A stretch of DNA of 64,000 bases. Origin: Candidatus Pacearchaeota archaeon (GTDB taxonomy: Archaea; Nanobdellota; Nanobdellia; Pacearchaeales; GW2011-AR1). The position numbers were made by a program, and so were the translations under genes. The stretch's first letter is position 1, and each line of letters starts with the position of its first letter. The notes under the pieces are model-generated. The model had not been told where the DNA came from. It was given only the letters and a program-made list of their open reading frames with translations, and did not search any database. The DNA is taken from the NCBI GenBank assembly GCA_050303855.1, contig JBNLCO010000010.1, forward strand, positions 30,207-94,206. The letters are read 5' to 3'. Shown here piece after piece: positions 1 to 64,000 of the stretch.

Positions 1-229
1 AAAGCCTTGAAGAGGGTTGTGAATGGTATGGCACTTCTGCTGCTTTAATGCAAGGAAAGATTAGGACAAAGATTGAGGCAGATAAAGATGCAGATAAATT
101 ACTTAGGGGTATGAAAAGAAGAAATGTATATCTTCATTTAAATCCGTTTAATTATTTTAAAAAAGAAAAACCGTATGGATGGTATAATTTTATTGAAAAA
201 AACGAAGATAAAAAATAAAATAAAAAAAA

Positions 230-487
230 ATGATTCCATTAGAAATTAGATTGGTTTCTTTTACATATTCAATAATCGATTATAAAAAAGAATATAATGA
301 AGAGGTAGATAATCTTGCAAAGGAGGAGATTGAAAAAATTAATATTAAAAATTCTCTTTGGCCAGGAGATAGGGTTTTAAGACAATCATTGGACAAAGAA
401 GGAAATGAATATGACACTATTTGGGTTTATTTAGGAAGAAATTATTTTAAACAAATATCAAAAACATTAGATAATAGAACTTGTTGA
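230..487 (+). CDS. hypothetical protein
   Basis: 85-aa ORF with no recognisable motifs. Its upstream gene lies outside the window. Confidence 0.3.
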   Translation: MIPLEIRLVSFTYSIIDYKKEYNEEVDNLAKEEIEKINIKNSLWPGDRVLRQSLDKEGNEYDTIWVYLGRNYFKQISKTLDNRTC

Positions 488-489
488 TT

Positions 490-2940
490 CTACTTTTTTA
501 CTTTAACAACCTTATAATTTTTGAATTTCTTGACATGTTCTAATTCTTTTTTTAGAATTTCTTTATTGATTTTGTTTTGTTCTTTTAGTGATCTGTCGTA
601 TCTATCATAGATTTTATCTCTTCCGAATTTTATTTCGCCTCTAATGTTTAATACCCTAAATAAGAATGCAATAATTAATGCGATGAAAATTGCAAGGATT
701 ATTCCCCTTACCAAAGAATCTTGTAAGAAGTTTTTGAAATTAATTGTTCCTTGAAGTAAATTAGCTAGGTAAACTATTAATCCAATTCCTGCTACAATTA
801 TTATTGCTGTTAAAATTATCTTTGAGAATTTATGTTTTAGTTCTGATCTAGAATTTAACCCTGCAATTACAACCCAAAGTAAAACTAATAATGCAATAAT
901 TGAAATTATTTTTAAGATCTTTCCAAATGCAGTGTCTGAAAGGTTTTTGGGCCCAAGATTGTCTGTATCTTCGCTGTCTGGAATTCCATCCCCGTCTGAA
1001 TCTGTTCCGCTAGGAACTTCAAGAGAAGCATCTCCAGTTATATAATTTGATCCTGAAGATCCCGAACCAGAGCTTGCTGAAGCATAGTTGGTTACAAAAC
1101 TGTCGTAGAAATAATCCGTTCTTGATCCTAAATTATAGTATCCTGCTTCACACTGGAAGATATAATTTTGAGTTCCACTAAAAGATGAAGGGACTGCAAT
1201 TGTTTTATTTACGGTGAATAAAGTCCTATTAATCATTTGGTTGAAATTTAAAGAATTATAATTAGAAACTCCATCATATAAATAACAAGTAAAATCAACT
1301 TCTTTCTCTACTAATTGTGAATCTTCAACTTGTGCTGAAAGTTGACAGGTAATATCACTTCCTGCTGCAGCGTAAGAAGGACAATCAACCGCTAGATGGA
1401 ACGTTCCTGTTTTATTGCTTATGCCTTCAAGAGCAATAGCCTGACGCTCTTCAAAATCATTAAAGACGATAGTTATATTGTACCATCCGCTTTGGTTAAG
1501 ATTTTGGTCACGTAATTCTATCTCAAGATTTCCCTCATCAGTAAACTCAAGATAAGGAGTTATATTTCCTCCAGTCAAATTTACTACGCTTATTGTCTTT
1601 ACATATTTGGAAATCAAAAAGTTATTTAAATCGATTCCTCTCATAATCTTTCTCAATCCGGTATCAAGATTTTCATCTGAGGATATTAATCTTATGTCTA
1701 TGTTGCCGTAGTTACTTCCATTCCAATCTTTAAAAGAATCTGCACTTAAATTTACTATTGAATTAAAAGTTAAATTGGAAATTTGGGACCAATCTGTGTT
1801 TATGTTTAATTCTGTGCTGTTTATGTAAAAAACGTTACTCGTTATAGGATAATCTAGGATCTTCTCTCCATCTTCCCCTATAACCCATACATTTGAAGAA
1901 GCGTAACAGGTACTGTTTGTACCTTCGTAGGCTCTTATCTCGGGGACAACGAATTTTTTACATTGCATTTGAGTAGTATTGGTGCTTATACCTCTCTTAT
2001 CGTATGACTCTCCGTCACTAAATATAAGAACTCTATCAAGATCATTATTATTATCCGATCCTACAGAACATCTTGCTTGATAATCTATCTGTAATGGAAT
2101 TCTGTATGAATAATTAGAGTTGGTTATATTCGCACAGATAGTTATGAAATCTCTTAGATCATAAGAGGATTTGTCTGTAACAAGGTTTAAGGTCAGATAA
2201 GTTTTTGTAGTGAAAAAATTCTTTGCAGATCCGATTGAATTCTCTACAGGGACCCCCTCTTCGTCAATACATTCGTTTTTACTACCAGCAGAACCACAAA
2301 AACATTCTACACTATATGCATAATCGGTCCCCTCATTAAATCTGCTTGGAGGAAGTATGTCAGACACATCTAGTACCCCTCCAATTAAAGTCCCATATGA
2401 TTCAAGCAAAACTTCAGTCTCATCGTTACTGAGGGCTGTTACATGACATAATCCTCCAGAAATTCTTTTAGCAGTTTCATCTGTGACTATGGCTCTAACT
2501 GAAGCAACCAGTCCCAAGAATCCGCCCCCAAAAGTAGTATTAACTATTTCAAGTGTCGCATTTCCACCGCTTCCCAAAGCAGTAACATTTGCGGAATCAT
2601 TTTGAGTAATGGTTAACCCCGTTCCATTCATTGAAGCGTTTAAAAAGACTCCGTTTGGCCAGGTAGAAGGTATTGTGTAAGATTGATAGAACAATTGATC
2701 CACAATATTGGCCGTAGTTCCAGAATCTGTTTCTACAATAGTCCCATTTTGGTATGTCCAGGTTAAGGTATATGCAGTATTTTTCTCAGGATTTGTTGAA
2801 CAAGACATTGCCGCCGTAGCTGTCTCCCCTCCAACATAAAATGTTTTATCTAAATTAACTGTACAGGCTGCAGATAGGGTAGATAAGAAAAACAGGGCAA
2901 AAGCTAGAGCTACAACCAAAGAAGAAATTCTTTTCACCAT
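490..2940 (-). CDS. large secreted/cell-surface protein, S-layer-like, probably heavily N-glycosylated
   Basis: 816 aa. N-terminal signal peptide (MVKRISSLVVALAFALFFLSTLSAAC). Dozens of N-x-S/T sequons. The C-terminal part has an SGSGSSGS linker, a DSDGDGIPDSEDTD acidic patch, two TM helices and a K/E-rich tail. Confidence 0.6.
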   Translation of the reverse strand: MVKRISSLVVALAFALFFLSTLSAACTVNLDKTFYVGGETATAAMSCSTNPEKNTAYTLTWTYQNGTIVETDSGTTANIVDQLFYQSYTIPSTWPNGVFLNASMNGTGLTITQNDSANVTALGSGGNATLEIVNTTFGGGFLGLVASVRAIVTDETAKRISGGLCHVTALSNDETEVLLESYGTLIGGVLDVSDILPPSRFNEGTDYAYSVECFCGSAGSKNECIDEEGVPVENSIGSAKNFFTTKTYLTLNLVTDKSSYDLRDFITICANITNSNYSYRIPLQIDYQARCSVGSDNNNDLDRVLIFSDGESYDKRGISTNTTQMQCKKFVVPEIRAYEGTNSTCYASSNVWVIGEDGEKILDYPITSNVFYINSTELNINTDWSQISNLTFNSIVNLSADSFKDWNGSNYGNIDIRLISSDENLDTGLRKIMRGIDLNNFLISKYVKTISVVNLTGGNITPYLEFTDEGNLEIELRDQNLNQSGWYNITIVFNDFEERQAIALEGISNKTGTFHLAVDCPSYAAAGSDITCQLSAQVEDSQLVEKEVDFTCYLYDGVSNYNSLNFNQMINRTLFTVNKTIAVPSSFSGTQNYIFQCEAGYYNLGSRTDYFYDSFVTNYASASSGSGSSGSNYITGDASLEVPSGTDSDGDGIPDSEDTDNLGPKNLSDTAFGKILKIISIIALLVLLWVVIAGLNSRSELKHKFSKIILTAIIIVAGIGLIVYLANLLQGTINFKNFLQDSLVRGIILAIFIALIIAFLFRVLNIRGEIKFGRDKIYDRYDRSLKEQNKINKEILKKELEHVKKFKNYKVVKVKK

Positions 2941-3017
2941 CTTTATTTATTTTATTAAGCGTAACGGATTTATAAAATTATAGACTACAAGAATATATTT
3001 TGGATAATTATTTTAAA

Positions 3018-3395
3018 TCAATATATACTCGAAAAGACTATCAAAGAAATGGCTAAAGCTACAATAAGTACTGCAATTATTATGGCGATTATTTTTATTA
3101 TTTTTTGAGATTTGCTCAAGTCTTCCCAACACATCTTCTTCGGTTTTTTCCATTTGCTTTTATTAGCAAGACCAATTACTGTGAAGATTATGCCAATTGT
3201 TAACAATCCAAAATTATTTGAAGTTATTGCCAAAGGTATTCCTATGGCTATCCAAACCACACCCATAACAAACCAAGACCTATAGTCTACTTTGATTGTC
3301 TTGGACTTATCTTTGCTTTTAACTATTATCAAGATTATTGCAAAAATTATCAGCAAGACTGCTATTGAAATTATCATCCAAGGTATTGCTGCCAT
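3018..3395 (-). CDS. small integral membrane protein
   Basis: 125 aa with four hydrophobic helices. Confidence 0.45.
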   Translation of the reverse strand: MAAIPWMIISIAVLLIIFAIILIIVKSKDKSKTIKVDYRSWFVMGVVWIAIGIPLAITSNNFGLLTIGIIFTVIGLANKSKWKKPKKMCWEDLSKSQKIIKIIAIIIAVLIVALAISLIVFSSIY

Positions 3396-3460
3396 ACATT
3401 GGATAAGAAATAGAAGTTTAAAAAATTAATTAAAAAAATAAAGATTGAGTCTACTTAATC

Positions 3461-3649
3461 TTATTTAGATAAATAGTAAATTCCCCAAAGACCTGCAAGA
3501 CCAACTACAATATAGATAATCCTTGCAACAACAGATCCGACTCCGAATATTGCGTCAACAAGATTCCAGTTCCAGACCCCTACAAGTCCCCAGTTTAGAC
3601 CTCCAATAACCAAAAGTATTAGAGCTATCCAATCCAAAGTGCTTTTCAT
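3461..3649 (-). CDS. DUF378-family small membrane protein
   Basis: 62 aa. The motif WIALILLVIGGLNWGLVG...VYIVVGLAGLW is typical of DUF378. Confidence 0.55.
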   Translation of the reverse strand: MKSTLDWIALILLVIGGLNWGLVGVWNWNLVDAIFGVGSVVARIIYIVVGLAGLWGIYYLSK

Positions 3650-3792
3650 TTCTTCACCTCCTTTTCTCCTCTTTTAATATAATTTATGTAGGAAATACTA
3701 ATATAAAAAGGTTATTACAGGGTATTGATGAATAAAATCAGAGTTATTTTTAAGTTCAAAAAATTTATTAATCAAAACGCACTCTTTGGATA

Positions 3793-4242
3793 ATGTTTAA
3801 AGAGGTTTTACAAAATTTAGATTTGTTGGAGTTTTTTCATTTTGTTGGGATTATTATTGGATTAGGTGCGGTCACGGTTATAGACACCATGGGTTTTTTC
3901 TCTCGGAAAAATGTTAAGAAAACACAAGATACAATTTCTGCGCATCATACAACAAAGCCGTTGATTTGGATTGGAACGATTATTGTTTTGGTGACTTGGA
4001 TTTTAATTTTATTTTCAAAGAATTTTAATCTTGGTTTTGTTGAAATTTGGAAAAGTGTTCTTTTGGGAATTATGATTTTGAATGGCGTGTTTTTATCATT
4101 TGTAATTAGTCCTTCGTTGAATAAAAGAATCGGGGTGAGGAAATTGTTGCCAAGAAATTTGCAGGTTAAAATTGGGATTGCATTAGTCATTAGTTTTTTG
4201 AGTTGGTGGAGTTTTGTTATTTTGACATTCAGTCAGATGTGA
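3793..4242 (+). CDS. integral membrane protein
   Basis: 149 aa with about four TM helices. Confidence 0.45.
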   Translation: MFKEVLQNLDLLEFFHFVGIIIGLGAVTVIDTMGFFSRKNVKKTQDTISAHHTTKPLIWIGTIIVLVTWILILFSKNFNLGFVEIWKSVLLGIMILNGVFLSFVISPSLNKRIGVRKLLPRNLQVKIGIALVISFLSWWSFVILTFSQM

Positions 4243-4261
4243 TTTTATAGTTAAAATAAAA

Positions 4262-4741
4262 TTACCCAAAACCAATTATCCAATTCAAAATTCCTGCGAA
4301 AGCAACCCAAAGCCAATATGGAAGAATTAGCCATGAAGAAAGTTTCTTGATTTTCCACGTTGTTAAGAAAATTGCTCCGATTGAAAGCCAAAGTAAAATT
4401 ATTTCTGCGAATGCGAGTTTTGGAAGTTTTAATCCGAAAAATAAAATGCTCCATAAAAGGTTTAATGCAAAATTTATTCCGAAGACAATTGCGATTTTCT
4501 TTTTTTGAGGTTTGGTTTTTGAATTTATCCAAGCGATGTAAAGTGAAATTGAAATCAATAAAAACAAGATATTCCAGACAATTGGGAAGACAAAACTCGG
4601 GGGAGTTATATCTGGTTTAATTGATTCATACCATTCAGAGTTTGTGTTTTTAGAAGTGAAAAGACTTCCAACCCCTCCCAGTAGAACGAATACAATTAGA
4701 AGGCAAAAGATAAGAATTTTTAAATTAAATTTCTTCTTCAT
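4262..4741 (-). CDS. tspO: TspO/MBR family tryptophan-rich sensory protein
   Basis: 159 aa, five TM helices, Trp-rich. The WYxxLxKPxxxPPxxVFPxVWxxLY segment and the C-terminal LPYWLWVAFAGxLN segment are characteristic of TspO. Confidence 0.6.
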   Translation of the reverse strand: MKKKFNLKILIFCLLIVFVLLGGVGSLFTSKNTNSEWYESIKPDITPPSFVFPIVWNILFLLISISLYIAWINSKTKPQKKKIAIVFGINFALNLLWSILFFGLKLPKLAFAEIILLWLSIGAIFLTTWKIKKLSSWLILPYWLWVAFAGILNWIIGFG

Positions 4742-4932
4742 TATCTCTTTTTTTCAAACAAATTGATAATCGCGAAGAGTAAAAATCCGACTCCAAGTCC
4801 AATAAACATTCCTTCTACAAGTTTATTATAAAGAAAACCAAACCCAATTCCAATGAACAAACCTGCTGGAATAAATAAAGATCCCTTACTTCTTTCTTTA
4901 TGAGGTGTTTTGTTTTTTGAGTATTTTTTCAT
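4741..4932 (-). CDS. small membrane protein
   Basis: 63 aa with a basic N-terminus and two hydrophobic helices. Its stop overlaps the tspO start. Confidence 0.4.
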   Translation of the reverse strand: MKKYSKNKTPHKERSKGSLFIPAGLFIGIGFGFLYNKLVEGMFIGLGVGFLLFAIINLFEKKR

Positions 4933-4954
4933 ATCTGGATTAGGATAATCCCAT

Positions 4955-5545
4955 TTATAAAATCTTCAGTGCGATTAGAAGGCTTAGCAAAACCAAACCA
5001 AAGACAGTTATTTCTTTTTTGTATTTCAATCTATAGAATTTTGAAGAGAAATAAATTATAACCGTTAATTGGATTAAAGTTCCTAGTATTATCCCAATTA
5101 TTACAGGTAGGGTGTTTGGTATTGCAGAAAGGAAAACTCCAGAGTATGCGATAGTATCGTCAAGTATTGTTGCAAATGCGGTTATAAATCCGAACAACAT
5201 TAATTTGAAGAAACGTTTTCTTGAAACTCTTTGAACTTTGTGTATCTTTTTTCTTATTTCTTTTTTTGGTTTTTCAGTAAATAAATTAAATTGTATTGAC
5301 ATTGCAAGAATAAAGATTAGGGCTGCAGAAATGTAATGTATATAAGGGATTGATTTTATCAAAGATGCGAAAGTGAAAGCAACGAACATCACAAGCAATA
5401 TTGCAATAAGGATCCCTATTGCAAACGCATAACGTCCTTTTCTTGTTTTTGTCATGCTAGACATGATAGGAATTCTAGTCATAGTATCATCAAATCCTGC
5501 AATTAGTTTTACAAATAATCCTGAAAGAAAATACTTTATCACCAT
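4955..5545 (-). CDS. CadD/Cad-family-like membrane transporter
   Basis: 196 aa with about five TM helices. It carries GFDDT and ILDDT motifs after hydrophobic segments, as in the Cad family. Confidence 0.4.
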   Translation of the reverse strand: MVIKYFLSGLFVKLIAGFDDTMTRIPIMSSMTKTRKGRYAFAIGILIAILLVMFVAFTFASLIKSIPYIHYISAALIFILAMSIQFNLFTEKPKKEIRKKIHKVQRVSRKRFFKLMLFGFITAFATILDDTIAYSGVFLSAIPNTLPVIIGIILGTLIQLTVIIYFSSKFYRLKYKKEITVFGLVLLSLLIALKIL

Positions 5546-5595
5546 GATTTTATACCGAGAGTAAACTTTTTAAAGAGTTGGATTTAAGTATTAAT

Positions 5596-5870
5596 GTAAG
5601 TCAGGTAGTTAACTTCGGAACTTTGACATTAAATTGTCGAGAGGTCTTATGATATGATTTCTAGGTTCTGAGGAAGGTCCGGACACCACAAAAGGTTGGC
5701 GGAGAAATTCCGTACGTCGTGAGGCGTGGCTCTGGTATAGAGACGAGCGTATTAAGTTACGATGGAACGAGCATCCCAACTGGTGCAAGGCTTTATGCCG
5801 CATAGTTGAATGTTAACACTTTCCGTCTGAATACAGGGAAAGACAGAATCTGGCCTATTCCTGGCTTACA
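5596..5870 (+). ncRNA. rnpB: RNase P RNA (archaeal type A-like), probable
   Basis: GAGGAAGGTCCGGAC matches the P4 CR-I core (AGGAAAGUCCGGGC). ACAGAATCTGGC...GGCTTAC matches the ACAGAAACCCGGCTTA CR-V element. The 5' GTAAGTCAGG and 3' CCTGGCTTAC ends can pair as P1. It sits next to a tRNA in non-coding context. Confidence 0.55.
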
Positions 5871-5961
5871 TTAACTTTAAAAAAAGAATCTTTCTATCTA
5901 ATGTATAAGGGACCTTAGCTACATAACCCTACGGGGCTGAGCTAAAGTTCTTTAGAAGAAT

Positions 5962-6033
5962 GGGACCTTAGCTCAGCGGGAGAGCATATGACTGAAGCTC
6001 ATAGTGTCCTGGGTTCGACTCCCAGAGGTCCCA
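5962..6033 (+). tRNA. tRNA-Phe (anticodon GAA)
   Basis: Cloverleaf: acceptor GGGACCT/AGGTCCC, D-arm GCTC-AGCGGGA-GAGC, anticodon arm TATGA-CTGAAGC-TCATA (GAA at positions 34-36), T-arm CTGGG-TTCGACT-CCCAG, discriminator A. Confidence 0.85.
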
Positions 6034-6092
6034 TCTCTTTTTGAGGCTTGTTTTCACAAAACATTTATAAAAGATTATTATTTACTTAGTTT

Positions 6093-6356
6093 ATGAAAAA
6101 GAGTGATATGAATTCAGGCGAGCATCTAAGATCACATTCTGGTTTTATAATTGGAATTGTAGCGATTGTTTTGGCAATCTTTAATCCAATCCCAGGAATT
6201 ATATTGGGAATCATTGGTCTTGTTCAAAGCACTAAACAGAAAGATATAATTTCTAAGAAAGCTAAGAAATTCAACATAATTGCGATAGTTTTAGGTGTTG
6301 TTATTGCAGTTCTTTCTATTGTTTTGGCAAGCTTTATTGCTAGCATAGGTGCTTGA
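6093..6356 (+). CDS. small membrane protein
   Basis: 87 aa with two TM helices. Confidence 0.4.
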   Translation: MKKSDMNSGEHLRSHSGFIIGIVAIVLAIFNPIPGIILGIIGLVQSTKQKDIISKKAKKFNIIAIVLGVVIAVLSIVLASFIASIGA

Positions 6357-6366
6357 GGTTATTGAT

Positions 6367-6915
6367 ATGAAAAGGGTGAATAAAAAAGGTGCAATGGAAA
6401 TGTCCGTTGGGACGATTGTTACTATAGTTCTTTTAATGGCTGTTTTAGTTCTTGGGTTAACTTTGGTTAGACAAATATTTAGTAGTTCAAAAGGTGCGAT
6501 AGATTTAACCGATCAACAACTAAGAGACCAAATAGGCAAAGCATTTGGTGCAGAAGATCAGAAAATTATTGTTTATCCAGAATCAAGATATATTGAAATA
6601 AAACAAGAGGATAGAGATGCTATAGGTATTGGTATAAGAAATCTTCTTGAAGGTGTTTCTGGAACACAAACATTCTCTTATGAAATAAAAGTTGGTGAGA
6701 GTACTTGTGGAAATGCGGATGCTTTAAGTTGGATTGAATTAGGAAAATCAGAGCAGAATATTCCAATTCCAGTTGGAGAGTATGCGTCAAGAAAAGTTAA
6801 CTTTAGAATACCTACTGGATCACCTTTGTGTACGGTTAGATACAGGGTGGAAGTTGGAACAAGTTCAGGAACTTATGCTACTGACTTCTTTGACTTGGTT
6901 GTTAAAGCTAAGTAA
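6367..6915 (+). CDS. archaeal type IV pilin-like protein (class III signal peptide)
   Basis: The N-terminus MKRVNKKG|AMEMSVGTIVTIVLLMAVLVLGL has a basic segment and a KG|A cleavage motif followed by a hydrophobic helix. The ORF table start at 6349 lies upstream in the same frame. Confidence 0.45.
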   Translation: MKRVNKKGAMEMSVGTIVTIVLLMAVLVLGLTLVRQIFSSSKGAIDLTDQQLRDQIGKAFGAEDQKIIVYPESRYIEIKQEDRDAIGIGIRNLLEGVSGTQTFSYEIKVGESTCGNADALSWIELGKSEQNIPIPVGEYASRKVNFRIPTGSPLCTVRYRVEVGTSSGTYATDFFDLVVKAK

Positions 6916-6946
6916 GTATTTTAAATAACTATTTCTTTAAGATTAA

Positions 6947-8278
6947 ATGAGTTTGAAGATTTATAATACATTAACCAGAAAGAAGGAAATATTTAAACCA
7001 GTTAAGAAAGGTTTTGTAGGAATTTATGTTTGTGGACCCACGGTAAATGATGTCCCACATTTGGGTCATGCTCGTTCTCAAATTTCCTTTGACATCTTAA
7101 GAAGATATTTGAAATTTTTAGGATATAAAGTAAAATTCGTTTCTAATATAACAAATATTGAGGATAAGATAATTAACAAGGCGGAAGAATTAGGTATTTC
7201 GATAAAAGAATTAACTAAGAAAAATTATGAAGAGCATACTAAAGATTATTCCGAACTTGGAATTGCAAAACCAGATGTCCAACCTTTTGCAACAAAATAT
7301 GTTAAACAAATGATTGATTTGATTAAGAATTTGGAGAAGAAAGGTTACACCTACATTGTTCCAGAGGATGGAGTTTATTTTGAGATTGATAAATTCAAAG
7401 ATTACGGAAAACTGTCTCATCAAAATATTGAAGAGTTAAGAAAGGGTGCAAGAGTTAAAGATAAGAAAAAGAAAAACAACAATTTTGTTTTATGGAAATT
7501 CTCTAAACCTTCTGAACCCAAGGAAGCTATTTGGGAGAGTCCTTGGGGAAAGGGAAGGCCGGGGTGGCATATAGAATGTTCTGCAATGAGTCATGCAATA
7601 TTGGGATTACCTTTAGATATTCATGCAGGAGGACAGGATTTAATATTTCCCCATCATGAAGATGAAATTGCACAATCAGAAGCAGGTTATGGAAAGAAAT
7701 TTGCAAATTATTGGATGCATAATGGGATGGTGAATATTGACAAAGTTAAAATGTCAAAGAGCTTGGGGAACTTTAAGACAATAAGAGATTTATTGAAAAA
7801 TTATAATCCGGAAGTAATAAGATATTTTGTTATATCTAACCAATATAGAAAACCAATTGATTTCTCAAATAAGACTTTAGAGAATGCTAAGAATGCTTAT
7901 GATAGATTGAAAAATATTTGTTCTGAATTTAAGGACGATAAAAAAGAGAATAAAAAATATCTTAAAGAATTTGAAGAAGCAATGGATGATGATTTGAATA
8001 CCCCGAATGCATTGCAAGTTTTATGGAAATTGGTTAGAGATGGCAAAGCTTCTGGAAAATATAAAACAATAAAGAAAATGGACGAAGTTTTTGGATTAAA
8101 TTTATTGGAAAAAGATAAAGTGAAAATCCCTTCTGAGATTAAGAAGCTTGCCGAAGAAAGAGAGAAAGCAAGAAAAGAAAAAGATTGGAATAAAGCAGAC
8201 TCGTTAAGGGACGAAATTAAGAAAAAAGGTTTTGTTATAAGTGATACCGATAAAGGTTGGGAGATTAAGAAAATATGA
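6947..8278 (+). CDS. cysS: cysteinyl-tRNA synthetase
   Basis: 443 aa. Class I HLGH (HIGH) and KMSKS motifs. The N-terminus M-L-IYNTLTR...VCGPTV is typical of CysRS. Confidence 0.9.
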   Translation: MSLKIYNTLTRKKEIFKPVKKGFVGIYVCGPTVNDVPHLGHARSQISFDILRRYLKFLGYKVKFVSNITNIEDKIINKAEELGISIKELTKKNYEEHTKDYSELGIAKPDVQPFATKYVKQMIDLIKNLEKKGYTYIVPEDGVYFEIDKFKDYGKLSHQNIEELRKGARVKDKKKKNNNFVLWKFSKPSEPKEAIWESPWGKGRPGWHIECSAMSHAILGLPLDIHAGGQDLIFPHHEDEIAQSEAGYGKKFANYWMHNGMVNIDKVKMSKSLGNFKTIRDLLKNYNPEVIRYFVISNQYRKPIDFSNKTLENAKNAYDRLKNICSEFKDDKKENKKYLKEFEEAMDDDLNTPNALQVLWKLVRDGKASGKYKTIKKMDEVFGLNLLEKDKVKIPSEIKKLAEEREKARKEKDWNKADSLRDEIKKKGFVISDTDKGWEIKKI

Positions 8279-8466
8279 AAAGAATAATGAGGCCAAATTG
8301 GATGTTAGGTTTTTTAGGGTTAATTGGAATTAGAGGACTTATAGCGGCTTTTTCAGGCGATTGGGTTAATGCATCATGGATGTTTTGGTTTGTTTGGTTT
8401 ATCTATTTTATTCCTATAACTAGAAAGAAAAAATAATTTTATAAACTAGTTTAACTTAATTTTGTT

Positions 8467-8955
8467 ATGAAGGTTAAAGAGGTGTTGTTAGGTGTAATCA
8501 TTGGTGTTGTGTTACTGATGTTTTTAGTTTTTGGGACAAAATTAATTTATGAAAAACCCCAGTATGAAGATTATTGCGATAGCGGAAATAGGTACCTTAC
8601 GTTAGATAAATTGAATGATAGTCAGGTTCAAGCCCAAAATGAATTCTTTAGAGCTTGCCAGGACAATTATGATGAAGCAAACGAAAGATATTCAAAGAAA
8701 ATGTTTGTTCTTAGCCTCATACTAGGGATTGCCATAATTGTTTTATCGACTATCTTTATTGACCTTATGACAGTTTCGGGAGGATTGATGTTTGGTAGTT
8801 TAATGTTTATAATTTACGGAACGGGCAGTTATTGGAGATATATGAATGATTGGACGAGATTTGCCATACTTGGTGTTTGTTTGGCAGCTTTAATTTATGT
8901 TGGATATTGGCTGAACAGAAAAGGAGATAAACCGAAAAAGAGGAATAATAAATGA
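8467..8955 (+). CDS. membrane protein, hypothetical
   Basis: 162 aa with an N-terminal TM helix and C-terminal TM helices. Confidence 0.4.
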   Translation: MKVKEVLLGVIIGVVLLMFLVFGTKLIYEKPQYEDYCDSGNRYLTLDKLNDSQVQAQNEFFRACQDNYDEANERYSKKMFVLSLILGIAIIVLSTIFIDLMTVSGGLMFGSLMFIIYGTGSYWRYMNDWTRFAILGVCLAALIYVGYWLNRKGDKPKKRNNK

Positions 8956-10118
8956 AGACAATAACGTTTGGTGGATGGTACCAAAGAACAACAATGCATC
9001 TTACGGAAGTTTTTGAGTTTCTTATTGAAGGAAAGTCAAGACTTGGTTTAAAGAAGAAAAAATTATTGGAATTGCATAAAGGCCTAGATATAAAAAGAAT
9101 AGAGAGAAAATCAGATTACCTTGAATATATTGAGATAAAAACAAACAAGGACTTAACAATTCGTTACTATGAAGATGGTCTTTATATTCTTGAGAAACAA
9201 GAAAAAGACCTCGAGAAAGATGGAAAAGAATTGAAGGCCTATTTCTCTGAGAAGTTTAAACCTGCGATCGAATATTTATTCTCTCTTGGGGCTCCAACCC
9301 CAAAAATACTTGCAAACATAAAAGAGGAACACCCTCTTGTAATAGGAGAGAGTGTTACAAGCACTAGAACAAAAAAATTGAATGAGAAAAAATATGGAAA
9401 AGTATATTCAGACACTTATTCTAAGAATGTAAGAGTTCTTAAGACTAAAAAATATATTATAGTTTTATCTTCAAGAAAAACTCAAAAGGAATTATCAGAC
9501 TTGATTGAGATGCAAATATTTTTTAGGGAATTTAAGTCACAACTACACAAATACCTTAACATCCATAGAGAATTATGGGAGGAGATATCAAAAATAAAAG
9601 AACAAAAAGAAATCTCTGGCGGAAAAATTTCGGATTACAAATCAAAGTTAGAAAGTTATGATAAAACTGTAAGTTTGATAAGTAATAGAATAAATCAGAT
9701 GAGCACTTATGCAAAGACTAGATCTTCTTTATCTAAACAATTAGGTGTGGAAGATAGTTTAATTGCCCATTTCCAGTATAAGTATGAAGATTTGTTTAAT
9801 AGCCTCGAATACATAAAAGAAATATGGAAGATGACAACAGGTTATGTTAATTCTGCAATACAGATAATGAGAGATCTTGAAGGCAAGACAACAAATAAGA
9901 ATTTGAAGTCAATACAACTTCTTGCAAGTATTGGAGTTATAACAGGTATATTAAGATATATGAAACAAGATTCTGTTTTACCTCCTGTAAACCTTAACGG
10001 TTTACTTTATATTGCAGGTTTGGGGCTTATTGCTTTAATCTTAGATTGGTATCTTACTTATAGGGCTAAAAAGAAAAAATACAAACTAAAATTTGTTAAT
10101 AGGACCGAGGACATATAA
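8952..10118 (+). CDS. hypothetical protein with C-terminal membrane anchor
   Basis: 388 aa. Its start overlaps the preceding stop. Two C-terminal TM helices. Confidence 0.4.
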   Translation: MKTITFGGWYQRTTMHLTEVFEFLIEGKSRLGLKKKKLLELHKGLDIKRIERKSDYLEYIEIKTNKDLTIRYYEDGLYILEKQEKDLEKDGKELKAYFSEKFKPAIEYLFSLGAPTPKILANIKEEHPLVIGESVTSTRTKKLNEKKYGKVYSDTYSKNVRVLKTKKYIIVLSSRKTQKELSDLIEMQIFFREFKSQLHKYLNIHRELWEEISKIKEQKEISGGKISDYKSKLESYDKTVSLISNRINQMSTYAKTRSSLSKQLGVEDSLIAHFQYKYEDLFNSLEYIKEIWKMTTGYVNSAIQIMRDLEGKTTNKNLKSIQLLASIGVITGILRYMKQDSVLPPVNLNGLLYIAGLGLIALILDWYLTYRAKKKKYKLKFVNRTEDI

Positions 10119-10166
10119 GAAAAGAATATAAAGGAAACAATATTCATATATTTTGTGAGGTGAGAA

Positions 10167-11591
10167 ATGGCTGTACAATTTGATTATATTGCAAAAAAAG
10201 GATGGAGACCGAGTAAAGAAAATTATCTTGTTACTTTATTGAAGGTTGAATTAGATGAGACTGCTATTAAAGAAGCAAGATATTCACATTCTAAAAAGAA
10301 TTATTCTATAGTTAAATTACGTAGAGAGTTGTTCGAGGAAGCTGCCGCTACGGTGGCTGCTGAAAGCTCTACTGGAACATGGACAAAAGTTTATTCTGGA
10401 AAAGATTCTGGAATTCCAAATGCACATAAGTTAAGAGCTTTAGTTTTTGATTTAGATTATGAAAGACAGATATTCAAGATTGCTTACCCAATAGAGTTAT
10501 TTGAAATGAACAACATCTCGGGTTTGTTAGCTGGAATAGTTGGAAATATAGCTGGAATGAAGATGGTTGCTGCTATGAGGGTTTATGATGTTTATTTCCC
10601 AAAGAAAATGGTTGAAGCTTTTCCAGGACCTAGATATGGGATTGAGGGTGTTAGAAGATTATTGAAAAAACCAAAGGGATGTTTAGTTGCAACGGTTCCG
10701 AAACCCAAAATAGGGCGTACTGATGAAGAACAGGCTAAACTTGCGTCCGTTTTATTTACTTCGGGTAGTGGAACTTACGAAGGAATAAAGGATGATGAAA
10801 ATTTGACAAGTTTGAAGTTTAATGATTTCTATAAACGATGTAAAAAAGTTCTTAATGAAATTAAGAGAGCAGAGAAAATTACAGGAAATAAAAAATTCTA
10901 TCTTTGTAATGCAACTCATTCAAACATTAATGAGATGTTAAAGAGAGCTAAGGCGATAAAAGACAATGGAGGAATATTTATGATGATGGATGTTATCACA
11001 ACGGGGTATGCTGCTGTTGACACAATTAGAAGAAATAATCCTGGTTTAGCAATTCATGCTCACAGGGCAATGCATGGCTTCTTAACAAGAGATAACTCTC
11101 CAGGAATTCATGGAAAAGGTAAACTATACGGATTTAGTATTTCAATGATATTTATTGCTAAACTTATGAGGCTTATGGGAGTTGATAGTTTACATGGAGG
11201 AAGTCCCTTAGCTAAAATGGAAGACTATGGGGAAGCGGAATATATTTGTCAGGTATTACAAGATAAAAAGTTAAAACCACATCCAAAGATACCCACTCTT
11301 GGACAAGATTGGCACCATATAAAGCCTGTATGGATGACAGCTTCAGGAGGTTTACATCCAGGAGATTTTGAGTCTGTATTGGGTGCTCTTGGAGAAGACA
11401 TAATCATACAATGCGGAGGAGGATTATTAGGACATCCAGAAGGTGTTGAAGCGGGAGTTGTAGCCATTGAAGAGGCTAGAACTATTTATGAGAGCAATAT
11501 TCCAATAAGAAAATTTGTTAAGGATAATCCAAGCAGTCCCCTAGCTATCGCGGTTAAACATTGGGGATATGGGCCGAAGATTGTTTATTAA
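10167..11591 (+). CDS. rbcL: ribulose-1,5-bisphosphate carboxylase large subunit, form III (archaeal)
   Basis: 474 aa. The N-terminus MAVQFDYIAKKG..., the length, and the absence of a small-subunit gene nearby fit form III RuBisCO. Confidence 0.85.
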   Translation: MAVQFDYIAKKGWRPSKENYLVTLLKVELDETAIKEARYSHSKKNYSIVKLRRELFEEAAATVAAESSTGTWTKVYSGKDSGIPNAHKLRALVFDLDYERQIFKIAYPIELFEMNNISGLLAGIVGNIAGMKMVAAMRVYDVYFPKKMVEAFPGPRYGIEGVRRLLKKPKGCLVATVPKPKIGRTDEEQAKLASVLFTSGSGTYEGIKDDENLTSLKFNDFYKRCKKVLNEIKRAEKITGNKKFYLCNATHSNINEMLKRAKAIKDNGGIFMMMDVITTGYAAVDTIRRNNPGLAIHAHRAMHGFLTRDNSPGIHGKGKLYGFSISMIFIAKLMRLMGVDSLHGGSPLAKMEDYGEAEYICQVLQDKKLKPHPKIPTLGQDWHHIKPVWMTASGGLHPGDFESVLGALGEDIIIQCGGGLLGHPEGVEAGVVAIEEARTIYESNIPIRKFVKDNPSSPLAIAVKHWGYGPKIVY

Positions 11592-11592
11592 A

Positions 11593-11892
11593 ATGGCAAA
11601 GAAGGTTGAAGAAAAAATTAAGAAATCCAAGAAAGAAATTGCCAGAGAAAGGCTAAGGAGATTTCATAGAGAGTTTAATAAAGCAACAACTACTGCAATT
11701 ATGGCTGCCTTTGGTTTTCTAGTTGCTTTGGTCTGGAAAGATGTTATAACCGAATTTGTAGATAATATTTCCGAGAAGAGTCCAATTCAAGGTAAGTTAA
11801 TTAGTGCATTAATTGTAACAATTATTTGCGTTCTTGGAATTATGATTGTAACGAAGATTTTTAGTGAGAAAAAAGAAGATGAAAAGAAGTAA
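11593..11892 (+). CDS. small membrane protein
   Basis: About 100 aa from MAKKVEEK. Two TM helices. Confidence 0.35.
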   Translation: MAKKVEEKIKKSKKEIARERLRRFHREFNKATTTAIMAAFGFLVALVWKDVITEFVDNISEKSPIQGKLISALIVTIICVLGIMIVTKIFSEKKEDEKK

Positions 11893-12334
11893 AATACGTA
11901 AAGCCATATTTGCTGTTACTTATTCTGTGGGTCTTGATGGAAAAGTAAGTTACGTTATTCTTAAGCGTAAAAAACATTGGAAAGGCTGGGAGTTTCCAAA
12001 AGGAAAGATCGAGAAATTTGAACGTAAAAGATCTACTGTGAAAAGAGAAGTTTTTGAAGAAACGGGATTAAGGGTTCTTGAGGTGAGGAGATTTAATGTT
12101 AAAGGTTTGTATAAATATAAAAAAGAATTAAAGGATAGGCCGGGAGTTATAGGTCAGACTTACACTTTATTTGCAGCAAGAGTAAAAAAAGGTGATGGAA
12201 AGGTTAGCATAGATCCAATAGAACACGTTTTAGGAAAATGGGTTTCGTTCAAAGAAGCAGAGAAATTGTTAACATGGCCAAATCAAAAGAAATGTTTGAA
12301 GATTGTAAATGATTGGTTAAATAGCAAAAGATAA
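11864..12334 (+). CDS. NUDIX hydrolase
   Basis: The Nudix box GKIEKFERKRSTVKREVFEETGL matches the GX5EX7REUXEEXGU pattern. Confidence 0.6.
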   Translation: MRKKKMKRSKIRKAIFAVTYSVGLDGKVSYVILKRKKHWKGWEFPKGKIEKFERKRSTVKREVFEETGLRVLEVRRFNVKGLYKYKKELKDRPGVIGQTYTLFAARVKKGDGKVSIDPIEHVLGKWVSFKEAEKLLTWPNQKKCLKIVNDWLNSKR

Positions 12335-12358
12335 AAAGCGAGAATTTGTTTAAAGAAT

Positions 12359-12748
12359 ATGGCAGAGTTTAGAGAATATATTTTATCATCGGGTACAAAA
12401 ATACTTTTAGGAAAAGATGCAGAAAACAATGATAAATTGGTAAATAAATTCAAAGGTGGAAGGAATTTGATATTACATACTGTTGAGCCTGGAAGTCCTT
12501 TTTGCGTTCTTGAGAAATTGAACCCATTTAGGCACGAAGTTCTTGAAGCAGGAATTATTTGTGCAATGAAAAGCCAGGATTGGAGAGATAATCATTCTAA
12601 CGTTAAACTGCACATGTTCTCAGGAAATGATGTTAAAAAACCATTTTTGGCAAAAGCAGGCACTTGGAGAATTACTAATGAACCAAAAGTAATTAATATT
12701 AAAAAGAGAGACATCGAGAATTGGATAAAGAAAAATGAAAGGAAATGA
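12359..12748 (+). CDS. NFACT-R/DUF814-like RNA-binding domain protein
   Basis: ILHTVEPGSPFCVL resembles the DUF814 hlHadxxpGShvvl core. Confidence 0.35.
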   Translation: MAEFREYILSSGTKILLGKDAENNDKLVNKFKGGRNLILHTVEPGSPFCVLEKLNPFRHEVLEAGIICAMKSQDWRDNHSNVKLHMFSGNDVKKPFLAKAGTWRITNEPKVINIKKRDIENWIKKNERK

Positions 12749-12980
12749 TCATTTAGTTGAAGAAATTAATAAAGAAACTTTCCGTAAGGGAGGAAATGAT
12801 GCAGATATCAAACAATACATGCTTTCAATACTTTATGGTGAAGGGATAGAAGGCCTTAAGGATTTTAATAAAAGGTATTCAAAAGACTTCACAAATGCGG
12901 GATATGATGTTAGGAAGATACAAGCAGATGCTTTATATATTTGGCATGGCTTAAATGAGTATGGGGGCGGCAAAACATAA
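12735..12980 (+). CDS. hypothetical protein
   Basis: 81-aa ORF in operon context. Confidence 0.3.
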   Translation: MKGNDHLVEEINKETFRKGGNDADIKQYMLSILYGEGIEGLKDFNKRYSKDFTNAGYDVRKIQADALYIWHGLNEYGGGKT

Positions 12981-13234
12981 TGGCCATAACTAAAGAAATA
13001 CAATTGGGAAAGAATGGAATCACTGAAGGATTTATGGATAGTTTAAAGAATCATTTCATTAAATCTCAAAATGTTAAAATTTCTGTCTTGAGAAGCTTTT
13101 GTAGAGATAAGAAAGAGTTGGAGGAGATTAAAAATAAGATCTTGGCAGAGTTAGGAAAGAATTATACTGCAAGGACGATCGGATATACTATTGCTTTAAA
13201 GAAATGGAGAAAAGCAAGAGAGGAAGCTTTATAA
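12980..13234 (+). CDS. YhbY/CRM-domain RNA-binding protein
   Basis: LGKNGITEGFMDSLKNHF...VKISVL matches the YhbY signature (LGKNGLTEGV...ELIKVK). Confidence 0.55.
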   Translation: MAITKEIQLGKNGITEGFMDSLKNHFIKSQNVKISVLRSFCRDKKELEEIKNKILAELGKNYTARTIGYTIALKKWRKAREEAL

Positions 13235-13373
13235 ATCAAAGTTTTCTGTGTAAAATAGGTAAATTGCTCTTAATCGAGTGAATCTATCACTGTAGTGCTG
13301 AAAATATCTCTATGAAATTTTCGCGTTGTCCGAAATTTACGATTTCGAACAAAAGTGAGCCTGATATAAGAAA

Positions 13374-13802
13374 ATGGTAAACCCTGTATATGAAATGGAT
13401 GCTCAAGAATATAATTTAAAGTTAGCTGAGGCTTTGAAGCAGGTTGAAGAGTTTAAGGCTCCTGAATGGATAATTTTTGTTAAGTCAGGTCCAAGTAAGG
13501 AAAGACCCATAGAAGATGATGATTTCTGGCAAAAGAGAGCGGCTTCTGTTTTGAGAAATATTTACAAGAAAGGTTCTGTGGGAACTGAGAGATTAAGAAC
13601 AAAATATGGTTCTAAGAAAAATAGGGGATTTAGACCTGAAGAATTTAGGAAGGCTTCTGGCAAGATTATAAGAACAATCTTACAGCAATCTGACAAAGCA
13701 GGATTTACAGAAATACAAAAGGCTGTTAAGGGTGTTAGAAGTAAGAAGCCAGGTAGAATAATTACAGACAAAGGTAAAAAGTTTTTGGAGGATATAAAGT
13801 AA
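13374..13802 (+). CDS. rps19e: 30S ribosomal protein S19e
   Basis: APEWIIFVKSG...RAASVLRNIY...GTERLRTKYG are conserved S19e blocks. Confidence 0.8.
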   Translation: MVNPVYEMDAQEYNLKLAEALKQVEEFKAPEWIIFVKSGPSKERPIEDDDFWQKRAASVLRNIYKKGSVGTERLRTKYGSKKNRGFRPEEFRKASGKIIRTILQQSDKAGFTEIQKAVKGVRSKKPGRIITDKGKKFLEDIK

Positions 13803-13803
13803 A

Positions 13804-14007
13804 ATGGCTTTGAAGAACTCACAAAAGAAAACTACTCTTGCAGTAAAAGGAAAGCAAACAAAATGGGCTCCAGTATGGGCTGTTTTGAAAAAGTTTGGAA
13901 ATGGTAAAAGAATCCACCCCTCAGTTATGACTCACGTGAAAAGATCATGGAGAAGAAATAAATTACATGTTAAGCCAAGAAAGGCTAAACCAAACCACTA
14001 CGGATAA
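13804..14007 (+). CDS. rpl39e: 50S ribosomal protein L39e
   Basis: 67 aa and very basic. WAPVWAVLK...HPSVMTHVKRSWRRNKL matches L39e. Confidence 0.8.
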   Translation: MALKNSQKKTTLAVKGKQTKWAPVWAVLKKFGNGKRIHPSVMTHVKRSWRRNKLHVKPRKAKPNHYG

Positions 14008-14008
14008 A

Positions 14009-14317
14009 ATGACTGAAGATCAAATATATTATTCAAAAGAATTTGTTATAAGAAAAGATTATGCGGATACTTATAGGAAAATTCTTGGATTGGAGGGCAA
14101 GGGCCTTAAGAAAGGTGTAGATAGCACTAACAAACACTTTCCAGTTTCAGGGGTCGTTCTATATAAAAGAAACCAAGAAGACCCAAGAAAAGTGGATTAT
14201 TTTCTTTCAGCAACTAAAACTAAAAGAAAAGTTGAGTTACAAATCTTATCTAAAGATGAAGATTTAGAAACTAAAATAGAAGAAGTTGAGGGCTTACTTG
14301 GAATAAATTTGAACTGA
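14009..14317 (+). CDS. hypothetical protein in ribosomal-protein operon
   Basis: About 102 aa from MTEDQIYY. It lies between L39e and L31e. Confidence 0.3.
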   Translation: MTEDQIYYSKEFVIRKDYADTYRKILGLEGKGLKKGVDSTNKHFPVSGVVLYKRNQEDPRKVDYFLSATKTKRKVELQILSKDEDLETKIEEVEGLLGINLN

Positions 14318-14318
14318 A

Positions 14319-14936
14319 ATGGCAGAAGCAAAGAACGAAAAGATTGAAAGAGAATATGTAATACCCCTTAGAGAGAAGTATAGACATGTTGCTAGATATA
14401 AGAAAACTCCAAAGGCGATAAAATCAATTAAGGAATTTATAGCTAGGCATATGAAAGTTTATGATAAAGATTTGAATAAAATAAAAGTAGATATGCATGT
14501 TAATGAATACTTGTGGGCTAGAGGCATAAAAAATCCTCCTCATAGTGTTAAAGTTAAGGCAATGAAAGATTCTGAAGGGATTGTTAAAGTTGAATTGGTA
14601 GATTACCCTGAAAAATTGAAATTCAAGAAAGCAAGATTGGATAAACAATCTAAGGACGCTCTTGAAGCAATTGAAAAGAAGAAGACTTTGAAAGAGAGAA
14701 TGCAGGAAACTGTTAAGGGAACTACTTCAGGAAAGAAAGAAAAATCAGAAGATGAAAACAAAGATGGCGTAAAAGATTCTGTTGAAGTTTCAGAGAAAAA
14801 GGCTTCAGTTAAGGATGCTGGAGAGAAAATGGAAAAAGAAATGGCTAAAGAAGCAAAACACACTACCAAATCTGTAAGTCCGAAAGAAGAAAAGAATAAT
14901 AAGAAAGAATATAATAAGAGTTCTAGAGGCAAGTAA
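14319..14936 (+). CDS. rpl31e: 50S ribosomal protein L31e with K/E-rich C-terminal extension
   Basis: REYVIPLREKY...HMKV...DLNKIKVDMHVNEYLWARGIKNPPHSVKV is the L31e core. A long lysine/glutamate-rich tail follows. Confidence 0.75.
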   Translation: MAEAKNEKIEREYVIPLREKYRHVARYKKTPKAIKSIKEFIARHMKVYDKDLNKIKVDMHVNEYLWARGIKNPPHSVKVKAMKDSEGIVKVELVDYPEKLKFKKARLDKQSKDALEAIEKKKTLKERMQETVKGTTSGKKEKSEDENKDGVKDSVEVSEKKASVKDAGEKMEKEMAKEAKHTTKSVSPKEEKNNKKEYNKSSRGK

Positions 14937-15569
14937 TTACTTTAATATTTTTCCGGTTTCTTCATACCATAAATAAAGATCCAATTCTCCTTGAGAAAGA
15001 TTTGTTTTTTCAGATATTTGTTTCAGAACATTTTCAATTTCAACATACTTTTTAGGAGTTAGAGATTTGTTTTTTGGTCTTTCTATAAGATTATGTTTTG
15101 CTAAAAGATCTACAATATGAAAGTCTATTATGGCTAGGTCTTTTTGGCCGATATTTCTTAAGAAATGTGAAGCTTCTTTCATTCCAATCCCTTTTATGTT
15201 TTGAACAACCCAATTTCTTTTTTCAAAGTCAGTTTGAAATTCGTTTAGAGTTTCTTTTATTGAGTTTACATGAGGCCTTGCAAGAACTACATAGTTTGCT
15301 CTTGCATTGGGAAATCTGTGTCCAAGTTCTGATAGCTTTTTAGCGAGATCTTCTTCTGATAAGGTCATGAAACCATCTCCAATAGCGTTTTGTATTTTTA
15401 TTCCGCCGTGAGCCGAGAAGTTTGCTGTCATAAAACAGAAACACAATTCTTTGAATATCTCCGGGCTATCTTTCGTTCCAAGATCTTCAAATTCTCTCAT
15501 TTTTGAATCTATTATTTCTTTTATGTTTGAATTTTTTAGAGATTCTATTTTTTCTATTAACACGCGCAT
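14937..15569 (-). CDS. ogg: archaeal-type 8-oxoguanine DNA glycosylase (Ogg2-like, HhH-GPD)
   Basis: The IKGIGMKEASHFLRNIG helix-hairpin-helix is followed by the catalytic D in IIDFHI. The length matches Ogg2. Confidence 0.6.
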   Translation of the reverse strand: MRVLIEKIESLKNSNIKEIIDSKMREFEDLGTKDSPEIFKELCFCFMTANFSAHGGIKIQNAIGDGFMTLSEEDLAKKLSELGHRFPNARANYVVLARPHVNSIKETLNEFQTDFEKRNWVVQNIKGIGMKEASHFLRNIGQKDLAIIDFHIVDLLAKHNLIERPKNKSLTPKKYVEIENVLKQISEKTNLSQGELDLYLWYEETGKILK

Positions 15570-16177
15570 TTTATTCCCTCTAGAATTTCATCTTTCTTTT
15601 TCTTTGATTGGTGAGTCTTTCCGAATCTTACCAAATTAGCATTAACCTTGTTCCAATATCTTTTAGGGAAGAGTTTTTTTAAGTCTTCTTCAATTTTATG
15701 AGGCTTATTTTCCGGAGCTTTTGTCCACCCTAAGTATCTTGAAGAATATATGACGTGAGTGTCGCATCCTAGGCCAAGTTTTCCAATTTCAGTTAAGAAA
15801 ACATTTGCAGTTTTTCTTCCAACTCCTGGGAGTTCTACTAATTCTTCTATATTTTCTGGAACCTTTGAGTTGTATTCTTTTACAAGCATTTTTGCACAGT
15901 TCAAGATATTCTTTGACTTATTCCTATGGAAGTTTACAGATCTTATTGTTGATTCTACTTCGGAGAGTTTTGCTTGAGATAATTTCTTTGGGGTTGGAAA
16001 TTTCTTGAATAGTTTTTTGCAGACTTCAATTGTTACTTCGTCTCTTGTACGTGCAGAAAGAACTATTGCAATTAGAGTTTGAAAGTTATTAGACCACCGT
16101 TCTGCAGCAAGACGCATTTCATTTCCAAGTTTAGAGAGTTTGTTTAATTGTTTAATAGCTGTTTTAGAATCTACCAT
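15557..16177 (-). CDS. nth: endonuclease III family DNA glycosylase/AP lyase
   Basis: HhH-GPD motif LVELPGVGRKTANVFL...GCDTHV. The C-terminus has only two Cys, so it may lack the classical 4Fe-4S loop. Confidence 0.65.
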   Translation of the reverse strand: MVDSKTAIKQLNKLSKLGNEMRLAAERWSNNFQTLIAIVLSARTRDEVTIEVCKKLFKKFPTPKKLSQAKLSEVESTIRSVNFHRNKSKNILNCAKMLVKEYNSKVPENIEELVELPGVGRKTANVFLTEIGKLGLGCDTHVIYSSRYLGWTKAPENKPHKIEEDLKKLFPKRYWNKVNANLVRFGKTHQSKKKKDEILEGIKCAC

Positions 16178-16201
16178 TTATGAAACAAAATTCATAGAAA
16201 T

Positions 16202-16555
16202 TTAAAGGTTTTTGTCCTCAACTTTCCCGTCAATATTTTTATCTATCTTTTCCCAACGACCATCATCTCGTCCGTAGCATTTGTCCATCTTCTTTTCCCA
16301 GTACTTGCTTAAATCAATATTGTGTGAATTTGCAAGACAAACCATGGCAAACATAAGATCACATATTTCTTCTCCAATTTCTGCAGAATCTTCAGGAGAT
16401 TTCTTTACCCTTGGACCATACCGGTTATTTACTTCTCTTGCTAATTCGCCTAGCTCTTCTGATGCTTGAGCAATTATAGATAAAGGAGGAAAATAACCTA
16501 TTTTATACTGAGAAACCCATTCATCAACCTGCATCTGAATATCCAATAGAGACAT
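16202..16555 (-). CDS. MazG-like nucleotide pyrophosphohydrolase
   Basis: ELGELAREV...EEICDLMFAMVCLAN is the all-alpha MazG NTP-PPase EExxE core. Confidence 0.55.
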   Translation of the reverse strand: MSLLDIQMQVDEWVSQYKIGYFPPLSIIAQASEELGELAREVNNRYGPRVKKSPEDSAEIGEEICDLMFAMVCLANSHNIDLSKYWEKKMDKCYGRDDGRWEKIDKNIDGKVEDKNL

Positions 16556-16603
16556 TATTGAATAAGTGAAAAGTTATATAAAAATATTGTTGTTCTTTGG
16601 TAT

Positions 16604-17035
16604 ATGGTAAGAATAAACCTTGTAAATCCAAAATATCTAGCCGATCAGCATCTTATTGCAGAATATAATGAAATTTTGATGTTATTCGGGTATGTTAGGA
16701 AACATCCACACACCCATTTTAACCAGATACCTCAGAGTTATAGATTGGGGCAGGGGCACATATTATTCTTTAAGAACAAATTAAGATATTTAGAGGAGAG
16801 ATTTGAAATAATAAAGAAAGAAATGGCTAAGAGAAGGTTTTCTGGTAAGAAGGAAATAAGTTTTAAAGGTATAGACAAAAGGCTTATTGGAAACTGGAGA
16901 CCTTCAACTTCAGACAAAGAGATAATAAAATCTAGACTTAGAGAGAGAATAAATTTAAAACCAAGTTATTATAGGTACTATGGGGAACATAAACCAAAGA
17001 AATTCTTTATGGACATGATAAAAAATGCTAGATAA
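16604..17035 (+). CDS. pyrimidine-dimer DNA glycosylase (T4 endonuclease V/DenV family)
   Basis: MVRINLVNPKYLADQHLIAEYNEILMLFGYVRKH aligns with T4 endoV [34 protein letters not shown]. Confidence 0.7.
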   Translation: MVRINLVNPKYLADQHLIAEYNEILMLFGYVRKHPHTHFNQIPQSYRLGQGHILFFKNKLRYLEERFEIIKKEMAKRRFSGKKEISFKGIDKRLIGNWRPSTSDKEIIKSRLRERINLKPSYYRYYGEHKPKKFFMDMIKNAR

Positions 17036-17732
17036 ATTAATTTTAGAATTGAGAAAAGTTTCAACACCCTATAGGGCAGAGCAGAGTGCTAAATTCTTTA
17101 AGACGGGAAAGGGAGAGTATGGGGAAGGAGATGTCTTCATAGGGGTAGATATGCCTACAATGAGGAGCATTGCTAAGAACTATACTAGTATGTCGCTTAA
17201 AGACCTCCAGACTTTATTAGAAAGTAAAATCCATGAATATAGGATGGTTGCGCTGGTTATTTTGGTTAATAAGTATAAGAAATCCAAAAAAGAGAAATTT
17301 CAAAAAAGAGAAATTTACAACTTTTATTTAAAAAATACTCGGAACATAAATAACTGGGATTTGGTTGATATTAGTTGCCCGCATATTATTGGAGAGTTTT
17401 GTTTGATTGAGGGTCCAGGAATTTTAAGAGATCTTGCAAAATCAGATCATTTATGGGAAAAGAGGGTTTCCATAGTTTCAACATTACGTTTGATAAAGGA
17501 AAAACGATATGGGGAGACCCTTGCTATATCGGATATGCTTATTAATGATGAACACGATTTGATCCATAAGGCGGTTGGTTGGATGTTGAGAGAGGTTGGT
17601 AAGAAGAATAAAGGAGTTCTTGAGTTATTTTTGAAAGAAAGATACAAATCAATGCCCAGGACAATGCTAAGATATGCTATAGAAAAATTTCCTGAAGATG
17701 AGCGGAAAAAGTATCTTCTTGGACATATATAA
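17025..17732 (+). CDS. DNA alkylation repair glycosylase (AlkD/AlkC HEAT-like repeat family)
   Basis: The N-terminus with the GVDMPTMRSIAK block and the later HEAT-like helices fit the AlkD family. Confidence 0.65.
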   Translation: MLDKLILELRKVSTPYRAEQSAKFFKTGKGEYGEGDVFIGVDMPTMRSIAKNYTSMSLKDLQTLLESKIHEYRMVALVILVNKYKKSKKEKFQKREIYNFYLKNTRNINNWDLVDISCPHIIGEFCLIEGPGILRDLAKSDHLWEKRVSIVSTLRLIKEKRYGETLAISDMLINDEHDLIHKAVGWMLREVGKKNKGVLELFLKERYKSMPRTMLRYAIEKFPEDERKKYLLGHI

Positions 17733-17792
17733 TGGAAAATATATTTCTTAGTAGTTAATTAATCTTTTAAATGACCAAATGATTAGAAATTT

Positions 17793-18656
17793 ATGAAAAG
17801 TAAGAAATCCGTAAAGGATTTGTTGGAATTTGGAATAATAAACGTAGATAAGCCTACAGGGCCAACCAGTTTTACAGTATCTGAATTTGTTATGAAATCT
17901 CTTAATTTAAGAAAAACATCTCATTTTGGAACTTTAGATCCAAAGGTTACAGGTGTTTTGCCTATTGCATTAAATAGGGCTTGTAAGTTAACTGGATATT
18001 TCTTAGGAGAGGATAAAACTTACGTTGGAATAATGAGGCTTCACGAAAGTGTTCCTCTTGAAGAAATTAAGAAGACGATAAAGGATAAATTTACAGGGGA
18101 TATAATTCAGATGCCTCCAGTTAAGTCAAGGGTTAAGAGACAACATCGAAAAAGAAAAATCCATTATTTTAAACTAATTGAACAGAGTGAAGATGGAAAA
18201 GAAGTTTTGTTTGAGGTTAAGTGTGAGGGGGGAACTTACATAAGAAAGCTAATTGATGATCTTGGGTCAGAGCTTAAGGTTGGAGCCCATATGCTCGAAC
18301 TCAGAAGAATGGAAGCGGGAATATTTGACGAAAGTTTTGCAGTTAATTTATATGAATTTGAGAAAGCCGTTGATGAATATAAAAAAGGGAGTGAAGAGTT
18401 GTTAAGGAAAATAATAATTCCGGCGGAAGTCGCTATAAAGAAAGTTTTTCCTGTAGTTGAAATTAAGGAAGAAAATCTTAAGCAGATATATACTGGAAAG
18501 CCAATATACAAGAAAGATATTGTTAAAGATGGGGGTTGGAAGAAAGATTCTACTGTTTCTGTGTTCTTTGGAGATACTTTTGTTGGAATGTATAAGGTTA
18601 TTAGAGGTAAGGAAATCTTTGCTAAGGCAGAATATGTTTTACAACCAGTTAGATAA
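17793..18656 (+). CDS. cbf5: tRNA/rRNA pseudouridine synthase Cbf5 (TruB family with PUA domain)
   Basis: INVDKPTGPTSFTV...HFGTLDPKVTGVLPIAL is the TruB catalytic motif containing the catalytic Asp. The C-terminus is PUA-like. Confidence 0.8.
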   Translation: MKSKKSVKDLLEFGIINVDKPTGPTSFTVSEFVMKSLNLRKTSHFGTLDPKVTGVLPIALNRACKLTGYFLGEDKTYVGIMRLHESVPLEEIKKTIKDKFTGDIIQMPPVKSRVKRQHRKRKIHYFKLIEQSEDGKEVLFEVKCEGGTYIRKLIDDLGSELKVGAHMLELRRMEAGIFDESFAVNLYEFEKAVDEYKKGSEELLRKIIIPAEVAIKKVFPVVEIKEENLKQIYTGKPIYKKDIVKDGGWKKDSTVSVFFGDTFVGMYKVIRGKEIFAKAEYVLQPVR

Positions 18657-18687
18657 TTTTATAACTTCGATAATTCTTTTTTTATAT

Positions 18688-19281
18688 ATGAGACACTTTG
18701 TTTATTTTTCAAGTTCAGCGGCTACATCTGGGAAGGCTCTTTCTAAGTATGCCGATGGAGGTTTAATGAAAGCTGGGCGTATGGACATTGCAATCCATAG
18801 TTTTATTCAAGGAGTATTTTTGTCCCATGGTTTTAGAAAAGATGTAGTTTTTCATTTTGTTTTTTATGGTATGCCTGACCCTCCAAAACATATACAGATT
18901 AAGGTTACAGATGATCTTGGCATAAGTAAGAAAGATGTTGGAAAGATAATTCAGAAGATGTTGTATAAATATAAAGAAGGTCAGAAAAATGAAGTCTTTC
19001 CTGAATGTTTTATTGAGAAAAAGAGTTTTATGAATGTTGTTCAAGAATTGATGGATGACGGAAATGAGGTTTATATCCTGGATAAAAAAGGAGAAGATAT
19101 ACGTAAGGCAGATATCCCTGATAAATGTGTTTTCATTTTAGGAGATCATGAAGGTTTACCTAAAGCAGAATTGAAGAGAATGAAGAAAGAAGTTAACTTA
19201 GTTTCTGTTGGAGATAAAATGTATTTTGCATCTCAAACTGTTGCCGTTGTTAATAACGAATTAGATTATAGAGGGATTTGA
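18688..19281 (+). CDS. trmY: tRNA (pseudouridine54-N1)-methyltransferase TrmY (SPOUT)
   Basis: DVVFHFVFYGMPDPPKHIQIKV and ILGDHEGLPKAE align with M. jannaschii TrmY (DVVFYAVLYGQPNPPVCIKF, IIGDHIGIGEED). The start is an internal ATG of the longer table ORF. Confidence 0.65.
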   Translation: MRHFVYFSSSAATSGKALSKYADGGLMKAGRMDIAIHSFIQGVFLSHGFRKDVVFHFVFYGMPDPPKHIQIKVTDDLGISKKDVGKIIQKMLYKYKEGQKNEVFPECFIEKKSFMNVVQELMDDGNEVYILDKKGEDIRKADIPDKCVFILGDHEGLPKAELKRMKKEVNLVSVGDKMYFASQTVAVVNNELDYRGI

Positions 19282-19551
19282 TTCTTGTTTCTTTCCTCTT
19301 GATCTAAAAAGATAAAATCGATCCTTGCCTGTTTTCTTTCCAACATAAGAAAAACCTGCAAATGGCGATTCTAACCAAGAATTAAAATCATAGTTGCTTT
19401 TTTTACGATACCTCCTCAATTCTTCTGCCCTTTCTTTCTCGTCTAGAACTGCCCCTGTGTCAGGACGTATTTCGGTTACATTATTGTAATATCCATTTTG
19501 TCCACTAAGAAATCTCTCAAATTTTCTAATTATTCTGCTACGTTCGCTCAT
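19261..19551 (-). CDS. hypothetical protein
   Basis: 96-aa basic protein. Confidence 0.3.
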   Translation of the reverse strand: MSERSRIIRKFERFLSGQNGYYNNVTEIRPDTGAVLDEKERAEELRRYRKKSNYDFNSWLESPFAGFSYVGKKTGKDRFYLFRSRGKKQESNPSII

Positions 19552-19591
19552 GATTAAGCATAATTTAATTACTTTTTAAGAATTTATATTA

Positions 19592-20023
19592 TCAGGCAAA
19601 CTTTAAGAAAAATTTAACAAACGCCAATTTTATTTTCTTTCCAAAGCCCACACCTTTTATTTCTAGATCTCCTGACTCAGTACTATTTTTGTAAGTTTCA
19701 ATAATATCATCTGATTCAGCGAAATCTTTTATTACTGACGAATCTTTTATGTAAACGTTATAGGTTGCATTTTCATTTTCAATACAAGAGAAATCAATTA
19801 TTATCTTTTCTTCAATTACCAGATTTCCATAAGTTTCATTTGAAACATAGATATTTAGAACTTCATTTGTGAACGGGGCGCTTTCAGGAAGGTTTTTCCC
19901 AATTGCCATATCTTTGTAATTTTCAACATTTTTACAAGAAAAGTCAGTTATCTCTATAGCACTCACTGAGGCTATAAGGAAAACAAAGAATATTCCTATT
20001 GCAAGGTATTTCACGCTCTTCAT
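19592..20023 (-). CDS. secreted hypothetical protein
   Basis: 143 aa with an N-terminal signal peptide (MKSVKYLAIGIFFVFLIASVSA). Confidence 0.4.
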   Translation of the reverse strand: MKSVKYLAIGIFFVFLIASVSAIEITDFSCKNVENYKDMAIGKNLPESAPFTNEVLNIYVSNETYGNLVIEEKIIIDFSCIENENATYNVYIKDSSVIKDFAESDDIIETYKNSTESGDLEIKGVGFGKKIKLAFVKFFLKFA

Positions 20024-20206
20024 AATCGGACTAATACTTTTGGATTTATAAAATTTGGTGTTAATATTAGTAATAAACTAATTATGTAATTGGCCAATAA
20101 GTATAAATCTTTTTATATAAGATTTAGTTTTATTATCAATGGTTTATACTAATTCTAGCCTCACGGAAAGAACAAAGCTCGACTCGAGTTGCGTAGGAGA
20201 GTTTGA

Positions 20207-20638
20207 ATGATCTACACAAACTCGGACGGAGGTAGTCGGGGAAACCCTGGTCCGGGGGCAGTAGGAGTTATTGTAAGGAAGGAAGGAGAAATCTTGTTTA
20301 AGGGAAGTAAATTTATAGGGAAGTTAGTTACAAACAATGTTGCAGAATATGAAGGTTTGATATTAGCTTTGGAGTTGGCCGCAAAAGTAACAGACGGAGA
20401 TTTGACTTGTATTTTGGATTCAGAGTTAATCGTTAAGCAGCTTCTTGGAGAATACAAAGTAAAGAACCCAAGAATATTGCCTTTGTTCTTAAAAGTTCAA
20501 AAATTACAGGAAAATTTTAAAACGATCAAATACGAACACGTTTCTAGATGGGATCCATTTCAAAAACTTGCAGACGAGTTAGTTAATAAAGAATTGAATT
20601 CCAGAGGGTATTATAAAAGTAAATTTAAGAAGAAATAG
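20207..20638 (+). CDS. rnhA: ribonuclease HI (type 1 RNase H)
   Basis: 143 aa. DEDD arrangement: SDGGSRGNPG, AEYEGL, ILDSELIV, ADELVNKE. Confidence 0.65.
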   Translation: MIYTNSDGGSRGNPGPGAVGVIVRKEGEILFKGSKFIGKLVTNNVAEYEGLILALELAAKVTDGDLTCILDSELIVKQLLGEYKVKNPRILPLFLKVQKLQENFKTIKYEHVSRWDPFQKLADELVNKELNSRGYYKSKFKKK

Positions 20639-20689
20639 CTTCGCCATTTAATTCATTCTCTCAAGCGTAATCAAATGAAAAAAATAATT

Positions 20690-20902
20690 TTATATTCCCA
20701 ATAATTTGTATACTAAGAATAACGGCCAAACAAGTGCTTTAATGAATCCTAAAACTCCTGCCCAGAATCCTGTTGATTGTTGTATGTAATATATTGCTGA
20801 TCCTAAAAAACCAAGGAAGTAAAAGAAACCACCGCATCCATTGTTAGTGCAAGCCATGTTTTTACTTTTCATCATGTTTTTTTTCATCTTCCTCTTTACC
20901 AT
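20690..20902 (-). CDS. small Cys-containing membrane protein
   Basis: 70 aa with a basic N-terminus, CTNNGCGG, and two TM helices. Confidence 0.3.
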   Translation of the reverse strand: MVKRKMKKNMMKSKNMACTNNGCGGFFYFLGFLGSAIYYIQQSTGFWAGVLGFIKALVWPLFLVYKLLGI

Positions 20903-20976
20903 ATTGAATTTAGCGGAGATTATTATTTAAATGTTTCTAGAATAAATTATATAAACCGTTTTCTATTTGATTAGCC

Positions 20977-22446
20977 ATGGGTAGAGAAGAACAAATTGTA
21001 AGTGAAAGGTTAAGAAAACTTGGAGAGATAAAAGATTCTGGAATAAATCCTTATCCTGACAAATATGATAAAAAGCAGAGTTGTTCTGAGTGTGCAGAAA
21101 GTAAAGTTGGTACTAAAGTTAAGACTGCTGGAAGATTGATGACTAAAAGAGATCTTGGAAAGATTGCATTTTGTGTTTTAAAAGATTTCTCTGGGAAAGT
21201 TCAGCTGGTCTTTGTAGCCAAAGAAAGGAGCAAGAAATCTGAACAACAATTTTCTTCATTAAAGAAATATTTAGACGTGGGAGATTTTGTAGGTGTTGAA
21301 GGAGAAATAGCAAAAACAAAGACAGGAGAAATTTCAATTATGGTGAACAAGGTTGAGATTTTGTCTAAAGCGATTTTGCCTTTGCCAGAGAAAAGAAAAG
21401 GTTTGCAAAACGACGAGGAGAGATATAGAAAAAGATACTTAGACATTTTGATGAATGATGAAGTTAAAGAAATGTTTGTTAAGAAATCTTTATTCTGGAA
21501 CGTAATAAGAAAGTTCTTATTAGATAAGGGGTTTATTGAAGTTGAGACTCCTGTTTTAGAGAATTCTGCTGGAGGTGCCGCAGCAACTCCATTTAAGACC
21601 CACCATAATGCATTAGATATTGATGTTTACCTTAGAATTTCTATGGGAGAATTGTGGCAGAAAAAATTGATGGTTGCAGGCTATGATAAAACATTTGAGA
21701 TCGGTAGACAGTTCAGAAATGAAGGCATGGATATGGAGCATTTACAAGATTATACCCAAATGGAGTTTTATTGGGCATATGCAAATTATCAAGACGGGAT
21801 GAAACTTGTTGAAGAAATGTATAGAAAAGTAGCTAAGGAAGTCTTTGGAACTTTGAAGTTTGAAATTCATGGACATAAAGTTGATTTAGGAAAGAAATGG
21901 GAAATTTATGATTTTGAGAGTTTAATTAAGAAAAATACAAAGATAGACATCTACAAATCGGATAAGAAAGAGATAATGGCCAAATTAAAAGAACTGAAAT
22001 TGGACTTTGATCCTGCTGTAGATAAGTGGAGAATGGTTGACTTACTTTGGAAATATTGTAGGAAGAAATTATCTGGGCCGGGATTCTTAACTGGACAACC
22101 TGTAGAATTAGCTCCTTTAGCTAAGAGAAATCCAGAAGATCCAAGAAAAGTTGAACAGTTCCAAGTTATAATTGCTGGTTCAGAGGTTGGTAACGGATAT
22201 TCTGAATTGAATGATCCTATAGATCAGGAAGAAAGATTTAAGGAACAAATGAAGAATAAAGGCTCTGGAGATGAGGAAGCGATGGATCATGACAAGAGTT
22301 TTGTTGAAGCGTTGAAACACGGAATGCCTCCTACGTGCGGTTTTGGGGTTAGTGAAAGATTATTTGGCTTCTTAGTTGGTAAACCTTTGAGAGAAACAGT
22401 CCTATTCCCTTTGATGAGACCAGAAGGTGATGAGAAAAATGATTGA
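20977..22446 (+). CDS. lysS: lysyl-tRNA synthetase, class II
   Basis: 489 aa. N-terminal OB anticodon-binding domain, then class II motifs FEIGRQFRNEG and the C-terminal GFGVSERL block. Confidence 0.9.
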   Translation: MGREEQIVSERLRKLGEIKDSGINPYPDKYDKKQSCSECAESKVGTKVKTAGRLMTKRDLGKIAFCVLKDFSGKVQLVFVAKERSKKSEQQFSSLKKYLDVGDFVGVEGEIAKTKTGEISIMVNKVEILSKAILPLPEKRKGLQNDEERYRKRYLDILMNDEVKEMFVKKSLFWNVIRKFLLDKGFIEVETPVLENSAGGAAATPFKTHHNALDIDVYLRISMGELWQKKLMVAGYDKTFEIGRQFRNEGMDMEHLQDYTQMEFYWAYANYQDGMKLVEEMYRKVAKEVFGTLKFEIHGHKVDLGKKWEIYDFESLIKKNTKIDIYKSDKKEIMAKLKELKLDFDPAVDKWRMVDLLWKYCRKKLSGPGFLTGQPVELAPLAKRNPEDPRKVEQFQVIIAGSEVGNGYSELNDPIDQEERFKEQMKNKGSGDEEAMDHDKSFVEALKHGMPPTCGFGVSERLFGFLVGKPLRETVLFPLMRPEGDEKND

Positions 22447-22624
22447 GGCAGAATTCTTTGATATTTTTGGGATATTTGTCTTTTTGATACTTTTATTTTG
22501 CGGGTCCAAAATTGTAAAGAGAGGAGATAAGGAACTTAGGAGATACGGATATATTGTATGGGTTATAGGAATTCTTGGACTTATAATTGATGGTTACATT
22601 GTAGTTACATATTATTTCTTATGA
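22427..22624 (+). CDS. small membrane protein
   Basis: 65 aa with two TM helices. It overlaps the lysS stop. Confidence 0.3.
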   Translation: MMRKMIEAEFFDIFGIFVFLILLFCGSKIVKRGDKELRRYGYIVWVIGILGLIIDGYIVVTYYFL

Positions 22625-22658
22625 TAAATCTTAAAAAGAACTGAACTGGCAAGGTTAT

Positions 22659-23153
22659 ATGAAATTTCCTTCAAAAGAACAATTCGATTCTTGGTTCATT
22701 AAGCCCAGAAAAGCTCCTTATCCCCTATCTGGGTGGAAATTGCATATTTCTGGAGAAAACGAGGATGATTCAACAACAATAAAATCTGCTTTGGAAGAGA
22801 TTATAGAAAAATATAATTTAGGGTGGAAACTTGCTAAAGAAGAATTCTTTAATCTGACAAACAAGAAAGGAAAGAATCAATATAAGGCTAGTACGATCTA
22901 CTTTCCATCAGATGTGATAAATTTGGGATTGCAAAAAGAGATTGTAAAGGATATCTCTAATGCTTTGGCAGAAAAAGGATACAAAAAAGATTTTGAAATC
23001 AAAGGGAGTAAGAAAATTGCTGCTTCAATTTATTACAGATATGACATGGACATTCCTTTTAGAAAAGAAGGATTTCCAAGAGAAGATTATCTTAAACATT
23101 ATAAGACAAGTGGAGATAATTTCAATATTGAGAATAATAAAGACATTTTTTAA
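22659..23153 (+). CDS. hypothetical protein
   Basis: 164 aa and soluble, with no recognised motifs. Confidence 0.35.
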   Translation: MKFPSKEQFDSWFIKPRKAPYPLSGWKLHISGENEDDSTTIKSALEEIIEKYNLGWKLAKEEFFNLTNKKGKNQYKASTIYFPSDVINLGLQKEIVKDISNALAEKGYKKDFEIKGSKKIAASIYYRYDMDIPFRKEGFPREDYLKHYKTSGDNFNIENNKDIF

Positions 23154-23405
23154 TCATCTTTCATAAATATTTTTTCTATGTCCAATTTTTTCGACATATA
23201 ATACTTTAATTTCTTCTTGGAGATCAATGATTAACCTGTAATCTCCAACACGCAATTTATATCCCTTTATTTGCGTCAAATGTTTAAGATAGCGAAAAGG
23301 TTCTTCTTTACATTCTTGTAATTTATTCCAAATTCTGCCCTTAATGTTATGTTCCAATTTATTAAGAAAATCTAAAGCCCTCTTATCAAAACGAACCTCA
23401 TACAT
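23154..23405 (-). CDS. RelE/ParE-family type II toxin
   Basis: About 84 aa from MYEVRFDKRALDFLNKL...GYKLRVGDYRLIIDL...KVLYVEKIGHRKNIY, the RelE/ParE pattern. The start lies 1 nt after the upstream ORF stop (TAGGATG). The longer table ORF 23154..23537 uses an upstream in-frame start. Confidence 0.6.
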   Translation of the reverse strand: MYEVRFDKRALDFLNKLEHNIKGRIWNKLQECKEEPFRYLKHLTQIKGYKLRVGDYRLIIDLQEEIKVLYVEKIGHRKNIYER

Positions 23406-23406
23406 C

Positions 23407-23643
23407 CTATAATCCGAGGATCTTTTTTGCCTCTTCCTCTGTATAAAATTCTCCTTTCTTAATCCTTTCTCTTGCTTCCTTGATTTCTTTGATTGTTTTT
23501 TGGGATAATTTTGGCTCATCTTCACACATTTTTGCAATATAAATTAATTTTCTAATTAATTCATTGTAACTTTCGTTTTTGTATTGTTTGAATTTATCCA
23601 AATCTTGTTTTGTTTGAATATTCAAACGAATTGTTGTTTCCAT
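23407..23643 (-). CDS. putative antitoxin (small DNA-binding protein) of the RelE/ParE module
   Basis: 78 aa, directly upstream of the toxin and translationally coupled to it. Confidence 0.45.
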   Translation of the reverse strand: METTIRLNIQTKQDLDKFKQYKNESYNELIRKLIYIAKMCEDEPKLSQKTIKEIKEARERIKKGEFYTEEEAKKILGL

Positions 23644-23715
23644 TTCTTTCTTCTCCGTGCCTTACCTTTATCCGTGCTCTCTAGCTTTGATTTTGACTTT
23701 TGCTTTGAGTATATT

Positions 23716-23735
23716 TATGTATACATATGTATATT
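23716..23735. promoter_or_regulatory. palindromic AT-rich element (TATGTATACATA with duplicated TATGTATA) in a divergent intergenic region
   Basis: A 12-bp perfect palindrome overlaps two direct TATGTATA copies. It lies between the divergently oriented antitoxin gene and the DUF1931 gene. Confidence 0.3.
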
Positions 23736-23788
23736 TAAATGTTTTGATTTTGTGAAAATTTTAAAAACTCCTTCTTCTTGTAATAGTC

Positions 23789-23974
23789 ATGGCATTAATA
23801 ATAAAGTCAAATATAAGAAGAGCGGTGAAAGAATTAGACAAATCTGAGGTTATATCAAGTGTCGCTGAGGAAGTTGAAATGGCTCTTGAAAGAAAGGTTG
23901 AAGGTATTTTAACTGAAGCAATAAAAAGGGCTAATGCAAACGGTCGTAGGACTTTGCAGGCAAGAGATTTATAG
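23789..23974 (+). CDS. DUF1931-family histone-fold protein
   Basis: 61 aa. The C-terminus ...TEAIKRANANGRRTLQARDL matches the DUF1931 signature (...NGRKTVQARDL). Confidence 0.55.
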   Translation: MALIIKSNIRRAVKELDKSEVISSVAEEVEMALERKVEGILTEAIKRANANGRRTLQARDL

Positions 23975-23988
23975 GAATCGTTAGTAAA

Positions 23989-24414
23989 ATGGTTATGAAA
24001 AAAGAGGTTGATAAAAAGAAGTTGAAGAAAAATTCCAATAGAAGAGCTTCTAGGAATTTTGTTATAGCTTTGTCTGTTGTGAGCATAATTGGATTTTTGA
24101 GTATTATGGTGGAGAGTTTATTTTATTGGGATGTTTCAGGTTATATTGATACTTTATGGTTGATTGTTTTGGGATTGGGTTTGATTTTAGAAACAACAAT
24201 TAAAGAGCTCAAATCCGTAAAAAGAAAGGGATTAACTTCAGAATATTTAGGAAAGATAACAATGATTGTTGTCGGAAGTATTGCAATAATTTCAGGCATA
24301 TTGAGTTTACCTCAAATAAACGTTCAGAATGCTTCATTCCTTGCTGTTAAAGGGATTATCAGTATTTTAGCTATAATCTTTATTATATTAGAAACTTGGG
24401 TTGCTAGAAATTAA
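23989..24414 (+). CDS. membrane protein
   Basis: 141 aa with a basic N-terminus and four TM helices. Confidence 0.4.
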   Translation: MVMKKEVDKKKLKKNSNRRASRNFVIALSVVSIIGFLSIMVESLFYWDVSGYIDTLWLIVLGLGLILETTIKELKSVKRKGLTSEYLGKITMIVVGSIAIISGILSLPQINVQNASFLAVKGIISILAIIFIILETWVARN

Positions 24415-24482
24415 CATTAGGATTTGATGAACTTTGACGATTAATTGCGAAGCTGTCGAAGTTGAGTGGAGCCTGCAAGGCG
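24412..24482. repeat. 71-bp direct repeat, copy 1 (identical to 29049..29119)
   Basis: taacattaggatttgatgaactttgacgattaattgcgaagctgtcgaagttgagtggagcctgcaaggcg occurs identically at both positions. Confidence 0.8.
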
Positions 24483-25084
24483 ATCGACCGGAGCGAAGCG
24501 TAGGGACAGTATGACGGAAGAAAAAATTTGCGTTATGTTTATAAAGTAGGCTATATTTTCAAAAACTATGCCATTACTAGTTGAAGTTAGACACACCGAT
24601 TCGGGATTGGAAGGGGTAACTACATCTGGAGATTCAATTAAATTATCAGCCCCAACTCCAAAAGTAAGACTTTTACAACATCCTCCTGCAAGGGAAGAAC
24701 AAACCAGAGAGGGACAGGATAGGTGGATAAATAATGTTGTAAATGATTTAATTCTTCCAGAATTAGGGGATGATAAGTTTGTCCAGATGGGCGGAAGAGA
24801 ATCGAGTCTGTATAATGCTGGCATAGCTTTTGCATATAATGAATATAGCAGAAGAGAATAAGCAAGTTTTTTCTGAGTAATATTGAACATCGGGATTAAG
24901 ATAAGTTTGGCGTAGCCAAATTTGGGTAAAATTCTGCAAGAATTTTCCTCTAAATCCTTGTTAAATGAGGGTGAGCCTGCAAGGCGTGGCACGAGCGGAG
25001 CGACGCAGAGTTTTAATTTTTCTTTTCAGGTTGAGGGAGGACGGTAAGACGACCAATTAATTAGAGAGATAAGCCCGCATTTTG

Positions 25085-25105
25085 TTTCTTTTTTCTAAAA
25101 AGAAA
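25085..25105. repeat. AT-rich perfect hairpin TTTCTTTTT-TCT-AAAAAGAAA within a 24-nt repeat (second copy at 26694..26714)
   Basis: The identical 24-mer ttgtttcttttttctaaaaagaaa appears twice. Both copies lie in non-coding spacers of the island. Confidence 0.6.
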
Positions 25106-25135
25106 ATGGGGAGTTCCTATTTTGCTTCTTTTCTT

Positions 25136-26110
25136 TTACGCAATTAAATTTGAAGAAAGATAATCAAACATATAATCTATTTTATGAACAAGAAGTTTTG
25201 ATCTTTCAGTTTTTTCCTTGTGTATATATTCTGAGAAAATACTTACTGTATAAATGTAAATCCATTTATTGAGTTCTTCAAATTCAGATTTTGAAAGTAT
25301 TTTTTTTGTTTCTTTCATTAATCTAATTGTATCTTCTCCTGTCTCATTAACTCCTCCTTTCAAAATAAATCTAGCCAAATCTTCAAGAGGTCTCCCAAAA
25401 TTTATCTTAGGATCTATTATTAGAAAATCCTTATCTTTATACATAATATTCCGACGAGACATATCTCCATGAATTATCTGCTGAGGCAAACCATTCAATT
25501 CTTTATGGTAAAAAGAAAGTTTTTCTGCATGTTCGTTACTCAACTTTCCTTTTTCTCTTGCAAATTGAAGAAACTCTGGAAATTGACCATTATATCCCGT
25601 TTTTCCAAATTTAGAAATTTCTTCTTTAGATAAATAATTTTTATCCTTTGAATATTTATCACTCATTTTGATAACACTCTTTGTTATCTCTGAAATAAAA
25701 TCAAGAGCTTCAATGTCTGATACCTCTTGCATTGTTGAAAATTCTTTCAGATAGGGACAAATTAAAAAATTATTTGGTAATAATTCATATTCAATTATTT
25801 TACTACCTGAACTAAATTTATTTTTAGTAAATAAGCTAGTAATCTGCGCTTTATTTTCCCAAGATAACTCTGCATTTTTTATTATTTTATTCGTAGCGGT
25901 CAAAACGACTACTGAAGCTATACTTTCATCTAATATTTTTACTGGCAAATAATCATCCTTATCAGGCAATTCATTGTATTCTCTTTCAAACTTTAAATTT
26001 TCTTCAGTAATTTTTTCATCTGAAACCCATGTAGTCAAAATACCTCTCCTATTTTTTGGCAAAATGAACTTTTTCCCTTTCAAGGTAATTGCATCTATTT
26101 TTTTTGTCAT
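25136..26110 (-). CDS. phosphotransferase-family kinase (APH/choline-kinase-like fold)
   Basis: 324 aa. Brenner motif IIHGDMSRRNIMY, then IIDPKINFGRPLEDLARF (DFG-like). Confidence 0.6.
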   Translation of the reverse strand: MTKKIDAITLKGKKFILPKNRRGILTTWVSDEKITEENLKFEREYNELPDKDDYLPVKILDESIASVVVLTATNKIIKNAELSWENKAQITSLFTKNKFSSGSKIIEYELLPNNFLICPYLKEFSTMQEVSDIEALDFISEITKSVIKMSDKYSKDKNYLSKEEISKFGKTGYNGQFPEFLQFAREKGKLSNEHAEKLSFYHKELNGLPQQIIHGDMSRRNIMYKDKDFLIIDPKINFGRPLEDLARFILKGGVNETGEDTIRLMKETKKILSKSEFEELNKWIYIYTVSIFSEYIHKEKTERSKLLVHKIDYMFDYLSSNLIA

Positions 26111-26693
26111 TATATTAAGATTAAAAAGTTTGTATTTATATTGATTGCTGTAAAGACATGTTTATACTTTCGGCGTGAGCCGACAAATTATCCTAAGGAT
26201 TAGGAACTCCCCTATTAATGAAAAATTTGCGTGAAACGAAGTGAAACCTTTTATCCTCTGTTATGTGAAATTGTCAAATTTCATTTCGGTTTTTGTTGGT
26301 CGGATAAAAGAAGTTTTTCTATTTTTGTCGAAGACAAAAAGCTATTTGTCCAAAGGACGCAGGCTTTTTTCTCCTCTCGTTAGGGTGGGAAGAAAAGAAA
26401 AATTAAAATTTGGGCGAAGCCAAGCAACATCAGGATTTAGAGAAGTTCTTCTGACCTCGAGACTGGAGCGGAACCTTACAGGCTCGAGCTGGAAGAAGAA
26501 TTTGGATGGAAGAAACTGCAAGTTTCTGGAACTCTTTATCCCCTGTTCAACTCTCCGTAGGATTGATTTTTAATGCAATGTTCCGAAGGAAAAAATCAAA
26601 GTCGTGAGCTATATTAATTTAAAGAGGACACTTTAGGACGGTGGGTTCCGTCTGTAAAACCCATTAAATGAGAGATGTGTGCTTTCCTTTTTG

Positions 26694-26714
26694 TTTCTTT
26701 TTTCTAAAAAGAAA
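26694..26714. repeat. second copy of the TTTCTTTTT-TCT-AAAAAGAAA hairpin
   Basis: Identical to 25085..25105. Confidence 0.6.
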
Positions 26715-26782
26715 TTAAATTTTTTGGGAGAAGCGAGTTTTTAATCGTTAAATTATTAAAGGAGTTAATTATTCATTAAATT

Positions 26783-27979
26783 ATGCATAGAGAAGAATAT
26801 ATTAAAGATATGAAGGAAGTGGGGGCAAAATCTCTTTCCTATTTGGATAAGTTTCTAAAAAGTAAAATCCAAGATAAAGAACTTTTTGAAACAATAACTC
26901 TTTTTTTGAAAAAAAGGGAAGATGCTATCGCAAGACCTTGGATTGTAAAAAATTCTTTCAGTTTTTTTTCTGGTAAAGAAGCAGATACAAAAAGTTTGCC
27001 TATGTCAAGCGTTGTAGAGTTAGAGAATATTTCAAATTATCAAAGCAACGCAGTTTATGACAATAAGTATATAATCAAAACGGAAAAAGACAAGGTTCTA
27101 CAAGTTTTAGCTTCATTTATCACAAGAGATTTAGTAGATGACTTAATCTTTGAAGAATACAAAGAAAAAACAGCTGTTTTGTTATCTGGTGTTTTAAGAA
27201 AAATCGATTTTTATGACCAAACAGGACAATACAAAGAATTTCAGAAATTGTTTTACGAAGAAGGATACTCATTTGAAGATTTAGAAAAATATACTCTAAC
27301 TTATTTAGAAAAAGCTATGTTTTATGGGGGTGCTTGGGTTGGGGGGTTAATCTTGGCAGGAGCAATTTTAAGTTTTGATAAATTTCCTGATAATGAAGAC
27401 TTAAAACATCTTGTTAAATATGGGATTTTAACGGGAACTGCAATGAATATAATAAATGATATAAGCGATTATGCTCTTTTTGAAAAACAAAAAAGTAAGT
27501 TTGGTATGCACTACAAAAAGCCGGAAGACCAATTTAGAGATATTGAAAATAAGAGAATCCTAATTCCTTTCTTTTATACAATTTATCAAGCAAAAAAGAA
27601 AAATAAAAAGGAATATGATAAATTGTTGAGTTTTTTAGGAAAAGAATTGTCTATGGAAGATAAAAAAGAGATTTTTGAATTGATGAAAAAATATAATGGA
27701 TTAAGCTATGCTTACAGTATTGCTAAACTTTTGAATAATAGGGCTTTAAAGGAATTGGAAAAAGTTAAAGGAAAAACAAAAGAAATTGATTTTTTCAAAA
27801 TTTTATCATCAATAGTGGAGAACAATAAATTTTTACACTATTACCGTTCTGAAAATGCGGTAAAAAAGGTTACATTAAATCCAAATGTAAAGAAAAAAAT
27901 CAAATCACATTTTTTTTATGATGCTGGGGTTGCTAATGGTATGGCATCAGACTTCTTCGGAAGTTTGAGAGCTTTGTAG
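26783..27979 (+). CDS. isoprenoid/polyprenyl synthetase-like protein with degenerate Asp-rich motifs
   Basis: 398 aa. GTAMNIINDISDYA parallels the SARM GxxFQIxDDxxD with ND in place of DD. An upstream VVELENIS aligns weakly with the FARM. The fold is all-alpha. Confidence 0.35.
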   Translation: MHREEYIKDMKEVGAKSLSYLDKFLKSKIQDKELFETITLFLKKREDAIARPWIVKNSFSFFSGKEADTKSLPMSSVVELENISNYQSNAVYDNKYIIKTEKDKVLQVLASFITRDLVDDLIFEEYKEKTAVLLSGVLRKIDFYDQTGQYKEFQKLFYEEGYSFEDLEKYTLTYLEKAMFYGGAWVGGLILAGAILSFDKFPDNEDLKHLVKYGILTGTAMNIINDISDYALFEKQKSKFGMHYKKPEDQFRDIENKRILIPFFYTIYQAKKKNKKEYDKLLSFLGKELSMEDKKEIFELMKKYNGLSYAYSIAKLLNNRALKELEKVKGKTKEIDFFKILSSIVENNKFLHYYRSENAVKKVTLNPNVKKKIKSHFFYDAGVANGMASDFFGSLRAL

Positions 27980-27984
27980 CTCAT

Positions 27985-28032
27985 GCAGGTTCGAATCCTG
28001 TCCCCAGCGCTTTCATTAAAAACTCGCTGGGG
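27985..28032 (+). other. tRNA T-arm/acceptor-like fragment plus GC-rich hairpin immediately after the CDS stop
   Basis: GCAGG-TTCGAAT-CCTGT is a canonical T-stem-loop, followed by CCCCAGCG. The complement CGCTGGGG lies 15 nt downstream, giving an 8-bp stem. Confidence 0.35.
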
Positions 28033-28191
28033 TGGAAGAAAATTTAATCATAATTTCAAAACTGAAAGTTTTGACTATCTGTTGCGAAGCACGAAAGCAC
28101 ACATCTCCTAACTGGGGTGGGTGGTCGGGGGTTTTAAAGTGTCCTCTTTACTAACTTTTTACATTTTAGTTTTGGCTCACGATTGAGTTTA

Positions 28192-28268
28192 ACATCGGGG
28201 ATAAAAGAAGTTTTTCTGGAACGTAGTGGAAGAAAAATTTGGGAAAATTGCGAGCCGAGCAATTTTCC
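28192..28268. repeat. 77-bp repeat with nested perfect hairpin, copy 1 (identical to 30061..30137)
   Basis: acatcggggataaaagaagtttttctggaacgtagtggaagaaaaatttgggaaaattgcgagccgagcaattttcc contains the hairpin GGAAAATTGC-GAGCCGA-GCAATTTTCC. Copy 1 also has an outer GGGATAAAAG/CTTTTATCCC pairing. Confidence 0.75.
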
Positions 28269-28350
28269 TTTTATCCCTTGTTATACGGGAGTGAATGGAA
28301 CGAAGTGAAGTGAAAGCGTAGCGTCCCCTTTAGCGTTTGCGGGTGTGCCG

Positions 28351-28941
28351 TCATTTCAGAATATAGACCTTTCTTTGCAAAAATCCGTCTTCTTCACATC
28401 CTTCATCAAGTATTTTTTCTTCAATAATCTGCATTTTAGATTTTGTGAAAAATTCTTTTAACTCAGAATCAGTATAATACTTGTAGATATGCATATTGTT
28501 TGATGAAGGATGTATTAGTTTATTTACTTTTGAATCGAATTCCTTTGCCTTTTGAACATTTGTTTTCTTTGTAATCATTTCTTCTACAATAATCACTATT
28601 TTGCCTACTCGCTTAAGTTCAATAAAAACTTCCTCAACACTTATTTTAGGAGGTAAATGGTGCAAAACATATTGTAGGAAAACCACATCAAATGATTTTT
28701 GTTCAAAAGGTAACTTTTCAAGAGACGATTCAAAAAACGGAAAAGAAATAACTTCTTTATCACGAATATCCTCAATATCCAATAAGGTTATTTTTGTATC
28801 AAATTTTTTATTGAAGAAAAATGAATTAAATCCATTACCGCAGCCAACATCTAAAAGACTTTTATCCTCAATATATTTTTTAACAACAGGTAAAAGTATT
28901 TGTTGGTAATCTTCAATAATTTGTTTTACATTTTTCTGCAT
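28351..28941 (-). CDS. class I SAM-dependent methyltransferase
   Basis: 196 aa. Motif I LLDVGCGNGFNS, then an acidic-loop VFLQYVLHHL-like motif. Confidence 0.65.
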   Translation of the reverse strand: MQKNVKQIIEDYQQILLPVVKKYIEDKSLLDVGCGNGFNSFFFNKKFDTKITLLDIEDIRDKEVISFPFFESSLEKLPFEQKSFDVVFLQYVLHHLPPKISVEEVFIELKRVGKIVIIVEEMITKKTNVQKAKEFDSKVNKLIHPSSNNMHIYKYYTDSELKEFFTKSKMQIIEEKILDEGCEEDGFLQRKVYILK

Positions 28942-29048
28942 AATAATATAAAAATAACCTTGATTTATAATTATTTCTTTTCCGTTAAGATTTTTGCAAA
29001 GGAGTTAGGCACGCCCGCAAATATCGTATAACATTAGGATTTGATGAA

Positions 29049-29119
29049 CTTTGACGATTAATTGCGAAGCTGTCGAAGTTGAGTGGAGCCTGCAAGGCGT
29101 AACCATTAAATCCTTGTAT
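29049..29119. repeat. 71-bp direct repeat, copy 2
   Basis: Identical to 24412..24482. Confidence 0.8.
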
Positions 29120-29267
29120 AATCCCTCCGAGCCAACTGGCGAGAGGACGCAGTCCGTGGGGCGAGGAAAGCTTTAGCTTGACGAAGAAGTAAAATAAATC
29201 ATTTACTAATATATTAAAAAGTTCACTAAGTGAACACAAGAATATGGGGGAAAGGGGCGTTCAATAA

Positions 29268-29978
29268 TTATTTCTTCTCTTTTGAAATTAGATTTTCGTA
29301 TGCTAATAAATGACTACAAAGATTATTTTGAGCATAGAAAGGGCAATCGCAAGACCAAATATTATTTTCTTTTGATAGATGTTTCTCGCCGTGATCAGTT
29401 TTTATGCTTACGAATTTATCTGAAATAGTAAATCTTTCAGGTTCATTTGAATATCTAGTTGCTTTAGCAATTTTCCCTATTAGTTTGCTCACAAATTCAT
29501 ATTTTGATTCTCTGTTTTCTGGAGATATTTCTACTAGAATAATATCGTTTCGTTCTTTAACAGATTTAATGAAATCATCAGAATAATTCATAGTAATGGT
29601 TGCAAGAGTGGTGTTCTCAGAATCTAAATATTGTGTTGCTAATTCTTTGAATGATTCAGAATGCATTTGCATTCGACCAATCTCATCTAGATATAATATG
29701 TCCTTAGAATTTATCTCACTTACGAAAGGAATTATTTTGTCTAAACTGAGAATCTTAACACCATACTTGGAAACTTGGATTTCACTATCAAAATAAATAC
29801 TTGCAAGAATAGCACTTTGTTCATTATGCGTAAACATTTCAAATCCAGTACGCTCACCATCTTCACGAACTTCTTTAGTGATAAGACCCATTTTATTATT
29901 TTGTTCGGAAATAATTCTCTCAAGCATAGTAGATTTTCCACTTTTAGGCATACCTGTTAGTAAAATATTGTTACGCAT
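29268..29978 (-). CDS. THEP1-type NTPase fused to a C-terminal SWIM-like zinc finger
   Basis: 236 aa. P-loop GMPKSGKST. GFEM and YLDEIGRMQMHS align with archaeal THEP1/MJ1559 NTPase (GFRI, IIDEIGKMELFS). The C-terminus CDCPFYAQNNLCSH fits the SWIM CxCxnCxH pattern. Confidence 0.55.
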   Translation of the reverse strand: MRNNILLTGMPKSGKSTMLERIISEQNNKMGLITKEVREDGERTGFEMFTHNEQSAILASIYFDSEIQVSKYGVKILSLDKIIPFVSEINSKDILYLDEIGRMQMHSESFKELATQYLDSENTTLATITMNYSDDFIKSVKERNDIILVEISPENRESKYEFVSKLIGKIAKATRYSNEPERFTISDKFVSIKTDHGEKHLSKENNIWSCDCPFYAQNNLCSHLLAYENLISKEKK

Positions 29979-30060
29979 TTTAATAGAAGAAATCAGTTTG
30001 CATATATAAACTTTAAGCCTCTTTTCCCTTTTTTGTAAATGTTTTGTTTTATTGGATTAT

Positions 30061-30137
30061 ACATCGGGGATAAAAGAAGTTTTTCTGGAACGTAGTGGAA
30101 GAAAAATTTGGGAAAATTGCGAGCCGAGCAATTTTCC
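30061..30137. repeat. 77-bp repeat with nested hairpin, copy 2
   Basis: Identical to 28192..28268. Confidence 0.75.
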
Positions 30138-30290
30138 GTTAAATTCCTGTTATGTCTCCCGACGACTAAAAGGAGAAGAGCGCAGCGGGGCAAAATCCGA
30201 AGGATTTTGAGTTCAGAATTCGGGCGCATCTGATATTAACTACAAAGTAGTAAAATAGCCGAAAGATTTATAAATATAAGATTTATTCCA

Positions 30291-30530
30291 TTGTGTATGG
30301 AAGAAGGATACTTTAGATCAAATAATGGAATAGGAAGAAGTTTTGCGGAAATTGCAAAATATTCAGCTCTTTTAGGTGGAGTATATTCTGTTGCTCAAGA
30401 TGAAGTTAATTTGACTGGAGCTGCGGTTGCAGGAGCAGTGTATATTTTAGCAGATACAGTCAAAGAAACATTAAGAGAAAAAGCTGATGCTTATAGAGCG
30501 CGAAGACTTGAAGACAAATTAAAAGAATAA
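30291..30530 (+). CDS. small Gly/Ala-rich amphipathic peptide (paralog A)
   Basis: 79 aa. Shares a central hydrophobic G/A-rich segment (LTGAAVAGAVYIL) with the paralog at 30901. The two are flanked by conserved upstream (aaagtagtaaa...cgaaagatttataaa) and downstream (aaagaataaatcttt) sequence. Confidence 0.4.
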   Translation: MCMEEGYFRSNNGIGRSFAEIAKYSALLGGVYSVAQDEVNLTGAAVAGAVYILADTVKETLREKADAYRARRLEDKLKE

Positions 30531-30573
30531 ATCTTTTGGTTTCTATCTATTAGCCCGAATTCTGAATTAGACA

Positions 30574-30714
30574 TAACATCGCGATTAAGAGAAGTAAATC
30601 CGAAGGATTTATTTCCCCGAACTTTTCCTCTGGAGCGAAATGGAATGAAGCGACGAGCTGAAAAGTGAGGGCGTAGCGGAGTGCAACGGAGCGGAGTTTT
30701 AATCGCGATGTTAA
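30574..30714. repeat. MITE-like element: 14-15 bp terminal inverted repeats (aacatcgcgattaa / ttaatcgcgatgtt) enclosing about 110 bp
   Basis: Inverted copies lie at 30574-30590 and 30697-30714. The interior contains the AAATCC-GAA-GGATTT hairpin also seen at about 30193. Confidence 0.45.
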
Positions 30715-30900
30715 GAAATCCGAGCCAAAGGTGAGGACGAGGAATAACTGCAAGTGGTTTTTTGCGAAGCAAAAAAATTCTGAAGAGTATTTCCACTTTC
30801 GAAAATTCTTTGATATCGTAGTTTTTGAAAAATAAGTTATTAACTTTAAAGTAGTAAATTAAACGAAAGATTTATAAAGTATTAGTTTATTCTTTCTTAC

Positions 30901-31146
30901 ATGAAATATAAAATACTTAATGCTTACAGAAGTAAGAAAGGAGAAACACTTGTTGGCTTAGTTCAACTTGGAGGACTTGTTGCTTTAGTTGCTGGAGGAA
31001 TTACAGATAGTTCTGCTATGAGTATAGCTGGAGGAGCAGGACTTGGAGCAGGAGTAATAGCAGAAGGAATTGATTATGCGAAAGCATATATGGAAGCAAC
31101 CTTAGATTATAAAGCCAACAAAAAATTTACTAAAGTGAAAGAATAA
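30901..31146 (+). CDS. small Gly/Ala-rich amphipathic peptide (paralog B)
   Basis: 81 aa, GLVALVAGGITDSSAMSIAGGAGLGAGVIAEG. Tandem paralog of 30291..30530 with matching flanks. Confidence 0.45.
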   Translation: MKYKILNAYRSKKGETLVGLVQLGGLVALVAGGITDSSAMSIAGGAGLGAGVIAEGIDYAKAYMEATLDYKANKKFTKVKE

Positions 31147-31413
31147 ATCTTTCGTTTTTATTATTTTTATTTTTCAAAAATTTCGTTTAATCAGCGATGT
31201 TATGCGACAATTTTAATTTCGCATTGGAGCGTTAAACGAAGATATCAAAATCAGAATTTGAGATTTATCTCCGACGATAAAAGTTAAAACAGCGACGGAG
31301 AAAGTGGAAATATTTTTCTTAACATGTATTATGTCTACTTTTCAAGGAGACATAGTCAAAACAGCCATATTTTTCCACATAAGTTTTAAATAATCTTCTC
31401 ACAAAGTTCCAAT

Positions 31414-32241
31414 ATGAATTATGCCCAAAATAAAGAGGAATTGTTACAAAAACTTAAAGAGAGATGTATTTTAAGGGGATTTTCGCGAACAACAATCAAA
31501 TCATATTTATATCATGTAGAAAGGTTTCTTAAATTTTTAGATAAAAGTAGACTTAATCTTACAAAAGAAGGTGTTAAATCTTATTTATTGGCCCAAGATG
31601 TTCAAGTAAATACTTCAAGATTACAATATGCTTCAATAAGCTTCTTTTTCAAGGAAGTTTTACAAGAACCTTTTTCTCTCGAAGAAATTCCAATAAAGAA
31701 AAAAGAAAAACAACTCCCAAAAGTAATTTCAAAAGAAAAAATAAAACAAATGATTGAACTTACTGAAAATTTGAAACACAAATTAATTATCAAACTTCTT
31801 TATTCGTCTGGATTGAGATTACAAGAATTAATTAATTTGAAAAGAAAAGATATTGATTTTGAAAGAAACCTTTTGAATGTCCGAAGAGGTAAAGGGAATA
31901 AAGATCGAGTTACTTTGGTTTCGGAAAACTTGAAAATGGATTTGTTAAAATACTATAGCAATGAAACCTTCAAAACAGAATATGTTTTTGAAGGCAGGGA
32001 GGGAAAATATACAAAAAAATCTGTGCAGAAAGTTTTAGACTTATCTGGAAGAAAAGCAGGGATAAAAGTTACACCTCATATGCTCAGACATAGTTTTGCA
32101 ACACATCTCCTTGAGTCGGGAACTGACATAAGACACATTCAAAAACTCCTTGGACATTCTGATCTGAAAACTACAGAGATCTATACCTATGTTTCAAATA
32201 GAGATTTATCGAAAATTAAATCCCCTTTAGATAATTTATAA
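31414..32241 (+). CDS. tyrosine recombinase (XerA/XerCD-like integrase)
   Basis: 275 aa. C-terminal catalytic region HMLRHSFATHLLESGTDIRHIQKLLGHSDLKTTEIYTYV (R...HxxR...Y), with an N-terminal SAM-like core-binding domain. Confidence 0.8.
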   Translation: MNYAQNKEELLQKLKERCILRGFSRTTIKSYLYHVERFLKFLDKSRLNLTKEGVKSYLLAQDVQVNTSRLQYASISFFFKEVLQEPFSLEEIPIKKKEKQLPKVISKEKIKQMIELTENLKHKLIIKLLYSSGLRLQELINLKRKDIDFERNLLNVRRGKGNKDRVTLVSENLKMDLLKYYSNETFKTEYVFEGREGKYTKKSVQKVLDLSGRKAGIKVTPHMLRHSFATHLLESGTDIRHIQKLLGHSDLKTTEIYTYVSNRDLSKIKSPLDNL

Positions 32242-32242
32242 T

Positions 32243-32767
32243 ATGGAAAAAGATATTGAAAACATTTCTAATAAAAAGATAGACTTCTCTAAACAAGGTA
32301 AGAAAAATCGTGCAGCTGGTCAGAGATTTGAGGCTAAAGTCCGTGCAGGATTGGAGGAGATGGGTTGGGTTGTGGATAAATGGACAAATACAGTGGATTA
32401 TGATAGAGAGGGTGGAACTGGCAAAGTAGTTCCTGCAAAAAGGAAATATAATCCTTTCAAGAAGATAATGGTTATTGGAACAGGGTTTCCCGATTTTATA
32501 GGAATAAGGAAGAAGGAAGAAAAAGTTATGAGGGATGCATTTGAGAACGAGGTAACAATTGGAGAAAATACTTTTGAAGTCGTGGGTGTGGAAGTTAAGG
32601 CAAATGGTTATTTGGATAGGGCTGAAAGAGATATGTGTCATTGGCTTTTAGATAATAAGAAATTTTCAAAGATTCTTATTGCAAAGAAAGGTAAAAAAAG
32701 AGGAGAGGTTGAATATGTTGACTTCTCGGAAAAGTATAAAAAAGATGCTAAAGGTGAATATAAATGA
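32243..32767 (+). CDS. Hjc-like PD-(D/E)xK nuclease (Holliday-junction-resolvase-like)
   Basis: GQRFEAKVRAGLEEMGWVV...GFPDFIGI...VVGVEVKANG parallels Hjc GxxFERELxxxLExxGFxV...DLVA...IEVK, with insertions. Its start is 2 nt after the recombinase stop. Confidence 0.45.
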   Translation: MEKDIENISNKKIDFSKQGKKNRAAGQRFEAKVRAGLEEMGWVVDKWTNTVDYDREGGTGKVVPAKRKYNPFKKIMVIGTGFPDFIGIRKKEEKVMRDAFENEVTIGENTFEVVGVEVKANGYLDRAERDMCHWLLDNKKFSKILIAKKGKKRGEVEYVDFSEKYKKDAKGEYK

Positions 32768-32945
32768 GTGGGTCTAAAAAAGGTAAATACATACTATTTG
32801 GTTTACTAATAAAAGCTGCAATGATTCAGGGAGATAAAGGAAGTATTGAGTATAAGGTAGACTATATTCCAAGGGTTAAAAGTGAAGTTGAAACAACATA
32901 TTCGGATACAACAAATCTTAAAAAATATTTTTACTATAATGAGTC

Positions 32946-33503
32946 ATGGAAAGGAGAGTGATTTTTCTTCTTTATTTAGTCTTTATGATTAGTTTAGGAG
33001 GGATTCACGCATTATGTGAAGAAGGCCAAATAGATATAAATTCCGCTTCTCTTGAAGAGTTGGATACACTTTATGGAATTGGTTCTGCAAAAGCTCAACT
33101 TATAATTGATGGAAGAGATTTTGATTCTATTGAAGATTTAATTAATATTAAAGGCATAGGGGATGTAACTCTTCAGGGCATAAAAGATCAGGGTTTGGCT
33201 TGTGTTAACTCTGATAAAAAAATTGAAGATAAAGAAACTGAAGAGGAACCAGAAGAAGAATCCGTTAAAGAAGAAGTTTATGAACCAGAAGAAATAATGA
33301 TTAATTTGGAATCTGCAGAAGATAAGAAGATACAGAGGGAAATTATTACGTTACAAAATACCAAAGATATAAAAACAGAGGAAAATAATGAAATTTCAGG
33401 AAAGATAGGCCATCCTTATGCGGGATTAATATTATTTTGCTTTCTATTGGGCGGCTTATATTTGGTGAAAGGAAGGAAGAAATATAAAAATGAGTTCAAA
33501 TAA
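32946..33503 (+). CDS. ComEA-like helix-hairpin-helix DNA-binding protein, membrane-anchored
   Basis: Signal peptide, then the ComEA module IDINSASLEELDTLYGIGSAKAQLIIDGR...IKGIGDVTLQGIKDQG, an acidic linker and a C-terminal TM helix. Confidence 0.6.
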   Translation: MERRVIFLLYLVFMISLGGIHALCEEGQIDINSASLEELDTLYGIGSAKAQLIIDGRDFDSIEDLINIKGIGDVTLQGIKDQGLACVNSDKKIEDKETEEEPEEESVKEEVYEPEEIMINLESAEDKKIQREIITLQNTKDIKTEENNEISGKIGHPYAGLILFCFLLGGLYLVKGRKKYKNEFK

Positions 33504-33993
33504 AGATCCAGAAACAAAAGGTATACATGCAGTCTTAGTTTTAGAAATGATAGGGCGCCCTCCAGAATATCTTAACGAAGCCATGTCAAAGGTTATAACA
33601 AACATTGATGAGGAAAAGGGTGTTGAGGTTCTTTCAAAAAAAATTAATGACCCGGTACAACTTAAGGACAATAAGGAATTTTTTAGCACATTTGCAGAAG
33701 TGGACATAAAAGTTGAAGAAATTGCAAACCTTGCAATCTTGATGTTCAAATATATGCCTGCTCACATAGAAATACTCCAGCCTGAATTAATTGCTCTTAC
33801 AAATAATGGGTGGAGTGATATACTTAGTGAATTAGTTAGAAGACTTCACGGATATGATGAAGTGGCTAGAGTTCTTGATTACCAAAATCAAGAATTAAAG
33901 AAGAAAATAGAAGAATTAACAAAAGGTAAAGTATCAGATAATAAGACTGAGGAAAAACCTAATAAAAAAGATAAGAAATCAAAGAAAGATTAA
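33490..33993 (+). CDS. hypothetical protein
   Basis: 167 aa, soluble, with a K/D-rich tail. Confidence 0.35.
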   Translation: MSSNKDPETKGIHAVLVLEMIGRPPEYLNEAMSKVITNIDEEKGVEVLSKKINDPVQLKDNKEFFSTFAEVDIKVEEIANLAILMFKYMPAHIEILQPELIALTNNGWSDILSELVRRLHGYDEVARVLDYQNQELKKKIEELTKGKVSDNKTEEKPNKKDKKSKKD

Positions 33994-35096
33994 AACCTTC
34001 TTTTTGTTCTTGAAGGTAGAACAAATCTTTTCCTTCTTGTTCTTTTGTATTTTGCTCTGAACCATAATAAGAATAACACAATTACTCCGATTAAGACCCA
34101 TCCAATTATTTTGCCTGAATTGCTTTGTGTTTTATCTACACACGCACTAATACAACAACTCGAATCTTTTGCATTTACAACATTTCCATCTTGACAAATT
34201 TGATCAGACAGGCATACAGAACCGTTAAGTTGGGAACAAGTTTTTAGAGTTGTATCTTTTTCTACTACATTTCCATTTTCATCAACAATTACTGTTGAAT
34301 TTGTTACATTTGATTCTGTCTTGTTTTCTTTCTTGAATAAGTCCCAGAAAGAACCGTCATCAGTTTCATTTTTTGTTTCGGTTGTTGTTTCATTTTGAGT
34401 TTGATTTTCAGTCGTGGTTGAAGTATTTTCTTCAAAGGGTGATCCTTGAGAGCTTAAAACAAAATATACTGGGATTTCATAGGAAGTTGAGCTTGAAGAT
34501 AAGGTTATTGTTCCGGTAGTTGTCTCGTTGGTATTGTATAAATACAAATAAATGTTAAGTTCTTCAACATCGGACAAAGTAAAAGAATCTCCAGAGGATA
34601 TTTCGTTATTTTTTGCAACAATAACTAGGTTGTTTCCAAAAGCGTGATTTACAGAAACACTTAGAGTGCTTGGATTTAGATTCTTAAGATAGATTGATGA
34701 ATTCTCATCATCAATTATAAAGCCGGGATTTATGTAGAAATAGGCCAATCCTGAAGTGATCGTAAAATTTTGAGAAACGTCCTCGTTTGATATTTGGTTT
34801 CCGTTAATGTAATGTCTAACTCCTTCAACAACAAAAGAATAATTGTTTAGAGGTTTATTTTGAGTTTGGAAGTACAAATAATATGCGTTGCCTATTCTTC
34901 CGACATCGTGATCAAAAGAAGTTTGGGTATGTCCTCTATAGAACTTAATATTGTCTTTTGTTATAGGGTCAATTATTCCACCCGATATTTTTACAATTGC
35001 TGTCTGTCCTTGAGGGATATCTGGATTATAATCAAAATCCATTGCTAATGTAAAAGGAATTAGCAAAATAACAAACAGCAATAGCACCTTTCTCAT
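33990..35096 (-). CDS. secreted Cys-rich surface protein with C-terminal membrane anchor
   Basis: 368 aa with a signal peptide, many N-x-S/T sequons, a T/N/E-rich linker, a Cys cluster and a C-terminal TM helix plus basic tail. Confidence 0.5.
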   Translation of the reverse strand: MRKVLLLFVILLIPFTLAMDFDYNPDIPQGQTAIVKISGGIIDPITKDNIKFYRGHTQTSFDHDVGRIGNAYYLYFQTQNKPLNNYSFVVEGVRHYINGNQISNEDVSQNFTITSGLAYFYINPGFIIDDENSSIYLKNLNPSTLSVSVNHAFGNNLVIVAKNNEISSGDSFTLSDVEELNIYLYLYNTNETTTGTITLSSSSTSYEIPVYFVLSSQGSPFEENTSTTTENQTQNETTTETKNETDDGSFWDLFKKENKTESNVTNSTVIVDENGNVVEKDTTLKTCSQLNGSVCLSDQICQDGNVVNAKDSSCCISACVDKTQSNSGKIIGWVLIGVIVLFLLWFRAKYKRTRRKRFVLPSRTKRRF

Positions 35097-35127
35097 AAAA
35101 GAAATAATAAAAAGGGGTTAATAAATC

Positions 35128-37194
35128 TTATTTCTTTTTCTCGTCCTTACCAATTTCTTTCAATTTACCCAAGACTTCATCTAATTCTTTTCTATATTTG
35201 AAAGGTTTCTTCTTTGAAGGAGTTTCAGGTTTCTTTAAACCAGTATAAACAGGTTTATGGGGAACTATTCTTCTTGGTATAGGTTTTGAGGGAAGAGGGT
35301 GTCTTGGAGGGGCGTGTCTTAGACCTCCAAAAGTAGGTCTTGAAGGAGGTCCATTCTTTTTGCCTTTCCTTGATTTCATTTTCATGAAGAACATTTTTAC
35401 TTTCTCTCTGAAAACAATTCCAAGAACAGTTAACAAGATCAATATTATCAAAACCCAAATTACCCATCTATTTTTTGTTGTTTTCCCATCTTCAAAACAA
35501 CACACATCTCCAGAGAATTCACAATCATAGAATGAGGACGATGACTCTCCATCTAAACATGAAATCCTACATGAACCCCCGTTAGATGAACATAAAGCCT
35601 CTGAACCAGATCCAGAACCGGAGGTAACACATTCTCCTCCACTTATACAACAAGTTTCTCCCGAAAATAAATCATCTGCAGAAGAAGTTAATCCTCCCTG
35701 ACATTTTTCTCCAGAATCACAAATTTCTCCTCCTTGAGAAGAACAGGTACCTAAAGAAACTGGAGTATCACAACATTTGGATATTCCAGAACAAGTGTAT
35801 GTTGGAAGGAAATTTCCATCACAATCTATAGGAGATAAACAATAATAACCACTGTCTAAGCAACTAGGAGAGGTCTCGGCACAGAACCCACTAATACACT
35901 CTTCTCCGGTTTTACAGTCAAAATCTGTAGAACACTCAATTGTTGTTCCGTTTGAAGGAAGTATACAGTTTCCACTTATACATTCTTCATTATCTTCGCA
36001 GTCAAAATCTGTAGAACATTCGTTTGAAGGGGGAACTGGAGGGTTGATTGTATTTCTAGGCCATATTGAATAAAGTAAGAACGCCGTATCTCTCAAATTA
36101 TCATTATTCCAACATCCCGATTCATCTTGGTATTTCAACAACCAATTCTTGGAGTTTGTTTTCTCTAAAGGAGATTCTCCTTGGAAAGGAAGGAGTGCTA
36201 AAGCTGTATCGTAGTGTTTATCATTGGTAGTTTGTCCAAGCCAATATGAAGAAGCTATTTGTTTTATTAACAGATCTGATCTAAAGCTACCTGTTAGATA
36301 GTATAAGAAAGATTCAGGGATGTAGTTTTGATTATCTTCTGAAAAGGATATTAAGTAAGGGAGGAATGGAGATACTTGATTTTGTAAGTAGTTTGTATTT
36401 TCTGAATTTAAGTAGTAAAGTGTTTGAGCTGCCCAAAGACTTCCTTCGTAATCACAATTTCCCGAAGAATCTGCAAAACAGTAGGAAACCACTTTTTCTG
36501 TTGTCAACCCCCCAGGGGAGGCTCCATGAACAGTTTCAAGAACATTTAATGGGCTTGAAGAAGAATCTTGTTTTTTGAATAGAAGTGTGGAGATAAAACT
36601 TTTATCGCAAGTTAAATCCAAATCTATATTGTAACAAGAAGGATCAACTTTTAAGAAATAACTATCATAACTTCCACCTGCAATGGATAGGCAAGGTCCT
36701 GCTCCAGAAGAAATCTTTTTATCAGCTCCTATTGAGAAATCATAGGAATTGTGTTGTCCAGCAACTTGGTATGCTGCTTCACACTGGGTTGCCTCAGGAC
36801 TTTCAATTTCAAGGAACCAGTCAATTCCTGTTGCTGTAATTTTTTTTGATAGAAGCCAATCTTCTCCTGCAGTTGTATCATAATTTACTTCTGATAATCC
36901 TAAAAGTGCTTGTGAGGTAGTTTTAAGATTACAAGATTGGGAAGGCCAACATTCAAGAGTTGAATTAGAGTCAATTGTAGTTAAGTTCTCTACTGCAACC
37001 TCATCACGGCACTCTTGAACAGACATAAGTGAGAAAATTCTTTCTTCAAGAGATAGTGCTTCACACCCTGTGTCATTTATTTTGTTTTGTAAACAATTAT
37101 ATGCATTGTCCACTTGCGATTGTTCATCTGCAACAACCAGAGGAGTTAGGGCAAATAATAGAAAAACACATAAAAAAATCACTTCTCTTTTCAT
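35128..37194 (-). CDS. large secreted surface protein with alpha/alpha-toroid (prenyltransferase/terpenoid-cyclase-like) region, tandem Cys-rich modules and C-terminal anchor
   Basis: 688 aa. Signal peptide. QDESGCWNNDNLRDTAFLLYSIW-type repeats. Duplicated CSTDFDCExxEECISGxC modules. TM helix and Pro/basic tail. Confidence 0.5.
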   Translation of the reverse strand: MKREVIFLCVFLLFALTPLVVADEQSQVDNAYNCLQNKINDTGCEALSLEERIFSLMSVQECRDEVAVENLTTIDSNSTLECWPSQSCNLKTTSQALLGLSEVNYDTTAGEDWLLSKKITATGIDWFLEIESPEATQCEAAYQVAGQHNSYDFSIGADKKISSGAGPCLSIAGGSYDSYFLKVDPSCYNIDLDLTCDKSFISTLLFKKQDSSSSPLNVLETVHGASPGGLTTEKVVSYCFADSSGNCDYEGSLWAAQTLYYLNSENTNYLQNQVSPFLPYLISFSEDNQNYIPESFLYYLTGSFRSDLLIKQIASSYWLGQTTNDKHYDTALALLPFQGESPLEKTNSKNWLLKYQDESGCWNNDNLRDTAFLLYSIWPRNTINPPVPPSNECSTDFDCEDNEECISGNCILPSNGTTIECSTDFDCKTGEECISGFCAETSPSCLDSGYYCLSPIDCDGNFLPTYTCSGISKCCDTPVSLGTCSSQGGEICDSGEKCQGGLTSSADDLFSGETCCISGGECVTSGSGSGSEALCSSNGGSCRISCLDGESSSSFYDCEFSGDVCCFEDGKTTKNRWVIWVLIILILLTVLGIVFREKVKMFFMKMKSRKGKKNGPPSRPTFGGLRHAPPRHPLPSKPIPRRIVPHKPVYTGLKKPETPSKKKPFKYRKELDEVLGKLKEIGKDEKKK

Positions 37195-37230
37195 GAATGG
37201 AACAGACGATGATTATTTATAAATATTTCT

Positions 37231-38769
37231 TCACTTCTTTTTCCGTTTACTCTTATAAGAATTTCTTTTGATAGCATAAGTAACCGGATTTTTTGATTTT
37301 ATTTCTTCAGGAGTTAAGGTTACCCCAAAAACAGAATAGTGATCTGAAGAGAAATTAGGTGGAAGTATAGGTTTTTTTGAATATGACCATTTTAATTGTG
37401 ACATTACATAACCCTTCTTTAGAGGAATTTCATTCTTTTCGTTCCAATCGTAAATTTTCTTCTCAAATACTTCTTTTTCAAGACCCAAGAAACGGAAGAA
37501 GTTTATAAGTATAAATAAAGCTCTTTTTCTCCCATCTCCAACGCCTTCAAGAATTTTTTTTATTGATGGAGGAAGATCGTCATCAGTTAACTCTTTTATT
37601 TTTATTGGCTTGAAATCTGAGTATTTGCCAGAAATTTTTTCATCTGAAACTCCTTTATCTAATTGATTTTGTTTATACCAATCTAAAGCTTCTCTTACAA
37701 ACTCTCCTGCTTCATTTTCAATCGAATCTGGGAGGAAGTTTAACGGGACTGCTTTTTCGGGGCTAGCGTCTTTCATATCAAATTTTTCTAAGTCCTCTTC
37801 TTTTAGAACAATACTTGCAAGAGCTGTCTTTTCGTGTAGTGAGTAAGGCATTCTGAATAAGTGTCTTGGAGAAACTAAAATCAAATCCAACCCCATTAAA
37901 TCAAATAAATCATATTCTTCATATCTTGAGAAATTTTGAGGGTTTTTATCTGAAGAAATATTACAATCGTTACAATGATAAATTTCTTTAGATTCTTTAA
38001 TTTCTAAAATTGATCTGCATCTTGTTTCAGGACATTTTTGAGGTTTTGTATTTTCTGGAGAATTAGTTGGGATTTTCCTAAATTCCTGTCTTCTACATTT
38101 GGGGCAAATATAGTTTACCAAGATATAAGTTGAAGCTAAATTTTTACAAGAATTACATTTTATTCCTTTTTTGATATTTGTTTGTTCAAACTGAGATAGT
38201 TCTTCTGGAGTAACCAATTTTTTCATTTCTTCTTCTGATTTGAATCTTAAGAAAGCAACAATTCTCCGCGGCAATTCTGGAAAGAGATTTTTTGCAGGCT
38301 CTCCAGCTATTTCTTTTGGAAAAGCTTTCCAAGGTACAATTATGTGGAAGCCTTTGGAACCCGAGAACTTTAGACCAACATTTTTTATTCCGTAATTTTT
38401 TAGAGTGTTTATTATAGCTCTAGCCGCTTTTTTACTAAAATCAATCCATTTGCAATCAATATCTATGAGCAAATCCCATCCAATCCTTATTTCATTAAGT
38501 TGTTTTTCAGTCATACCCGTTTCTATTTTTAAGGGATCGTTCCAGAGTTCTTCAGAACAGTGAAATGATGTAGCTCCTTTCTTAACCAATTCAAAGATAT
38601 CTCCAGGGTATTCTATAGTGTCTGGACGTTTTCCAAAACCTTCAAAATATCTTGGTGAAACCTCCCTATTTCTAGAGAAATCTGCCATTACTTTTTGGAT
38701 TTCTGGTCTTGAATAATATAGAAATGTAACGTTCCTGATTCTTTCTTCCTTAAAACTCTTTTCGGTCAT
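37231..38769 (-). CDS. priS: DNA primase catalytic subunit PriS with extended C-terminal region (possible PriS-PriL-like fusion)
   Basis: LLIDIDC (catalytic DxD) and GSKGFHIIVPW (SGxRGFH) are archaeo-eukaryotic primase motifs. Zn-ribbon cysteines CNSCK...CPKC. About 150 extra C-terminal residues. Confidence 0.65.
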   Translation of the reverse strand: MTEKSFKEERIRNVTFLYYSRPEIQKVMADFSRNREVSPRYFEGFGKRPDTIEYPGDIFELVKKGATSFHCSEELWNDPLKIETGMTEKQLNEIRIGWDLLIDIDCKWIDFSKKAARAIINTLKNYGIKNVGLKFSGSKGFHIIVPWKAFPKEIAGEPAKNLFPELPRRIVAFLRFKSEEEMKKLVTPEELSQFEQTNIKKGIKCNSCKNLASTYILVNYICPKCRRQEFRKIPTNSPENTKPQKCPETRCRSILEIKESKEIYHCNDCNISSDKNPQNFSRYEEYDLFDLMGLDLILVSPRHLFRMPYSLHEKTALASIVLKEEDLEKFDMKDASPEKAVPLNFLPDSIENEAGEFVREALDWYKQNQLDKGVSDEKISGKYSDFKPIKIKELTDDDLPPSIKKILEGVGDGRKRALFILINFFRFLGLEKEVFEKKIYDWNEKNEIPLKKGYVMSQLKWSYSKKPILPPNFSSDHYSVFGVTLTPEEIKSKNPVTYAIKRNSYKSKRKKK

Positions 38770-38809
38770 GTTCGCAGAAAGGGGAGAGTGTTTATATTAT
38801 TTGTTGGGA

Positions 38810-39511
38810 TTAGTATCTATGGAAAGAAGTGATTTTTTGGATTAGGAATTTTGAGCCTGCAACTTCTGAGAAAATTGCCATAATTATGTATCTTCCAACA
38901 GCTACTTTGAAATAACCTTCTTCTAGTGGTATCTTTGAGAATTCTGAGAACTTTTGAATAATATTTTTTATTTCTGTTTCTGTAAGTATTAGAGCAGTTT
39001 TTTTATGTCCAACAGCCCCTCTTACTAGAACATTTGTTCCTTCTCCCTGGCATTCGATTGTTTTTACTAGAGGATCCATTAGGAAAGGATTTAGTTTCCC
39101 TAAATCTAAATCAGTATTTGTGGGAGTTGGTTTAAGATAATTGAATCTTTCTGGAAGAGATTCTTTTGGAATGAAGAGTTTTGCACCCCTAAGTTTTTGG
39201 GGCAAGGGTTGGTTTTCTTGAACCATTTTTCTTTTTTCTATTGTATTTGGGCCAATTGGAGCTTCAATTTCTCTATGCATTTCTTTTTCTAATTGCCGAT
39301 TGTCTTGAGCTAATTCCTGGAATTCATCTTGTTCTTGAACTTTTTCTAGTTCTTTCTTCTTTTCTTCCATTTCTTGTTGGAATTTTAGAACTTCTACAGG
39401 TGCAGAATTAAGGATCAATTGTTTAGTAAATGCAAATACAAAAGCTGAGGCAAAATTATCTGGCAAAAGTTTTATCTGAACATCAAGATCATTGAGAATT
39501 GTTTTTGTCAT
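38810..39511 (-). CDS. hypothetical protein
   Basis: 233 aa with a coiled-coil E/K/Q-rich centre. Confidence 0.35.
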   Translation of the reverse strand: MTKTILNDLDVQIKLLPDNFASAFVFAFTKQLILNSAPVEVLKFQQEMEEKKKELEKVQEQDEFQELAQDNRQLEKEMHREIEAPIGPNTIEKRKMVQENQPLPQKLRGAKLFIPKESLPERFNYLKPTPTNTDLDLGKLNPFLMDPLVKTIECQGEGTNVLVRGAVGHKKTALILTETEIKNIIQKFSEFSKIPLEEGYFKVAVGRYIIMAIFSEVAGSKFLIQKITSFHRY

Positions 39512-40133
39512 CTTCCTTGGAATATATAGATTTTTGATAGAGATCTGAAGGTTTTTGGGATGGCTTAGGCATCGGCATGCCTTGAGAAGGCATTTGAGGA
39601 TTCATTTGTGGAGCAGGCATTTTTGGAGGTTTCATTTGAGGTTTTGGAATTGATGGAGAACTCATATTTGAAGACATCATGGGCCTAGGAGTTATTGCAT
39701 CTATTTTTTCTTCTTCACCGGTAACCAAATCGTGCATAAGAGTTATTCCTCTTGCAATAGTTTTATTTTGATCAATGATATCTGACATTCTATTCATTAT
39801 TTCTTTGTTATCTTTTTTATCTTGTTCCGCAACGAATTCTTTTTCTGCAAGAGTTTTTGCAGAGATCTCAAATATGTTTAACAATTTTGAAATTTGATTG
39901 CTTAAATCTTCAAACTTAGCAGAGAAATTTACCATTACTTTTTGAAGTGAAACAAAATTATCGATTAGAGCTTTTTCTACACGTAAATCAGAAGGAGATC
40001 TTCTTGTAGTCGTGGTAGAAGTTTTTCTTTTTGTAGTTTTTCTTTTCTTCTTTTTTGCAGTTTTTTTCTTTGCAGGTCTTTCAATAACCTCTCTAATAAC
40101 TTTTTCGTGCACCGTCTTTTTCTTTTCAGCCAT
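39489..40133 (-). CDS. hypothetical low-complexity protein (basic N-terminus, Pro/Met/Gln-rich C-terminus)
   Basis: 214 aa. KKKKRKTTKRK stretch and PQMKPPKMPAPQMNPQMPSQGMPMP repeats. Confidence 0.35.
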   Translation of the reverse strand: MAEKKKTVHEKVIREVIERPAKKKTAKKKKRKTTKRKTSTTTTRRSPSDLRVEKALIDNFVSLQKVMVNFSAKFEDLSNQISKLLNIFEISAKTLAEKEFVAEQDKKDNKEIMNRMSDIIDQNKTIARGITLMHDLVTGEEEKIDAITPRPMMSSNMSSPSIPKPQMKPPKMPAPQMNPQMPSQGMPMPKPSQKPSDLYQKSIYSKEDDKNNSQ

Positions 40134-40179
40134 GTTTTATTGAGTGTTTTTATATTTATAAATATTTATAAAAACAATT

Positions 40180-42531
40180 TTAATTTTGAGGTTCTTTATT
40201 TGGAGTGTATTGTCTTGGTTCTTTATCAGTACCTTTTACTAAAGAATCTTCAAGCTCTTTTATGTATTCAGAAATGTCTTTTGCAACATCTGCATTAACA
40301 CTTATACTATCAATTCCTTGTTCAACAAGATGTTTTACCATAGGTTTCTTTGAACCTGCTTGTCCACAAATACTTGTTTCTACCCCGTATTTTTTACAAA
40401 CTCTTATTACATAATCTAATTGTCTCAGAACTGCAGGATTTGTTTCGTTGTATAAATGTTGAACCTTTTCGTTTCCTCTGTCTATTGCTAAAATATATTG
40501 AGTTAGATCATTTGTTCCAAATGAAATGAAATCTATTTTTTCTTCACATAAATCCCTTATTATTTGAACTGCTGCAGGAGTTTCGACCATAACTCCAACT
40601 TTAGCATCATTGAAACCTATTTCTTCTAAAATCTTTTTTGTTTGTTTAACTTCATCTACAAGAATTACTTGGGGAAGTAAAAGACCTATTTTGGTATTCT
40701 TGTCAGTTTCTGTAACTCTTTTTAGAGCGTTAAGTTCTGCTTTCATTATTTTGGGATTTGCTAAACTGAATCTTATACCGTGGAAACCTAACATCGGATT
40801 TGCTTCTTCATCTTTTGGAGCACCCTCAAGATTAGAGAATTCATCAGAACGTATATCTGAAGTTCTTACCCAAACTTCATCAAAATATTTTGCTATTCCT
40901 GAAACTCCTTTGAATATTACTTCTTCGTAATCTTTTATTGTATTATTGTTTAAGAAATACATAGGATGTTTTCCGGATTCTGCAATTATTCCTTCAATTC
41001 TTGTTAGACCTACTTTTTTTATTCCAGATTTTGATGCACGTTCTGCAAAACTTGGAAGGTCAACAATAACCTTTAATTTTGTTTTAGTTTGTGCTTCTAC
41101 TGGAAGAACTTCTTTCTTTTCTGCTTCTGCTACCTCTCCTTTGTAGATTTTTCCATTATATCCATCTATCGTTACTATATCTCCGTCTTTAAGTTTAGAA
41201 GTTGCAACTTGTGTTCCAACAACACAAGGAATTCCCATTTCTCTTGAAACGATTGCTGCATGAGCCGTTAGACCTCCTTCATCGGTTATTATTCCTGCTG
41301 ATTTTTGCATTGAAACAACCATGTCTGGATTGGTCATTCCTGTTACTAATATATCTCCTGTTTGTATTTTATCTAAATCGTTTAAATCCATGATAACTTT
41401 TACTTTTCCAACAGCAATTCCTGGGGATGCTGCAAGACCGTCAAATAAAGCTTCACCTTGTATTTCTTTTTCTGAAGAAGCAACTTTCTTACCTATAGTG
41501 GTTATAGGTCTTGTTTGAACTATGAAAATTTCATTATTTTCTATTGCAAATTCAATATCTTGAGGTTTGTTGTAATGTTGTTCTAATTTTTGTGCAAGTT
41601 CAGCTAATTGAGAAACTTCGCTTTCTTTCAAAACTTGTTGTTTAGAGATATCATCTGAAAGCTTTACAATATTTTTTTCACCTGAAGAACTTCTTGTGTA
41701 TGCTATTTTCTTTTCAGCTACTTTTTTATCTAAGAGATCTAAACTTTGAGATATAACGTATTTATCTGGAGTTATTGATCCTGAAACTATTCCTTCACCT
41801 AATCCCCATACCGCTTCTATAATAATATCTTCAGTTTTATTGGTAGGATCTTTTGAGAACATTACTCCTGATTTTTTAGAATCAACCATTTTTTGTACAA
41901 CTACTGCCAAATGAGCTTCATCATGAGTAAAACCTTGTTTGTTTCTATAATATGTGGCTCTTGCGGTAAATAGAGATGCAAAACATCTTTTTACAGCATC
42001 AAGTAATTTATCATTTCCTTTAATATTAAGATAAGTGTCCTGTTGTCCTGCAAAACTAGCATCCGCCAAATCTTCAGTTGTAGCTGAAGAACGGACTGCA
42101 ACAAAAACGGGTTCGGAAGCGTTATTTAATATATCTAAAGCGGAACCTTCTGCTAAATTAGCATCTGAAGCTCCAAGATGTTCATAAGATTCTATTATTT
42201 CTTCTTCCATTTCTTTAGGCATCTTTGACTTGGAGATAATTTCTCTAATTTTCTTTGTAGATTCCTCTAATTGTTTTGTATCTTCATAACTTATTTTGCC
42301 TAAGATTTCATCAACTTGTTTTTTCACACCAGATTTTTCTATAAAATAGTCATAGGCTTGAGCTGTTACAACAAATCCTGGAGGCACGGGTATTTTTGCA
42401 TTGTAAATTTCTCCAAGATTTGCTCCTTTTCCACCTGCAAATTTCCCAGAATCCTTATTTAATTCAGAAAACCATTTTACGAAGTCAGGTTTTTCAACAG
42501 AATTATCTTTACCACCACTTTTTACAGCCAT
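40180..42531 (-). CDS. ppsA: phosphoenolpyruvate synthase (pyruvate, water dikinase)
   Basis: 783 aa. PEP-utilising phosphohistidine signature GGLTAHAAIVSREMGIPCVVG. N-terminal ATP-grasp and C-terminal PEP-binding TIM-barrel blocks. Confidence 0.85.
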   Translation of the reverse strand: MAVKSGGKDNSVEKPDFVKWFSELNKDSGKFAGGKGANLGEIYNAKIPVPPGFVVTAQAYDYFIEKSGVKKQVDEILGKISYEDTKQLEESTKKIREIISKSKMPKEMEEEIIESYEHLGASDANLAEGSALDILNNASEPVFVAVRSSATTEDLADASFAGQQDTYLNIKGNDKLLDAVKRCFASLFTARATYYRNKQGFTHDEAHLAVVVQKMVDSKKSGVMFSKDPTNKTEDIIIEAVWGLGEGIVSGSITPDKYVISQSLDLLDKKVAEKKIAYTRSSSGEKNIVKLSDDISKQQVLKESEVSQLAELAQKLEQHYNKPQDIEFAIENNEIFIVQTRPITTIGKKVASSEKEIQGEALFDGLAASPGIAVGKVKVIMDLNDLDKIQTGDILVTGMTNPDMVVSMQKSAGIITDEGGLTAHAAIVSREMGIPCVVGTQVATSKLKDGDIVTIDGYNGKIYKGEVAEAEKKEVLPVEAQTKTKLKVIVDLPSFAERASKSGIKKVGLTRIEGIIAESGKHPMYFLNNNTIKDYEEVIFKGVSGIAKYFDEVWVRTSDIRSDEFSNLEGAPKDEEANPMLGFHGIRFSLANPKIMKAELNALKRVTETDKNTKIGLLLPQVILVDEVKQTKKILEEIGFNDAKVGVMVETPAAVQIIRDLCEEKIDFISFGTNDLTQYILAIDRGNEKVQHLYNETNPAVLRQLDYVIRVCKKYGVETSICGQAGSKKPMVKHLVEQGIDSISVNADVAKDISEYIKELEDSLVKGTDKEPRQYTPNKEPQN

Positions 42532-42621
42532 ACTCTGGATAGCTCAAATATGTTAATAAATATTTGGGTTAAAGTTTAGAATCAAGGGAAAATATAAAAA
42601 CAAATTTTCTCAAATTCTTTA

Positions 42622-43134
42622 ATGGTAAAAAGATATAAGAAGATTCATATAATTGGTATTTACGGATCTGGAAAAACCAATTTATCTATGAAGTTATCTA
42701 ATTTACTAAAGATAAAGTCTTACAATTTAGATAGCATAAAATACAAACGAAAATATGATTTGATTAGGCCAGTAAAAGAAAGAGTAAAAATGGTTAACGA
42801 GATTTCTAAAAAGAGTTCTTGGATTACTGAAGGGGCCTGGCTAGACAATGCAATTGAATTATATAAAAAAGCAGATATAGTCATTTTTTTAGACATACCA
42901 AAAAAAGTTATCTATAAAAGAATCTTTTTTAGATATATTAAAAGAAAATTTAAACACCCTTTTCGAAAACAAAACGTGAGAGGAATTCTAAAAAGAGTCC
43001 ACCAATATTTTCATGATGAGAAACATTTTATGACATTGGAGATTCACAAAGAATATATCCAAAAATATTCCAAAGAATATTTTATTGTGAGAAATAAAGA
43101 AGACATCAAGAGATTGATTGAAAAGATAAACTAA
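42622..43134 (+). CDS. P-loop NTPase/kinase (adenylate-kinase-like, FlaR/topology-modulation-like)
   Basis: Walker A IIGIYGSGKTNLS. The size fits small nucleotide kinases. Confidence 0.45.
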   Translation: MVKRYKKIHIIGIYGSGKTNLSMKLSNLLKIKSYNLDSIKYKRKYDLIRPVKERVKMVNEISKKSSWITEGAWLDNAIELYKKADIVIFLDIPKKVIYKRIFFRYIKRKFKHPFRKQNVRGILKRVHQYFHDEKHFMTLEIHKEYIQKYSKEYFIVRNKEDIKRLIEKIN

Positions 43135-43583
43135 TTGGATAATTTATTCTTTTTGTATTTTTTATAAATTTCTCTGCCAAATTCATAAATTCCAGAAATT
43201 GTGTTGGTTGCTAAAGGAATTGTCCACAGTGGAAATTCTAGAGAATTATGAAAAAATCCTTGAGGAGGGTTTATTGTATATAGGATGCCTGCTGTTTGTC
43301 CCGTTGCACCAAATATGGCCCCAAGATTTTCTCCAACTTCTGAGTGTGCATAAGATCCGGTAAATTTTTTATTCGCAGATTCAGAATTTTCTTCATAAAG
43401 TGTATTTTCAGTAAGTTCTCTTATTATTGTGGGGGTCCTTAAAGACCAAGAGCTTTCATATAGACCCTTCAAAAAACTTGCTCCAAATCCAATTAATTTT
43501 GAGTTTTCGATATAATTCTCAAGTTTGTTTCTGATATCTGTTTTTGTTACCCAAAGAGATTTTTTGTTAACTTCCATAGACAA
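43131..43583 (-). CDS. hypothetical protein
   Basis: 150-aa ORF. Confidence 0.3.
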   Translation of the reverse strand: MSMEVNKKSLWVTKTDIRNKLENYIENSKLIGFGASFLKGLYESSWSLRTPTIIRELTENTLYEENSESANKKFTGSYAHSEVGENLGAIFGATGQTAGILYTINPPQGFFHNSLEFPLWTIPLATNTISGIYEFGREIYKKYKKNKLSN

Positions 43584-43689
43584 CTCAAGGTCAATTCTTT
43601 TAAAAACCTTTCTAATATGTTATCACTTTATAAAGAGTACAAATGTAAGGTATTTTCTCGGATAGTTTTATAAATCTCAAAATGGTTTA

Positions 43690-44253
43690 TTGTTTATGTT
43701 AGGAACAGGTCTTTTAATCATAATTATTGTAGTAGCTTTGCTTTTGATAATGTTTGTAAGTTATTACAATAGATTCACAGTTTTGACAAATAGGATTGAC
43801 AATTCTTTGAGTCAGATAAATGTTCAACTTAAGAGAAGAGCAGATTTAGTTCCGAATTTAATTGAAACTGTTAAAGGATTTGCTAAGCATGAAAAGGAAG
43901 CAATAAAGGCAGTTACATATGCTAGAAAAGCTCTTGTAGGAGCTAAGGGTGTTGTTGACAAAGTTAAAGCAGACAGACAATTAGAAAGTGCTTTGAAAAC
44001 AATATTTGCTATTGCTGAAGGTTATCCTGATTTGAAAGCTAATCAAAATTTCTTAGAATTACAAAGAGAATTATCTTCAACTGAAGATAAAGTTGCTTAT
44101 GCTAGACAATTTTACAACGACTCAATATTGAGTTATAATAATAAGTGTAAGATATTCCCAGGAAATGTATTTGCTGGAATATATGGGTTTAAGCCAAAAG
44201 AATACTTTGAAATAGCTGAAGGTGACAAGAAGCTACCAAAAGTGAGTTTTTAA
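43690..44253 (+). CDS. lemA: LemA family membrane protein
   Basis: N-terminal TM helix, then YNRFTVLTNRIDNSLSQINVQLKRRADLVPNLIETVK, the LemA signature. Confidence 0.7.
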   Translation: MFMLGTGLLIIIIVVALLLIMFVSYYNRFTVLTNRIDNSLSQINVQLKRRADLVPNLIETVKGFAKHEKEAIKAVTYARKALVGAKGVVDKVKADRQLESALKTIFAIAEGYPDLKANQNFLELQRELSSTEDKVAYARQFYNDSILSYNNKCKIFPGNVFAGIYGFKPKEYFEIAEGDKKLPKVSF

Positions 44254-44479
44254 TGATAGAAGACGTAGTTTATTTAATTCCAGAAGAAGAGGAAAGAATT
44301 ATTGCCATACCTGACAGAGAATCGAAACTTATTGAAGCAGCATTTTTTAATATTGAAGAGATTTATTTTGGCAATAAGATTCAAGGAATATATAGGACAA
44401 TAGTTAATAGTTTTAAGAATGAATTTTATGAGGCTTAGAGTACAGAAATCTTTAAAAATAATTATGAAGAATTCCATAA

Positions 44480-44764
44480 ATGGAAAATTACTTTAAGAAA
44501 TTGGAGGGGAAAGTCTACGAGAGTTTAAGTCAAGTATATAACGCTTTTTTTGGGGGTCAGAGAGAACTTATGCCTGCTTATGCTACTTTAGAGAGTTATT
44601 CTAAGCCAGGTGTTCTTGAAGAAGAAGTTGGATATTATATGAGTCACGGGAGCAAGTTTGGAAAGAGACATAAAGCTAGACAAAATGCTGGAAAACAGTG
44701 GAAACAAAACGGTGGAAAATTAAGCAATAAAAATAATAAGAAAAACAATGGAAAAAATAAATAA
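44480..44764 (+). CDS. hypothetical basic protein
   Basis: 94 aa with a K/N-rich tail. Confidence 0.3.
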   Translation: MENYFKKLEGKVYESLSQVYNAFFGGQRELMPAYATLESYSKPGVLEEEVGYYMSHGSKFGKRHKARQNAGKQWKQNGGKLSNKNNKKNNGKNK

Positions 44765-44819
44765 TTTGCTTTAAAATTATTATATAAATCTATATAAATA
44801 GAGATTAAATTGCATTTTT

Positions 44820-45215
44820 ATGGCCGAGAAGTTTGCATCTTTGTTAACTGTTACAAAAATCTACGATTCAGGAGAGATAAGGTTTTATGACGACCCTGAC
44901 AAATTTGGTAATGATTTAAAGAAAATCGTATTTACTCCAAATCAAGAACTTAAAGCAAAAATTTCATTTAACGGGGAACTTAGTTGTGAGGAAGTGTTAA
45001 CAGAGTTTCAGGAATATCTTCCTTATTCAAGATTTATTAAGAACGACGACTATATTTCGCTAAAAGTGCCTCCGCAGTATGTTCATGACCTGAATAAGAA
45101 ATTTATTCAATATTTTATAGGAAATGCTCAAAAGAAACGTGAACGTCCAACAGAAGAGGAAGCGATGAATATGACTGTTGGAGAATATTATGAGAGGTTT
45201 TTGAAGAATCGTTAA
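44820..45215 (+). CDS. hypothetical protein
   Basis: 131-aa ORF. Confidence 0.3.
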   Translation: MAEKFASLLTVTKIYDSGEIRFYDDPDKFGNDLKKIVFTPNQELKAKISFNGELSCEEVLTEFQEYLPYSRFIKNDDYISLKVPPQYVHDLNKKFIQYFIGNAQKKRERPTEEEAMNMTVGEYYERFLKNR

Positions 45216-45952
45216 TTAATGTCTTTTAGTTTTCCGAAAGGATAGACTTTATTCTTTCCGATTATATAAGCTTCGAAAGACTTTAGTTTTGTTGATGGAA
45301 TAATTGTTTGGAATTTTCCTTTTGAGGATTCTAGTTCATTTACTTCAGAACCTTCGATTATTGGGAAGAAGCTTGGAACTACAATAAATTCTTTTGATTT
45401 GTATTTTCCAATCAAGAAGCATTTGTACTTTTCCTTTTTTATGTTGTTTTTATCTTTTAGAAGAACTGCTGGATGTATATGGCTTATTATTACTGATTTT
45501 ATTGATTTGTTTTTCTTGTCAAATAATTCGGGATAGGTTTTATCTCCGTGTGTGAAAGCTAGAGTTTGGTCTTCTGATAGATATACTTCATGAATCTTGT
45601 ACTCTTTTAGTGTGAAGGTGTCGTGATTTCCTTTTATTAGGATTATATCTTCTTTAGGTAAGAATTTCTCTAAGAATCTTAAGAAATTTCTTAAGTCAAA
45701 TAACTCTTCACGCTGGAAGGAGAAGTGATGTTTTATATCTCCTAGTAAGATTATTTTCTTTAGGGTTGATAGTGCTTTTATTTTCCTAATTATTATTTCA
45801 AGTTCTTTCTTTGTTTCTTCTAGTTGATCAAAGTTTAGTCTTATTCCTTGGTTTTTTAGCATAGAATCATATCCCAAATGTAGGTCTCCTACAGCTAAGA
45901 TTCCCTGCTTTGGAAAAAAGATTGTTTTTGATAGGAGTTTGTAATTTGCCAT
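45212..45952 (-). CDS. metallophosphoesterase (calcineurin-like)
   Basis: GDLHLG, GDIKHH and GNHD motifs. Confidence 0.6.
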   Translation of the reverse strand: MANYKLLSKTIFFPKQGILAVGDLHLGYDSMLKNQGIRLNFDQLEETKKELEIIIRKIKALSTLKKIILLGDIKHHFSFQREELFDLRNFLRFLEKFLPKEDIILIKGNHDTFTLKEYKIHEVYLSEDQTLAFTHGDKTYPELFDKKNKSIKSVIISHIHPAVLLKDKNNIKKEKYKCFLIGKYKSKEFIVVPSFFPIIEGSEVNELESSKGKFQTIIPSTKLKSFEAYIIGKNKVYPFGKLKDIN

Positions 45953-46023
45953 ACAAATAAAGAGAAAATAGGAAATTTAAGGGTTTTGGATAAGTTTTTA
46001 ATATATCTATAAGCTTATATTTT

Positions 46024-48765
46024 ATGGTAAATTTATCTGAAGAGCAGACAAGAGAGCAATACATTGATGTAGCTTTGAAAGAAGTTGGTTGGCTTGATAA
46101 ATATATGAAGAAGGAAATTAACTCCGTTAAATCTAATTTTGATAAGATGGATTTTAAGCCAGTTAGTGGTGGAATTGAGAAGGGAGAAGATAGATTTATT
46201 GATTACCTTTTGACTGACGACCAAGAGAGGCCTATTGGGATTATTGAAGCAAAGAGATTTAGTTTAGATGCAGAGAAAGGAACAATTCAAGCGAGTGTTT
46301 ATGCTAAAGATATTGAAAAACAAATAGGATTTGTCGTTCCAATTTTTTTGACAAATGGGAAAGAATGGTATTTGAAAGAGGAAGGTTATCCCACAAGAAA
46401 GATTTCGGGTCCTTTTTCACAGAAAGATTTGGATAGAAGATTTCATTTACAGAAAGTCAGGAAAAATTTGTCGAATATTGAAGTACCTCAGGACATAGTA
46501 GATAGGGCTAAAAGTGTCGAAGTTGTGAGGACGATTCTGGAGCACTTAGGTGAAGGACATAGAAACGCTTTGATAAATATGGCTACCGGAACAGGAAAGA
46601 CAAGAGTTGCAATGGCAATAATAAAAAGCTTGATTCATGCAGGTTTTGTTACAAATGTTTTATTTGTTGTGGATAGAATTTCTTTAGGGAGACAAGCTAA
46701 AGCATCTTTTGATGAATTTTTATCTGGAAATCCTTCGAGTTTATTGAATGAAGAAGGAGAGTTTGATTTGAATAAAAATGTTTATGTCTCGACTGTTCAG
46801 ACTTTGATGGCAAAAGATTCTGAGGTTAGCAGGAAATTTCAGAAATTTAGTCCCGGATTTTTTGACTTAATTGTTTTTGATGAGGCTCACAGGTCTTATT
46901 ATGATAAACAGAATTTAATTTTCAAGTATTTTGATTCGATAAAACTTGGATTGACTGCAACTCCTTCGAAAAGTGAAGATAGAAATACTTATGATTTGTT
47001 TGGTTGTGATAGGGGTAAGCCTACAGCTTCTTATACTTACGACGAAGCTGTTAGTGACGAAGTTTTAGTTCCGTATGATGCTCAAATAATTTCTACAAAC
47101 GTTACAGAGCTGGGAATCAGAGGAATAGAATTAGATAAGGAATTGAAAACCGATTTGATCAAACAAGAGGAAGATCCGGATAATTTCGAAGTTCCGGGCA
47201 AGAAATTTGCTAAATATTTTACTGATGAAAAAACCAATGAATTGATTATTAGAGAATTTCTGAATAGGTGTTATAAAGATGAATCAGGAAAACCTTGCAA
47301 GACAATTTTCTTTTGCGTCAATGTAGATCATGCTAAGGCATTAGAGAAAACATTTAGGAAAATTTCTCCCAAATTAGCTGAAAAAGATGTTAGTTTAATT
47401 GTTTCTTCAAGAGATTATTATATGACTGAAGTTGAAAATTTTAAGAAAGATTCAAGTCCGAGAATTGCTTTATCCGTAGGTGTTTTGGATACCGGGGTTG
47501 ATATTCCAGAGGTTTGTAATCTAGTTTTTGTAACACCTGTTTTTTCACACACAAGATTTTGGCAGATGCTTGGGAGAGGAACAAGAAGTATTTCTGCATG
47601 CAAGCATAAAGATTGGCTTCCAGTATTAGAAGAAGTCTATCATGACAAAAGGGATTTTAGGATTTTAGATTTTAAGTTTGGAGATTTTTCAAATGTTAAT
47701 GAACATCAATTAGAGAAAAGTGATAGAAGTAATTCGGGAGAAGATATTAGGATTAAGATATTTAATAAAGAGTTGGATTTACTTGGAAAGAAATTGACAG
47801 ATAAGGAGAGGGCAATTGTTGAGAAACATGTTCTTAATGAGATTAAAAAAATTGATCAGAAATCTTTTATTGTTAGAGACAAAGTTCCGATGATAAAGAA
47901 TTTGGTTTCCAAAAAGTATGATTTGATTGAGCATATTGAAGAAATTCAAAGAGAACTTTCTCCTTTAGTGAGATTTTCTGAATATGGGGATGGAAAAGTC
48001 CAGACATTTATTTCAAAATGTATTGATTTGTTCAGTTTTGTTAAGGCTGGAGATAATGAGGCTGTTGAGAGTGTTAAAGAATTTACAATTGAGAGACTTG
48101 AAAATATTTGGTCTCAGGATTTGACAGAAGTTAAGAATAATAAAGATTTGATTTTAGATATTATGCAGGATAAGTTTTGGGAAGAGTTAGATTTTGAAGA
48201 TATTGATATGTTGATAATTAAAATTTCTCCTTTAATGAGATATTATCAGAAGGAGAAGAAGATGTTGATAAGAATTGATAAGATTGATGAACTTAGAAGT
48301 GTCGAGAGGAAGGTCATGGAAGTTAAGGAAAATCCTAATTTGGAAGAATTTAAGAAAAGTGAGCTTGCACAGAAGATGATTAAGGAAGGGGTTACTTCTG
48401 GGGAGCTTAAGGAGATTGAATCTAAATTGAGGTATTTGAATCCTTCTTGGAGTATTGATAATGTCCAGAAAGTTAAGGATTATATTTTGTTTTTGAGAGA
48501 TATTTTAGATTTGCATGATTTGCCTGACCCGGAGATTATGATTAGGAGAGAATTTGAGAGGTTGATTATACTGGATAATCATAATTTGAATTCAGAGCAG
48601 ATAAGATTTTTGAGGATGCTTGGAACTTTCTTTGCGATTCACAAGAATATTGATAAGAAGGATATTGTTGCACATCCTTTAGGAGATGAAAACCCCCTAA
48701 GTAAGTTTGGAGCTCAGGAGTTAGAAGGAATTCTGGAGAAGGTTAAGGGGATTAGGATGCGGTAG
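46024..48765 (+). CDS. hsdR: type I restriction enzyme R subunit (HsdR)
   Basis: 913 aa. HsdR N-domain. Helicase motif I MATGTGKTRV, motif II VFDEAHRS, and later helicase C-domain blocks. Confidence 0.85.
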   Translation: MVNLSEEQTREQYIDVALKEVGWLDKYMKKEINSVKSNFDKMDFKPVSGGIEKGEDRFIDYLLTDDQERPIGIIEAKRFSLDAEKGTIQASVYAKDIEKQIGFVVPIFLTNGKEWYLKEEGYPTRKISGPFSQKDLDRRFHLQKVRKNLSNIEVPQDIVDRAKSVEVVRTILEHLGEGHRNALINMATGTGKTRVAMAIIKSLIHAGFVTNVLFVVDRISLGRQAKASFDEFLSGNPSSLLNEEGEFDLNKNVYVSTVQTLMAKDSEVSRKFQKFSPGFFDLIVFDEAHRSYYDKQNLIFKYFDSIKLGLTATPSKSEDRNTYDLFGCDRGKPTASYTYDEAVSDEVLVPYDAQIISTNVTELGIRGIELDKELKTDLIKQEEDPDNFEVPGKKFAKYFTDEKTNELIIREFLNRCYKDESGKPCKTIFFCVNVDHAKALEKTFRKISPKLAEKDVSLIVSSRDYYMTEVENFKKDSSPRIALSVGVLDTGVDIPEVCNLVFVTPVFSHTRFWQMLGRGTRSISACKHKDWLPVLEEVYHDKRDFRILDFKFGDFSNVNEHQLEKSDRSNSGEDIRIKIFNKELDLLGKKLTDKERAIVEKHVLNEIKKIDQKSFIVRDKVPMIKNLVSKKYDLIEHIEEIQRELSPLVRFSEYGDGKVQTFISKCIDLFSFVKAGDNEAVESVKEFTIERLENIWSQDLTEVKNNKDLILDIMQDKFWEELDFEDIDMLIIKISPLMRYYQKEKKMLIRIDKIDELRSVERKVMEVKENPNLEEFKKSELAQKMIKEGVTSGELKEIESKLRYLNPSWSIDNVQKVKDYILFLRDILDLHDLPDPEIMIRREFERLIILDNHNLNSEQIRFLRMLGTFFAIHKNIDKKDIVAHPLGDENPLSKFGAQELEGILEKVKGIRMR

Positions 48766-48850
48766 TTCGTAATTTATACAAAAAGCGAACAATCATGTCT
48801 ATAATGTAGACCATACAAATATTTATATACTGGAATGTTATTGGTTTTGT

Positions 48851-49255
48851 ATGGTTAGCAAAACTGACGCAGATTATAGGACTGTTTCAACGAAGATAAA
48901 AAGAGATCCGACGTTTTTGGATTTTGATCAAATCTGCAAACAAGAAGGAAAAACACATAGTTCAAAGATTAAGGAATTAATTGAAAAAGATAATGCGAAA
49001 AAGAAGAGACCTTATTTTTTTGCTGGAAATATTCGAGTAAAGTATAATCCTGCTTTGAATAATTATTCGGTTAAAGCTCTTCTTGAAGACGGAGAAGAAG
49101 TTGTAATCTGGGAAAATCTCTCTGAAGAGTTTGTTAAATCTTTGAGAAATGAAATTGGTTCTGCGGTTGAAATGAGAAATCATTTCGTTCATGGTCTTGG
49201 GAAGGATGGCAAGGTTGCAATTCCCGGAGAAGAAGTTGGAGGTGAAGGGGAATGA
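48851..49255 (+). CDS. hypothetical protein (first gene of block embedded in type I RM locus)
   Basis: 134 aa and soluble. Its stop overlaps the next start. Confidence 0.35.
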   Translation: MVSKTDADYRTVSTKIKRDPTFLDFDQICKQEGKTHSSKIKELIEKDNAKKKRPYFFAGNIRVKYNPALNNYSVKALLEDGEEVVIWENLSEEFVKSLRNEIGSAVEMRNHFVHGLGKDGKVAIPGEEVGGEGE

Positions 49256-49569
49256 GTAAGCTACTTTGGACAATTTTTGTTACTGCGCTACTTGCAGGAA
49301 TTTTCTTTGGAGTATGGATAAAAACAGGGATTAATCCGGATCCTCAATCTCAATTGATTGATGTAGGAAAATTGTTTTGCAAAAGTGTTCCTAACAATCC
49401 TGCTTCTTCAAGTTGTTCCCTTAACATGGCTTTATTAGGTTTAGTTGCAACTCTTGGAGGGATATTTGAAATTGTTTCTTTAGTTTCAAAGTCAAAAAAT
49501 GTCTGGTTAGGAATTATAACTTATGTTGGAGGTTTTTTACTAGGAATAATCTTAGTTTTGGCAAGTTAA
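49252..49569 (+). CDS. small membrane protein (3 TM)
   Basis: 105 aa. Translationally coupled to its neighbours. Confidence 0.4.
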   Translation: MSKLLWTIFVTALLAGIFFGVWIKTGINPDPQSQLIDVGKLFCKSVPNNPASSSCSLNMALLGLVATLGGIFEIVSLVSKSKNVWLGIITYVGGFLLGIILVLAS

Positions 49570-49570
49570 A

Positions 49571-50035
49571 ATGAAGAAAAGTAAGAATAATTTGAAAGCA
49601 AATATATTGGGAGTTTATCTTCTTTTAATTTTAATCATCTTTGTTTCCATAGGAATAAGAATATATTTGAATCAACCTCAAAATAAGCTTCTTTTATCTT
49701 TGGTAATAATTGCTTGTTCTGGAGGAATTGGAGGAACCCTCTATTCTATAAGAGGATTTTATCAAAATTTAGGTCAAGGAATTTTTAATTTTGACAACTG
49801 GGTTTGGTGGTATATTTTTAGACCTGTAATGAGTTCAGCCATAGGAGTTTTTGTTTATTTCTTGATTGTAGGAGGGTTGTTGAGTATAGGGAATATTTCT
49901 GAAGTTAATTATTCGAAAGGGCTTATGTTTTATTCAGCAATTGCATTTTTAGCAGGATTTTCATTTACCCAATTTGCAAATAAATTGGAAGAAATTGCCT
50001 CGACAATTTTCTCAAAGAAGGAGGAAAAGAAATGA
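49571..50035 (+). CDS. membrane protein (4 TM)
   Basis: 154 aa. Its stop overlaps the next start. Confidence 0.4.
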   Translation: MKKSKNNLKANILGVYLLLILIIFVSIGIRIYLNQPQNKLLLSLVIIACSGGIGGTLYSIRGFYQNLGQGIFNFDNWVWWYIFRPVMSSAIGVFVYFLIVGGLLSIGNISEVNYSKGLMFYSAIAFLAGFSFTQFANKLEEIASTIFSKKEEKK

Positions 50036-50886
50036 CAATGACTATTAAAATTTGGGATGTTTTGCAAGGACTTGCAGTCTGGATCAGGACTCCTAATGGA
50101 AAAGATATTGTTATTGATGCAGGAGTTCATTCAAATGGATTTAGCCCGATTTATAATTTGAATAAAAAACACAATGTAGCTAGAATTGATTATGCAATAA
50201 TTACTCACCCTCATAAAGATCATATCGATGAAATTGAAAATTTAGTTTATCTTAATCCAGAAGTTTTGAGAATTCCAAAACATCTTAATGAAGAGGATAT
50301 TTTATGGGATCAAATAAGAGACAAAGATAAAAAATTGTTTGAAGCTTTTTTTGATCTTAAGAAAAGATATACTTCAAATGTCCAACCTAATAATGATCCT
50401 AGTAAACCTGAGAATTATGGGGGAATTAAAATCAAGACTTTTTGTTCAGAGAATTGTTCCAGAACTAATTTAAACAACCATAGCATTGTAACTCTCTTAG
50501 AATATGCTGGAAGTAAGATCTTGATTCCGGGAGATAATGAAGAAGAATCCTGGGATGAACTTTTTAGAAGAAAAGATTTTGTGGAATCTATAAAAGGAAC
50601 AAATATTCTTGTAGCGTCGCATCATGGCAGAAAAAGTGGACATCATTTAGGGCTTTTTGATTATATCAAGCCTAGTTTAATTATAATCTCCGATGGGCCT
50701 GCAAAACCGACTAATGCCGTAAGTGATTATTCCCTAAATGTTCACGAAGAGGGATGGCTTATCCATAAGCCAGATAATACTTCAGAAAAAAGAAAAATTC
50801 TAACTACGAGAAAAGATGGTATGATAAAAATCGATTGTTATTCCAATTCTGGGACTAATTATTGTATCGTTACAAAATCAAAATGA
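50032..50886 (+). CDS. metallo-beta-lactamase-fold protein, ComEC/Rec2 C-terminal-domain-like
   Basis: IWDVLQGLAVWIRTPNGKDIVIDAG (compare ComEC LDVGQGDA...ILIDTG), ITHPHKDHI, and LVASHHGRKSG (compare ComEC HHGS). Confidence 0.55.
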   Translation: MTMTIKIWDVLQGLAVWIRTPNGKDIVIDAGVHSNGFSPIYNLNKKHNVARIDYAIITHPHKDHIDEIENLVYLNPEVLRIPKHLNEEDILWDQIRDKDKKLFEAFFDLKKRYTSNVQPNNDPSKPENYGGIKIKTFCSENCSRTNLNNHSIVTLLEYAGSKILIPGDNEEESWDELFRRKDFVESIKGTNILVASHHGRKSGHHLGLFDYIKPSLIIISDGPAKPTNAVSDYSLNVHEEGWLIHKPDNTSEKRKILTTRKDGMIKIDCYSNSGTNYCIVTKSK

Positions 50887-52100
50887 GAACACAACAAAAA
50901 ACTAAACCTGAATGGAAAGAAATTGGACTTGGAGAAATCTTGGAATTTATTAGAAATGGTTTGAATATAAGTCAGTTTGAAGAGGGCAATTATCCAATTA
51001 CCAGAATTGAAACCATTTGGCATTCTAAAATTGATACAAAGCGAGTTAAATATTGCAATCCCTCAGATGAACAAATCAATAATTACTCGTTAAAAGAAGG
51101 AGATATTTTATTTAGCCATATTAATAGTCCAACCCATATAGGAAAGACTGGAATTTATGAAGGTATTCCAAAAATAATTATCCATGGAATAAATTTACTT
51201 TTATTGAGACCAAAGAGAACTTTGGTTTACCCAAAATATCTGGATTATTTTTTGAAAACAAAAAATATAAGGAAATTCTTTGAAATTAGATGTAAGAAAG
51301 CGGTTAATCAAGCAAGTTTGAATCAAAAAGCAATAACTTCAATAAAAATCCCCCTCCCATTCCTCGACGGAAAACCAGACTTAGAAACACAAAAACAAAT
51401 CGTCGCAGTTTTGGAAAAAGCTGAAAGTTTGAAACAAAAACAGAAAAGAGTTTTGGAACTTTATGACGAATATTTGAAGAGTGTTTTTTGGGAGATGTTT
51501 TTAAAAGATAAAGAAAATTGGGAAGAAAAAAGTTTGGGTGAAGTTGCTAAATTATCAATGGGTGGAACTCCTTCCACAATTGTAGAAAGTTATTGGAAAG
51601 ATGGAACAATTAATTGGATGAAATCTGGAGATATTAAAGGAGATTTTATTTTTGAAATCCCAAATAAGATAACTGAAGAAGGTTTCAAAAACTCCAACGC
51701 AACTATTTATCCTATTGGAACGGTTGTAATTGCATTAAATGGTCAAGGAAAAACAAGAGGTACAACTTCAATACTAAAAGTTGAAACTACAAGTAATCAG
51801 TCTGTCGTTGGAATAATGGTGGATAAGGAAAAAATCATTTCTGAATATTTACATTTTAATCTAAAATTAAGATATAACGAATTAAGAAACCTAACAGGTG
51901 ATGATGCAAGAACAGGATTAAATCTGACAATTTTAAGAAACCTAAAAGTCCCTCTCCCCCCTCTCCCCATCCAACAAACATTCGCAAACATCGTTGAGAA
52001 AGTTGAGAAATTAAAAGAAAAACAAAAGAAAAGTCTTGAAGATTCTGAGGAATTATTTAATGCTTTGATGCAGAGGGCTTTTCGGGGGGAGTTGAGTTAA
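50862..52100 (+). CDS. hsdS: type I restriction-modification specificity subunit (HsdS)
   Basis: 412 aa with two target-recognition halves. Each is followed by a conserved coiled-coil repeat (IKIPLPFLDGKPDLETQKQIVAVLEKAESLKQKQ / LKVPLPPLPIQQTFANIVEKVEKLKEKQ). Confidence 0.8.
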   Translation: MYRYKIKMRTQQKTKPEWKEIGLGEILEFIRNGLNISQFEEGNYPITRIETIWHSKIDTKRVKYCNPSDEQINNYSLKEGDILFSHINSPTHIGKTGIYEGIPKIIIHGINLLLLRPKRTLVYPKYLDYFLKTKNIRKFFEIRCKKAVNQASLNQKAITSIKIPLPFLDGKPDLETQKQIVAVLEKAESLKQKQKRVLELYDEYLKSVFWEMFLKDKENWEEKSLGEVAKLSMGGTPSTIVESYWKDGTINWMKSGDIKGDFIFEIPNKITEEGFKNSNATIYPIGTVVIALNGQGKTRGTTSILKVETTSNQSVVGIMVDKEKIISEYLHFNLKLRYNELRNLTGDDARTGLNLTILRNLKVPLPPLPIQQTFANIVEKVEKLKEKQKKSLEDSEELFNALMQRAFRGELS

Positions 52101-52101
52101 T

Positions 52102-52605
52102 ATGAATTGGGAAGAAATAAAAAAGGAACTTGCAAAAACTTGGATATTGTTTTTATTTTTTGGTTTGTTCTTTTTAATTATAAGTGCATTCATTAATGCA
52201 GGAATAAATAATTGGGTAAATAGTAAGTCCCAAGGTCCTCCATGCAGGATAGATATTCCCATAGAGGAATTTAGTGTTGAAAATAATACCAACTTTAATT
52301 TAGAATATTTGTTCATAAATCTTAGAGATAAAAATTTACAGATTGAAGGTATCTCAGCGTTTTGTTATTGGAGGTCGGAGGAGGATTTGAACAAAAATAT
52401 AAAATCTGTAACTAACCCTCCTTCAATAGACCAAATTTCTACACCTCAAGAACTACCTCAAATAGAAGCTTCTAAGTCTCAAGTTAAAGTTGCCTCATGT
52501 AAATCCCCGGAATATTTAGGAGATTACAAAATAAGAATAATTGTACAAACTACAGATGGATCTTGTGAAGGAAATGTTATCATGGAGGTTAAAAATGACT
52601 CTTAG
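52102..52605 (+). CDS. membrane-anchored extracytoplasmic protein
   Basis: 167 aa with an N-terminal TM helix and four Cys in the ectodomain. Confidence 0.35.
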   Translation: MNWEEIKKELAKTWILFLFFGLFFLIISAFINAGINNWVNSKSQGPPCRIDIPIEEFSVENNTNFNLEYLFINLRDKNLQIEGISAFCYWRSEEDLNKNIKSVTNPPSIDQISTPQELPQIEASKSQVKVASCKSPEYLGDYKIRIIVQTTDGSCEGNVIMEVKNDS

Positions 52606-53020
52606 TCCAAGAATGATGATGTTTTTAGGAATTGTTCTGGTCATTGTTTTATTCGGAGGAAGTATTTGGGATACAATCGATAATTCAATACAATCTGTAA
52701 TAAGCGGTCCAGAATATTGTTTTACAGATATCTCCCAATCAGAAATCGCAGTTGCTGCTCAAGGAGTTTCAGTAAAATATACAAAAACAGAAGGGGACGA
52801 ACTTTGTTTTAGAACAAAAGATACCTCAATCGTTGAAAGATTAAATCAACAAATTCAGGATAGAAAACTACAAGAACAATTGGCAGAAACAGAAGCAAGA
52901 AGACAATTTTGGAATGAAACTTTTCCCAAATTATTTTTATTTACTCTTGTAGCAATCGTTTTAATAATATTAATAATCTCTTTGTCAAATAGAAACAATA
53001 ATTACGGAGGTTGGCCTTAA
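52597..53020 (+). CDS. bitopic membrane protein (N- and C-terminal TM helices)
   Basis: About 141 aa from MTLSPRMMMFLGIVLVIVLF. The table ORF begins at 52541. Confidence 0.3.
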
Positions 53021-53308
53021 ATGAAAAATAAAACCTCTCCAAAAAACTCCCCAGAAAAATATTATATCTGTCCAGAATGTGGAGAATTGTCTACTTATAG
53101 TCTACAAATTGAAAGTGCATCTCAAGGAGGGTTGCCTTATTGTTATTGTGAATTTAATAATGGAAGAATCTTCATATCATATAAAAGAATAAACAAAAAA
53201 TTATGGCAAGAGTTAAAAGATTTGAAAACTGATAAATTACGTCTAAAAGCTTATTTGAAATATAAAGTTGAAAAGGGGAAAACTAAAAATGATAAAAAAC
53301 AACATTAA
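53021..53308 (+). CDS. small zinc-ribbon protein
   Basis: 95 aa with CPECG...CYCEF cysteine pairs. Confidence 0.35.
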   Translation: MKNKTSPKNSPEKYYICPECGELSTYSLQIESASQGGLPYCYCEFNNGRIFISYKRINKKLWQELKDLKTDKLRLKAYLKYKVEKGKTKNDKKQH

Positions 53309-54011
53309 TTGTGATTTATTTCAAACAGGTTATCTTGATGAAAGTGGGGATGATGGAAGAAAAGGGAGTAAGTGGTTTATTATGGCTTATATTTGTACAA
53401 AAGATGGAAAGAAGATTGCAAAGATTCTAAAAAAAACAAAAGAACAATTAAGAAGAACAAAAAAAGGAGAGAGATGGTTGAATAAACTTGGAGGAGAGAT
53501 AAAATTTGCAGGTTTTCCAGATGAAGGATTAAGACTAAAATTGTTGGAAAGTTTGTCCAAAATTTGTTTTGATATCAGGTTTATTGCAATACAAAAGGAG
53601 GGTCAAAATATTCCTGAATCTGAGAAAGAACAAATATTATTTGATTTACTTGCTGAGAGTTTTATGAATCATAAAAACATGCCTTCAAAAATTATTGCCG
53701 ATAAAGATTATTTTAGAAATAAGAAGCTTTGTTCGCTTGCCGTGAAGAATTATAAAGAGGAGATTTATGGAGACGGAAATGAAACAAAGTTTTCATTCGA
53801 GGTTTTTTTACTTGATGAAGGAAAGGAAAGGAAAGACTATGATTTGGTTATAAAAATAAGGCATGAGAATTCTAAAGAGCATCCAGAACTTCAAGCAGTT
53901 GATTTAGTTAGTGGATCTTTGTTTCAGGAATTTGAAAATAAGGATAAAACATATACAGACATTTTAAGGAAAAATATTAAAATAAAAGGAGTTGTCAAGA
54001 AAATAAAATGA
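53268..54011 (+). CDS. DUF3800-like protein
   Basis: 247 aa. The N-terminus TGYLDESGD resembles the DUF3800 Y-x-DESG start motif. Confidence 0.4.
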   Translation: MKRGKLKMIKNNINCDLFQTGYLDESGDDGRKGSKWFIMAYICTKDGKKIAKILKKTKEQLRRTKKGERWLNKLGGEIKFAGFPDEGLRLKLLESLSKICFDIRFIAIQKEGQNIPESEKEQILFDLLAESFMNHKNMPSKIIADKDYFRNKKLCSLAVKNYKEEIYGDGNETKFSFEVFLLDEGKERKDYDLVIKIRHENSKEHPELQAVDLVSGSLFQEFENKDKTYTDILRKNIKIKGVVKKIK

Positions 54012-54186
54012 TCCAAGCATTACAAAACCCTCCTACTTGTCGATCTTGTCCACATAAGCAGGCAAGCATCCCCGAAGGTACTCCTTTCGAGAGGGATTTT
54101 ATATGTAATAGTAATTATAATTATAACAACTTTTTAAACTTTTCGTGTAATGTTTTCAAAGTAACAACACAAAGGAGATATTAAAT

Positions 54187-55644
54187 ATGTTAGATACAGA
54201 ACTTAAATCAAAAATAAAGAAATTATGGGATAGATTTTGGAGTGGAGGAATTACCAACCCTATTTATGCAATTGAGCAAATGTCATATCTGCTTTTTATG
54301 AGAAAATTAGAAGATGAGGATTCCAAAAGAATACAAGAAGCTAATTTTACTGGAGAGAAATACAATTCTATTTTCAAAGATTACGAAGACTGCAAATGGT
54401 CTTCATGGACTAAGAAAAACCCCGATGACATATTAAGTTTTGTTAGAAATAATGTTTTTCCATTTATGGCAAATTTAGGAGGAAAAGGTTCTCTATATTC
54501 ACAATATATGAAAGAAGCAAATTTTGGAATCCCTACTTCTTCGTTGCTAATTGAAGCTGTCAATATAATTAATGATATGCACATAAAAGAACAGAATCAG
54601 GATACCCAAGGAGATCTTTATGAGTTCTTGCTTTCTGAATTGCAATCTTCAGGGAAAAATGGTCAGTTTAGAACTCCAAGGCATATTATTCGGATGATGG
54701 TCGAAATTGCAAATCCTAAAATTGGAGATAGGATTTTGGATCCAGCCTGTGGAACAGCGGGATTTTTAGTTAATGCTTACCAATACATTTTGGAGAAAAA
54801 CAAAAGGGAAGGGGTTAGCACACTTGATATAAATAAAAAGAAAATTCTTGACGAAGAATCACTTTTTGGATATGATATTGATCAAACCATGGTAAGAATT
54901 TCTTTAATGAATTTGATGATGCATGGAATAAAAAATCCAAATATTGAAAGCATAAACTGCCTTTCCAGAATTGGAGACGAGAAAATTAAGGAAGATTTCT
55001 ACGACGTTGTTTTAGCAAATCCTCCATTCAAGGGAAGTATAAATCAATCAGAGATAAGTGATAGGTTTAGAATTAAGACAAAAAAGACTGAAATTTTATT
55101 TTTAGAATTAATGTTTCATTCATTATCTCCAGGAGGAAAGTGTGCAGTTATTGTTCCGGATGGAGTTTTGTTTGGAAATTCAAATGCTCATAAGAATATA
55201 AGGGAATTAATATTGAAGAAATGCCGATTAGATGCAGTTATAAAAATGCCTTCCGGAGTTTTCAAACCTTATGCGGGAGTTTCCACAGCAGTCTTATTTT
55301 TTGTAAAGGGAGAGCCCACAAAAAAAGTTTGGTTTTATGACATGCAATCTGATGGTTTCAGTTTAGATGATAAAAGAACGATTATTGGTGATGGAAAAGG
55401 AGATATTCCGGATATTCTAGAAAGATTTGAAAATAGGTTTGATGAAAAAAATGAAAACCGCTCAGAAAAACATTTTTTTGTTCCAATAGAAGAAATAGAA
55501 AATAATGATTTTGATTTAAGCATTTCAAAGTATAAGAAAATAGAATATGAAGAACCGGAATATAGAAAATCTTCCGAAATCTTGAAAGATTTAGAAAAGG
55601 AAAACAAAGACATTGGAGAGTTGATAAAAGGTTTGAAGGATTAG
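54187..55644 (+). CDS. hsdM: type I restriction-modification N6-adenine DNA methyltransferase (HsdM)
   Basis: 485 aa. HsdM N-domain. Motif I LDPACGTAGFLV. Motif IV LANPPFKGS. Confidence 0.85.
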   Translation: MLDTELKSKIKKLWDRFWSGGITNPIYAIEQMSYLLFMRKLEDEDSKRIQEANFTGEKYNSIFKDYEDCKWSSWTKKNPDDILSFVRNNVFPFMANLGGKGSLYSQYMKEANFGIPTSSLLIEAVNIINDMHIKEQNQDTQGDLYEFLLSELQSSGKNGQFRTPRHIIRMMVEIANPKIGDRILDPACGTAGFLVNAYQYILEKNKREGVSTLDINKKKILDEESLFGYDIDQTMVRISLMNLMMHGIKNPNIESINCLSRIGDEKIKEDFYDVVLANPPFKGSINQSEISDRFRIKTKKTEILFLELMFHSLSPGGKCAVIVPDGVLFGNSNAHKNIRELILKKCRLDAVIKMPSGVFKPYAGVSTAVLFFVKGEPTKKVWFYDMQSDGFSLDDKRTIIGDGKGDIPDILERFENRFDEKNENRSEKHFFVPIEEIENNDFDLSISKYKKIEYEEPEYRKSSEILKDLEKENKDIGELIKGLKD

Positions 55645-56309
55645 GTCTTTTCAACCCAACTCCACCAACCTTCTTCTTCTGAACCAATTATAACATGATC
55701 TAAGACTTTTATTCCGAGAAGTTTTCCGGACTCTATGAGTTGTTTTGTAATTTCGAGATCTTCTTGACTTGGAGAAGGATTTCCGGAAGGATGATTGTGA
55801 ATTAGAATTATTTTTGCTGAAGAGTTTTTTATTGCTGGTTTGAAAACTTGTCTTGGGTCTAGAATTGCTGCGTCTAGGACTCCTTTTGATATTAGTTCTT
55901 CGTTTATTATGTTGTTTGCATTGTTTAGCATTAAAACATAGAAATTTTCTTGTTTTTCGTCTTTTAGTCTTTCTTTGAAGTGATTGTAAACATCTTTTGC
56001 TGAGGTTATCTTCTTTATTGGTGATTTTGAATCATTATATCTCTTTCCCAATTCTGAAACTGCAAGTATTTGCATTGCCTTTGTTTGGCCTATGCCTTTT
56101 ATATTCTGAAGTTCTTTTAGGGAGCAATCAAACAATTTTTCTAAGGTATATTCTTTTATCAATCTGTTGGACATATCTGTGACGTTTTCTCCAATTGTTC
56201 CGGTTCTTAGAATTATTGCAAGAAGTTCGGCTTCGCTTAGGGATTCTTTTCCATGATGTAAAAATTTCTCTCTTGGTTTTGAAGAATTAGGCATGTCTGC
56301 AATTTTCAT
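55641..56309 (-). CDS. radC: RadC-like JAB/MPN domain protein
   Basis: JAMM motif HNHPSGNPSPSQEDLEIT. N-terminal helix-hairpin-helix region. Confidence 0.75.
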   Translation of the reverse strand: MKIADMPNSSKPREKFLHHGKESLSEAELLAIILRTGTIGENVTDMSNRLIKEYTLEKLFDCSLKELQNIKGIGQTKAMQILAVSELGKRYNDSKSPIKKITSAKDVYNHFKERLKDEKQENFYVLMLNNANNIINEELISKGVLDAAILDPRQVFKPAIKNSSAKIILIHNHPSGNPSPSQEDLEITKQLIESGKLLGIKVLDHVIIGSEEEGWWSWVEKT

Positions 56310-56352
56310 TATTATTGAACTTGGGGAAAATTGTTTTTAATGATTATTGCTC

Positions 56353-59025
56353 TTAATTAAAACTATCCAAAAACTCACCATAGTCAAATTCATCGACTTT
56401 TTTTCCTTCGGATTTCTTTTTGATTTCATCCATGTAGACTTTATGCATTCTCTGTAGGAATTCCTGTTTGTCTTCCATTTTCATTAAATCCATGTGGCCT
56501 TGTAAGAGGAGATTTAGGGCGAATGGGCTTGGGAGTTTTACTGTGTGGTAGCTTAAGTTAAGCTTATTTTCTTTTATTAGATTTAGAACGAGCTTTGTAC
56601 GTTCTATATCCATCAGATCTTCCAAAACTTCTCTCTTTGCTTCTTTTAGAATCGGGAATTCTTTTGAGATTTTTTTGACGCTAGATATTAGGAAGTGTGA
56701 TTTCATGTGTTGTTTCTTTACAGACTTTGTATTTCCTTTGTAAGTTCTTAGAATCATTAAACCACGTGTAGCACAGTGTCTGAATTTTCTTGTTAGAACG
56801 TCTGTTTTTTCTATTGCTTCTTTCAAAATTTCTTCAACATTTTCTGGAGTTAATTTTTCAAATGCCTTTTCTATGTTTAGATTTTCTGAGCTTAGGTAGA
56901 AACCTCTATCAGAAATTCCTATTTCAACATCTCTCTTTGAAGTCTTTGATGAAGTTGACATAACAAAAGCAAGAGCTCTTGAGAGAGCGTCATTTACTCT
57001 ACGGCCATACATAGAATGCACTAAGATATATTTCTTATCATCACGTTCATCTGTATACTTTTCAATAACTAAATTTTTATCATCTGGGATTTCAGAGAAA
57101 TGATATTGTTGATAGAAATAAGTGTAAATTTCTTCTGCAACAGAATCTGAAACATAAGTGTGTTTCTTTATGAAATCCTTTACAGCTTTTTTGGTTGTTT
57201 TGGACTTTTGGAATAATTCTTTTATTTTTCTTCTAAATGAAGAGATTTCTAAAGCAGAATCAAAACTTAAAGGAAGAGTTTCAGAGAACCATGAAGGAAT
57301 TGTTGGGTTTCTTGTTGGAGCGGGATGAACGTAAAGATTCATACCTCTTGAATAAGAATAAGAGTATTTACTTCCTCCAAGAACAAAAACATCCCCTTTA
57401 TGCATTCTATTCATGAAAGACTCATCAATTACACCAATCTTTTGACCTTCTCCTCCACCAGCTAGTTTAACTGTTACGAAAGATTCTTCAGGTATTGTTC
57501 CAATATTTGTTAGATATAGAACTCTTGCCATTTTACCTCTCTTTCCAATTGTTCCTCCATCTGTTTCTGGATCATACCAAAGCTTTGCATAAACTCTATC
57601 TTTTTCCAAATCATATTCCCCAGAAAGGTAAGATATTACTGAAAAGAAGTCTTCTTTGGTTAGATCTTGATAACAATAACTTTTTCTTAATAGATTTAGT
57701 AGATCGTCTAATTTCCATGGATTGTTTATGGCCATACCAAATAATGTTTGAGATAGAACGTCTAAAGCATTTTTAGGGAAATGAATATTGTCTATTTTTC
57801 CTTCATACATTTCTTTTTGGATAACAGAACACTCTACTAAATCATCTCTATCCATAACAATAAATCTTCCTTTAGCAGTTTCATGAAGTTTATGTCCTGC
57901 TCTTCCTACTCTCTGGAGGGCACGGGAAGATGCTTTTGGACTCCCCATAAGAATTACCAAATCAATAAAACCAATATCAATCCCTAATTCTAAAGAAGTT
58001 GAACAAACAACCACCTTAAGCTTCCCTGAACGGAGATTTTCTTCAATTTCAAATCTATGACCTTTACTTAGTGAAGAGTGATGCGCTGCAATGTTTTCAT
58101 CTGTGTAATCGGTTGGGAATTTGTCTTTAAGATAGTTTACAACCCTTTCAGTTGCAGATCTTGTATTTGTGAAAATTAAAGTTGTTTTGTGTTCTCTTAC
58201 AAGTTCATCAATTAAATGATACATTTGTATGTGGGGGGTTCTTGATTTGATTAGATCTTTTGCGGGAATTAGTACGTCTAAGTCTAATTTCTTATTTGCT
58301 TTTACTTTTGCAATTTTTACTTTTCTTTTAGAATCTATACCTACAAGGAATTTTGCTACTTCTTCCAAAGGTTCAACTGTTGCACTTAAACCAATCTTTG
58401 TTGGAACTTTATTGGTGAGGTGATTAAGTCTTTCGAGACTTAAACTTAGGAAAACCCCTCTTTTGTTTCCTAAAGAGTGAATTTCATCAACAACACAATA
58501 TTCTACTTCAGTAAAAGATTCTACAAATTTCTTAGTTGTTAGAACAATTGCCAAAGATTCTGGAGTAGTTATTAGAATATGGGGAGGATTTCTTGCCATT
58601 TTGGCTTTTTCAGAAGTTGTTGTATCTCCCGTTCTTAATCCTACTCTAATGTCTTGGAGTTCAATGTCTTTTGATTTTGCTAATTCGTTGATTTCTTGTA
58701 ATGGCTCTATCAAGTTTTTGTGGATGTCATTGTTTAGAGCTTTTAATGGAGAAATGTAGACTGCATATACTTTCTTTTGTAGTTCTTTTTTTTCTGCTAA
58801 GGTTACTAAGTTATTTAGTATTGAGAGGAAAGCTGTAAGAGTCTTACCTCCTCCAGTTGGTGCTGAAATTAGAATATCTTCTTTATTATGGACTGCTGGA
58901 ACACCGAATTTCTGAGCATCTGAGAAATCTTTAAACTTTGAGAAGAACCATTCCCGAATAAGAGGGTGTAAAATTTTCTGTATTTCTGCCTTTGTTGAGG
59001 GCTTTGCTACTGAAACTTTTGTCAT
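56353..59025 (-). CDS. lhr: Lhr-like large ATP-dependent DEAD/DEAH-box helicase
   Basis: 890 aa. Motif I APTGGGKT. Motif II VVDEIHSL. Motif VI QRVGRAGH. A long C-terminal region as in the Lhr core. Confidence 0.75.
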   Translation of the reverse strand: MTKVSVAKPSTKAEIQKILHPLIREWFFSKFKDFSDAQKFGVPAVHNKEDILISAPTGGGKTLTAFLSILNNLVTLAEKKELQKKVYAVYISPLKALNNDIHKNLIEPLQEINELAKSKDIELQDIRVGLRTGDTTTSEKAKMARNPPHILITTPESLAIVLTTKKFVESFTEVEYCVVDEIHSLGNKRGVFLSLSLERLNHLTNKVPTKIGLSATVEPLEEVAKFLVGIDSKRKVKIAKVKANKKLDLDVLIPAKDLIKSRTPHIQMYHLIDELVREHKTTLIFTNTRSATERVVNYLKDKFPTDYTDENIAAHHSSLSKGHRFEIEENLRSGKLKVVVCSTSLELGIDIGFIDLVILMGSPKASSRALQRVGRAGHKLHETAKGRFIVMDRDDLVECSVIQKEMYEGKIDNIHFPKNALDVLSQTLFGMAINNPWKLDDLLNLLRKSYCYQDLTKEDFFSVISYLSGEYDLEKDRVYAKLWYDPETDGGTIGKRGKMARVLYLTNIGTIPEESFVTVKLAGGGEGQKIGVIDESFMNRMHKGDVFVLGGSKYSYSYSRGMNLYVHPAPTRNPTIPSWFSETLPLSFDSALEISSFRRKIKELFQKSKTTKKAVKDFIKKHTYVSDSVAEEIYTYFYQQYHFSEIPDDKNLVIEKYTDERDDKKYILVHSMYGRRVNDALSRALAFVMSTSSKTSKRDVEIGISDRGFYLSSENLNIEKAFEKLTPENVEEILKEAIEKTDVLTRKFRHCATRGLMILRTYKGNTKSVKKQHMKSHFLISSVKKISKEFPILKEAKREVLEDLMDIERTKLVLNLIKENKLNLSYHTVKLPSPFALNLLLQGHMDLMKMEDKQEFLQRMHKVYMDEIKKKSEGKKVDEFDYGEFLDSFN

Positions 59026-59113
59026 GATTGTGAACTGTAAGAAACCTCTGTAACCCTTAACTTATAATGATTAAGTGTAATTTTACAGGAGAAATAAGCA
59101 TATTTAAGGTTTT

Positions 59114-59440
59114 CTAGAAGGGAAGATCGTCCAGATCATCTAAATTATGGACAGCCACAATTTTTTTATGATTGATTGTTAAGGGCCCTTGAAGGTTCTT
59201 TTCTTTTGACAGATGAGCATCTCTTAAATTCTCCCCATAGTTTGACACTTTCAAAGGATCTTTTTGGTAGAACCCTTGGCCACTTTGAAAAACAGAATAC
59301 CCAGAGATAGTTTCATGATCTCCCAAAACCCAACCAAAAACAGCACTCCATAGTTTTTGTGGATAAATTTTCATATCTTTTCCAACATAAGTCATACCAT
59401 TTACGCAATCTATCGCAATCAGATTATCTGATTTTTTCAT
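59114..59440 (-). CDS. hypothetical protein
   Basis: 108-aa ORF. Confidence 0.3.
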   Translation of the reverse strand: MKKSDNLIAIDCVNGMTYVGKDMKIYPQKLWSAVFGWVLGDHETISGYSVFQSGQGFYQKDPLKVSNYGENLRDAHLSKEKNLQGPLTINHKKIVAVHNLDDLDDLPF

Positions 59441-59544
59441 GAAATCCTCTGTTTTCTGAACTTTAAAAGAATTGTTACATTCGAATGGGCTAAATTATAC
59501 TCCACAATAGCAATGCTTAAAAAACAGACGAGTCTTTTCATGAG

Positions 59545-60282
59545 ATGTTAATCAAATTAGATAATCCGGCTTTGCTTTCTAAGGCTATAGAGCTTATTTC
59601 TGAGCTGGTTTCAGAGGTGAGAATAAAGGTGAATGATTTTGGTCTTAGTATAAGTGCTATGGATCCTGCAAATGTTTCTATGGTTGGATTTAAATTACCT
59701 AGAAGTGCTTTTTCACAATTTGAATCAGGAGATGAGATTTTAGGAGTTAATTTAGATAATTTGAAAAGAATCTTGAAGAGATGTGGTAGCGGAGGTTCAG
59801 TAATAATACAAAAGAGAGAAAATCTTTTGGATATAACAATTATGGACAGAATAAAAAGAAGTTTTACACTAACACTTATTGAAATTGAATCGGATGATAT
59901 TGTTTTTGAAGATAAGATCTCAAGAATGGAATTCAGTTCTCATGTAAATATTCCTTCAGTTGATTTGATAAGTGCAATAGAAGATAGTCTTGTGGTCTCA
60001 GATGCTTGTTCTTTCTTGATACAAGATGGAAAGTTTGTTGTAGAAGCTAAAGGAATAAATTCTGCAAGAGCAGAATTCTCTGGAGACGAAGTTGAATTGA
60101 GAGGGGAGAATTGTAAGGCAAGATATAGTTTGGAATATTTACAGAAATTTATCAAAGGTTCAAAGTTGGTTGATAAAACTGGATTAAGTTTTGCTCAAGA
60201 TCATCCTTTGAAATTAGACATAAGAGCAGATCATATGGAAGTTTCTTTTATTCTTGCTCCAAGGGTTGAGACTGAAGATTGA
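59545..60282 (+). CDS. pcn: DNA polymerase sliding clamp PCNA
   Basis: 245 aa. The N-terminus and two-domain length match archaeal PCNA. It includes the NVSMVGFKL block. Confidence 0.8.
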   Translation: MLIKLDNPALLSKAIELISELVSEVRIKVNDFGLSISAMDPANVSMVGFKLPRSAFSQFESGDEILGVNLDNLKRILKRCGSGGSVIIQKRENLLDITIMDRIKRSFTLTLIEIESDDIVFEDKISRMEFSSHVNIPSVDLISAIEDSLVVSDACSFLIQDGKFVVEAKGINSARAEFSGDEVELRGENCKARYSLEYLQKFIKGSKLVDKTGLSFAQDHPLKLDIRADHMEVSFILAPRVETED

Positions 60283-60340
60283 ATTTAATTTTGGTAAAAT
60301 GTTTGCAAATATTTTTAAATCACTTTATCGTTAAAAAGCA

Positions 60341-61114
60341 ATGAGTTTGAAGAGAGGTGTTATGAATAATAGAGGTCAGGTTACTATTTTTATAATAATT
60401 GCAATATTAATTGTTGCTTTAGCTGTACTTGCCTATTTATTATTGCCGAGATTTAATAGTACAACAGAGGTTGGAAGTCAAACCCCTTCCCAATATATTA
60501 GTACTTGCTTAAGAGACGAGGTTGAGACAACGATTGATAAGATTTCTCTTCAAGGAGGAAGTGCAAGCCCTAATTTTGCTTACTTTTATCTTGGAAGTAA
60601 TGTAGAATATCATTGTTATACTAATCGGTATTATGACAATTGCATAATACAGCAACCATTATTGGTTCAACATATGGAATCTGAAATACTTAATGAAATT
60701 GGACCCTCTTATAATAATTGTTTCCAAAACCTTGTTACAAATTATAGGAATGAAGGGTATGAAGTAAATCTTCAAGAAGGTACATTAAAAGTAGAGTTTT
60801 TACCTGAAAGAGTTTTAATTAGTTCTGGAAACAAATTAACAATAACAAAAGGAGAATCTCAGAACTTCGAGAGATTTGATATTGTAATTGATAGCAATAT
60901 TTACCAGATAGTTTCTATTGCTCAAAGTATTGTTGAATGGGAACAAGTTTACGGGGATGCTCCTGTTTCAGAATATATGAACTGGTATCCAAATCTTAAA
61001 ATAGAGAAAAAACTTCAGTTGGACGGGACAACAATATATATAATAACTGATAGAGATACAAATGACGTATTCCAGTTTGCTTCAAGGAGTGTAGTATTGC
61101 CTCCAGGATACTAA
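60341..61114 (+). CDS. membrane-anchored extracytoplasmic hypothetical protein
   Basis: 257 aa with an N-terminal TM helix, Cys pairs and sequons. Confidence 0.4.
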   Translation: MSLKRGVMNNRGQVTIFIIIAILIVALAVLAYLLLPRFNSTTEVGSQTPSQYISTCLRDEVETTIDKISLQGGSASPNFAYFYLGSNVEYHCYTNRYYDNCIIQQPLLVQHMESEILNEIGPSYNNCFQNLVTNYRNEGYEVNLQEGTLKVEFLPERVLISSGNKLTITKGESQNFERFDIVIDSNIYQIVSIAQSIVEWEQVYGDAPVSEYMNWYPNLKIEKKLQLDGTTIYIITDRDTNDVFQFASRSVVLPPGY

Positions 61115-61120
61115 GTTAAG

Positions 61121-62881
61121 ATGAAAAAAAAGAGTTTGATAATTTTTGGATTGTTTTTCTTAATTGCAATTGGGGGATTTCAGATTGTTAATGCTCAAGA
61201 AGCAGGATTTTGTTGTGAAAGGTTAGCAAATAATGGGCCTTGGTGTCAATTAGTTACAGACCAATCAGATTGTGCAACAGGATTAAATCCTTTGACAGGA
61301 GACCAGTATAAGTCCTTGCCAACATCTTGCGAGCAGAGTTCATTTTGTACTGTGGGGACGTGTGTTAATCAAAGAGAGGGTACTTGTTTAGAAGGAGTTC
61401 CCCAACAAACCTGTAATACTGAGAACGGAGGGTATTGGGTTAATAGTCCAAAGAACGAAGTTCCTCAGTGTACTTTAGGATGTTGTATCCTTGGGAATAA
61501 TGCTTTTTTAGGAACATCTACACAGTGTACCTACCAATCAGGATTGTCTGGAATTCAGGCAGAATTTAACCCTTCAATTACGGATGAGGTTGCTTGTGTT
61601 GCAAATGTTTTAGATGATGTTGAGGGGGCTTGTGTCTATGAAAATGATTTGGGAACAAGAACTTGTCAGAGAATCACAAAAGGAGAGTGTGATTTGTTGG
61701 GAAGCGGAGAGTTTGCAGCTGGACAATTATGTTCTGCTCAGGATTTGAATACAATATGTGGGCCGAGTAAGCAAACATCATGTGAAGGTTATGATGTATA
61801 TTATTTAGATAGTTGCGGAAATAAAGCAAATATATATGATTCTAATCAATATAATAATCAAAGTTATTGGACATATATAGAAGATAATGCTCCTTGTGAC
61901 AATGGTCTAGGAAATAAAGATTCAAGAACATGCGGACAGTGTGAATATTACGCGGGAAGTATATGTGGTGTTGCTGATTCAACAAATCCTGTTTATGGAG
62001 ATCTTGTTTGTAAGAGTTTAGATTGTGGTTCTTATGATTCTAACGGAAATGGGAGAATAGATGGTGAAGAAGATAATTACAAACACGGTGAAAAATGGTG
62101 TGCTACTTTTTCTGATTTGAGTGATATAAATGTAGAAGGAAATAATTTATCTACAAAAGGAGATGTTTTTGATGAGAACTTGCCTGGATCAAGATACGTT
62201 CAATTAGAGTGTAGGAATGGAGAGGTTTTGGAAACTCCTTGTGACGGATATAGAAATACTGTTTGTGCTGAAGATTATTATGATTTGAATGAGAATGATA
62301 AGCAAGATTCAGGAGATTTCAGAACTGCGGAGTGTGTTGTTAACAAATGGCAGGATTGTGCGTTACAGTCAAGTGAATCAAGTTGCTTAGATCAAAACAA
62401 TAGGGATTGTCAGTGGATTTCTGGATTAAGCAGATTGAATGAAGATGGAGATTATTTTGCTAAAGACTCTTCAGGGCAACCTGGAACTTGTGTTCCAAGT
62501 TTTGCTCCAGGGTTTGATTTCTGGGATGATACAACTGACTCTGTTCCTGCTTGTGGTTTAGCAAGTACAGAATGTGCTGTAAAATATGAAGTTTCATGGA
62601 TAAGAAATAGGGAGAGGGCTTTAGCAGATAAGGAAATAGAAGAAAGAATAGGTTTGTGTACTGAGAATTGTTATTGTATACCTGGTTATGAAAAAGGAAT
62701 GGCAAAAAATAAATATGAGAGAGAAGATCATCCTTTTGACAGTTATGAGGAGTGGGTTGCTTCATTAAATTTGGTTTGTAGTGCTTTAGGAGATTGTGGA
62801 GATAAAGTAAACTTTATAGGAGAAAAAGGAGAACAAAGAGAGGATGTTATTGATTCGGGTAACTTCATAAAGAAAACTTAA
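61121..62881 (+). CDS. secreted Cys-rich protein
   Basis: 586 aa with a signal peptide, more than 50 Cys and many sequons. No TM anchor. Confidence 0.5.
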   Translation: MKKKSLIIFGLFFLIAIGGFQIVNAQEAGFCCERLANNGPWCQLVTDQSDCATGLNPLTGDQYKSLPTSCEQSSFCTVGTCVNQREGTCLEGVPQQTCNTENGGYWVNSPKNEVPQCTLGCCILGNNAFLGTSTQCTYQSGLSGIQAEFNPSITDEVACVANVLDDVEGACVYENDLGTRTCQRITKGECDLLGSGEFAAGQLCSAQDLNTICGPSKQTSCEGYDVYYLDSCGNKANIYDSNQYNNQSYWTYIEDNAPCDNGLGNKDSRTCGQCEYYAGSICGVADSTNPVYGDLVCKSLDCGSYDSNGNGRIDGEEDNYKHGEKWCATFSDLSDINVEGNNLSTKGDVFDENLPGSRYVQLECRNGEVLETPCDGYRNTVCAEDYYDLNENDKQDSGDFRTAECVVNKWQDCALQSSESSCLDQNNRDCQWISGLSRLNEDGDYFAKDSSGQPGTCVPSFAPGFDFWDDTTDSVPACGLASTECAVKYEVSWIRNRERALADKEIEERIGLCTENCYCIPGYEKGMAKNKYEREDHPFDSYEEWVASLNLVCSALGDCGDKVNFIGEKGEQREDVIDSGNFIKKT

Positions 62882-62882
62882 A

Positions 62883-64000
62883 ATGAAAAAAATAGGTGAA
62901 TCAAAAACAGAGAAAATGAAAGCTAAGGGGGTAGCTTTGACTCAAGTGTTTTTGTTAGTTTTAGGAATAATTGCAATAACTTGGATGGTAGGCTCTGAGG
63001 TTAAGATCGTTAGTGCTGTTGATTGTGCTGCAGCAGGAGGGGTTTGTGTAGATACAAGCACAGGTTTATGTTTGGGAGAGATATCTGGAACTGCAGGGTT
63101 GTGTGATTCAACCAATCTAAATGTAAAGTGTTGTACACCAGGAGATAACCCCTCTTTAGCAACTGAAGAGGATGCAAAGAAAGATTCCAATTTTGTAGAT
63201 AAAGCTTTTGAAGGAGCAGTATTATTTGGAGGTGCAAAGAAAGGTTATGATTATTTATTTAAAACTCCTGGAAAAGGAGATGCTGGAGAGGTTGTTACAG
63301 AAACTGCAAAAGAAATTGTAGATAAGGGTGCAACAGGAGATGGTTTCTTTAAATTTAAGATAGATAACCCTACAACGGTTCCTGATGGCCCCTATAGTGT
63401 TCCGGCAGATAAACCTTCAATATTACTTGGAGGAGGAAGTACAACAGGTACAATAGTTGCTATAACTGCTTGGAGTGCAGTTTCGTTCTTATTAGGAAGG
63501 TATGTTATAGGTCCTGCTTTGGGGTTGAACATTCAACAGTCACAAGGTTTAGGCTATTCTTTAGCTGCAGGAACTGCTACAACTTTAACCTTGACATCTG
63601 AGACTCTTGGTCTAGGGACAATTGTTGGGATTAGTGGTTTGGCCTCTTTAGGAATAGGTGTTGGTGTTGCATTTATCGTTTCGATATTTACAATAAAGAA
63701 TTCTTCAGCGGATGTAATTAGATTTAGTTGTTATGCTTGGGATGCGGAAGTGGGGGGAGAAAATTGTGAATTGTGTAATCAACAAGATATTGAATGTACA
63801 GAATATCAATGTCATAGTTTAGGACAGGGATGTGAAATTTCAGTGGATGAAATTTCAGGGCAACCTTTGTGTACGTGGGAGAACTCAAAAGATATTAAAG
63901 CTCCAACAATAACTCCAAGAGAAGATTCTCTTTTAGATGATAGTTATAGATATACTCCAGATAACTCAATATCACCTCCAGATACAGGAGTTAAAGTTCA
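62883..64000 (+). CDS. secreted/membrane Cys-rich protein (partial, runs off window end)
   Basis: Starts ATG at 62883 (MKKIGESK...). N-terminal TM/signal. Cys-rich. The frame appears open to the window end and is not in the supplied ORF table because no stop falls in the window. Confidence 0.4.
   Translation, partial: MKKIGESKTEKMKAKGVALTQVFLLVLGIIAITWMVGSEVKIVSAVDCAAAGGVCVDTSTGLCLGEISGTAGLCDSTNLNVKCCTPGDNPSLATEEDAKKDSNFVDKAFEGAVLFGGAKKGYDYLFKTPGKGDAGEVVTETAKEIVDKGATGDGFFKFKIDNPTTVPDGPYSVPADKPSILLGGGSTTGTIVAITAWSAVSFLLGRYVIGPALGLNIQQSQGLGYSLAAGTATTLTLTSETLGLGTIVGISGLASLGIGVGVAFIVSIFTIKNSSADVIRFSCYAWDAEVGGENCELCNQQDIECTEYQCHSLGQGCEISVDEISGQPLCTWENSKDIKAPTITPREDSLLDDSYRYTPDNSISPPDTGVKV

Follow-up and report, generated by a model that had tools for sequence, protein, structure and literature searches.

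Integrons, which combine an IntI integrase with an attI site and arrays of attC-bounded cassettes, are known in bacteria and, following Ghaly et al. 2022 (PMC9668308), in archaea. The archaeal XerA/dif system was described by Cortez et al. 2010 (PMC2958812); in the Thermococcales dif is not adjacent to xerA. CTXphi reportedly recombines with dif via XerCD using a folded, single-stranded attP in which two inverted dif-like sites lie about 90 nt apart (Val et al. 2005). The locus described here lies in a 64-kb stretch of DNA (the window, meaning the whole stretch analysed) from a Woesearchaeota/Pacearchaeota-type (DPANN) archaeon, and is likely to be an integron-like gene-capture platform run by an Xer-type recombinase. 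It appears to work like an integron, yet without the IntI insertion it falls outside the accepted IntI-based definition of a canonical integron. What sets it apart is that cassettes are swapped at a fixed 4-base core without the protein domain that is thought to define integron integrases.

Positions 24413-31320 hold seven single-gene cassettes of 0.5-1.8 kb, adjoining the gene for an Xer-like tyrosine recombinase. Each cassette starts with an attC-like imperfect hairpin, H, of 72-165 nt with ends AACA...TGTT, and the H hairpins share one orientation throughout. The array terminates at a conserved attI-like site, P (31321-31385, + strand), made up of AACATG, the imperfect palindrome or hairpin TATTATGTCTACTT..AAGGAGACATAG and a second hairpin; a TATA-like box lies 3' of P, and the ATG of the recombinase is about 93 nt downstream. 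As in integrons, the recombinase gene is divergent from the adjacent primary site and the hairpin of each single-gene cassette is on the side away from P. Cassette-specific inverted repeats (IR-L and IR-R) bracket each gene. Unlike integrons, the array has genes in both orientations with their own TATA-like boxes, and a GC-rich tail packed with GNA minihairpins follows each hairpin.

Comparison with related loci shows that cassettes are exchanged by crossover within the invariant AACA, which corresponds to the AA|C (G|TT) point of integrons. More than 25 related Woesearchaeota/Pacearchaeota-type loci have kept both P and the recombinase, but not the DNA directly 5' of AACA. In 25 aligned loci P keeps a constant distance upstream of the recombinase; its left arm is invariant, whereas the right arm is variable and shows compensatory and G·T changes. 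Two pairs of loci (L002/L085 and L009/L096) are 100% identical over P and 900 nt of the recombinase side, but are unrelated (29-34% identity) directly 5' of AACA. The 120-nt cassette ends are 89% identical between the window and L097 and 97% identical between L083 and L162, against 73% and 78%, respectively, on the recombinase side. The same block can also occupy different positions: those ending at 26431 and 28190 abut H in the window but P elsewhere. The first (26162-26431, in cassette C6) matches L002 16-281 at 85% and L100 1-267 at 78% identity, directly beside P in both; the second (28028-28196, the right flank of C5) is 88% identical to L082 1978-2147, where it lies against P and the gene that it flanks is another one, of 441 aa. 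In L007 a cassette of about 900 nt lies between copies of a 55-nt direct repeat that ends in AACATC, the contigs L004 and L088 have exactly AACATC as their first bases, and, of 13 contigs above 20 kb, 8 break off no more than 2.5 kb upstream of the recombinase. Such hypervariable content among close relatives is another likeness to integrons. The evidence consists of metagenome assembly comparisons alone; no excised circle or recombination event has been observed.

The H elements consist of the invariant R-box (AACA/TGTT), an unpaired spacer of 2-4 nt and a covarying L-box stem. Across 19 elements the R-box does not vary and 10 of the 11 L-box pairs show compensatory changes, with the reservation that part of the set was picked by filtering for complementarity, so that the paired percentage is inflated. 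The interiors are unrelated to one another, and the 3' halves have lost the central CATC (to CAAGG or CAGGG) while retaining complementarity. As in integrons, the AAC...GTT ends are conserved with the crossover mapping in AAC, conservation otherwise lies in structure and not in sequence, folding is better on one strand, sites are more alike within an array, and cassette ends are mutually complementary. That complementarity spans 13-100 nt here as opposed to 6-7 nt in integrons: the two flanks of a gene pair with a mean of -31.6 kcal/mol, compared with -19.9 for mismatched flanks and -17.2 for 56 non-array genes (p=1e-4). The sites differ further from those of integrons in that unpaired bases adjoin the 5' R-box of the folding strand and the R-box flanks depart from RYYYAAC/GTTRRRY, only one of seven fitting beyond AAC/GTT. 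These mostly off-consensus flanks count against the integron-like reading, as does the canonical orientation of only three of the seven genes.

The structures are markedly strand-specific. All six window H elements examined for folding (z-scores -2.2 to -5.6) fold better on the + strand, stem mismatches comprise 27 G·T against 6 A·C, favouring the + strand (p=3e-4; 0.005 when composition-corrected), and the spacers hold 21 N-C-GNA-G-N' minihairpins on the + strand and one on the - strand (7.7 per kb; the remainder of the window has 0.2 per kb). H-type hairpins number 17 upstream of the recombinase (+ strand) versus 6 in 263 kb of downstream sequence (both strands). The preference holds for hairpins and inverted repeats whichever way the gene points, and therefore points to a single-stranded DNA substrate; this is inferred only from asymmetric pairing, which + strand RNA would explain equally well. 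It may thus be asked whether the spacers act chiefly as RNA transcribed from the + strand, either as structured non-coding RNAs or as regulatory or processing elements at the RNA level, with the variability beside the recombinase being secondary. The strand-specific, G·U-compatible pairs with their compensatory changes, the raised GC of the spacers in an AT-rich genome, and the 80-90% conservation of spacer blocks between genomes with recombinase genes at about 75% identity are in agreement with this idea. Against it, these structures match no Rfam family, whether in the window or in relatives and whether the threshold is gathering or permissive, the comparative breakpoints fall exactly at the hairpin AACA, and the structures would cross three genes antisense. 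C-GNA-G triloop minihairpins, moreover, are typical of stable DNA hairpins such as d(GCGAAGC) rather than of RNA. We consider the RNA explanation very unlikely.

The recombinase (275 aa; 31414-32241, + strand; PF00589 2.5e-38, PF13495) has a XerA-family architecture without the IntI-specific insertion of about 35-40 residues, as its sequence matches show. It passes the NCBIfam XerA model NF040815 (230.8 bits, cutoff 220) and falls below the cutoff of the integron integrase model TIGR02249 (214.5 bits, cutoff 265). PabXerA is matched in a single continuous alignment (166 bits), VchIntI4 in two pieces (156 bits; query 11-173/6-173 and 203-274/246-319) that leave about 43 VchIntI4 residues without a counterpart; similarity to V. 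cholerae IntI is almost equal to that to P. abyssi XerA. The missing domain, held to be necessary for attC recognition, is an objection to the integron-like reading. The nearest bacterial relatives, NF040815 recombinases of Bacteroidota (L019 Sediminicola luteus, L046 Saccharicrinis sp.; 40-48% identity, identical best NCBIfam model), also lack the insertion, and they lie beside canonical attC arrays of single-gene cassettes with AAC...GTT repeat ends, at which contigs systematically break. The Bacteroidota loci differ from the window in that the array follows the recombinase downstream and shares its orientation, the sites conform to the canonical R''/R' consensus (GCACAAC...GTTGTGC, GTTAGGC) and all genes are co-oriented.

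Because the protein passes the XerA equivalog cutoff and lacks the IntI domain, it may be a housekeeping dimer resolvase. This raises the possibility of classical, double-stranded Xer/dif serial integration at an IMEX-type hotspot: P would be the chromosomal dif beside xerA, as difSL is beside xerS, the cassettes would be small integrative elements exploiting XerA via double-stranded dif-like sites, and the hairpins would be no more than dif-like half-sites paired in inverted orientation, the arrangement of Acinetobacter pdif modules. In support, orthologues are ubiquitous and uniformly 275 aa in related archaea, there is no recombinase paralogue in the 64-kb window, P can be read as arm-6 bp-arm (..ATAA CATCTA TTAnATCTACT), and each H is formally two inverted AACATCG..-type sites. 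The locus shares with XerA/dif the protein family and, as in the single-recombinase systems XerS/difSL and XerH/difH, a conserved, partly palindromic site lies beside the gene. However, a duplex site gives no role to the strong + strand bias in wobble pairs and GNA minihairpins, the H 3' halves have lost CATC with complementarity kept, a second full copy of the P palindrome is never found between cassettes and, as weak evidence, cumulative GC skew runs through the locus without inflection. The dif sites that have been described lie at the terminus and are built of 11-bp arms around a 6-bp spacer, and a cassette array is described for none of those systems. The modules of Acinetobacter plasmids are likewise bounded by inverted Xer-type sites and reshuffled, but pdif sites are 28-bp double-stranded XerC/D sites without hairpin interiors, strand asymmetry or an adjacent dedicated primary site. 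CTXphi-type IMEX are similar in that an Xer enzyme free of the IntI domain would act on a hairpin of two inverted dif-like half-sites (50-140 nt apart here) and elements would be stacked at one chromosomal site; the window differs in having single genes in place of phage genomes, arrays of up to seven cassettes with a site between each, and an archaeal host with a single Xer. The duplex Xer/dif explanation is unlikely.

The sequence-only reading had proposed an integron-like platform as one hypothesis, to be refuted by absent attC-like folds, unvarying gene order or a recombinase clustering with XerA, and the proposal is supported on all three counts: the hairpins have a conserved core and covarying stems, loci whose recombinase sides are identical can still differ in content, with the break exactly at the core, and the XerA-like score, without an insertion as that reading had noted, is shared with relatives that flank canonical arrays. 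Its counter-argument from mixed gene orientation fails because each cassette carries its own TATA-like box. Its claim that the spacers are built of one family of repeats held, and the repeats are confined to this stretch: spacer self-BLAST against the whole window finds the family only at 24.4-31.4 kb, always plus/plus. Every quoted motif recurs as stated (catcggggataaaagaagttt, the 34-nt aaatttggg...ttttcc, ttatccYYtgttat and TTTCTTTTTTCTAAAAAGAAA in two copies, gagcctgcaaggcg in three), and the spacers are GC-richer as claimed (36%, compared with 30% in array genes and 33% in the window); intergenic gaps have a median of about 267 nt within the array and of 31 nt elsewhere. Its alternatives, MITE proliferation (to which foldback transposons can be added) and stacked integrations at a tRNA-derived att site, can draw on terminal inverted repeats and one tRNA-like sequence within the region. 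MITE proliferation is rejected because the elements lack target-site duplications and are not dispersed, copies being absent from the rest of the 64 kb and, in relatives, from the sequence downstream of the recombinase; their orientation is uniform, and their interiors are unrelated while their stems covary. Stacking at a tRNA gene is rejected too, the sole tRNA-like sequence being internal to C5 with no tRNA fragment at any junction. Both are all but excluded.

Under the integron-like reading, the recombinase would join the folded + (bottom) strand of H to double-stranded P by a single strand exchange that replication would resolve, as in integrons and CTXphi/XerCD. P would be the entry point of new cassettes, older ones being pushed outward. 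The gene-flanking stems may juxtapose consecutive H sites, or they may stabilise the folded site of an excised circle, where the complementary ends would lengthen the base of the H stem; the dense C-GNA-G minihairpins may stabilise the single-stranded form. A separate TATA-like box in each cassette would leave gene orientation free.

The cassettes, to which no strand is assigned, run outward from P as follows. C1 (30575-31320) has H E8 (30575-30712), a tail, IR-L 30782-30800, IR-R 31300-31318, an 81-aa ORF (30901-31146, +) and a hairpin block, E9 (31181-31241); in L097 both flanks are kept (the last 120 nt at 89% identity), but they enclose another small ORF of opposite orientation. C2 (30060-30574) has H E7 (30060-30151), which matches E5 at 90% identity and is degenerate in its 3' half, IR-L 30210-30247, IR-R 30533-30568 and a 79-aa ORF (30291-30530, +); its promoter-proximal 55 nt are 86% identical to their C1 equivalent. 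C3 (29030-30059; H E6 29030-29118, IR-L ~29246-29259, IR-R ~30019-30033) encodes an NTPase_1+SWIM fusion (29268-29978, -; 2e-33), and C4 (28191-29029; H E5 28191-28282, GC-rich tail, IR-L 28336-28349, IR-R 29008-29021) a SAM methyltransferase (28351-28941, -; Methyltransf_11, 7e-13). E5 and its tail are 85% identical to L011 625-773. C5 (26426-28190; H E4 26426-26547) has long repeats (IR-L 26592-26686, IR-R 28093-28173; flank duplex -55.7 kcal/mol) around a polyprenyl-synthetase-like ORF (26783-27979, +; Pfam 5e-3, NCBIfam 8e-8). The spacer after this ORF, previously read as non-coding, begins with the tRNA-like element (27923-28009, +; Rfam tRNA, 39.8 bits). C6 (24886-26425) has H E2 (24886-24962), a tail, a conserved block (25004-25132), repeats at 25108-25119/26203-26214, an inverted H-like block, E3 (26248-26313), and a kinase-like gene (25136-26110, -; 'APH-like', E 5e-4). 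The earlier methyltransferase, NTPase-SWIM and recombinase identities are solid, the APH-like and polyprenyl-synthetase-like ones weak. The 'Hjc-like' nuclease proposed after the recombinase is unconfirmed, since that 174-aa ORF has no Pfam or NCBIfam match and its best PDB sequence match, a restriction-endonuclease-like domain, reaches only E=0.04. At the distal end, C7 (24413-24885; repeats 24519-24531/24862-24874) contains a plausible 97-aa ORF (24568-24861, +) within what had been read as a 720-nt non-coding spacer (24415-25135). Its H, E1 (24413-24482), is truncated, and the 71 nt at 24412-24482 are 100% identical to 29029-29099 of E6. E1 also runs into the stop codon of the gene that flanks the array (23989-24414).

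The array at 24413-31320 and the tyrosine recombinase gene that follows it (275 aa, 31414-32241, +) are likely to form an integron-like cassette platform run by a Xer-type enzyme. From 24.4 to 31.4 kb the genes stand singly between long spacers, and the median intergenic gap is about 267 nt there versus 31 nt elsewhere in the window; the GC content is about 33% for the window, 36% for the spacers and 30% for the array genes. The seven single-gene cassettes, C1 to C7, are numbered outward from the recombinase side. Their genes are a 97-aa ORF (24568-24861, +) that the sequence-only reading had overlooked, a kinase-like gene (-, a weak call), the polyprenyl-synthetase-like gene of C5 (26783-27979, +, also a weak call), which runs into a tRNA-like element, the SAM methyltransferase gene of C4 (-), an NTPase_1+SWIM fusion gene (-) and two small ORFs on the + strand that are paralogous to each other. 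Four of the seven genes are thus on the + strand and three on the - strand, each with a TATA-like box 25-30 nt upstream (read from the sequence), and the integron criterion of promoterless, co-oriented cassettes expressed from Pc is not met.

A sensitive self-BLAST of the 64 kb placed the repeat family of the spacers only in 24.4-31.4 kb and uniformly in the + orientation. Every repeat that the sequence-only reading had listed was present; its 'Hjc-like' nuclease after the recombinase is a 174-aa ORF without support as Hjc. The two alternatives it had offered to an integron, MITE proliferation and stacked integration at a tRNA-derived att site, were contradicted by where the repeats and the tRNA-like element lie and by the missing target-site duplications. 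MITEs should have terminal inverted repeats with target-site duplications, in dispersed, near-identical copies; this is unmet, as the copies are confined to the array, their interiors are unrelated and no target-site duplications accompany them. Elements of the tRNA-att kind should show repeated tRNA gene fragments at their junctions and encode an integrase, which does not fit here: the sole tRNA-like element is internal to C5, with none at the junctions or in the arrays of relatives.

Each cassette starts with an attC-like imperfect hairpin, here called H. Six are complete, namely E2 (24886-24962), E4 (26426-26547), E5 (28191-28282), E6 (29030-29118), E7 (30060-30151) and E8 (30575-30712), and a seventh, E1 (24413-24482), is a truncated copy that matches the beginning of E6 without a mismatch. 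H elements, 72-165 nt in length, read in the order AACA-TC, 2-4 unpaired nt, a stem of 9-11 bp, a variable branched interior of 20-110 nt, the complementary stem and TGTT. Folded as single-stranded DNA, the complete copies have z-scores of -2.2 to -5.6, and the + strand gives the more stable fold in all six. An alignment of stem halves, taken from 19 H elements of the window and of ten related loci, had AACA/TGTT invariant in all 19 and compensatory double changes in 10 of the 11 inner-stem (L-box) pairs. Paired cells made up 92.6% of this alignment versus 76% in shuffles, and the covariation score was 0.475 versus 0.169, a value exceeded in none of 500 shuffles. Because a complementarity filter had been used to find some of these elements, the figure of 92.6% overstates the pairing; the variety of sequences in which pairing is kept is unaffected. 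The sites and the conservation of their structure are shown by these data, and H meets the attC criterion (imperfect inverted repeats of 57-141 nt with AAC...GTT R boxes, L boxes conserved in pairing and a variable centre). When the full R''/R' consensus (RYYYAAC / GTTRRRY) is considered, GTTRRRY is fitted by only one of the seven window sites, as read from the sequence. For the wider scan an MFE-based scanner keyed on [AT]ACA[TC] proved too noisy and was replaced by a filter on L-box/R-box geometry, which is stringent and misses imperfect copies; it returned 17 H-type hairpins upstream on the + strand and 6 in 263 kb downstream, both strands summed. As to the assembly, Logan contig L001 starts at window position 30108 and is 100% identical over 5.9 kb; it is an independent assembly of the same sequence, and the window assembly is therefore partly corroborated. 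Its start falls inside E7, in the part common to E5, a repeat-induced assembly break.

Between the array and the recombinase gene lies P (31321-31385), an attI-like site. Orthologues of the recombinase, sought in GTDB genomes, JGI metagenomes and a protein collection, fall into more than 120 clusters, 71-85% identical and all of about 275 aa, the named sources being MAGs of Woesearchaeota, Pacearchaeota or Nanoarchaeota. P lies about 93 nt upstream of the recombinase ATG in all 25 aligned loci and reads AACATC-TATTAnATCTACTT-nnn-AAGTAGATnTAAT; next come a second small hairpin and a TATA-like box. Its left arm is invariant and its right arm variable, partly by compensatory or G·T changes; the covariation of the palindrome is only modest and does not separate a hairpin from a symmetric protein-binding site. 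P meets the integron criterion of an attI-type primary site adjoining the integrase gene.

The comparison of loci places the breakpoints between cassette and platform at the AACA of P, with variable, cassette-like sequence 5' of it. Two pairs (L002/L085 and L009/L096) share a platform that is 100% identical over AACA and the 900 nt toward the recombinase, with unrelated sequence directly to the left. In two others the cassette ends agree better than the platforms do: 89% up to AACA and 73% on the recombinase side for the window and L097, 97% and 78% for L083/L162; the two bases past AACA follow the platform. A further '100%' pair, L164/L165, was excluded as an artefact of the site-finding regex. 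Window blocks also change neighbours: the one ending at 26431 adjoins H in the window and P in L002 and L100, and the one ending at 28190 adjoins H in the window and P in L082. A cassette of about 900 nt in L007 is bounded on both sides by a 55-nt direct repeat ending in AACATC, two contigs start exactly at AACATC, and 8 of 13 contigs longer than 20 kb end at most 2.5 kb upstream of the recombinase gene. The same flanks can enclose different genes, as in C5 of the window and L082, or in C1 and L097, where the internal hairpin also carries a compensatory change. The exact breakpoints are shown; insertion at P is inferred. These breakpoints bear on the proposal that the spacers are RNA elements, which leaves them unexplained and which we consider very unlikely. 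Rfam searches of the window and three relatives, at gathering and permissive thresholds, returned only tRNAs and no known RNA family over the spacers. Viral contigs held no close relative of the recombinase; their 21 exact matches to the P pattern, at which the palindrome is not continued, fall within coding genes from a small set of redundant phage families and were dismissed as chance.

The spacers are strongly asymmetric between strands. Transition mismatches in the stems of H and of the flanks, read on the + strand, are G·T in 27 cases and A·C in 6 (binomial p 3e-4; 0.005 after correction for spacer composition), a bias unaffected by the strand of the enclosed gene. Seven-nucleotide minihairpins of the form N-C-GNA-G-N', such as GCGAAGC, CCGAAGG and GCCTGCAAGGC, number 21 on the + strand of the spacers, a density of 7.7 per kb, with a single one on the - strand and about 0.2 per kb elsewhere in the window; C(GNA)G triloops are a classic example of especially stable DNA minihairpins. 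The strand bias is shown, and these two asymmetries together indicate that structure is selected on one defined strand and is unrelated to mRNA. Single-stranded DNA is the simplest reading, although the substrate is inferred and an RNA of the + strand is not excluded. Double-stranded integration of the IMEX/dif type would keep the same anatomy, and P can be read as arm-CATCTA-arm, where XerA/dif dimer resolution would require a unique dif (11-bp arms, 6-bp spacer) at the replication terminus; that rival leaves the strand bias unexplained and we regard it as unlikely. The window has no GC-skew inflection.

Returning to the integron-like reading, cassette-specific inverted repeats bracket every gene of the array: the kinase-like gene, for example, lies between GGGGAGTTCCTA and TAGGAACTCCCC, the 79-aa ORF between TTCAGAATTCGGGC and GCCCGAATTCTGAA, and the polyprenyl-like gene between repeats of about 90 nt each. 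Cognate gene flanks pair with a mean energy of -31.6 kcal/mol, versus -19.9 ± 5.1 kcal/mol for mismatched array flanks and -17.2 ± 4.4 kcal/mol for the flanks of 56 non-array genes (Mann-Whitney p = 1e-4), and L094, L095, L162 and L164 share the architecture. Such repeats are expected if the folded site of the circular cassette has a long basal stem that linearisation at the crossover would open. The junction of circular C4 is predicted to read ...GGCACGCCCGCAAATATCGTAT followed directly by AACATCGGGGATAAAAG. After each H comes a GC-rich tail, often with GAACGAAGTGAG; the roles of tail and stem are inferred. GAACGAAGTGAG bears a C-GAA-G minihairpin, is found at 28298-28309 and in the H tails of L011, L081, L092, L094, L099 and L162, and sits a few to several tens of nt past the 3' TGTT of many hairpins. 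A count in 405 kb of sequence that allowed up to two mismatches gave 20 copies on the + strand versus 8 on the - strand, and the motif may be an accessory-protein or priming site.

The recombinase itself belongs with XerA. It passed the NCBIfam XerA equivalog model NF040815 (230.8, cutoff 220) and missed the integron-integrase model TIGR02249 (214.5, cutoff 265), its catalytic R, H-x-x-R, H and Y align with those of XerA, and it meets the criterion for a XerA-family protein. Its best PDB match is PabXerA, in a continuous alignment of 166 bits; Vibrio cholerae IntI4 scores nearly the same, 156 bits, with about 43 of its residues (173-246), the IntI-specific domain, lacking a counterpart. The criterion of an IntI-specific domain (about 35 aa near patch III; IntegronFinder / Messier & Roy) is not met. 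No paralogue of the recombinase was found in the window. A side case is L081, where only the C-terminal 107 residues are present (9880-10325, 75% identical) and the 120 nt or so before them are unusually rich in GC and have no Rfam match; the gene there has probably been disrupted or truncated.

The nearest relatives outside the archaea are Bacteroidota proteins, 40-48% identical, which likewise lack the IntI insertion and have NF040815 as best model (231-250 bits). In L019 (10800-15796) and L046 (10800-15404) the recombinase is followed by arrays of co-oriented single-gene cassettes whose repeats carry canonical R''/R' boxes (GCACAAC...GTTGTGC, GTTAGGC), and about 20 Bacteroidota contigs end 100-5000 nt downstream of the recombinase gene. 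In L019 the first nucleotides of a cassette are complementary over 17 nt to the beginning of the attC it carries, which is the principle of the long gene-flanking repeats of the window on a smaller scale. These loci may represent an overlooked integron class whose integrase lacks the defining domain.

With the - strand taken as top, the window locus resembles an integron in that the recombinase is divergent from the array, the primary site adjoins it, the hairpin is distal in each cassette and the crossover falls between AA and C of the folding (bottom, +) strand. It differs in having no IntI domain, in R boxes that, as read from the sequence, mostly depart from the consensus beyond AAC/GTT, and in its mixed gene orientation and own promoters. 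On these grounds the locus fails canonical-integron membership, and we think it likely that it works like an integron all the same, with catalysis by the recombinase, like the single-stranded substrate and insertion at P, being inferred. What defines an integron integrase is an additional domain, which recognises the extrahelical bases of folded attC. The rule in the field is that a recombinase without the IntI-specific domain is not IntI (PMC4889954), IntegronFinder-type tools discard such enzymes (Cury et al.), and published archaeal integrons have canonical IntI and attC (PMC9668308). In more than 25 of the loci studied here, a Xer-type enzyme lacking the IntI-specific domain consistently accompanies a cassette array, and the array follows integron logic: a primary site, hairpin sites, an AAC crossover and strand-biased folding.

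If the system is functional, gene-cassette capture is broader than detection rules allow, in DPANN archaea and probably in Bacteroidota too, and the proposed Xer/dif origin of integrons becomes directly testable. Structure-specific recombination would also gain a new system, one whose cassette-end stems are unusually long and programmable, and the locus would mark a hotspot of accessory genes at which metagenome assemblies of tiny symbiotic archaeal genomes routinely break. We lean slightly against a bolder reading, in which these loci are a separate, undescribed class of 'Xer-integrons'. Its XerA-family recombinase would lack the IntI I2 domain and act on large folded single-stranded sites made of the hairpin, a GNA-minihairpin tail and the long cassette-end stem. 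Such systems would occur widely among DPANN archaea, and their kin would be the insertion-less Bacteroidota recombinases that flank canonical attC arrays. Were it true, it would be a living Xer/dif-integron intermediate, or proof that the IntI domain is dispensable in structure-specific cassette recombination. A limited literature search turned up no description of cassette arrays linked to Xer in either DPANN or Bacteroidota, which does not prove that none exists. None of six H or tail motif strings was found in the available text of the Ghaly et al. supplements, and overlap with their Nanoarchaeota 'CALIN' attCs is undecided.

Several further features of these loci were recorded. Each of the long contigs examined (the window from 32243 onward, L005, L162, L164 and L165) has different genes downstream of the recombinase, examples being a PP-loop ATPase, a cation ATPase and a CoA-binding protein; only the module of recombinase and P is conserved, and the platform as a whole may therefore be able to relocate. 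In the variable upstream region of L165 (6613-7102) a ParE toxin gene lies beside a small antitoxin-like gene; chromosomal integrons typically contain cassettes of the toxin-antitoxin type. L092 (1-520) has three hairpins within 500 nt and an 'empty' cassette in which the inverted repeats AGTCGCGCC / GGCGCGATT stand about 30 nt apart with no ORF between them, which suggests that a conserved cassette frame can lose or take up genes.

The tRNA-like element within C5 (27923-28009, +) scores 39.8 bits with the Rfam tRNA model and is called 'tRNA-???' by ARAGORN. Its acceptor, D and T arms are normal, its variable arm is long, and the anticodon arm is an 8-bp stem with a UUCG cap and no anticodon. 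The final 57 nt of ORF 26783-27979 lie within the element, which is absent from the homologous flank in L082.

A block of about 125 nt at 25004-25132, 75-81% conserved across genomes and lying 3' of differing cassette genes, recurs in L004 (4607-4734, -), L081 (9310-9461), L102 (104-180), L165 (7140-7270) and L162 (8800-8880), with a weaker copy at 26659-26714. It reads GTTTTAATTTTTCTTTTCAGG..GGAGGACG..ACCAA..ATTAGAGAGA.AAGCC.GC.TTTTGTTTCTTTTTTCTAAAAAGAAAATGGGG and terminates in a TTTCTTTTTTCT/AAAAAGAAA hairpin, and it may be a terminator-like or other structured module. An 'inside-out' H-like block lies at 26248-26313 and is kept in at least eight loci, among them L002 (90-165), L011 (365-437), L087 (2200-2297), L090 (3504-3608), L100, L162 (9735-9810) and L165 (8110-8180). 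Its pyrimidine-rich half (CTTTTATCCTCTGTTAT) precedes the purine-rich half, which has TTGGTC in place of the AACATC core, and the small hairpin between the halves shows compensatory changes; the block resembles an inverted, core-less H that might have been retained for another role.

Follow-up and report, generated by a model that had tools for sequence, protein, structure and literature searches.

According to Payne et al. (2024), genes embedded in type I restriction-modification (RM) loci are mostly defence systems, 96.7% of them co-oriented with the host system; 145 PDC candidates, PDC-M48 included, came from embedded genes in that work, which also discusses a backup logic for embedded defence. 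Genes residing inside BREX, DISARM or type I RM loci served to define the PDC-M48B family. In defence systems, ComEC-like metallo-beta-lactamase-fold (MBL) proteins act as Zn-dependent nucleases on dsDNA (PMC12642450, PMC12799240), and DUF3800 proteins have an RNase H-like fold with retron and Cas12a2 associations (PMC7736814, PMC10910872). The locus described here, contained in a stretch of 64,000 nucleotides from a Candidatus Pacearchaeota archaeon (the window, whose positions are used throughout), fits this pattern of embedded defence, which is recently described, and represents no new system type. An initial annotation had assumed at most one inserted gene in canonical type I systems, a premise that is outdated in the light of Payne et al. 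(2024). We consider it reasonably likely, judging from sequence comparison, that the locus is an intact type I RM operon of a two-slot lineage carrying separable embedded cargo modules, the inserted genes being probably exchangeable and antiviral.

The three RM genes, like g1 to g8 inserted between them, lie on the + strand and are split by tightly packed or overlapping genes, as initially annotated. The first, hsdR (46024-48765), encodes an apparently intact, EcoAI/type IB-like restriction subunit of 913 aa that matches ResIII (1.4e-37), SWI2_SNF2, Helicase_C and EcoEI_R_C in the Pfam-type domain search, the PADLOC profile REase_I (2e-95) and the NCBIfam EcoAI-family model NF046051 (2.6e-69, under that model's equivalog cut-off). 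Its translation has intact GTGKT and DEAH motifs and an intact N-terminal, PD-ExK-like IIEAKR, and orthologues of 50-62% identity occur in the fetched loci L082, L088, L095, L096 and L097. The specificity gene hsdS (50883-52100) encodes two target-recognition domains (Methylase_S in two stretches, 4.8e-36; PADLOC Specificity_I, 3e-62). Its start at ATG 50883, which overlaps the MBL stop in an ATGA as first proposed, is backed by an independent gene call on the same sequence (L001) and by the junction sequence; TTG 50862 is a less likely start. The N6-adenine methyltransferase subunit encoded by hsdM (54187-55644; 485 aa) matches N6_Mtase (1.7e-64), HsdM_N (1.4e-12) and PADLOC MTase_I (6.3e-174), has intact DPACGTAGF and NPPF motifs, is preceded by GGAG about 10 nt 5' of its ATG, and has orthologues of 67-69% identity in L082, L088, L096 and L097. 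The type I RM operon is thus complete and intact; as in any type I system, HsdM2S would methylate host DNA and HsdR would cut unmethylated invader DNA.

Four genes lie between hsdR and hsdS (g1, g2, g3 and the MBL gene, g4), one fewer than originally counted. ATGA overlaps join g1/g2, g3/MBL and MBL/hsdS, gaps of 0-1 nt separate g2/g3, hsdS/g5 and g6/g7, and short overlaps occur at g5/g6 and g7/g8, leaving only two real gaps, of 85 nt (hsdR-g1) and 175 nt (g8-hsdM); a separate round of gene calling on this sequence agrees with the layout. No compositional trace of recent import was seen, because G+C is about 32% over the locus and its flanks alike. The host is a small-genome archaeon, probably of DPANN type, as the PCNA and Lhr genes adjoin the RM locus and the relatives carry the names Nanoarchaeota and Pacearchaeota.

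A common layout unites nine related archaeal RM loci, with hsdR set apart from the series g1, cargo, hsdS, membrane-protein cargo and hsdM, while the content of the cargo varies among them; L096, L097, L115 and L119 belong to the same RM family with other cargo and no MBL gene. The second slot, between hsdS and hsdM, holds membrane proteins in seven of seven loci. In the window it includes g6 (52595-53020), coding for a two-TM protein of about 141 aa with a conserved loop of about 75 residues (GPEYC...CFRTKD...NQQIQDRKL...FWNETFP), whose most likely start, 52595, has GGAGGT 6 nt upstream and agrees with the starts of its homologues. This family is narrow (45 proteins, one of them a named Pacearchaeota; 19 invariant columns, two Cys included). 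Its members occupy the slot directly 5' of hsdM in the window, L082, L088, L115 and L119, ending a few nt from hsdM in other loci; they are missing from the RM loci L096 and L097 and are found outside RM in L122 and L123. The AlphaFold model of g6 was poor (pLDDT 64), and no PDB or Pfam match was obtained.

The most readily recognised cargo is g4 (50032-50886), a standalone ComEC-type MBL-fold hydrolase of 284 aa. The original call of a ComEC-like hydrolase was borne out by matches to TIGR00361 ComEC_Rec2 (4.4e-15, MBL part) and to ComEC MBL domains, its best PDB sequence matches (2e-16). The search of defence databases then proposed gave a full-length match to PADLOC PDC-M48B (PDLC04675; 1.7e-91), next to weaker PADLOC matches to the LmuA, RTasMBL and Avs1a MBL models. 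Homologues number 693, and the catalytic motifs HPHxDH, GDNE, HHGR and SD are invariant across the 23 family sequences aligned, which makes g4 a probable Zn-dependent DNase. Unlike the characterised Avs, Lamassu and Hachiman MBL nucleases, it has neither inhibitory insertions nor a partner protease. Immediately upstream, g3 (49571-50035) encodes its partner, a four-helix membrane protein of 154 aa (AlphaFold model with five helices, pLDDT 85.7, pTM 0.77) having 172 homologues of 50-85% identity in archaea and bacteria and 26 invariant alignment columns, GGxGG and WWYxFRP among them. A fold search with the model returned no informative match, the PDC-M48A HMM did not match, and hhalign against PDC-M48A-type partners gave a probability of 0.2%; by these comparisons g3 is a conserved family separate from PDC-M48A.

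Of 80 MBL loci, about 45 have, as their best co-directional ORF immediately 5' of the MBL gene, one encoding 140-360 aa with 2-4 predicted TM segments. When upstream ORFs of 130-300 aa were clustered (the remaining ones being left unclustered), three membrane-partner families appeared, the g3 type besides two groups, one PDC-M48A-like with 26 members and the other with 4. The MBL is shared with PDC-M48, itself a candidate system, g4 being 43% identical to an MBL partnered by a true PDC-M48A, while here g3 replaces PDC-M48A. The g3 gene lies directly 5' of an MBL gene in L029, L031, L082, L087, L088 and L089; its presence without one in L084 and L086 shows that it does not serve MBL proteins exclusively. 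Recurrence of inserted genes with RM elsewhere, the check proposed at the outset, was found for this pair inside two other RM loci: in the window, L082 and L088, all archaeal, it stands immediately 5' of hsdS with the same MBL-hsdS ATGA overlap, although the HsdR proteins are only 50-60% identical. The pair is also found without RM genes, in Methanoperedens, a Nanoarchaeota island, Alcanivoracaceae and Thermodesulfobacteriota; in L087 its neighbours are TA pairs, HEPN/MNT among them, in L089 it is part of an MCM/integrase island, and L029 and L031 are bacterial pairs outside RM. On plasmids, next to recombinases, BrnTA and a restriction endonuclease, MBL genes are preceded by another membrane protein or by an uncharacterised partner, and among the genes around membrane-protein-MBL pairs are GmrSD, AriA, RloB, HEC-06, E1-E2/JAB, mad3, transposases and integrases, a defence neighbourhood that is qualitative only, because the census had no background control. 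From this distribution we infer that g3-g4 is a self-contained two-gene unit, a variant of the candidate PDC-M48. As g4 lacks inhibitory insertions and a partner protease, g3 probably gates it or keeps it membrane-bound, such that DNA would be degraded only upon a membrane-linked infection signal; gating is a guess, because g3 resembles no characterised effector in fold or sequence. Such degradation might strike viral DNA on entry or, in an abortive response, all DNA.

A second module is formed by g8 (53289-54011, the former being the most likely start), a protein of 240 aa whose earlier description as DUF3800-like agrees with its match to PF12686 (1.2e-12; 49 bits, cut-off 21). Homologues of 49-77% identity lie directly 3' of hsdR in L082, L093, L096 and L097, and another follows hsdR-g1 in L095. 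The 175-nt stretch before hsdM, passed over earlier as a mere spacer, contains a conserved structured small RNA (54013-54145, probably - strand; core helices 54019-54109), which blastn located 3' of every fetched DUF3800 homologue with 70-94% nucleotide identity, often exceeding that of the protein. Its three helices are paired in 93.5% of cells, as compared with 37-48% in slid controls, and include 7 pairs with double changes; the covariation score was reached by none of 500 shuffles, and RNAalifold gave compensatory changes in 10 of 21 pairs. The covariance model matched 14 sites, of which 12 had served to train it, with no other significant match in 1.07 Mb. Base-pair counts are strand-neutral; the - strand is indicated by a BRE/TATA-like promoter (TATA 54131-54138, BRE 54139-54145), with cGAAAg-TTTAAAt about 20-26 nt from the RNA motif in 10 of 10 loci, and by the best Rfam match, RF02984 DUF3800-X (16.8-20.2 bits, under the gathering score of 38.2). 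The element is probably a divergent DUF3800-X-type sRNA. By comparison of loci, DUF3800 and RNA are a unit that changes slot, and g8 with its convergent RNA would constitute a second, independent protein-RNA module moving between slots as one.

Whether this cargo acts with the RM complex is the main point of dispute. An unlikely but coherent alternative, modelled on PrrC/EcoprrI, is that g3-g4, and perhaps g6 or the DUF3800 protein, are integrated with the complex, silenced by contact with HsdM, HsdS or HsdR and freed as a second defence line once a virus inactivates or evades restriction; in a variant, the membrane proteins position the complex where foreign DNA enters. It gains plausibility from the precedent of PrrC and from the backup logic. 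The ATGA overlap would couple translation of MBL and hsdS, and g3-MBL has kept its position in three diverged loci, more stably than a casual hitch-hiker; however, the pair occurs with no RM gene nearby, and four loci of the same RM lineage bear other cargo, lacking MBL or g6. Likewise, the constancy of membrane proteins in slot 2 and of g6 in five pre-hsdM slots, in places within a few nt of hsdM, is offset by the g6 homologues outside RM and by the DUF3800-RNA unit varying in slot, and the positive-inside rule would turn the conserved g6 loop outward, away from the RM proteins. Of the two functions originally suggested, a distinct defence system within the RM operon fits better than an effector that cooperates with the RM complex, and the treatment of each block as one unit gives way to several independent modules plus a conserved regulator-like g1. 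Under the preferred reading of separable cargo, embedding would give co-expression and co-inheritance with RM; physical cooperation is not implied.

The remaining genes, g2, g5 and g7, would like g6 be further small cargo proteins, mostly membrane. The lineage-specific g2 (49252-49569; 105 aa, about 3 TM segments) and g5 (52102-52605; 167 aa, N-terminal TM anchor) have no family match and no homologue among the fetched loci; the g2 position elsewhere holds other small 2-TM proteins (L088) or a 2-TM stretch that extends g3 at its N-terminus (L082), and that of g5 unrelated membrane proteins. Also lineage-specific, g7 (53021-53308; 95 aa) has a CPxC...CxC zinc-ribbon-like pattern and a basic C-terminus, matches FdhE_central only below threshold (E 0.006) and has no homologue among the fetched loci. 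That some or all of these, and maybe the C-terminal part of g1, are remnants or spurious ORFs at a recombination-prone insertion spot is improbable. The lack of relatives would suit this explanation but is weakly established, the search having covered fetched loci and family models, and a 58-aa ORF at 54008-54184 did prove non-coding (no codon-position bias; frameshift in L097); g2, g5 and g7, however, fill the intergenic space gap-free with typical start/stop overlaps, and their G+C and skew match those of their neighbours.

Least probable of all is that g2-g3-g4 form a non-immune, ComEC-like membrane device for DNA uptake or scavenging that sits in the RM operon by chance: a channel with a nuclease might serve a reduced-genome archaeon needing nucleotide import, and the closest characterised relatives of the MBL are indeed ComEC nuclease domains with a multi-pass membrane partner at hand, but g3 is unlike the competence channel domain of ComEC, an OB-fold partner is missing, the distribution is that of mobile genes, scattered over plasmids, integrase islands and the vicinity of TA and restriction genes, the membrane partner is swapped among unrelated families, which is unusual in transport machines, and the pair is missing from closely related RM loci, with no conserved housekeeping synteny.

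The constant element among the insertions is g1 (48851-49255; 134 aa), comprising an N-terminal ribbon-helix-helix (RHH)-like domain and a C-terminal domain without assignment. A family member is present in nine of nine RM loci of the same family, as the first gene behind hsdR or behind an inserted DUF3800 module. The profile of its N-terminal 55 residues retrieved only RHH proteins, all weakly, from PDB (AvtR 8e-4, DinJ 0.012, ParG 0.04) and Pfam (ParG, NikA, RepB-reg, RHH_5), and with a best E of 8e-4 these weak matches point to an RHH-type DNA-binding protein; matches of g1 to HEPN_Apea and Cas13-ApeA stayed sub-threshold (E 0.004-0.07). A scan for bacterial-type promoters and terminators gave matches at chance level only. 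Independent promoters between the blocks had been named as evidence against a linked operon, and this probably applies in part, since the region ahead of g1 (48797-48829, + strand) is a probable archaeal promoter/operator. It consists of an inverted repeat, GTCTA-n5-TAGAC (48797-48811), and a TATA-like TTTATATA (48822-48829), with the g1 ATG 21 nt downstream. As a repressor on the repeat ahead of its own TATA box, g1 would set the level of one g1-cargo-hsdS-cargo-hsdM transcript, apart from hsdR. TTTAWAWA lies about 20-30 nt 5' of the ATG in all seven g1-family genes examined, and several of the seven have an inverted repeat just 5' of the TATA-like box, its sequence being locus-specific.

The three type I restriction-modification (RM) genes at 46024-55644 lie on the + strand and are split by tightly packed co-directional genes, as the initial annotation had observed; the same layout was obtained from the ORF list and from independent gene calls on L001, a metagenomic contig identical to the sequence of the window. 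hsdR (46024-48765) matches ResIII (1.4e-37), SWI2_SNF2, Helicase_C and EcoEI_R_C, the PADLOC REase_I model (2e-95) and the EcoAI-family NCBIfam model (2.6e-69), and its translation retains GTGKT, DEAH and IIEAKR intact, so that the SF2 helicase/translocase motifs and an N-terminal PD-(D/E)xK nuclease are both present. hsdS, most likely starting at the ATG at 50883, matches Methylase_S (4.8e-36) in two stretches, which represent two target-recognition domains, as well as many PADLOC Specificity_I models. hsdM (54187-55644) matches N6_Mtase (1.7e-64), HsdM_N and PADLOC MTase_I (6.3e-174), with the AdoMet motif DPACGTAGF and NPPF intact. The type I gene set is complete, and both restriction and methylation activity are predicted. 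Inspection of the junction sequences showed (i) ATGA overlaps at g1/g2, g3/MBL and MBL/hsdS, (ii) gaps of 0-1 nt at g2/g3, hsdS/g5 and g6/g7, and (iii) short overlaps at g5/g6 and g7/g8, the most likely starts of g6 and g8 being 52595 and 53289; the only two real gaps are those between hsdR and g1 (85 nt) and between g8 and hsdM (175 nt). Five genes had been annotated in the first block, where we count four (g1 to g4), and the stretch before hsdM, previously taken for an empty spacer, contains a conserved covarying RNA structure (54013-54145). The G+C content is uniform (~32%), PCNA and Lhr genes adjoin the RM locus, and relatives are named Nanoarchaeota, Pacearchaeota and Methanoperedens; these neighbours and names point to an archaeon, probably a member of the DPANN type. 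The inserted genes are referred to below as cargo.

Related RM loci were gathered via the contexts of g3, MBL and g6 homologues and by a metagenome scan with DUF3800; they are designated here by L-numbers. Compared to the window, their HsdR and HsdM proteins are 50-62% and 67-69% identical, respectively, and genes were found between the hsd genes in every one of them. Clustering of all ORFs yielded the following layouts, in which numbers are protein lengths in aa, from gene calls or, failing those, from our own ORF calls: (i) the window, hsdR, g1, g2, g3, MBL, hsdS, g5, g6, g7, DUF3800, RNA, hsdM; (ii) L082, hsdR, DUF3800, RNA, g1 (57 aa), a TM-g3 fusion, MBL, hsdS, 367, 150, g6, hsdM, RadC; (iii) L088, hsdR, g1, 62, 75, 135, g3, MBL, hsdS, g6, hsdM; (iv) L115, hsdR, g1, 101, 210, hsdS, 138, g6, hsdM, RadC; (v) L119, hsdR, g1, 62, 209, 247, hsdS, 188, g6, hsdM; (vi) L096, hsdR, DUF3800, RNA, g1, 94, 258, 377, hsdS, 273, hsdM; and (vii) L097, hsdR, DUF3800, RNA, g1, 207, hsdS, 100, 228, hsdM. 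Two further loci, L093 and L095, are partial, and hsdR, g1 and the DUF3800-RNA pair are present in both. The g1 family is the sole accessory common to all nine loci. Slot 2, between hsdS and hsdM, holds membrane proteins of unrelated sequence in each of the seven complete loci (window, L082, L088, L096, L097, L115 and L119), slot 1 being the interval between g1 and hsdS. The cargo consists of separable modules. A cargo family of 209-272 aa with 1-2 TM segments, F23, was encountered both in a Nanoarchaeota island (L089, 11218-12036), where a g3-MBL pair lies two genes upstream of it, and in slot 1 of L119 (5044-5673), an RM locus without MBL; its presence in both places suggests that cargo genes shuffle between contexts.

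Of the genes embedded in defence operons, 96.7% share the orientation of the system around them, and the majority are defence genes, known or candidate (Payne et al. 2024, bioRxiv 10.1101/2024.01.29.577857), so that the earlier statement that type I systems accept at most one inserted gene is outdated. Like the systems embedded in type I RM, BREX, DISARM and Hma (Payne et al. 2024), the window locus has co-directional, nested multi-gene cassettes whose cargo is also found non-embedded elsewhere. Unlike them, it has both slots filled, with eight protein genes and an RNA gene, and it belongs to an archaeal lineage whose nine loci all keep the split layout and a g1-type gene. The locus represents, in an archaeon, a type I RM operon with embedded cargo of putative defence function; defence genes nested in RM operons had already been described and its MBL protein is already a listed candidate, so it opens no new category. 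Three points are of note: a predicted ComEC-like nuclease that is protease-free and whose membrane partner is new, an RM lineage that keeps a gene of ribbon-helix-helix (RHH) appearance and two cargo slots, and a DUF3800-RNA pair repeatedly embedded in RM loci.

Recurrence of the inserted genes with RM genes elsewhere had been put forward as a check, and the pair formed by g3 (49571-50035, +) and the MBL protein g4 (50032-50886, +) does recur inside RM loci, in L082 and L088. The pair was also found without RM, in a Methanoperedens locus (L087) adjoining HEPN/MNT and other toxin-antitoxin pairs, and in the Nanoarchaeota island L089, along with MCM, an integrase, AAA_21-RloB and Fic. These occurrences bear on whether the cargo functionally depends on the RM complex, as PrrC does in EcoprrI, the classic embedded case. 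The stable position of the cargo and its translational coupling would agree with such a dependence; g3-MBL pairs without RM and RM loci with other cargo speak against it, and, unlike PrrC, the window cargo shows no sign of control by the RM complex. A PrrC-like dependence is unlikely. The interpretation offered by the initial annotation, namely a membrane-associated effector working with the RM complex or a distinct defence system that has co-opted the operon, is supported in part, the second alternative better than the first, and the observation behind it stands with the corrections given.

A more far-reaching reading, less likely than not when its three parts are taken jointly, is that (i) in this lineage of small-genome archaea the RM operon may be a dedicated carrier of immune cargo, with the RHH controller g1 heading one transcript and two slots refilled by recombination, (ii) DUF3800 and a convergent sRNA may form a self-contained antiviral module, and (iii) g3-MBL may be a membrane-gated DNase with a new, protease-independent control. 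Through embedding, the cargo would be co-expressed from the g1 promoter and inherited together with the RM genes. An RM lineage having a regulator-like gene and two slots offers a convenient natural inventory of candidate defence genes in archaea, where such genes have been explored far less than in bacteria.

With regard to g1 (48851-49255, +), a profile of the N-terminal 55 residues built from seven members returned from the PDB weak matches to RHH proteins only (AvtR, 8e-4; DinJ, 0.012; ParG, 0.04). In Pfam, weak ParG, NikA-like, RepB-reg and RHH_5 matches were obtained, ParG reaching 2.6e-4 for one member. Short members of the family, of 57-59 aa, consist of the N-terminal domain alone. 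A TTTAWAWA motif lies ~20-30 nt before the ATG of every g1-family gene examined, and several of these genes have, just upstream of it, an inverted repeat whose sequence is locus-specific; in the window these are GTCTA-n5-TAGAC (48797-48811) and the box TTTATATA (48822-48829). The region looks like an autoregulated archaeal promoter, and g1 is a probable regulator. Since the TATA-like box and the inverted repeat precede g1, we infer one transcript running from g1 to hsdM and a separate one for hsdR. A scan of the locus for bacterial-type promoters and terminators, a model not applicable to archaea, gave chance-level results. The C-terminal part of g1 was also considered as a HEPN RNase, a reading that we rejected: HEPN_Apea was matched with an E value of 0.068 and 14 bits against a cut-off of 24.4, Cas13-ApeA with 0.0039, and the RNHFVH motif is not kept in the L097 and L088 homologues. 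Controller (C) proteins, which belong to type II systems, have a helix-turn-helix. As with these, a gene for a small, putatively DNA-binding protein would head the modification and specificity transcript and has an inverted repeat at its own promoter, from which a regulatory role would follow; unlike them, g1 has a ribbon-helix-helix look, its family often carries an extra C-terminal domain, and its operon is type I. We infer an analogy in logic to controller proteins rather than homology.

The small ORFs of the two blocks fall into two situations. g2 (49252-49569, +), g5 (52102-52605, +) and g7 (53021-53308, +) had no homologue in any fetched locus, and it is conceivable, albeit improbable, that some of these three are non-genes. 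g6 (52595-53020, +) belongs to a narrow, mostly archaeal family of ~137 aa proteins with two TM segments, a strongly conserved loop of ~75 residues and two invariant cysteines. Its copies lie at 14270-14692 in L082, 11966-12367 in L088, 8001-8411 in L115, 8001-8414 in L119 and 8001-8405 in L122; it stands directly before hsdM in five loci and is absent from L096 and L097. Outside RM, one copy lies in L122, amid small ORFs and a type II methylase gene, and another on a Sumerlaeota contig (L123). These two copies, together with the absence from L096 and L097, rule out g6 as an obligate RM subunit. Its AlphaFold model (pLDDT 64) was too low in confidence for a fold search, and its profile returned nothing but coiled-coil noise from the PDB.

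Defence-model searches, which had been proposed for each inserted protein, identified g4 as a match to PDC-M48B (PADLOC model PDLC04675, 1.7e-91), residues 3-277 aligning with profile positions 5-285 of 291. PDC-M48 is a PADLOC candidate two-gene system composed of a membrane protein of ~165 aa (A) and an MBL-fold protein (B); in Payne et al. 2024, it is one of 145 putative 'phage defence candidates', represented by the two-gene cassette FAM_01875>>FAM_00178, and its B family derives from embedded genes. No mention of PDC-M48 by name was found in our literature search. PADLOC-DB holds four separate PDC-M48B models, the family being already heterogeneous. The MBL models of Lamassu (LmuA), DRT (RTasMBL) and Avs1 (Avs1a) were matched more weakly, with residues 1-76 and 101-221 alone aligning, and the closest characterised relatives of g4 are the MBL nuclease domains of ComEC (TIGR00361, 4.4e-15; PDB ComEC chains, 2e-16). 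HPHxDH, GDNE, HHGR and SD are invariant in 23 diverse g4 homologues, and a search of the phage collection gave distant MBL relatives only (24-27% identity). g4 is in a branch whose characterised members are nucleases, and nuclease activity is predicted for it.

In Avs, Lamassu and Hachiman, the ComEC-like MBL proteins serve as death effectors that cut dsDNA in a Zn-dependent manner; two linkers keep them inactive until these are cleaved off by a partner protease (PMC12642450, PMC12799240). g4 shares the ComEC-like branch of the MBL fold with the nucleases of Avs1/Avs2/Avs4, Lamassu, Hachiman (HamM) and DRT. In contrast to the protease-activated ones, it has no adjacent protease or sensor and is paired with a membrane protein; domain and defence-model searches detected no protease domain in any gene of 46024-55644. 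With its 284 aa against the 322-392 profile positions of the LmuA, RTasMBL and Avs1a models, g4 would probably be without the pair of inhibitory linkers known from VcMBL. The ComEC-like defence nuclease would thus exist also in a short, protease-free form that swaps unrelated membrane partners, which points to a control unlike that of the Avs, Lamassu and Hachiman nucleases. Given its short length and the absence of a protease partner, we propose that g4 would likely be controlled by its membrane partner, which would tether or gate the nuclease when infection gives a membrane-linked cue, the target being either incoming DNA or all DNA.

For a survey of these partners, 80 loci with MBL relatives were taken from species-representative genomes. 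In approximately 45 of them, the best co-directional ORF immediately ahead of the MBL gene encodes 140-360 aa with 2-4 predicted TM segments. When those upstream ORFs that have 130-300 aa were clustered by blastp, two groups emerged, of 26 and 4 members, beside the g3 type (the window, Alcanivoracaceae L029 and Thermodesulfobacteriota L031), with the others unclustered. Of four members of the large group scanned for PDC-M48A, two matched strongly (1.8e-66 and 8.3e-65) and two weakly, a further member (L059) giving no match. Neither g3 nor its relatives match PDC-M48A. A remote homology was rejected, as g3 gave no such match even at E<=10 and the hhalign profile-profile probability was 0.2%. 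The window thus resembles PDC-M48, itself a candidate, in the full-length match of its B component and in having a multi-pass membrane protein directly upstream, co-directional and overlapping; it differs in this partner, for which no PDC-M48A model gives a match and no homology was detected. The MBL of the window nonetheless shares 43% identity with that of Allomuricauda, whose partner is a true PDC-M48A. The PDC-M48A-type partners of four bacterial loci (L008_up, L045_up, L013_up and L022_up) weakly match Csx27 (E 1e-4 to 6e-3), a membrane protein associated with type VI-B CRISPR, and one of the four has a weak KwaA match, which hints at a membrane-protein fold common to several defence systems.

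The g3 family is strongly conserved: 172 homologues share 50-85% identity with g3, and 26 alignment columns are invariant. The AlphaFold model of g3 (pLDDT 85.7) has five helices, of which four are the predicted membrane helices and one is C-terminal, and a fold search against the PDB and viral structures gave generic helical-bundle overlaps only (E>0.08). g3 also occurs without MBL, in L084 and L086. In L084 (10001-11504, from the genome of L082), a g3 paralogue of 68% identity overlaps a 353-aa protein of no known family, which is not an MBL, and adjoins a cupredoxin gene with no RM genes nearby. In L086 (Ulvibacterium), the g3 homologue is part of a co-directional gene run including an SMC/AAA_15 ATPase and DUF2779. 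On account of these non-MBL contexts, g3 may be a general-purpose membrane module.

Related MBL genes with other or uncharacterised upstream partners were found on an Adhaeribacter plasmid, adjoining a recombinase, and on a 15.9-kb Methylocystis plasmid, near a restriction endonuclease, a recombinase and BrnTA. Among 150 genes flanking 28 membrane-protein-MBL pairs, a qualitative census without background control recorded GmrSD, AriA, RloB, HEC-06, E1-E2/JAB, mad3, transposases and integrases. An MBL and its membrane partner thus form a mobile module complete in itself, in which the partner is interchangeable. The best solved-structure and NCBIfam matches of g4 recall the C-terminal domain of ComEC/Rec2, a metal-dependent nuclease with a membrane component; unlike ComEC/Rec2, g4 is standalone and in a mobile, defence-like context, with neither competence channel domain nor OB fold in its TIGR00361 match, which covers the MBL part alone (positions 442-633 of 663; 54.9 bits against a cut-off of 190), and g3 has no Pfam match. 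A ComEC-like DNA-uptake device is very improbable in view of the mobile, patchy distribution of the pair and the swapping of unrelated membrane partners.

The last gene of slot 2, g8 (53289-54011, +), matches Pfam DUF3800 (PF12686) at 49.1 bits against a gathering score of 21 over profile positions 3-148 of 149, and the DE and QxxD motifs are visible in its translation (DESGD; ELQAVD). DUF3800 has an RNase H-like fold and is known as the effector of type VII retrons and, as TPR-DUF3800, as a partner of a Cas12a2 branch (PMC7736814, PMC10910872). Eleven unrelated RNA motifs of unexplained function (DUF3800-I to -XI) are associated with it (Weinberg et al. 2017). Between g8 and hsdM lie 175 nt whose homologues follow all of the DUF3800 relatives that were fetched (70-94% nt identity), often with a higher identity than the DUF3800 proteins themselves (in L098, 82% nt vs 53% aa). 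The element lies at 54013-54145 (probably minus strand) in the window, at 9609-9744 in L082, and downstream of each DUF3800 gene in L091-L101. A 58-aa ORF at 54008-54184 was rejected as a gene, with equal variation at the three codon positions (0.225, 0.222 and 0.212), a frameshift in L097 and several copies lacking a start codon.

RNAalifold returned a stem with compensatory changes in 4 of 5 pairs. In a three-helix model, 93.5% of cells are paired, compared to 37-48% in slid controls, seven pairs show double changes, and the covariation score was reached by none of 500 shuffles; an independent RNAalifold run on the model-based alignment gave 21 pairs, 10 of them with compensatory changes. 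A covariance model found 14 sites (E<=1e-15), all beside DUF3800 genes, and nothing else significant in 1.07 Mb; as 12 of these had served to train the model and the other two come from duplicate contigs, the search shows specificity, not new members. Thirteen matches of a pattern search of viral contigs were unrelated phage sequence and counted as chance. Rfam gave no RNA match over the whole region (gathering or E<=1). For the short element alone, the best match was RF02984 (DUF3800-X), on the minus strand and over the full model length, with scores below the gathering score of 38.2 (window, 16.8 bits; L094, 20.2 bits) and no match for the L097 copy. The two agree in both stems, outer and inner, and in their order, as well as in an unpaired GAAAG, and an extra covarying hairpin sits inside the loop of the RF02984 model.

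Counts of base pairs do not differ between the strands. On the minus strand, a cGAAAg-TTTAAAt flank (BRE+TATA arrangement) lies ~20-26 nt from the motif edge in all ten loci, and oligo-T runs follow the motif. Owing to this promoter orientation and the DUF3800-X match, the element is probably on the minus strand, as a ~100-nt sRNA (~54112 to 54013) convergent with DUF3800, and it would probably be a divergent DUF3800-X-type RNA with an enlarged internal hairpin. DUF3800 and the RNA shift together between slots 1 and 2 and so behave as one module, which may act as a nuclease-RNA unit separate from g3-MBL. The pair recalls the DUF3800-RNA pairs of Weinberg et al. 2017, with the protein directly beside a conserved covarying structure, and shares a defence-related context with the DUF3800 proteins of retrons and CRISPR; unlike known DUF3800 contexts, it is embedded in archaeal type I RM operons, with no reverse transcriptase or Cas gene nearby. 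That this compact two-part system is placed within RM operons in several arrangements independent of one another lends support to a defence role of the DUF3800 RNA motifs, and, if the far-reaching reading given above holds, the RM context would be the first functional handle on RNAs unexplained since 2017.

Beyond the operon, a RadC-like JAB-domain gene (55641-56309, minus) converges on hsdM and is followed by an Lhr-type helicase gene (56353-59025, minus); as RadC occupies the same position in L082, L097 and L115, it may be part of the conserved neighbourhood of the RM lineage. Elsewhere in the window, an 88-nt tRNA-like gene (27923-28010) was detected by Rfam (39.8 bits) and by ARAGORN, which assigns it no anticodon; it is possibly an intron-containing archaeal tRNA.
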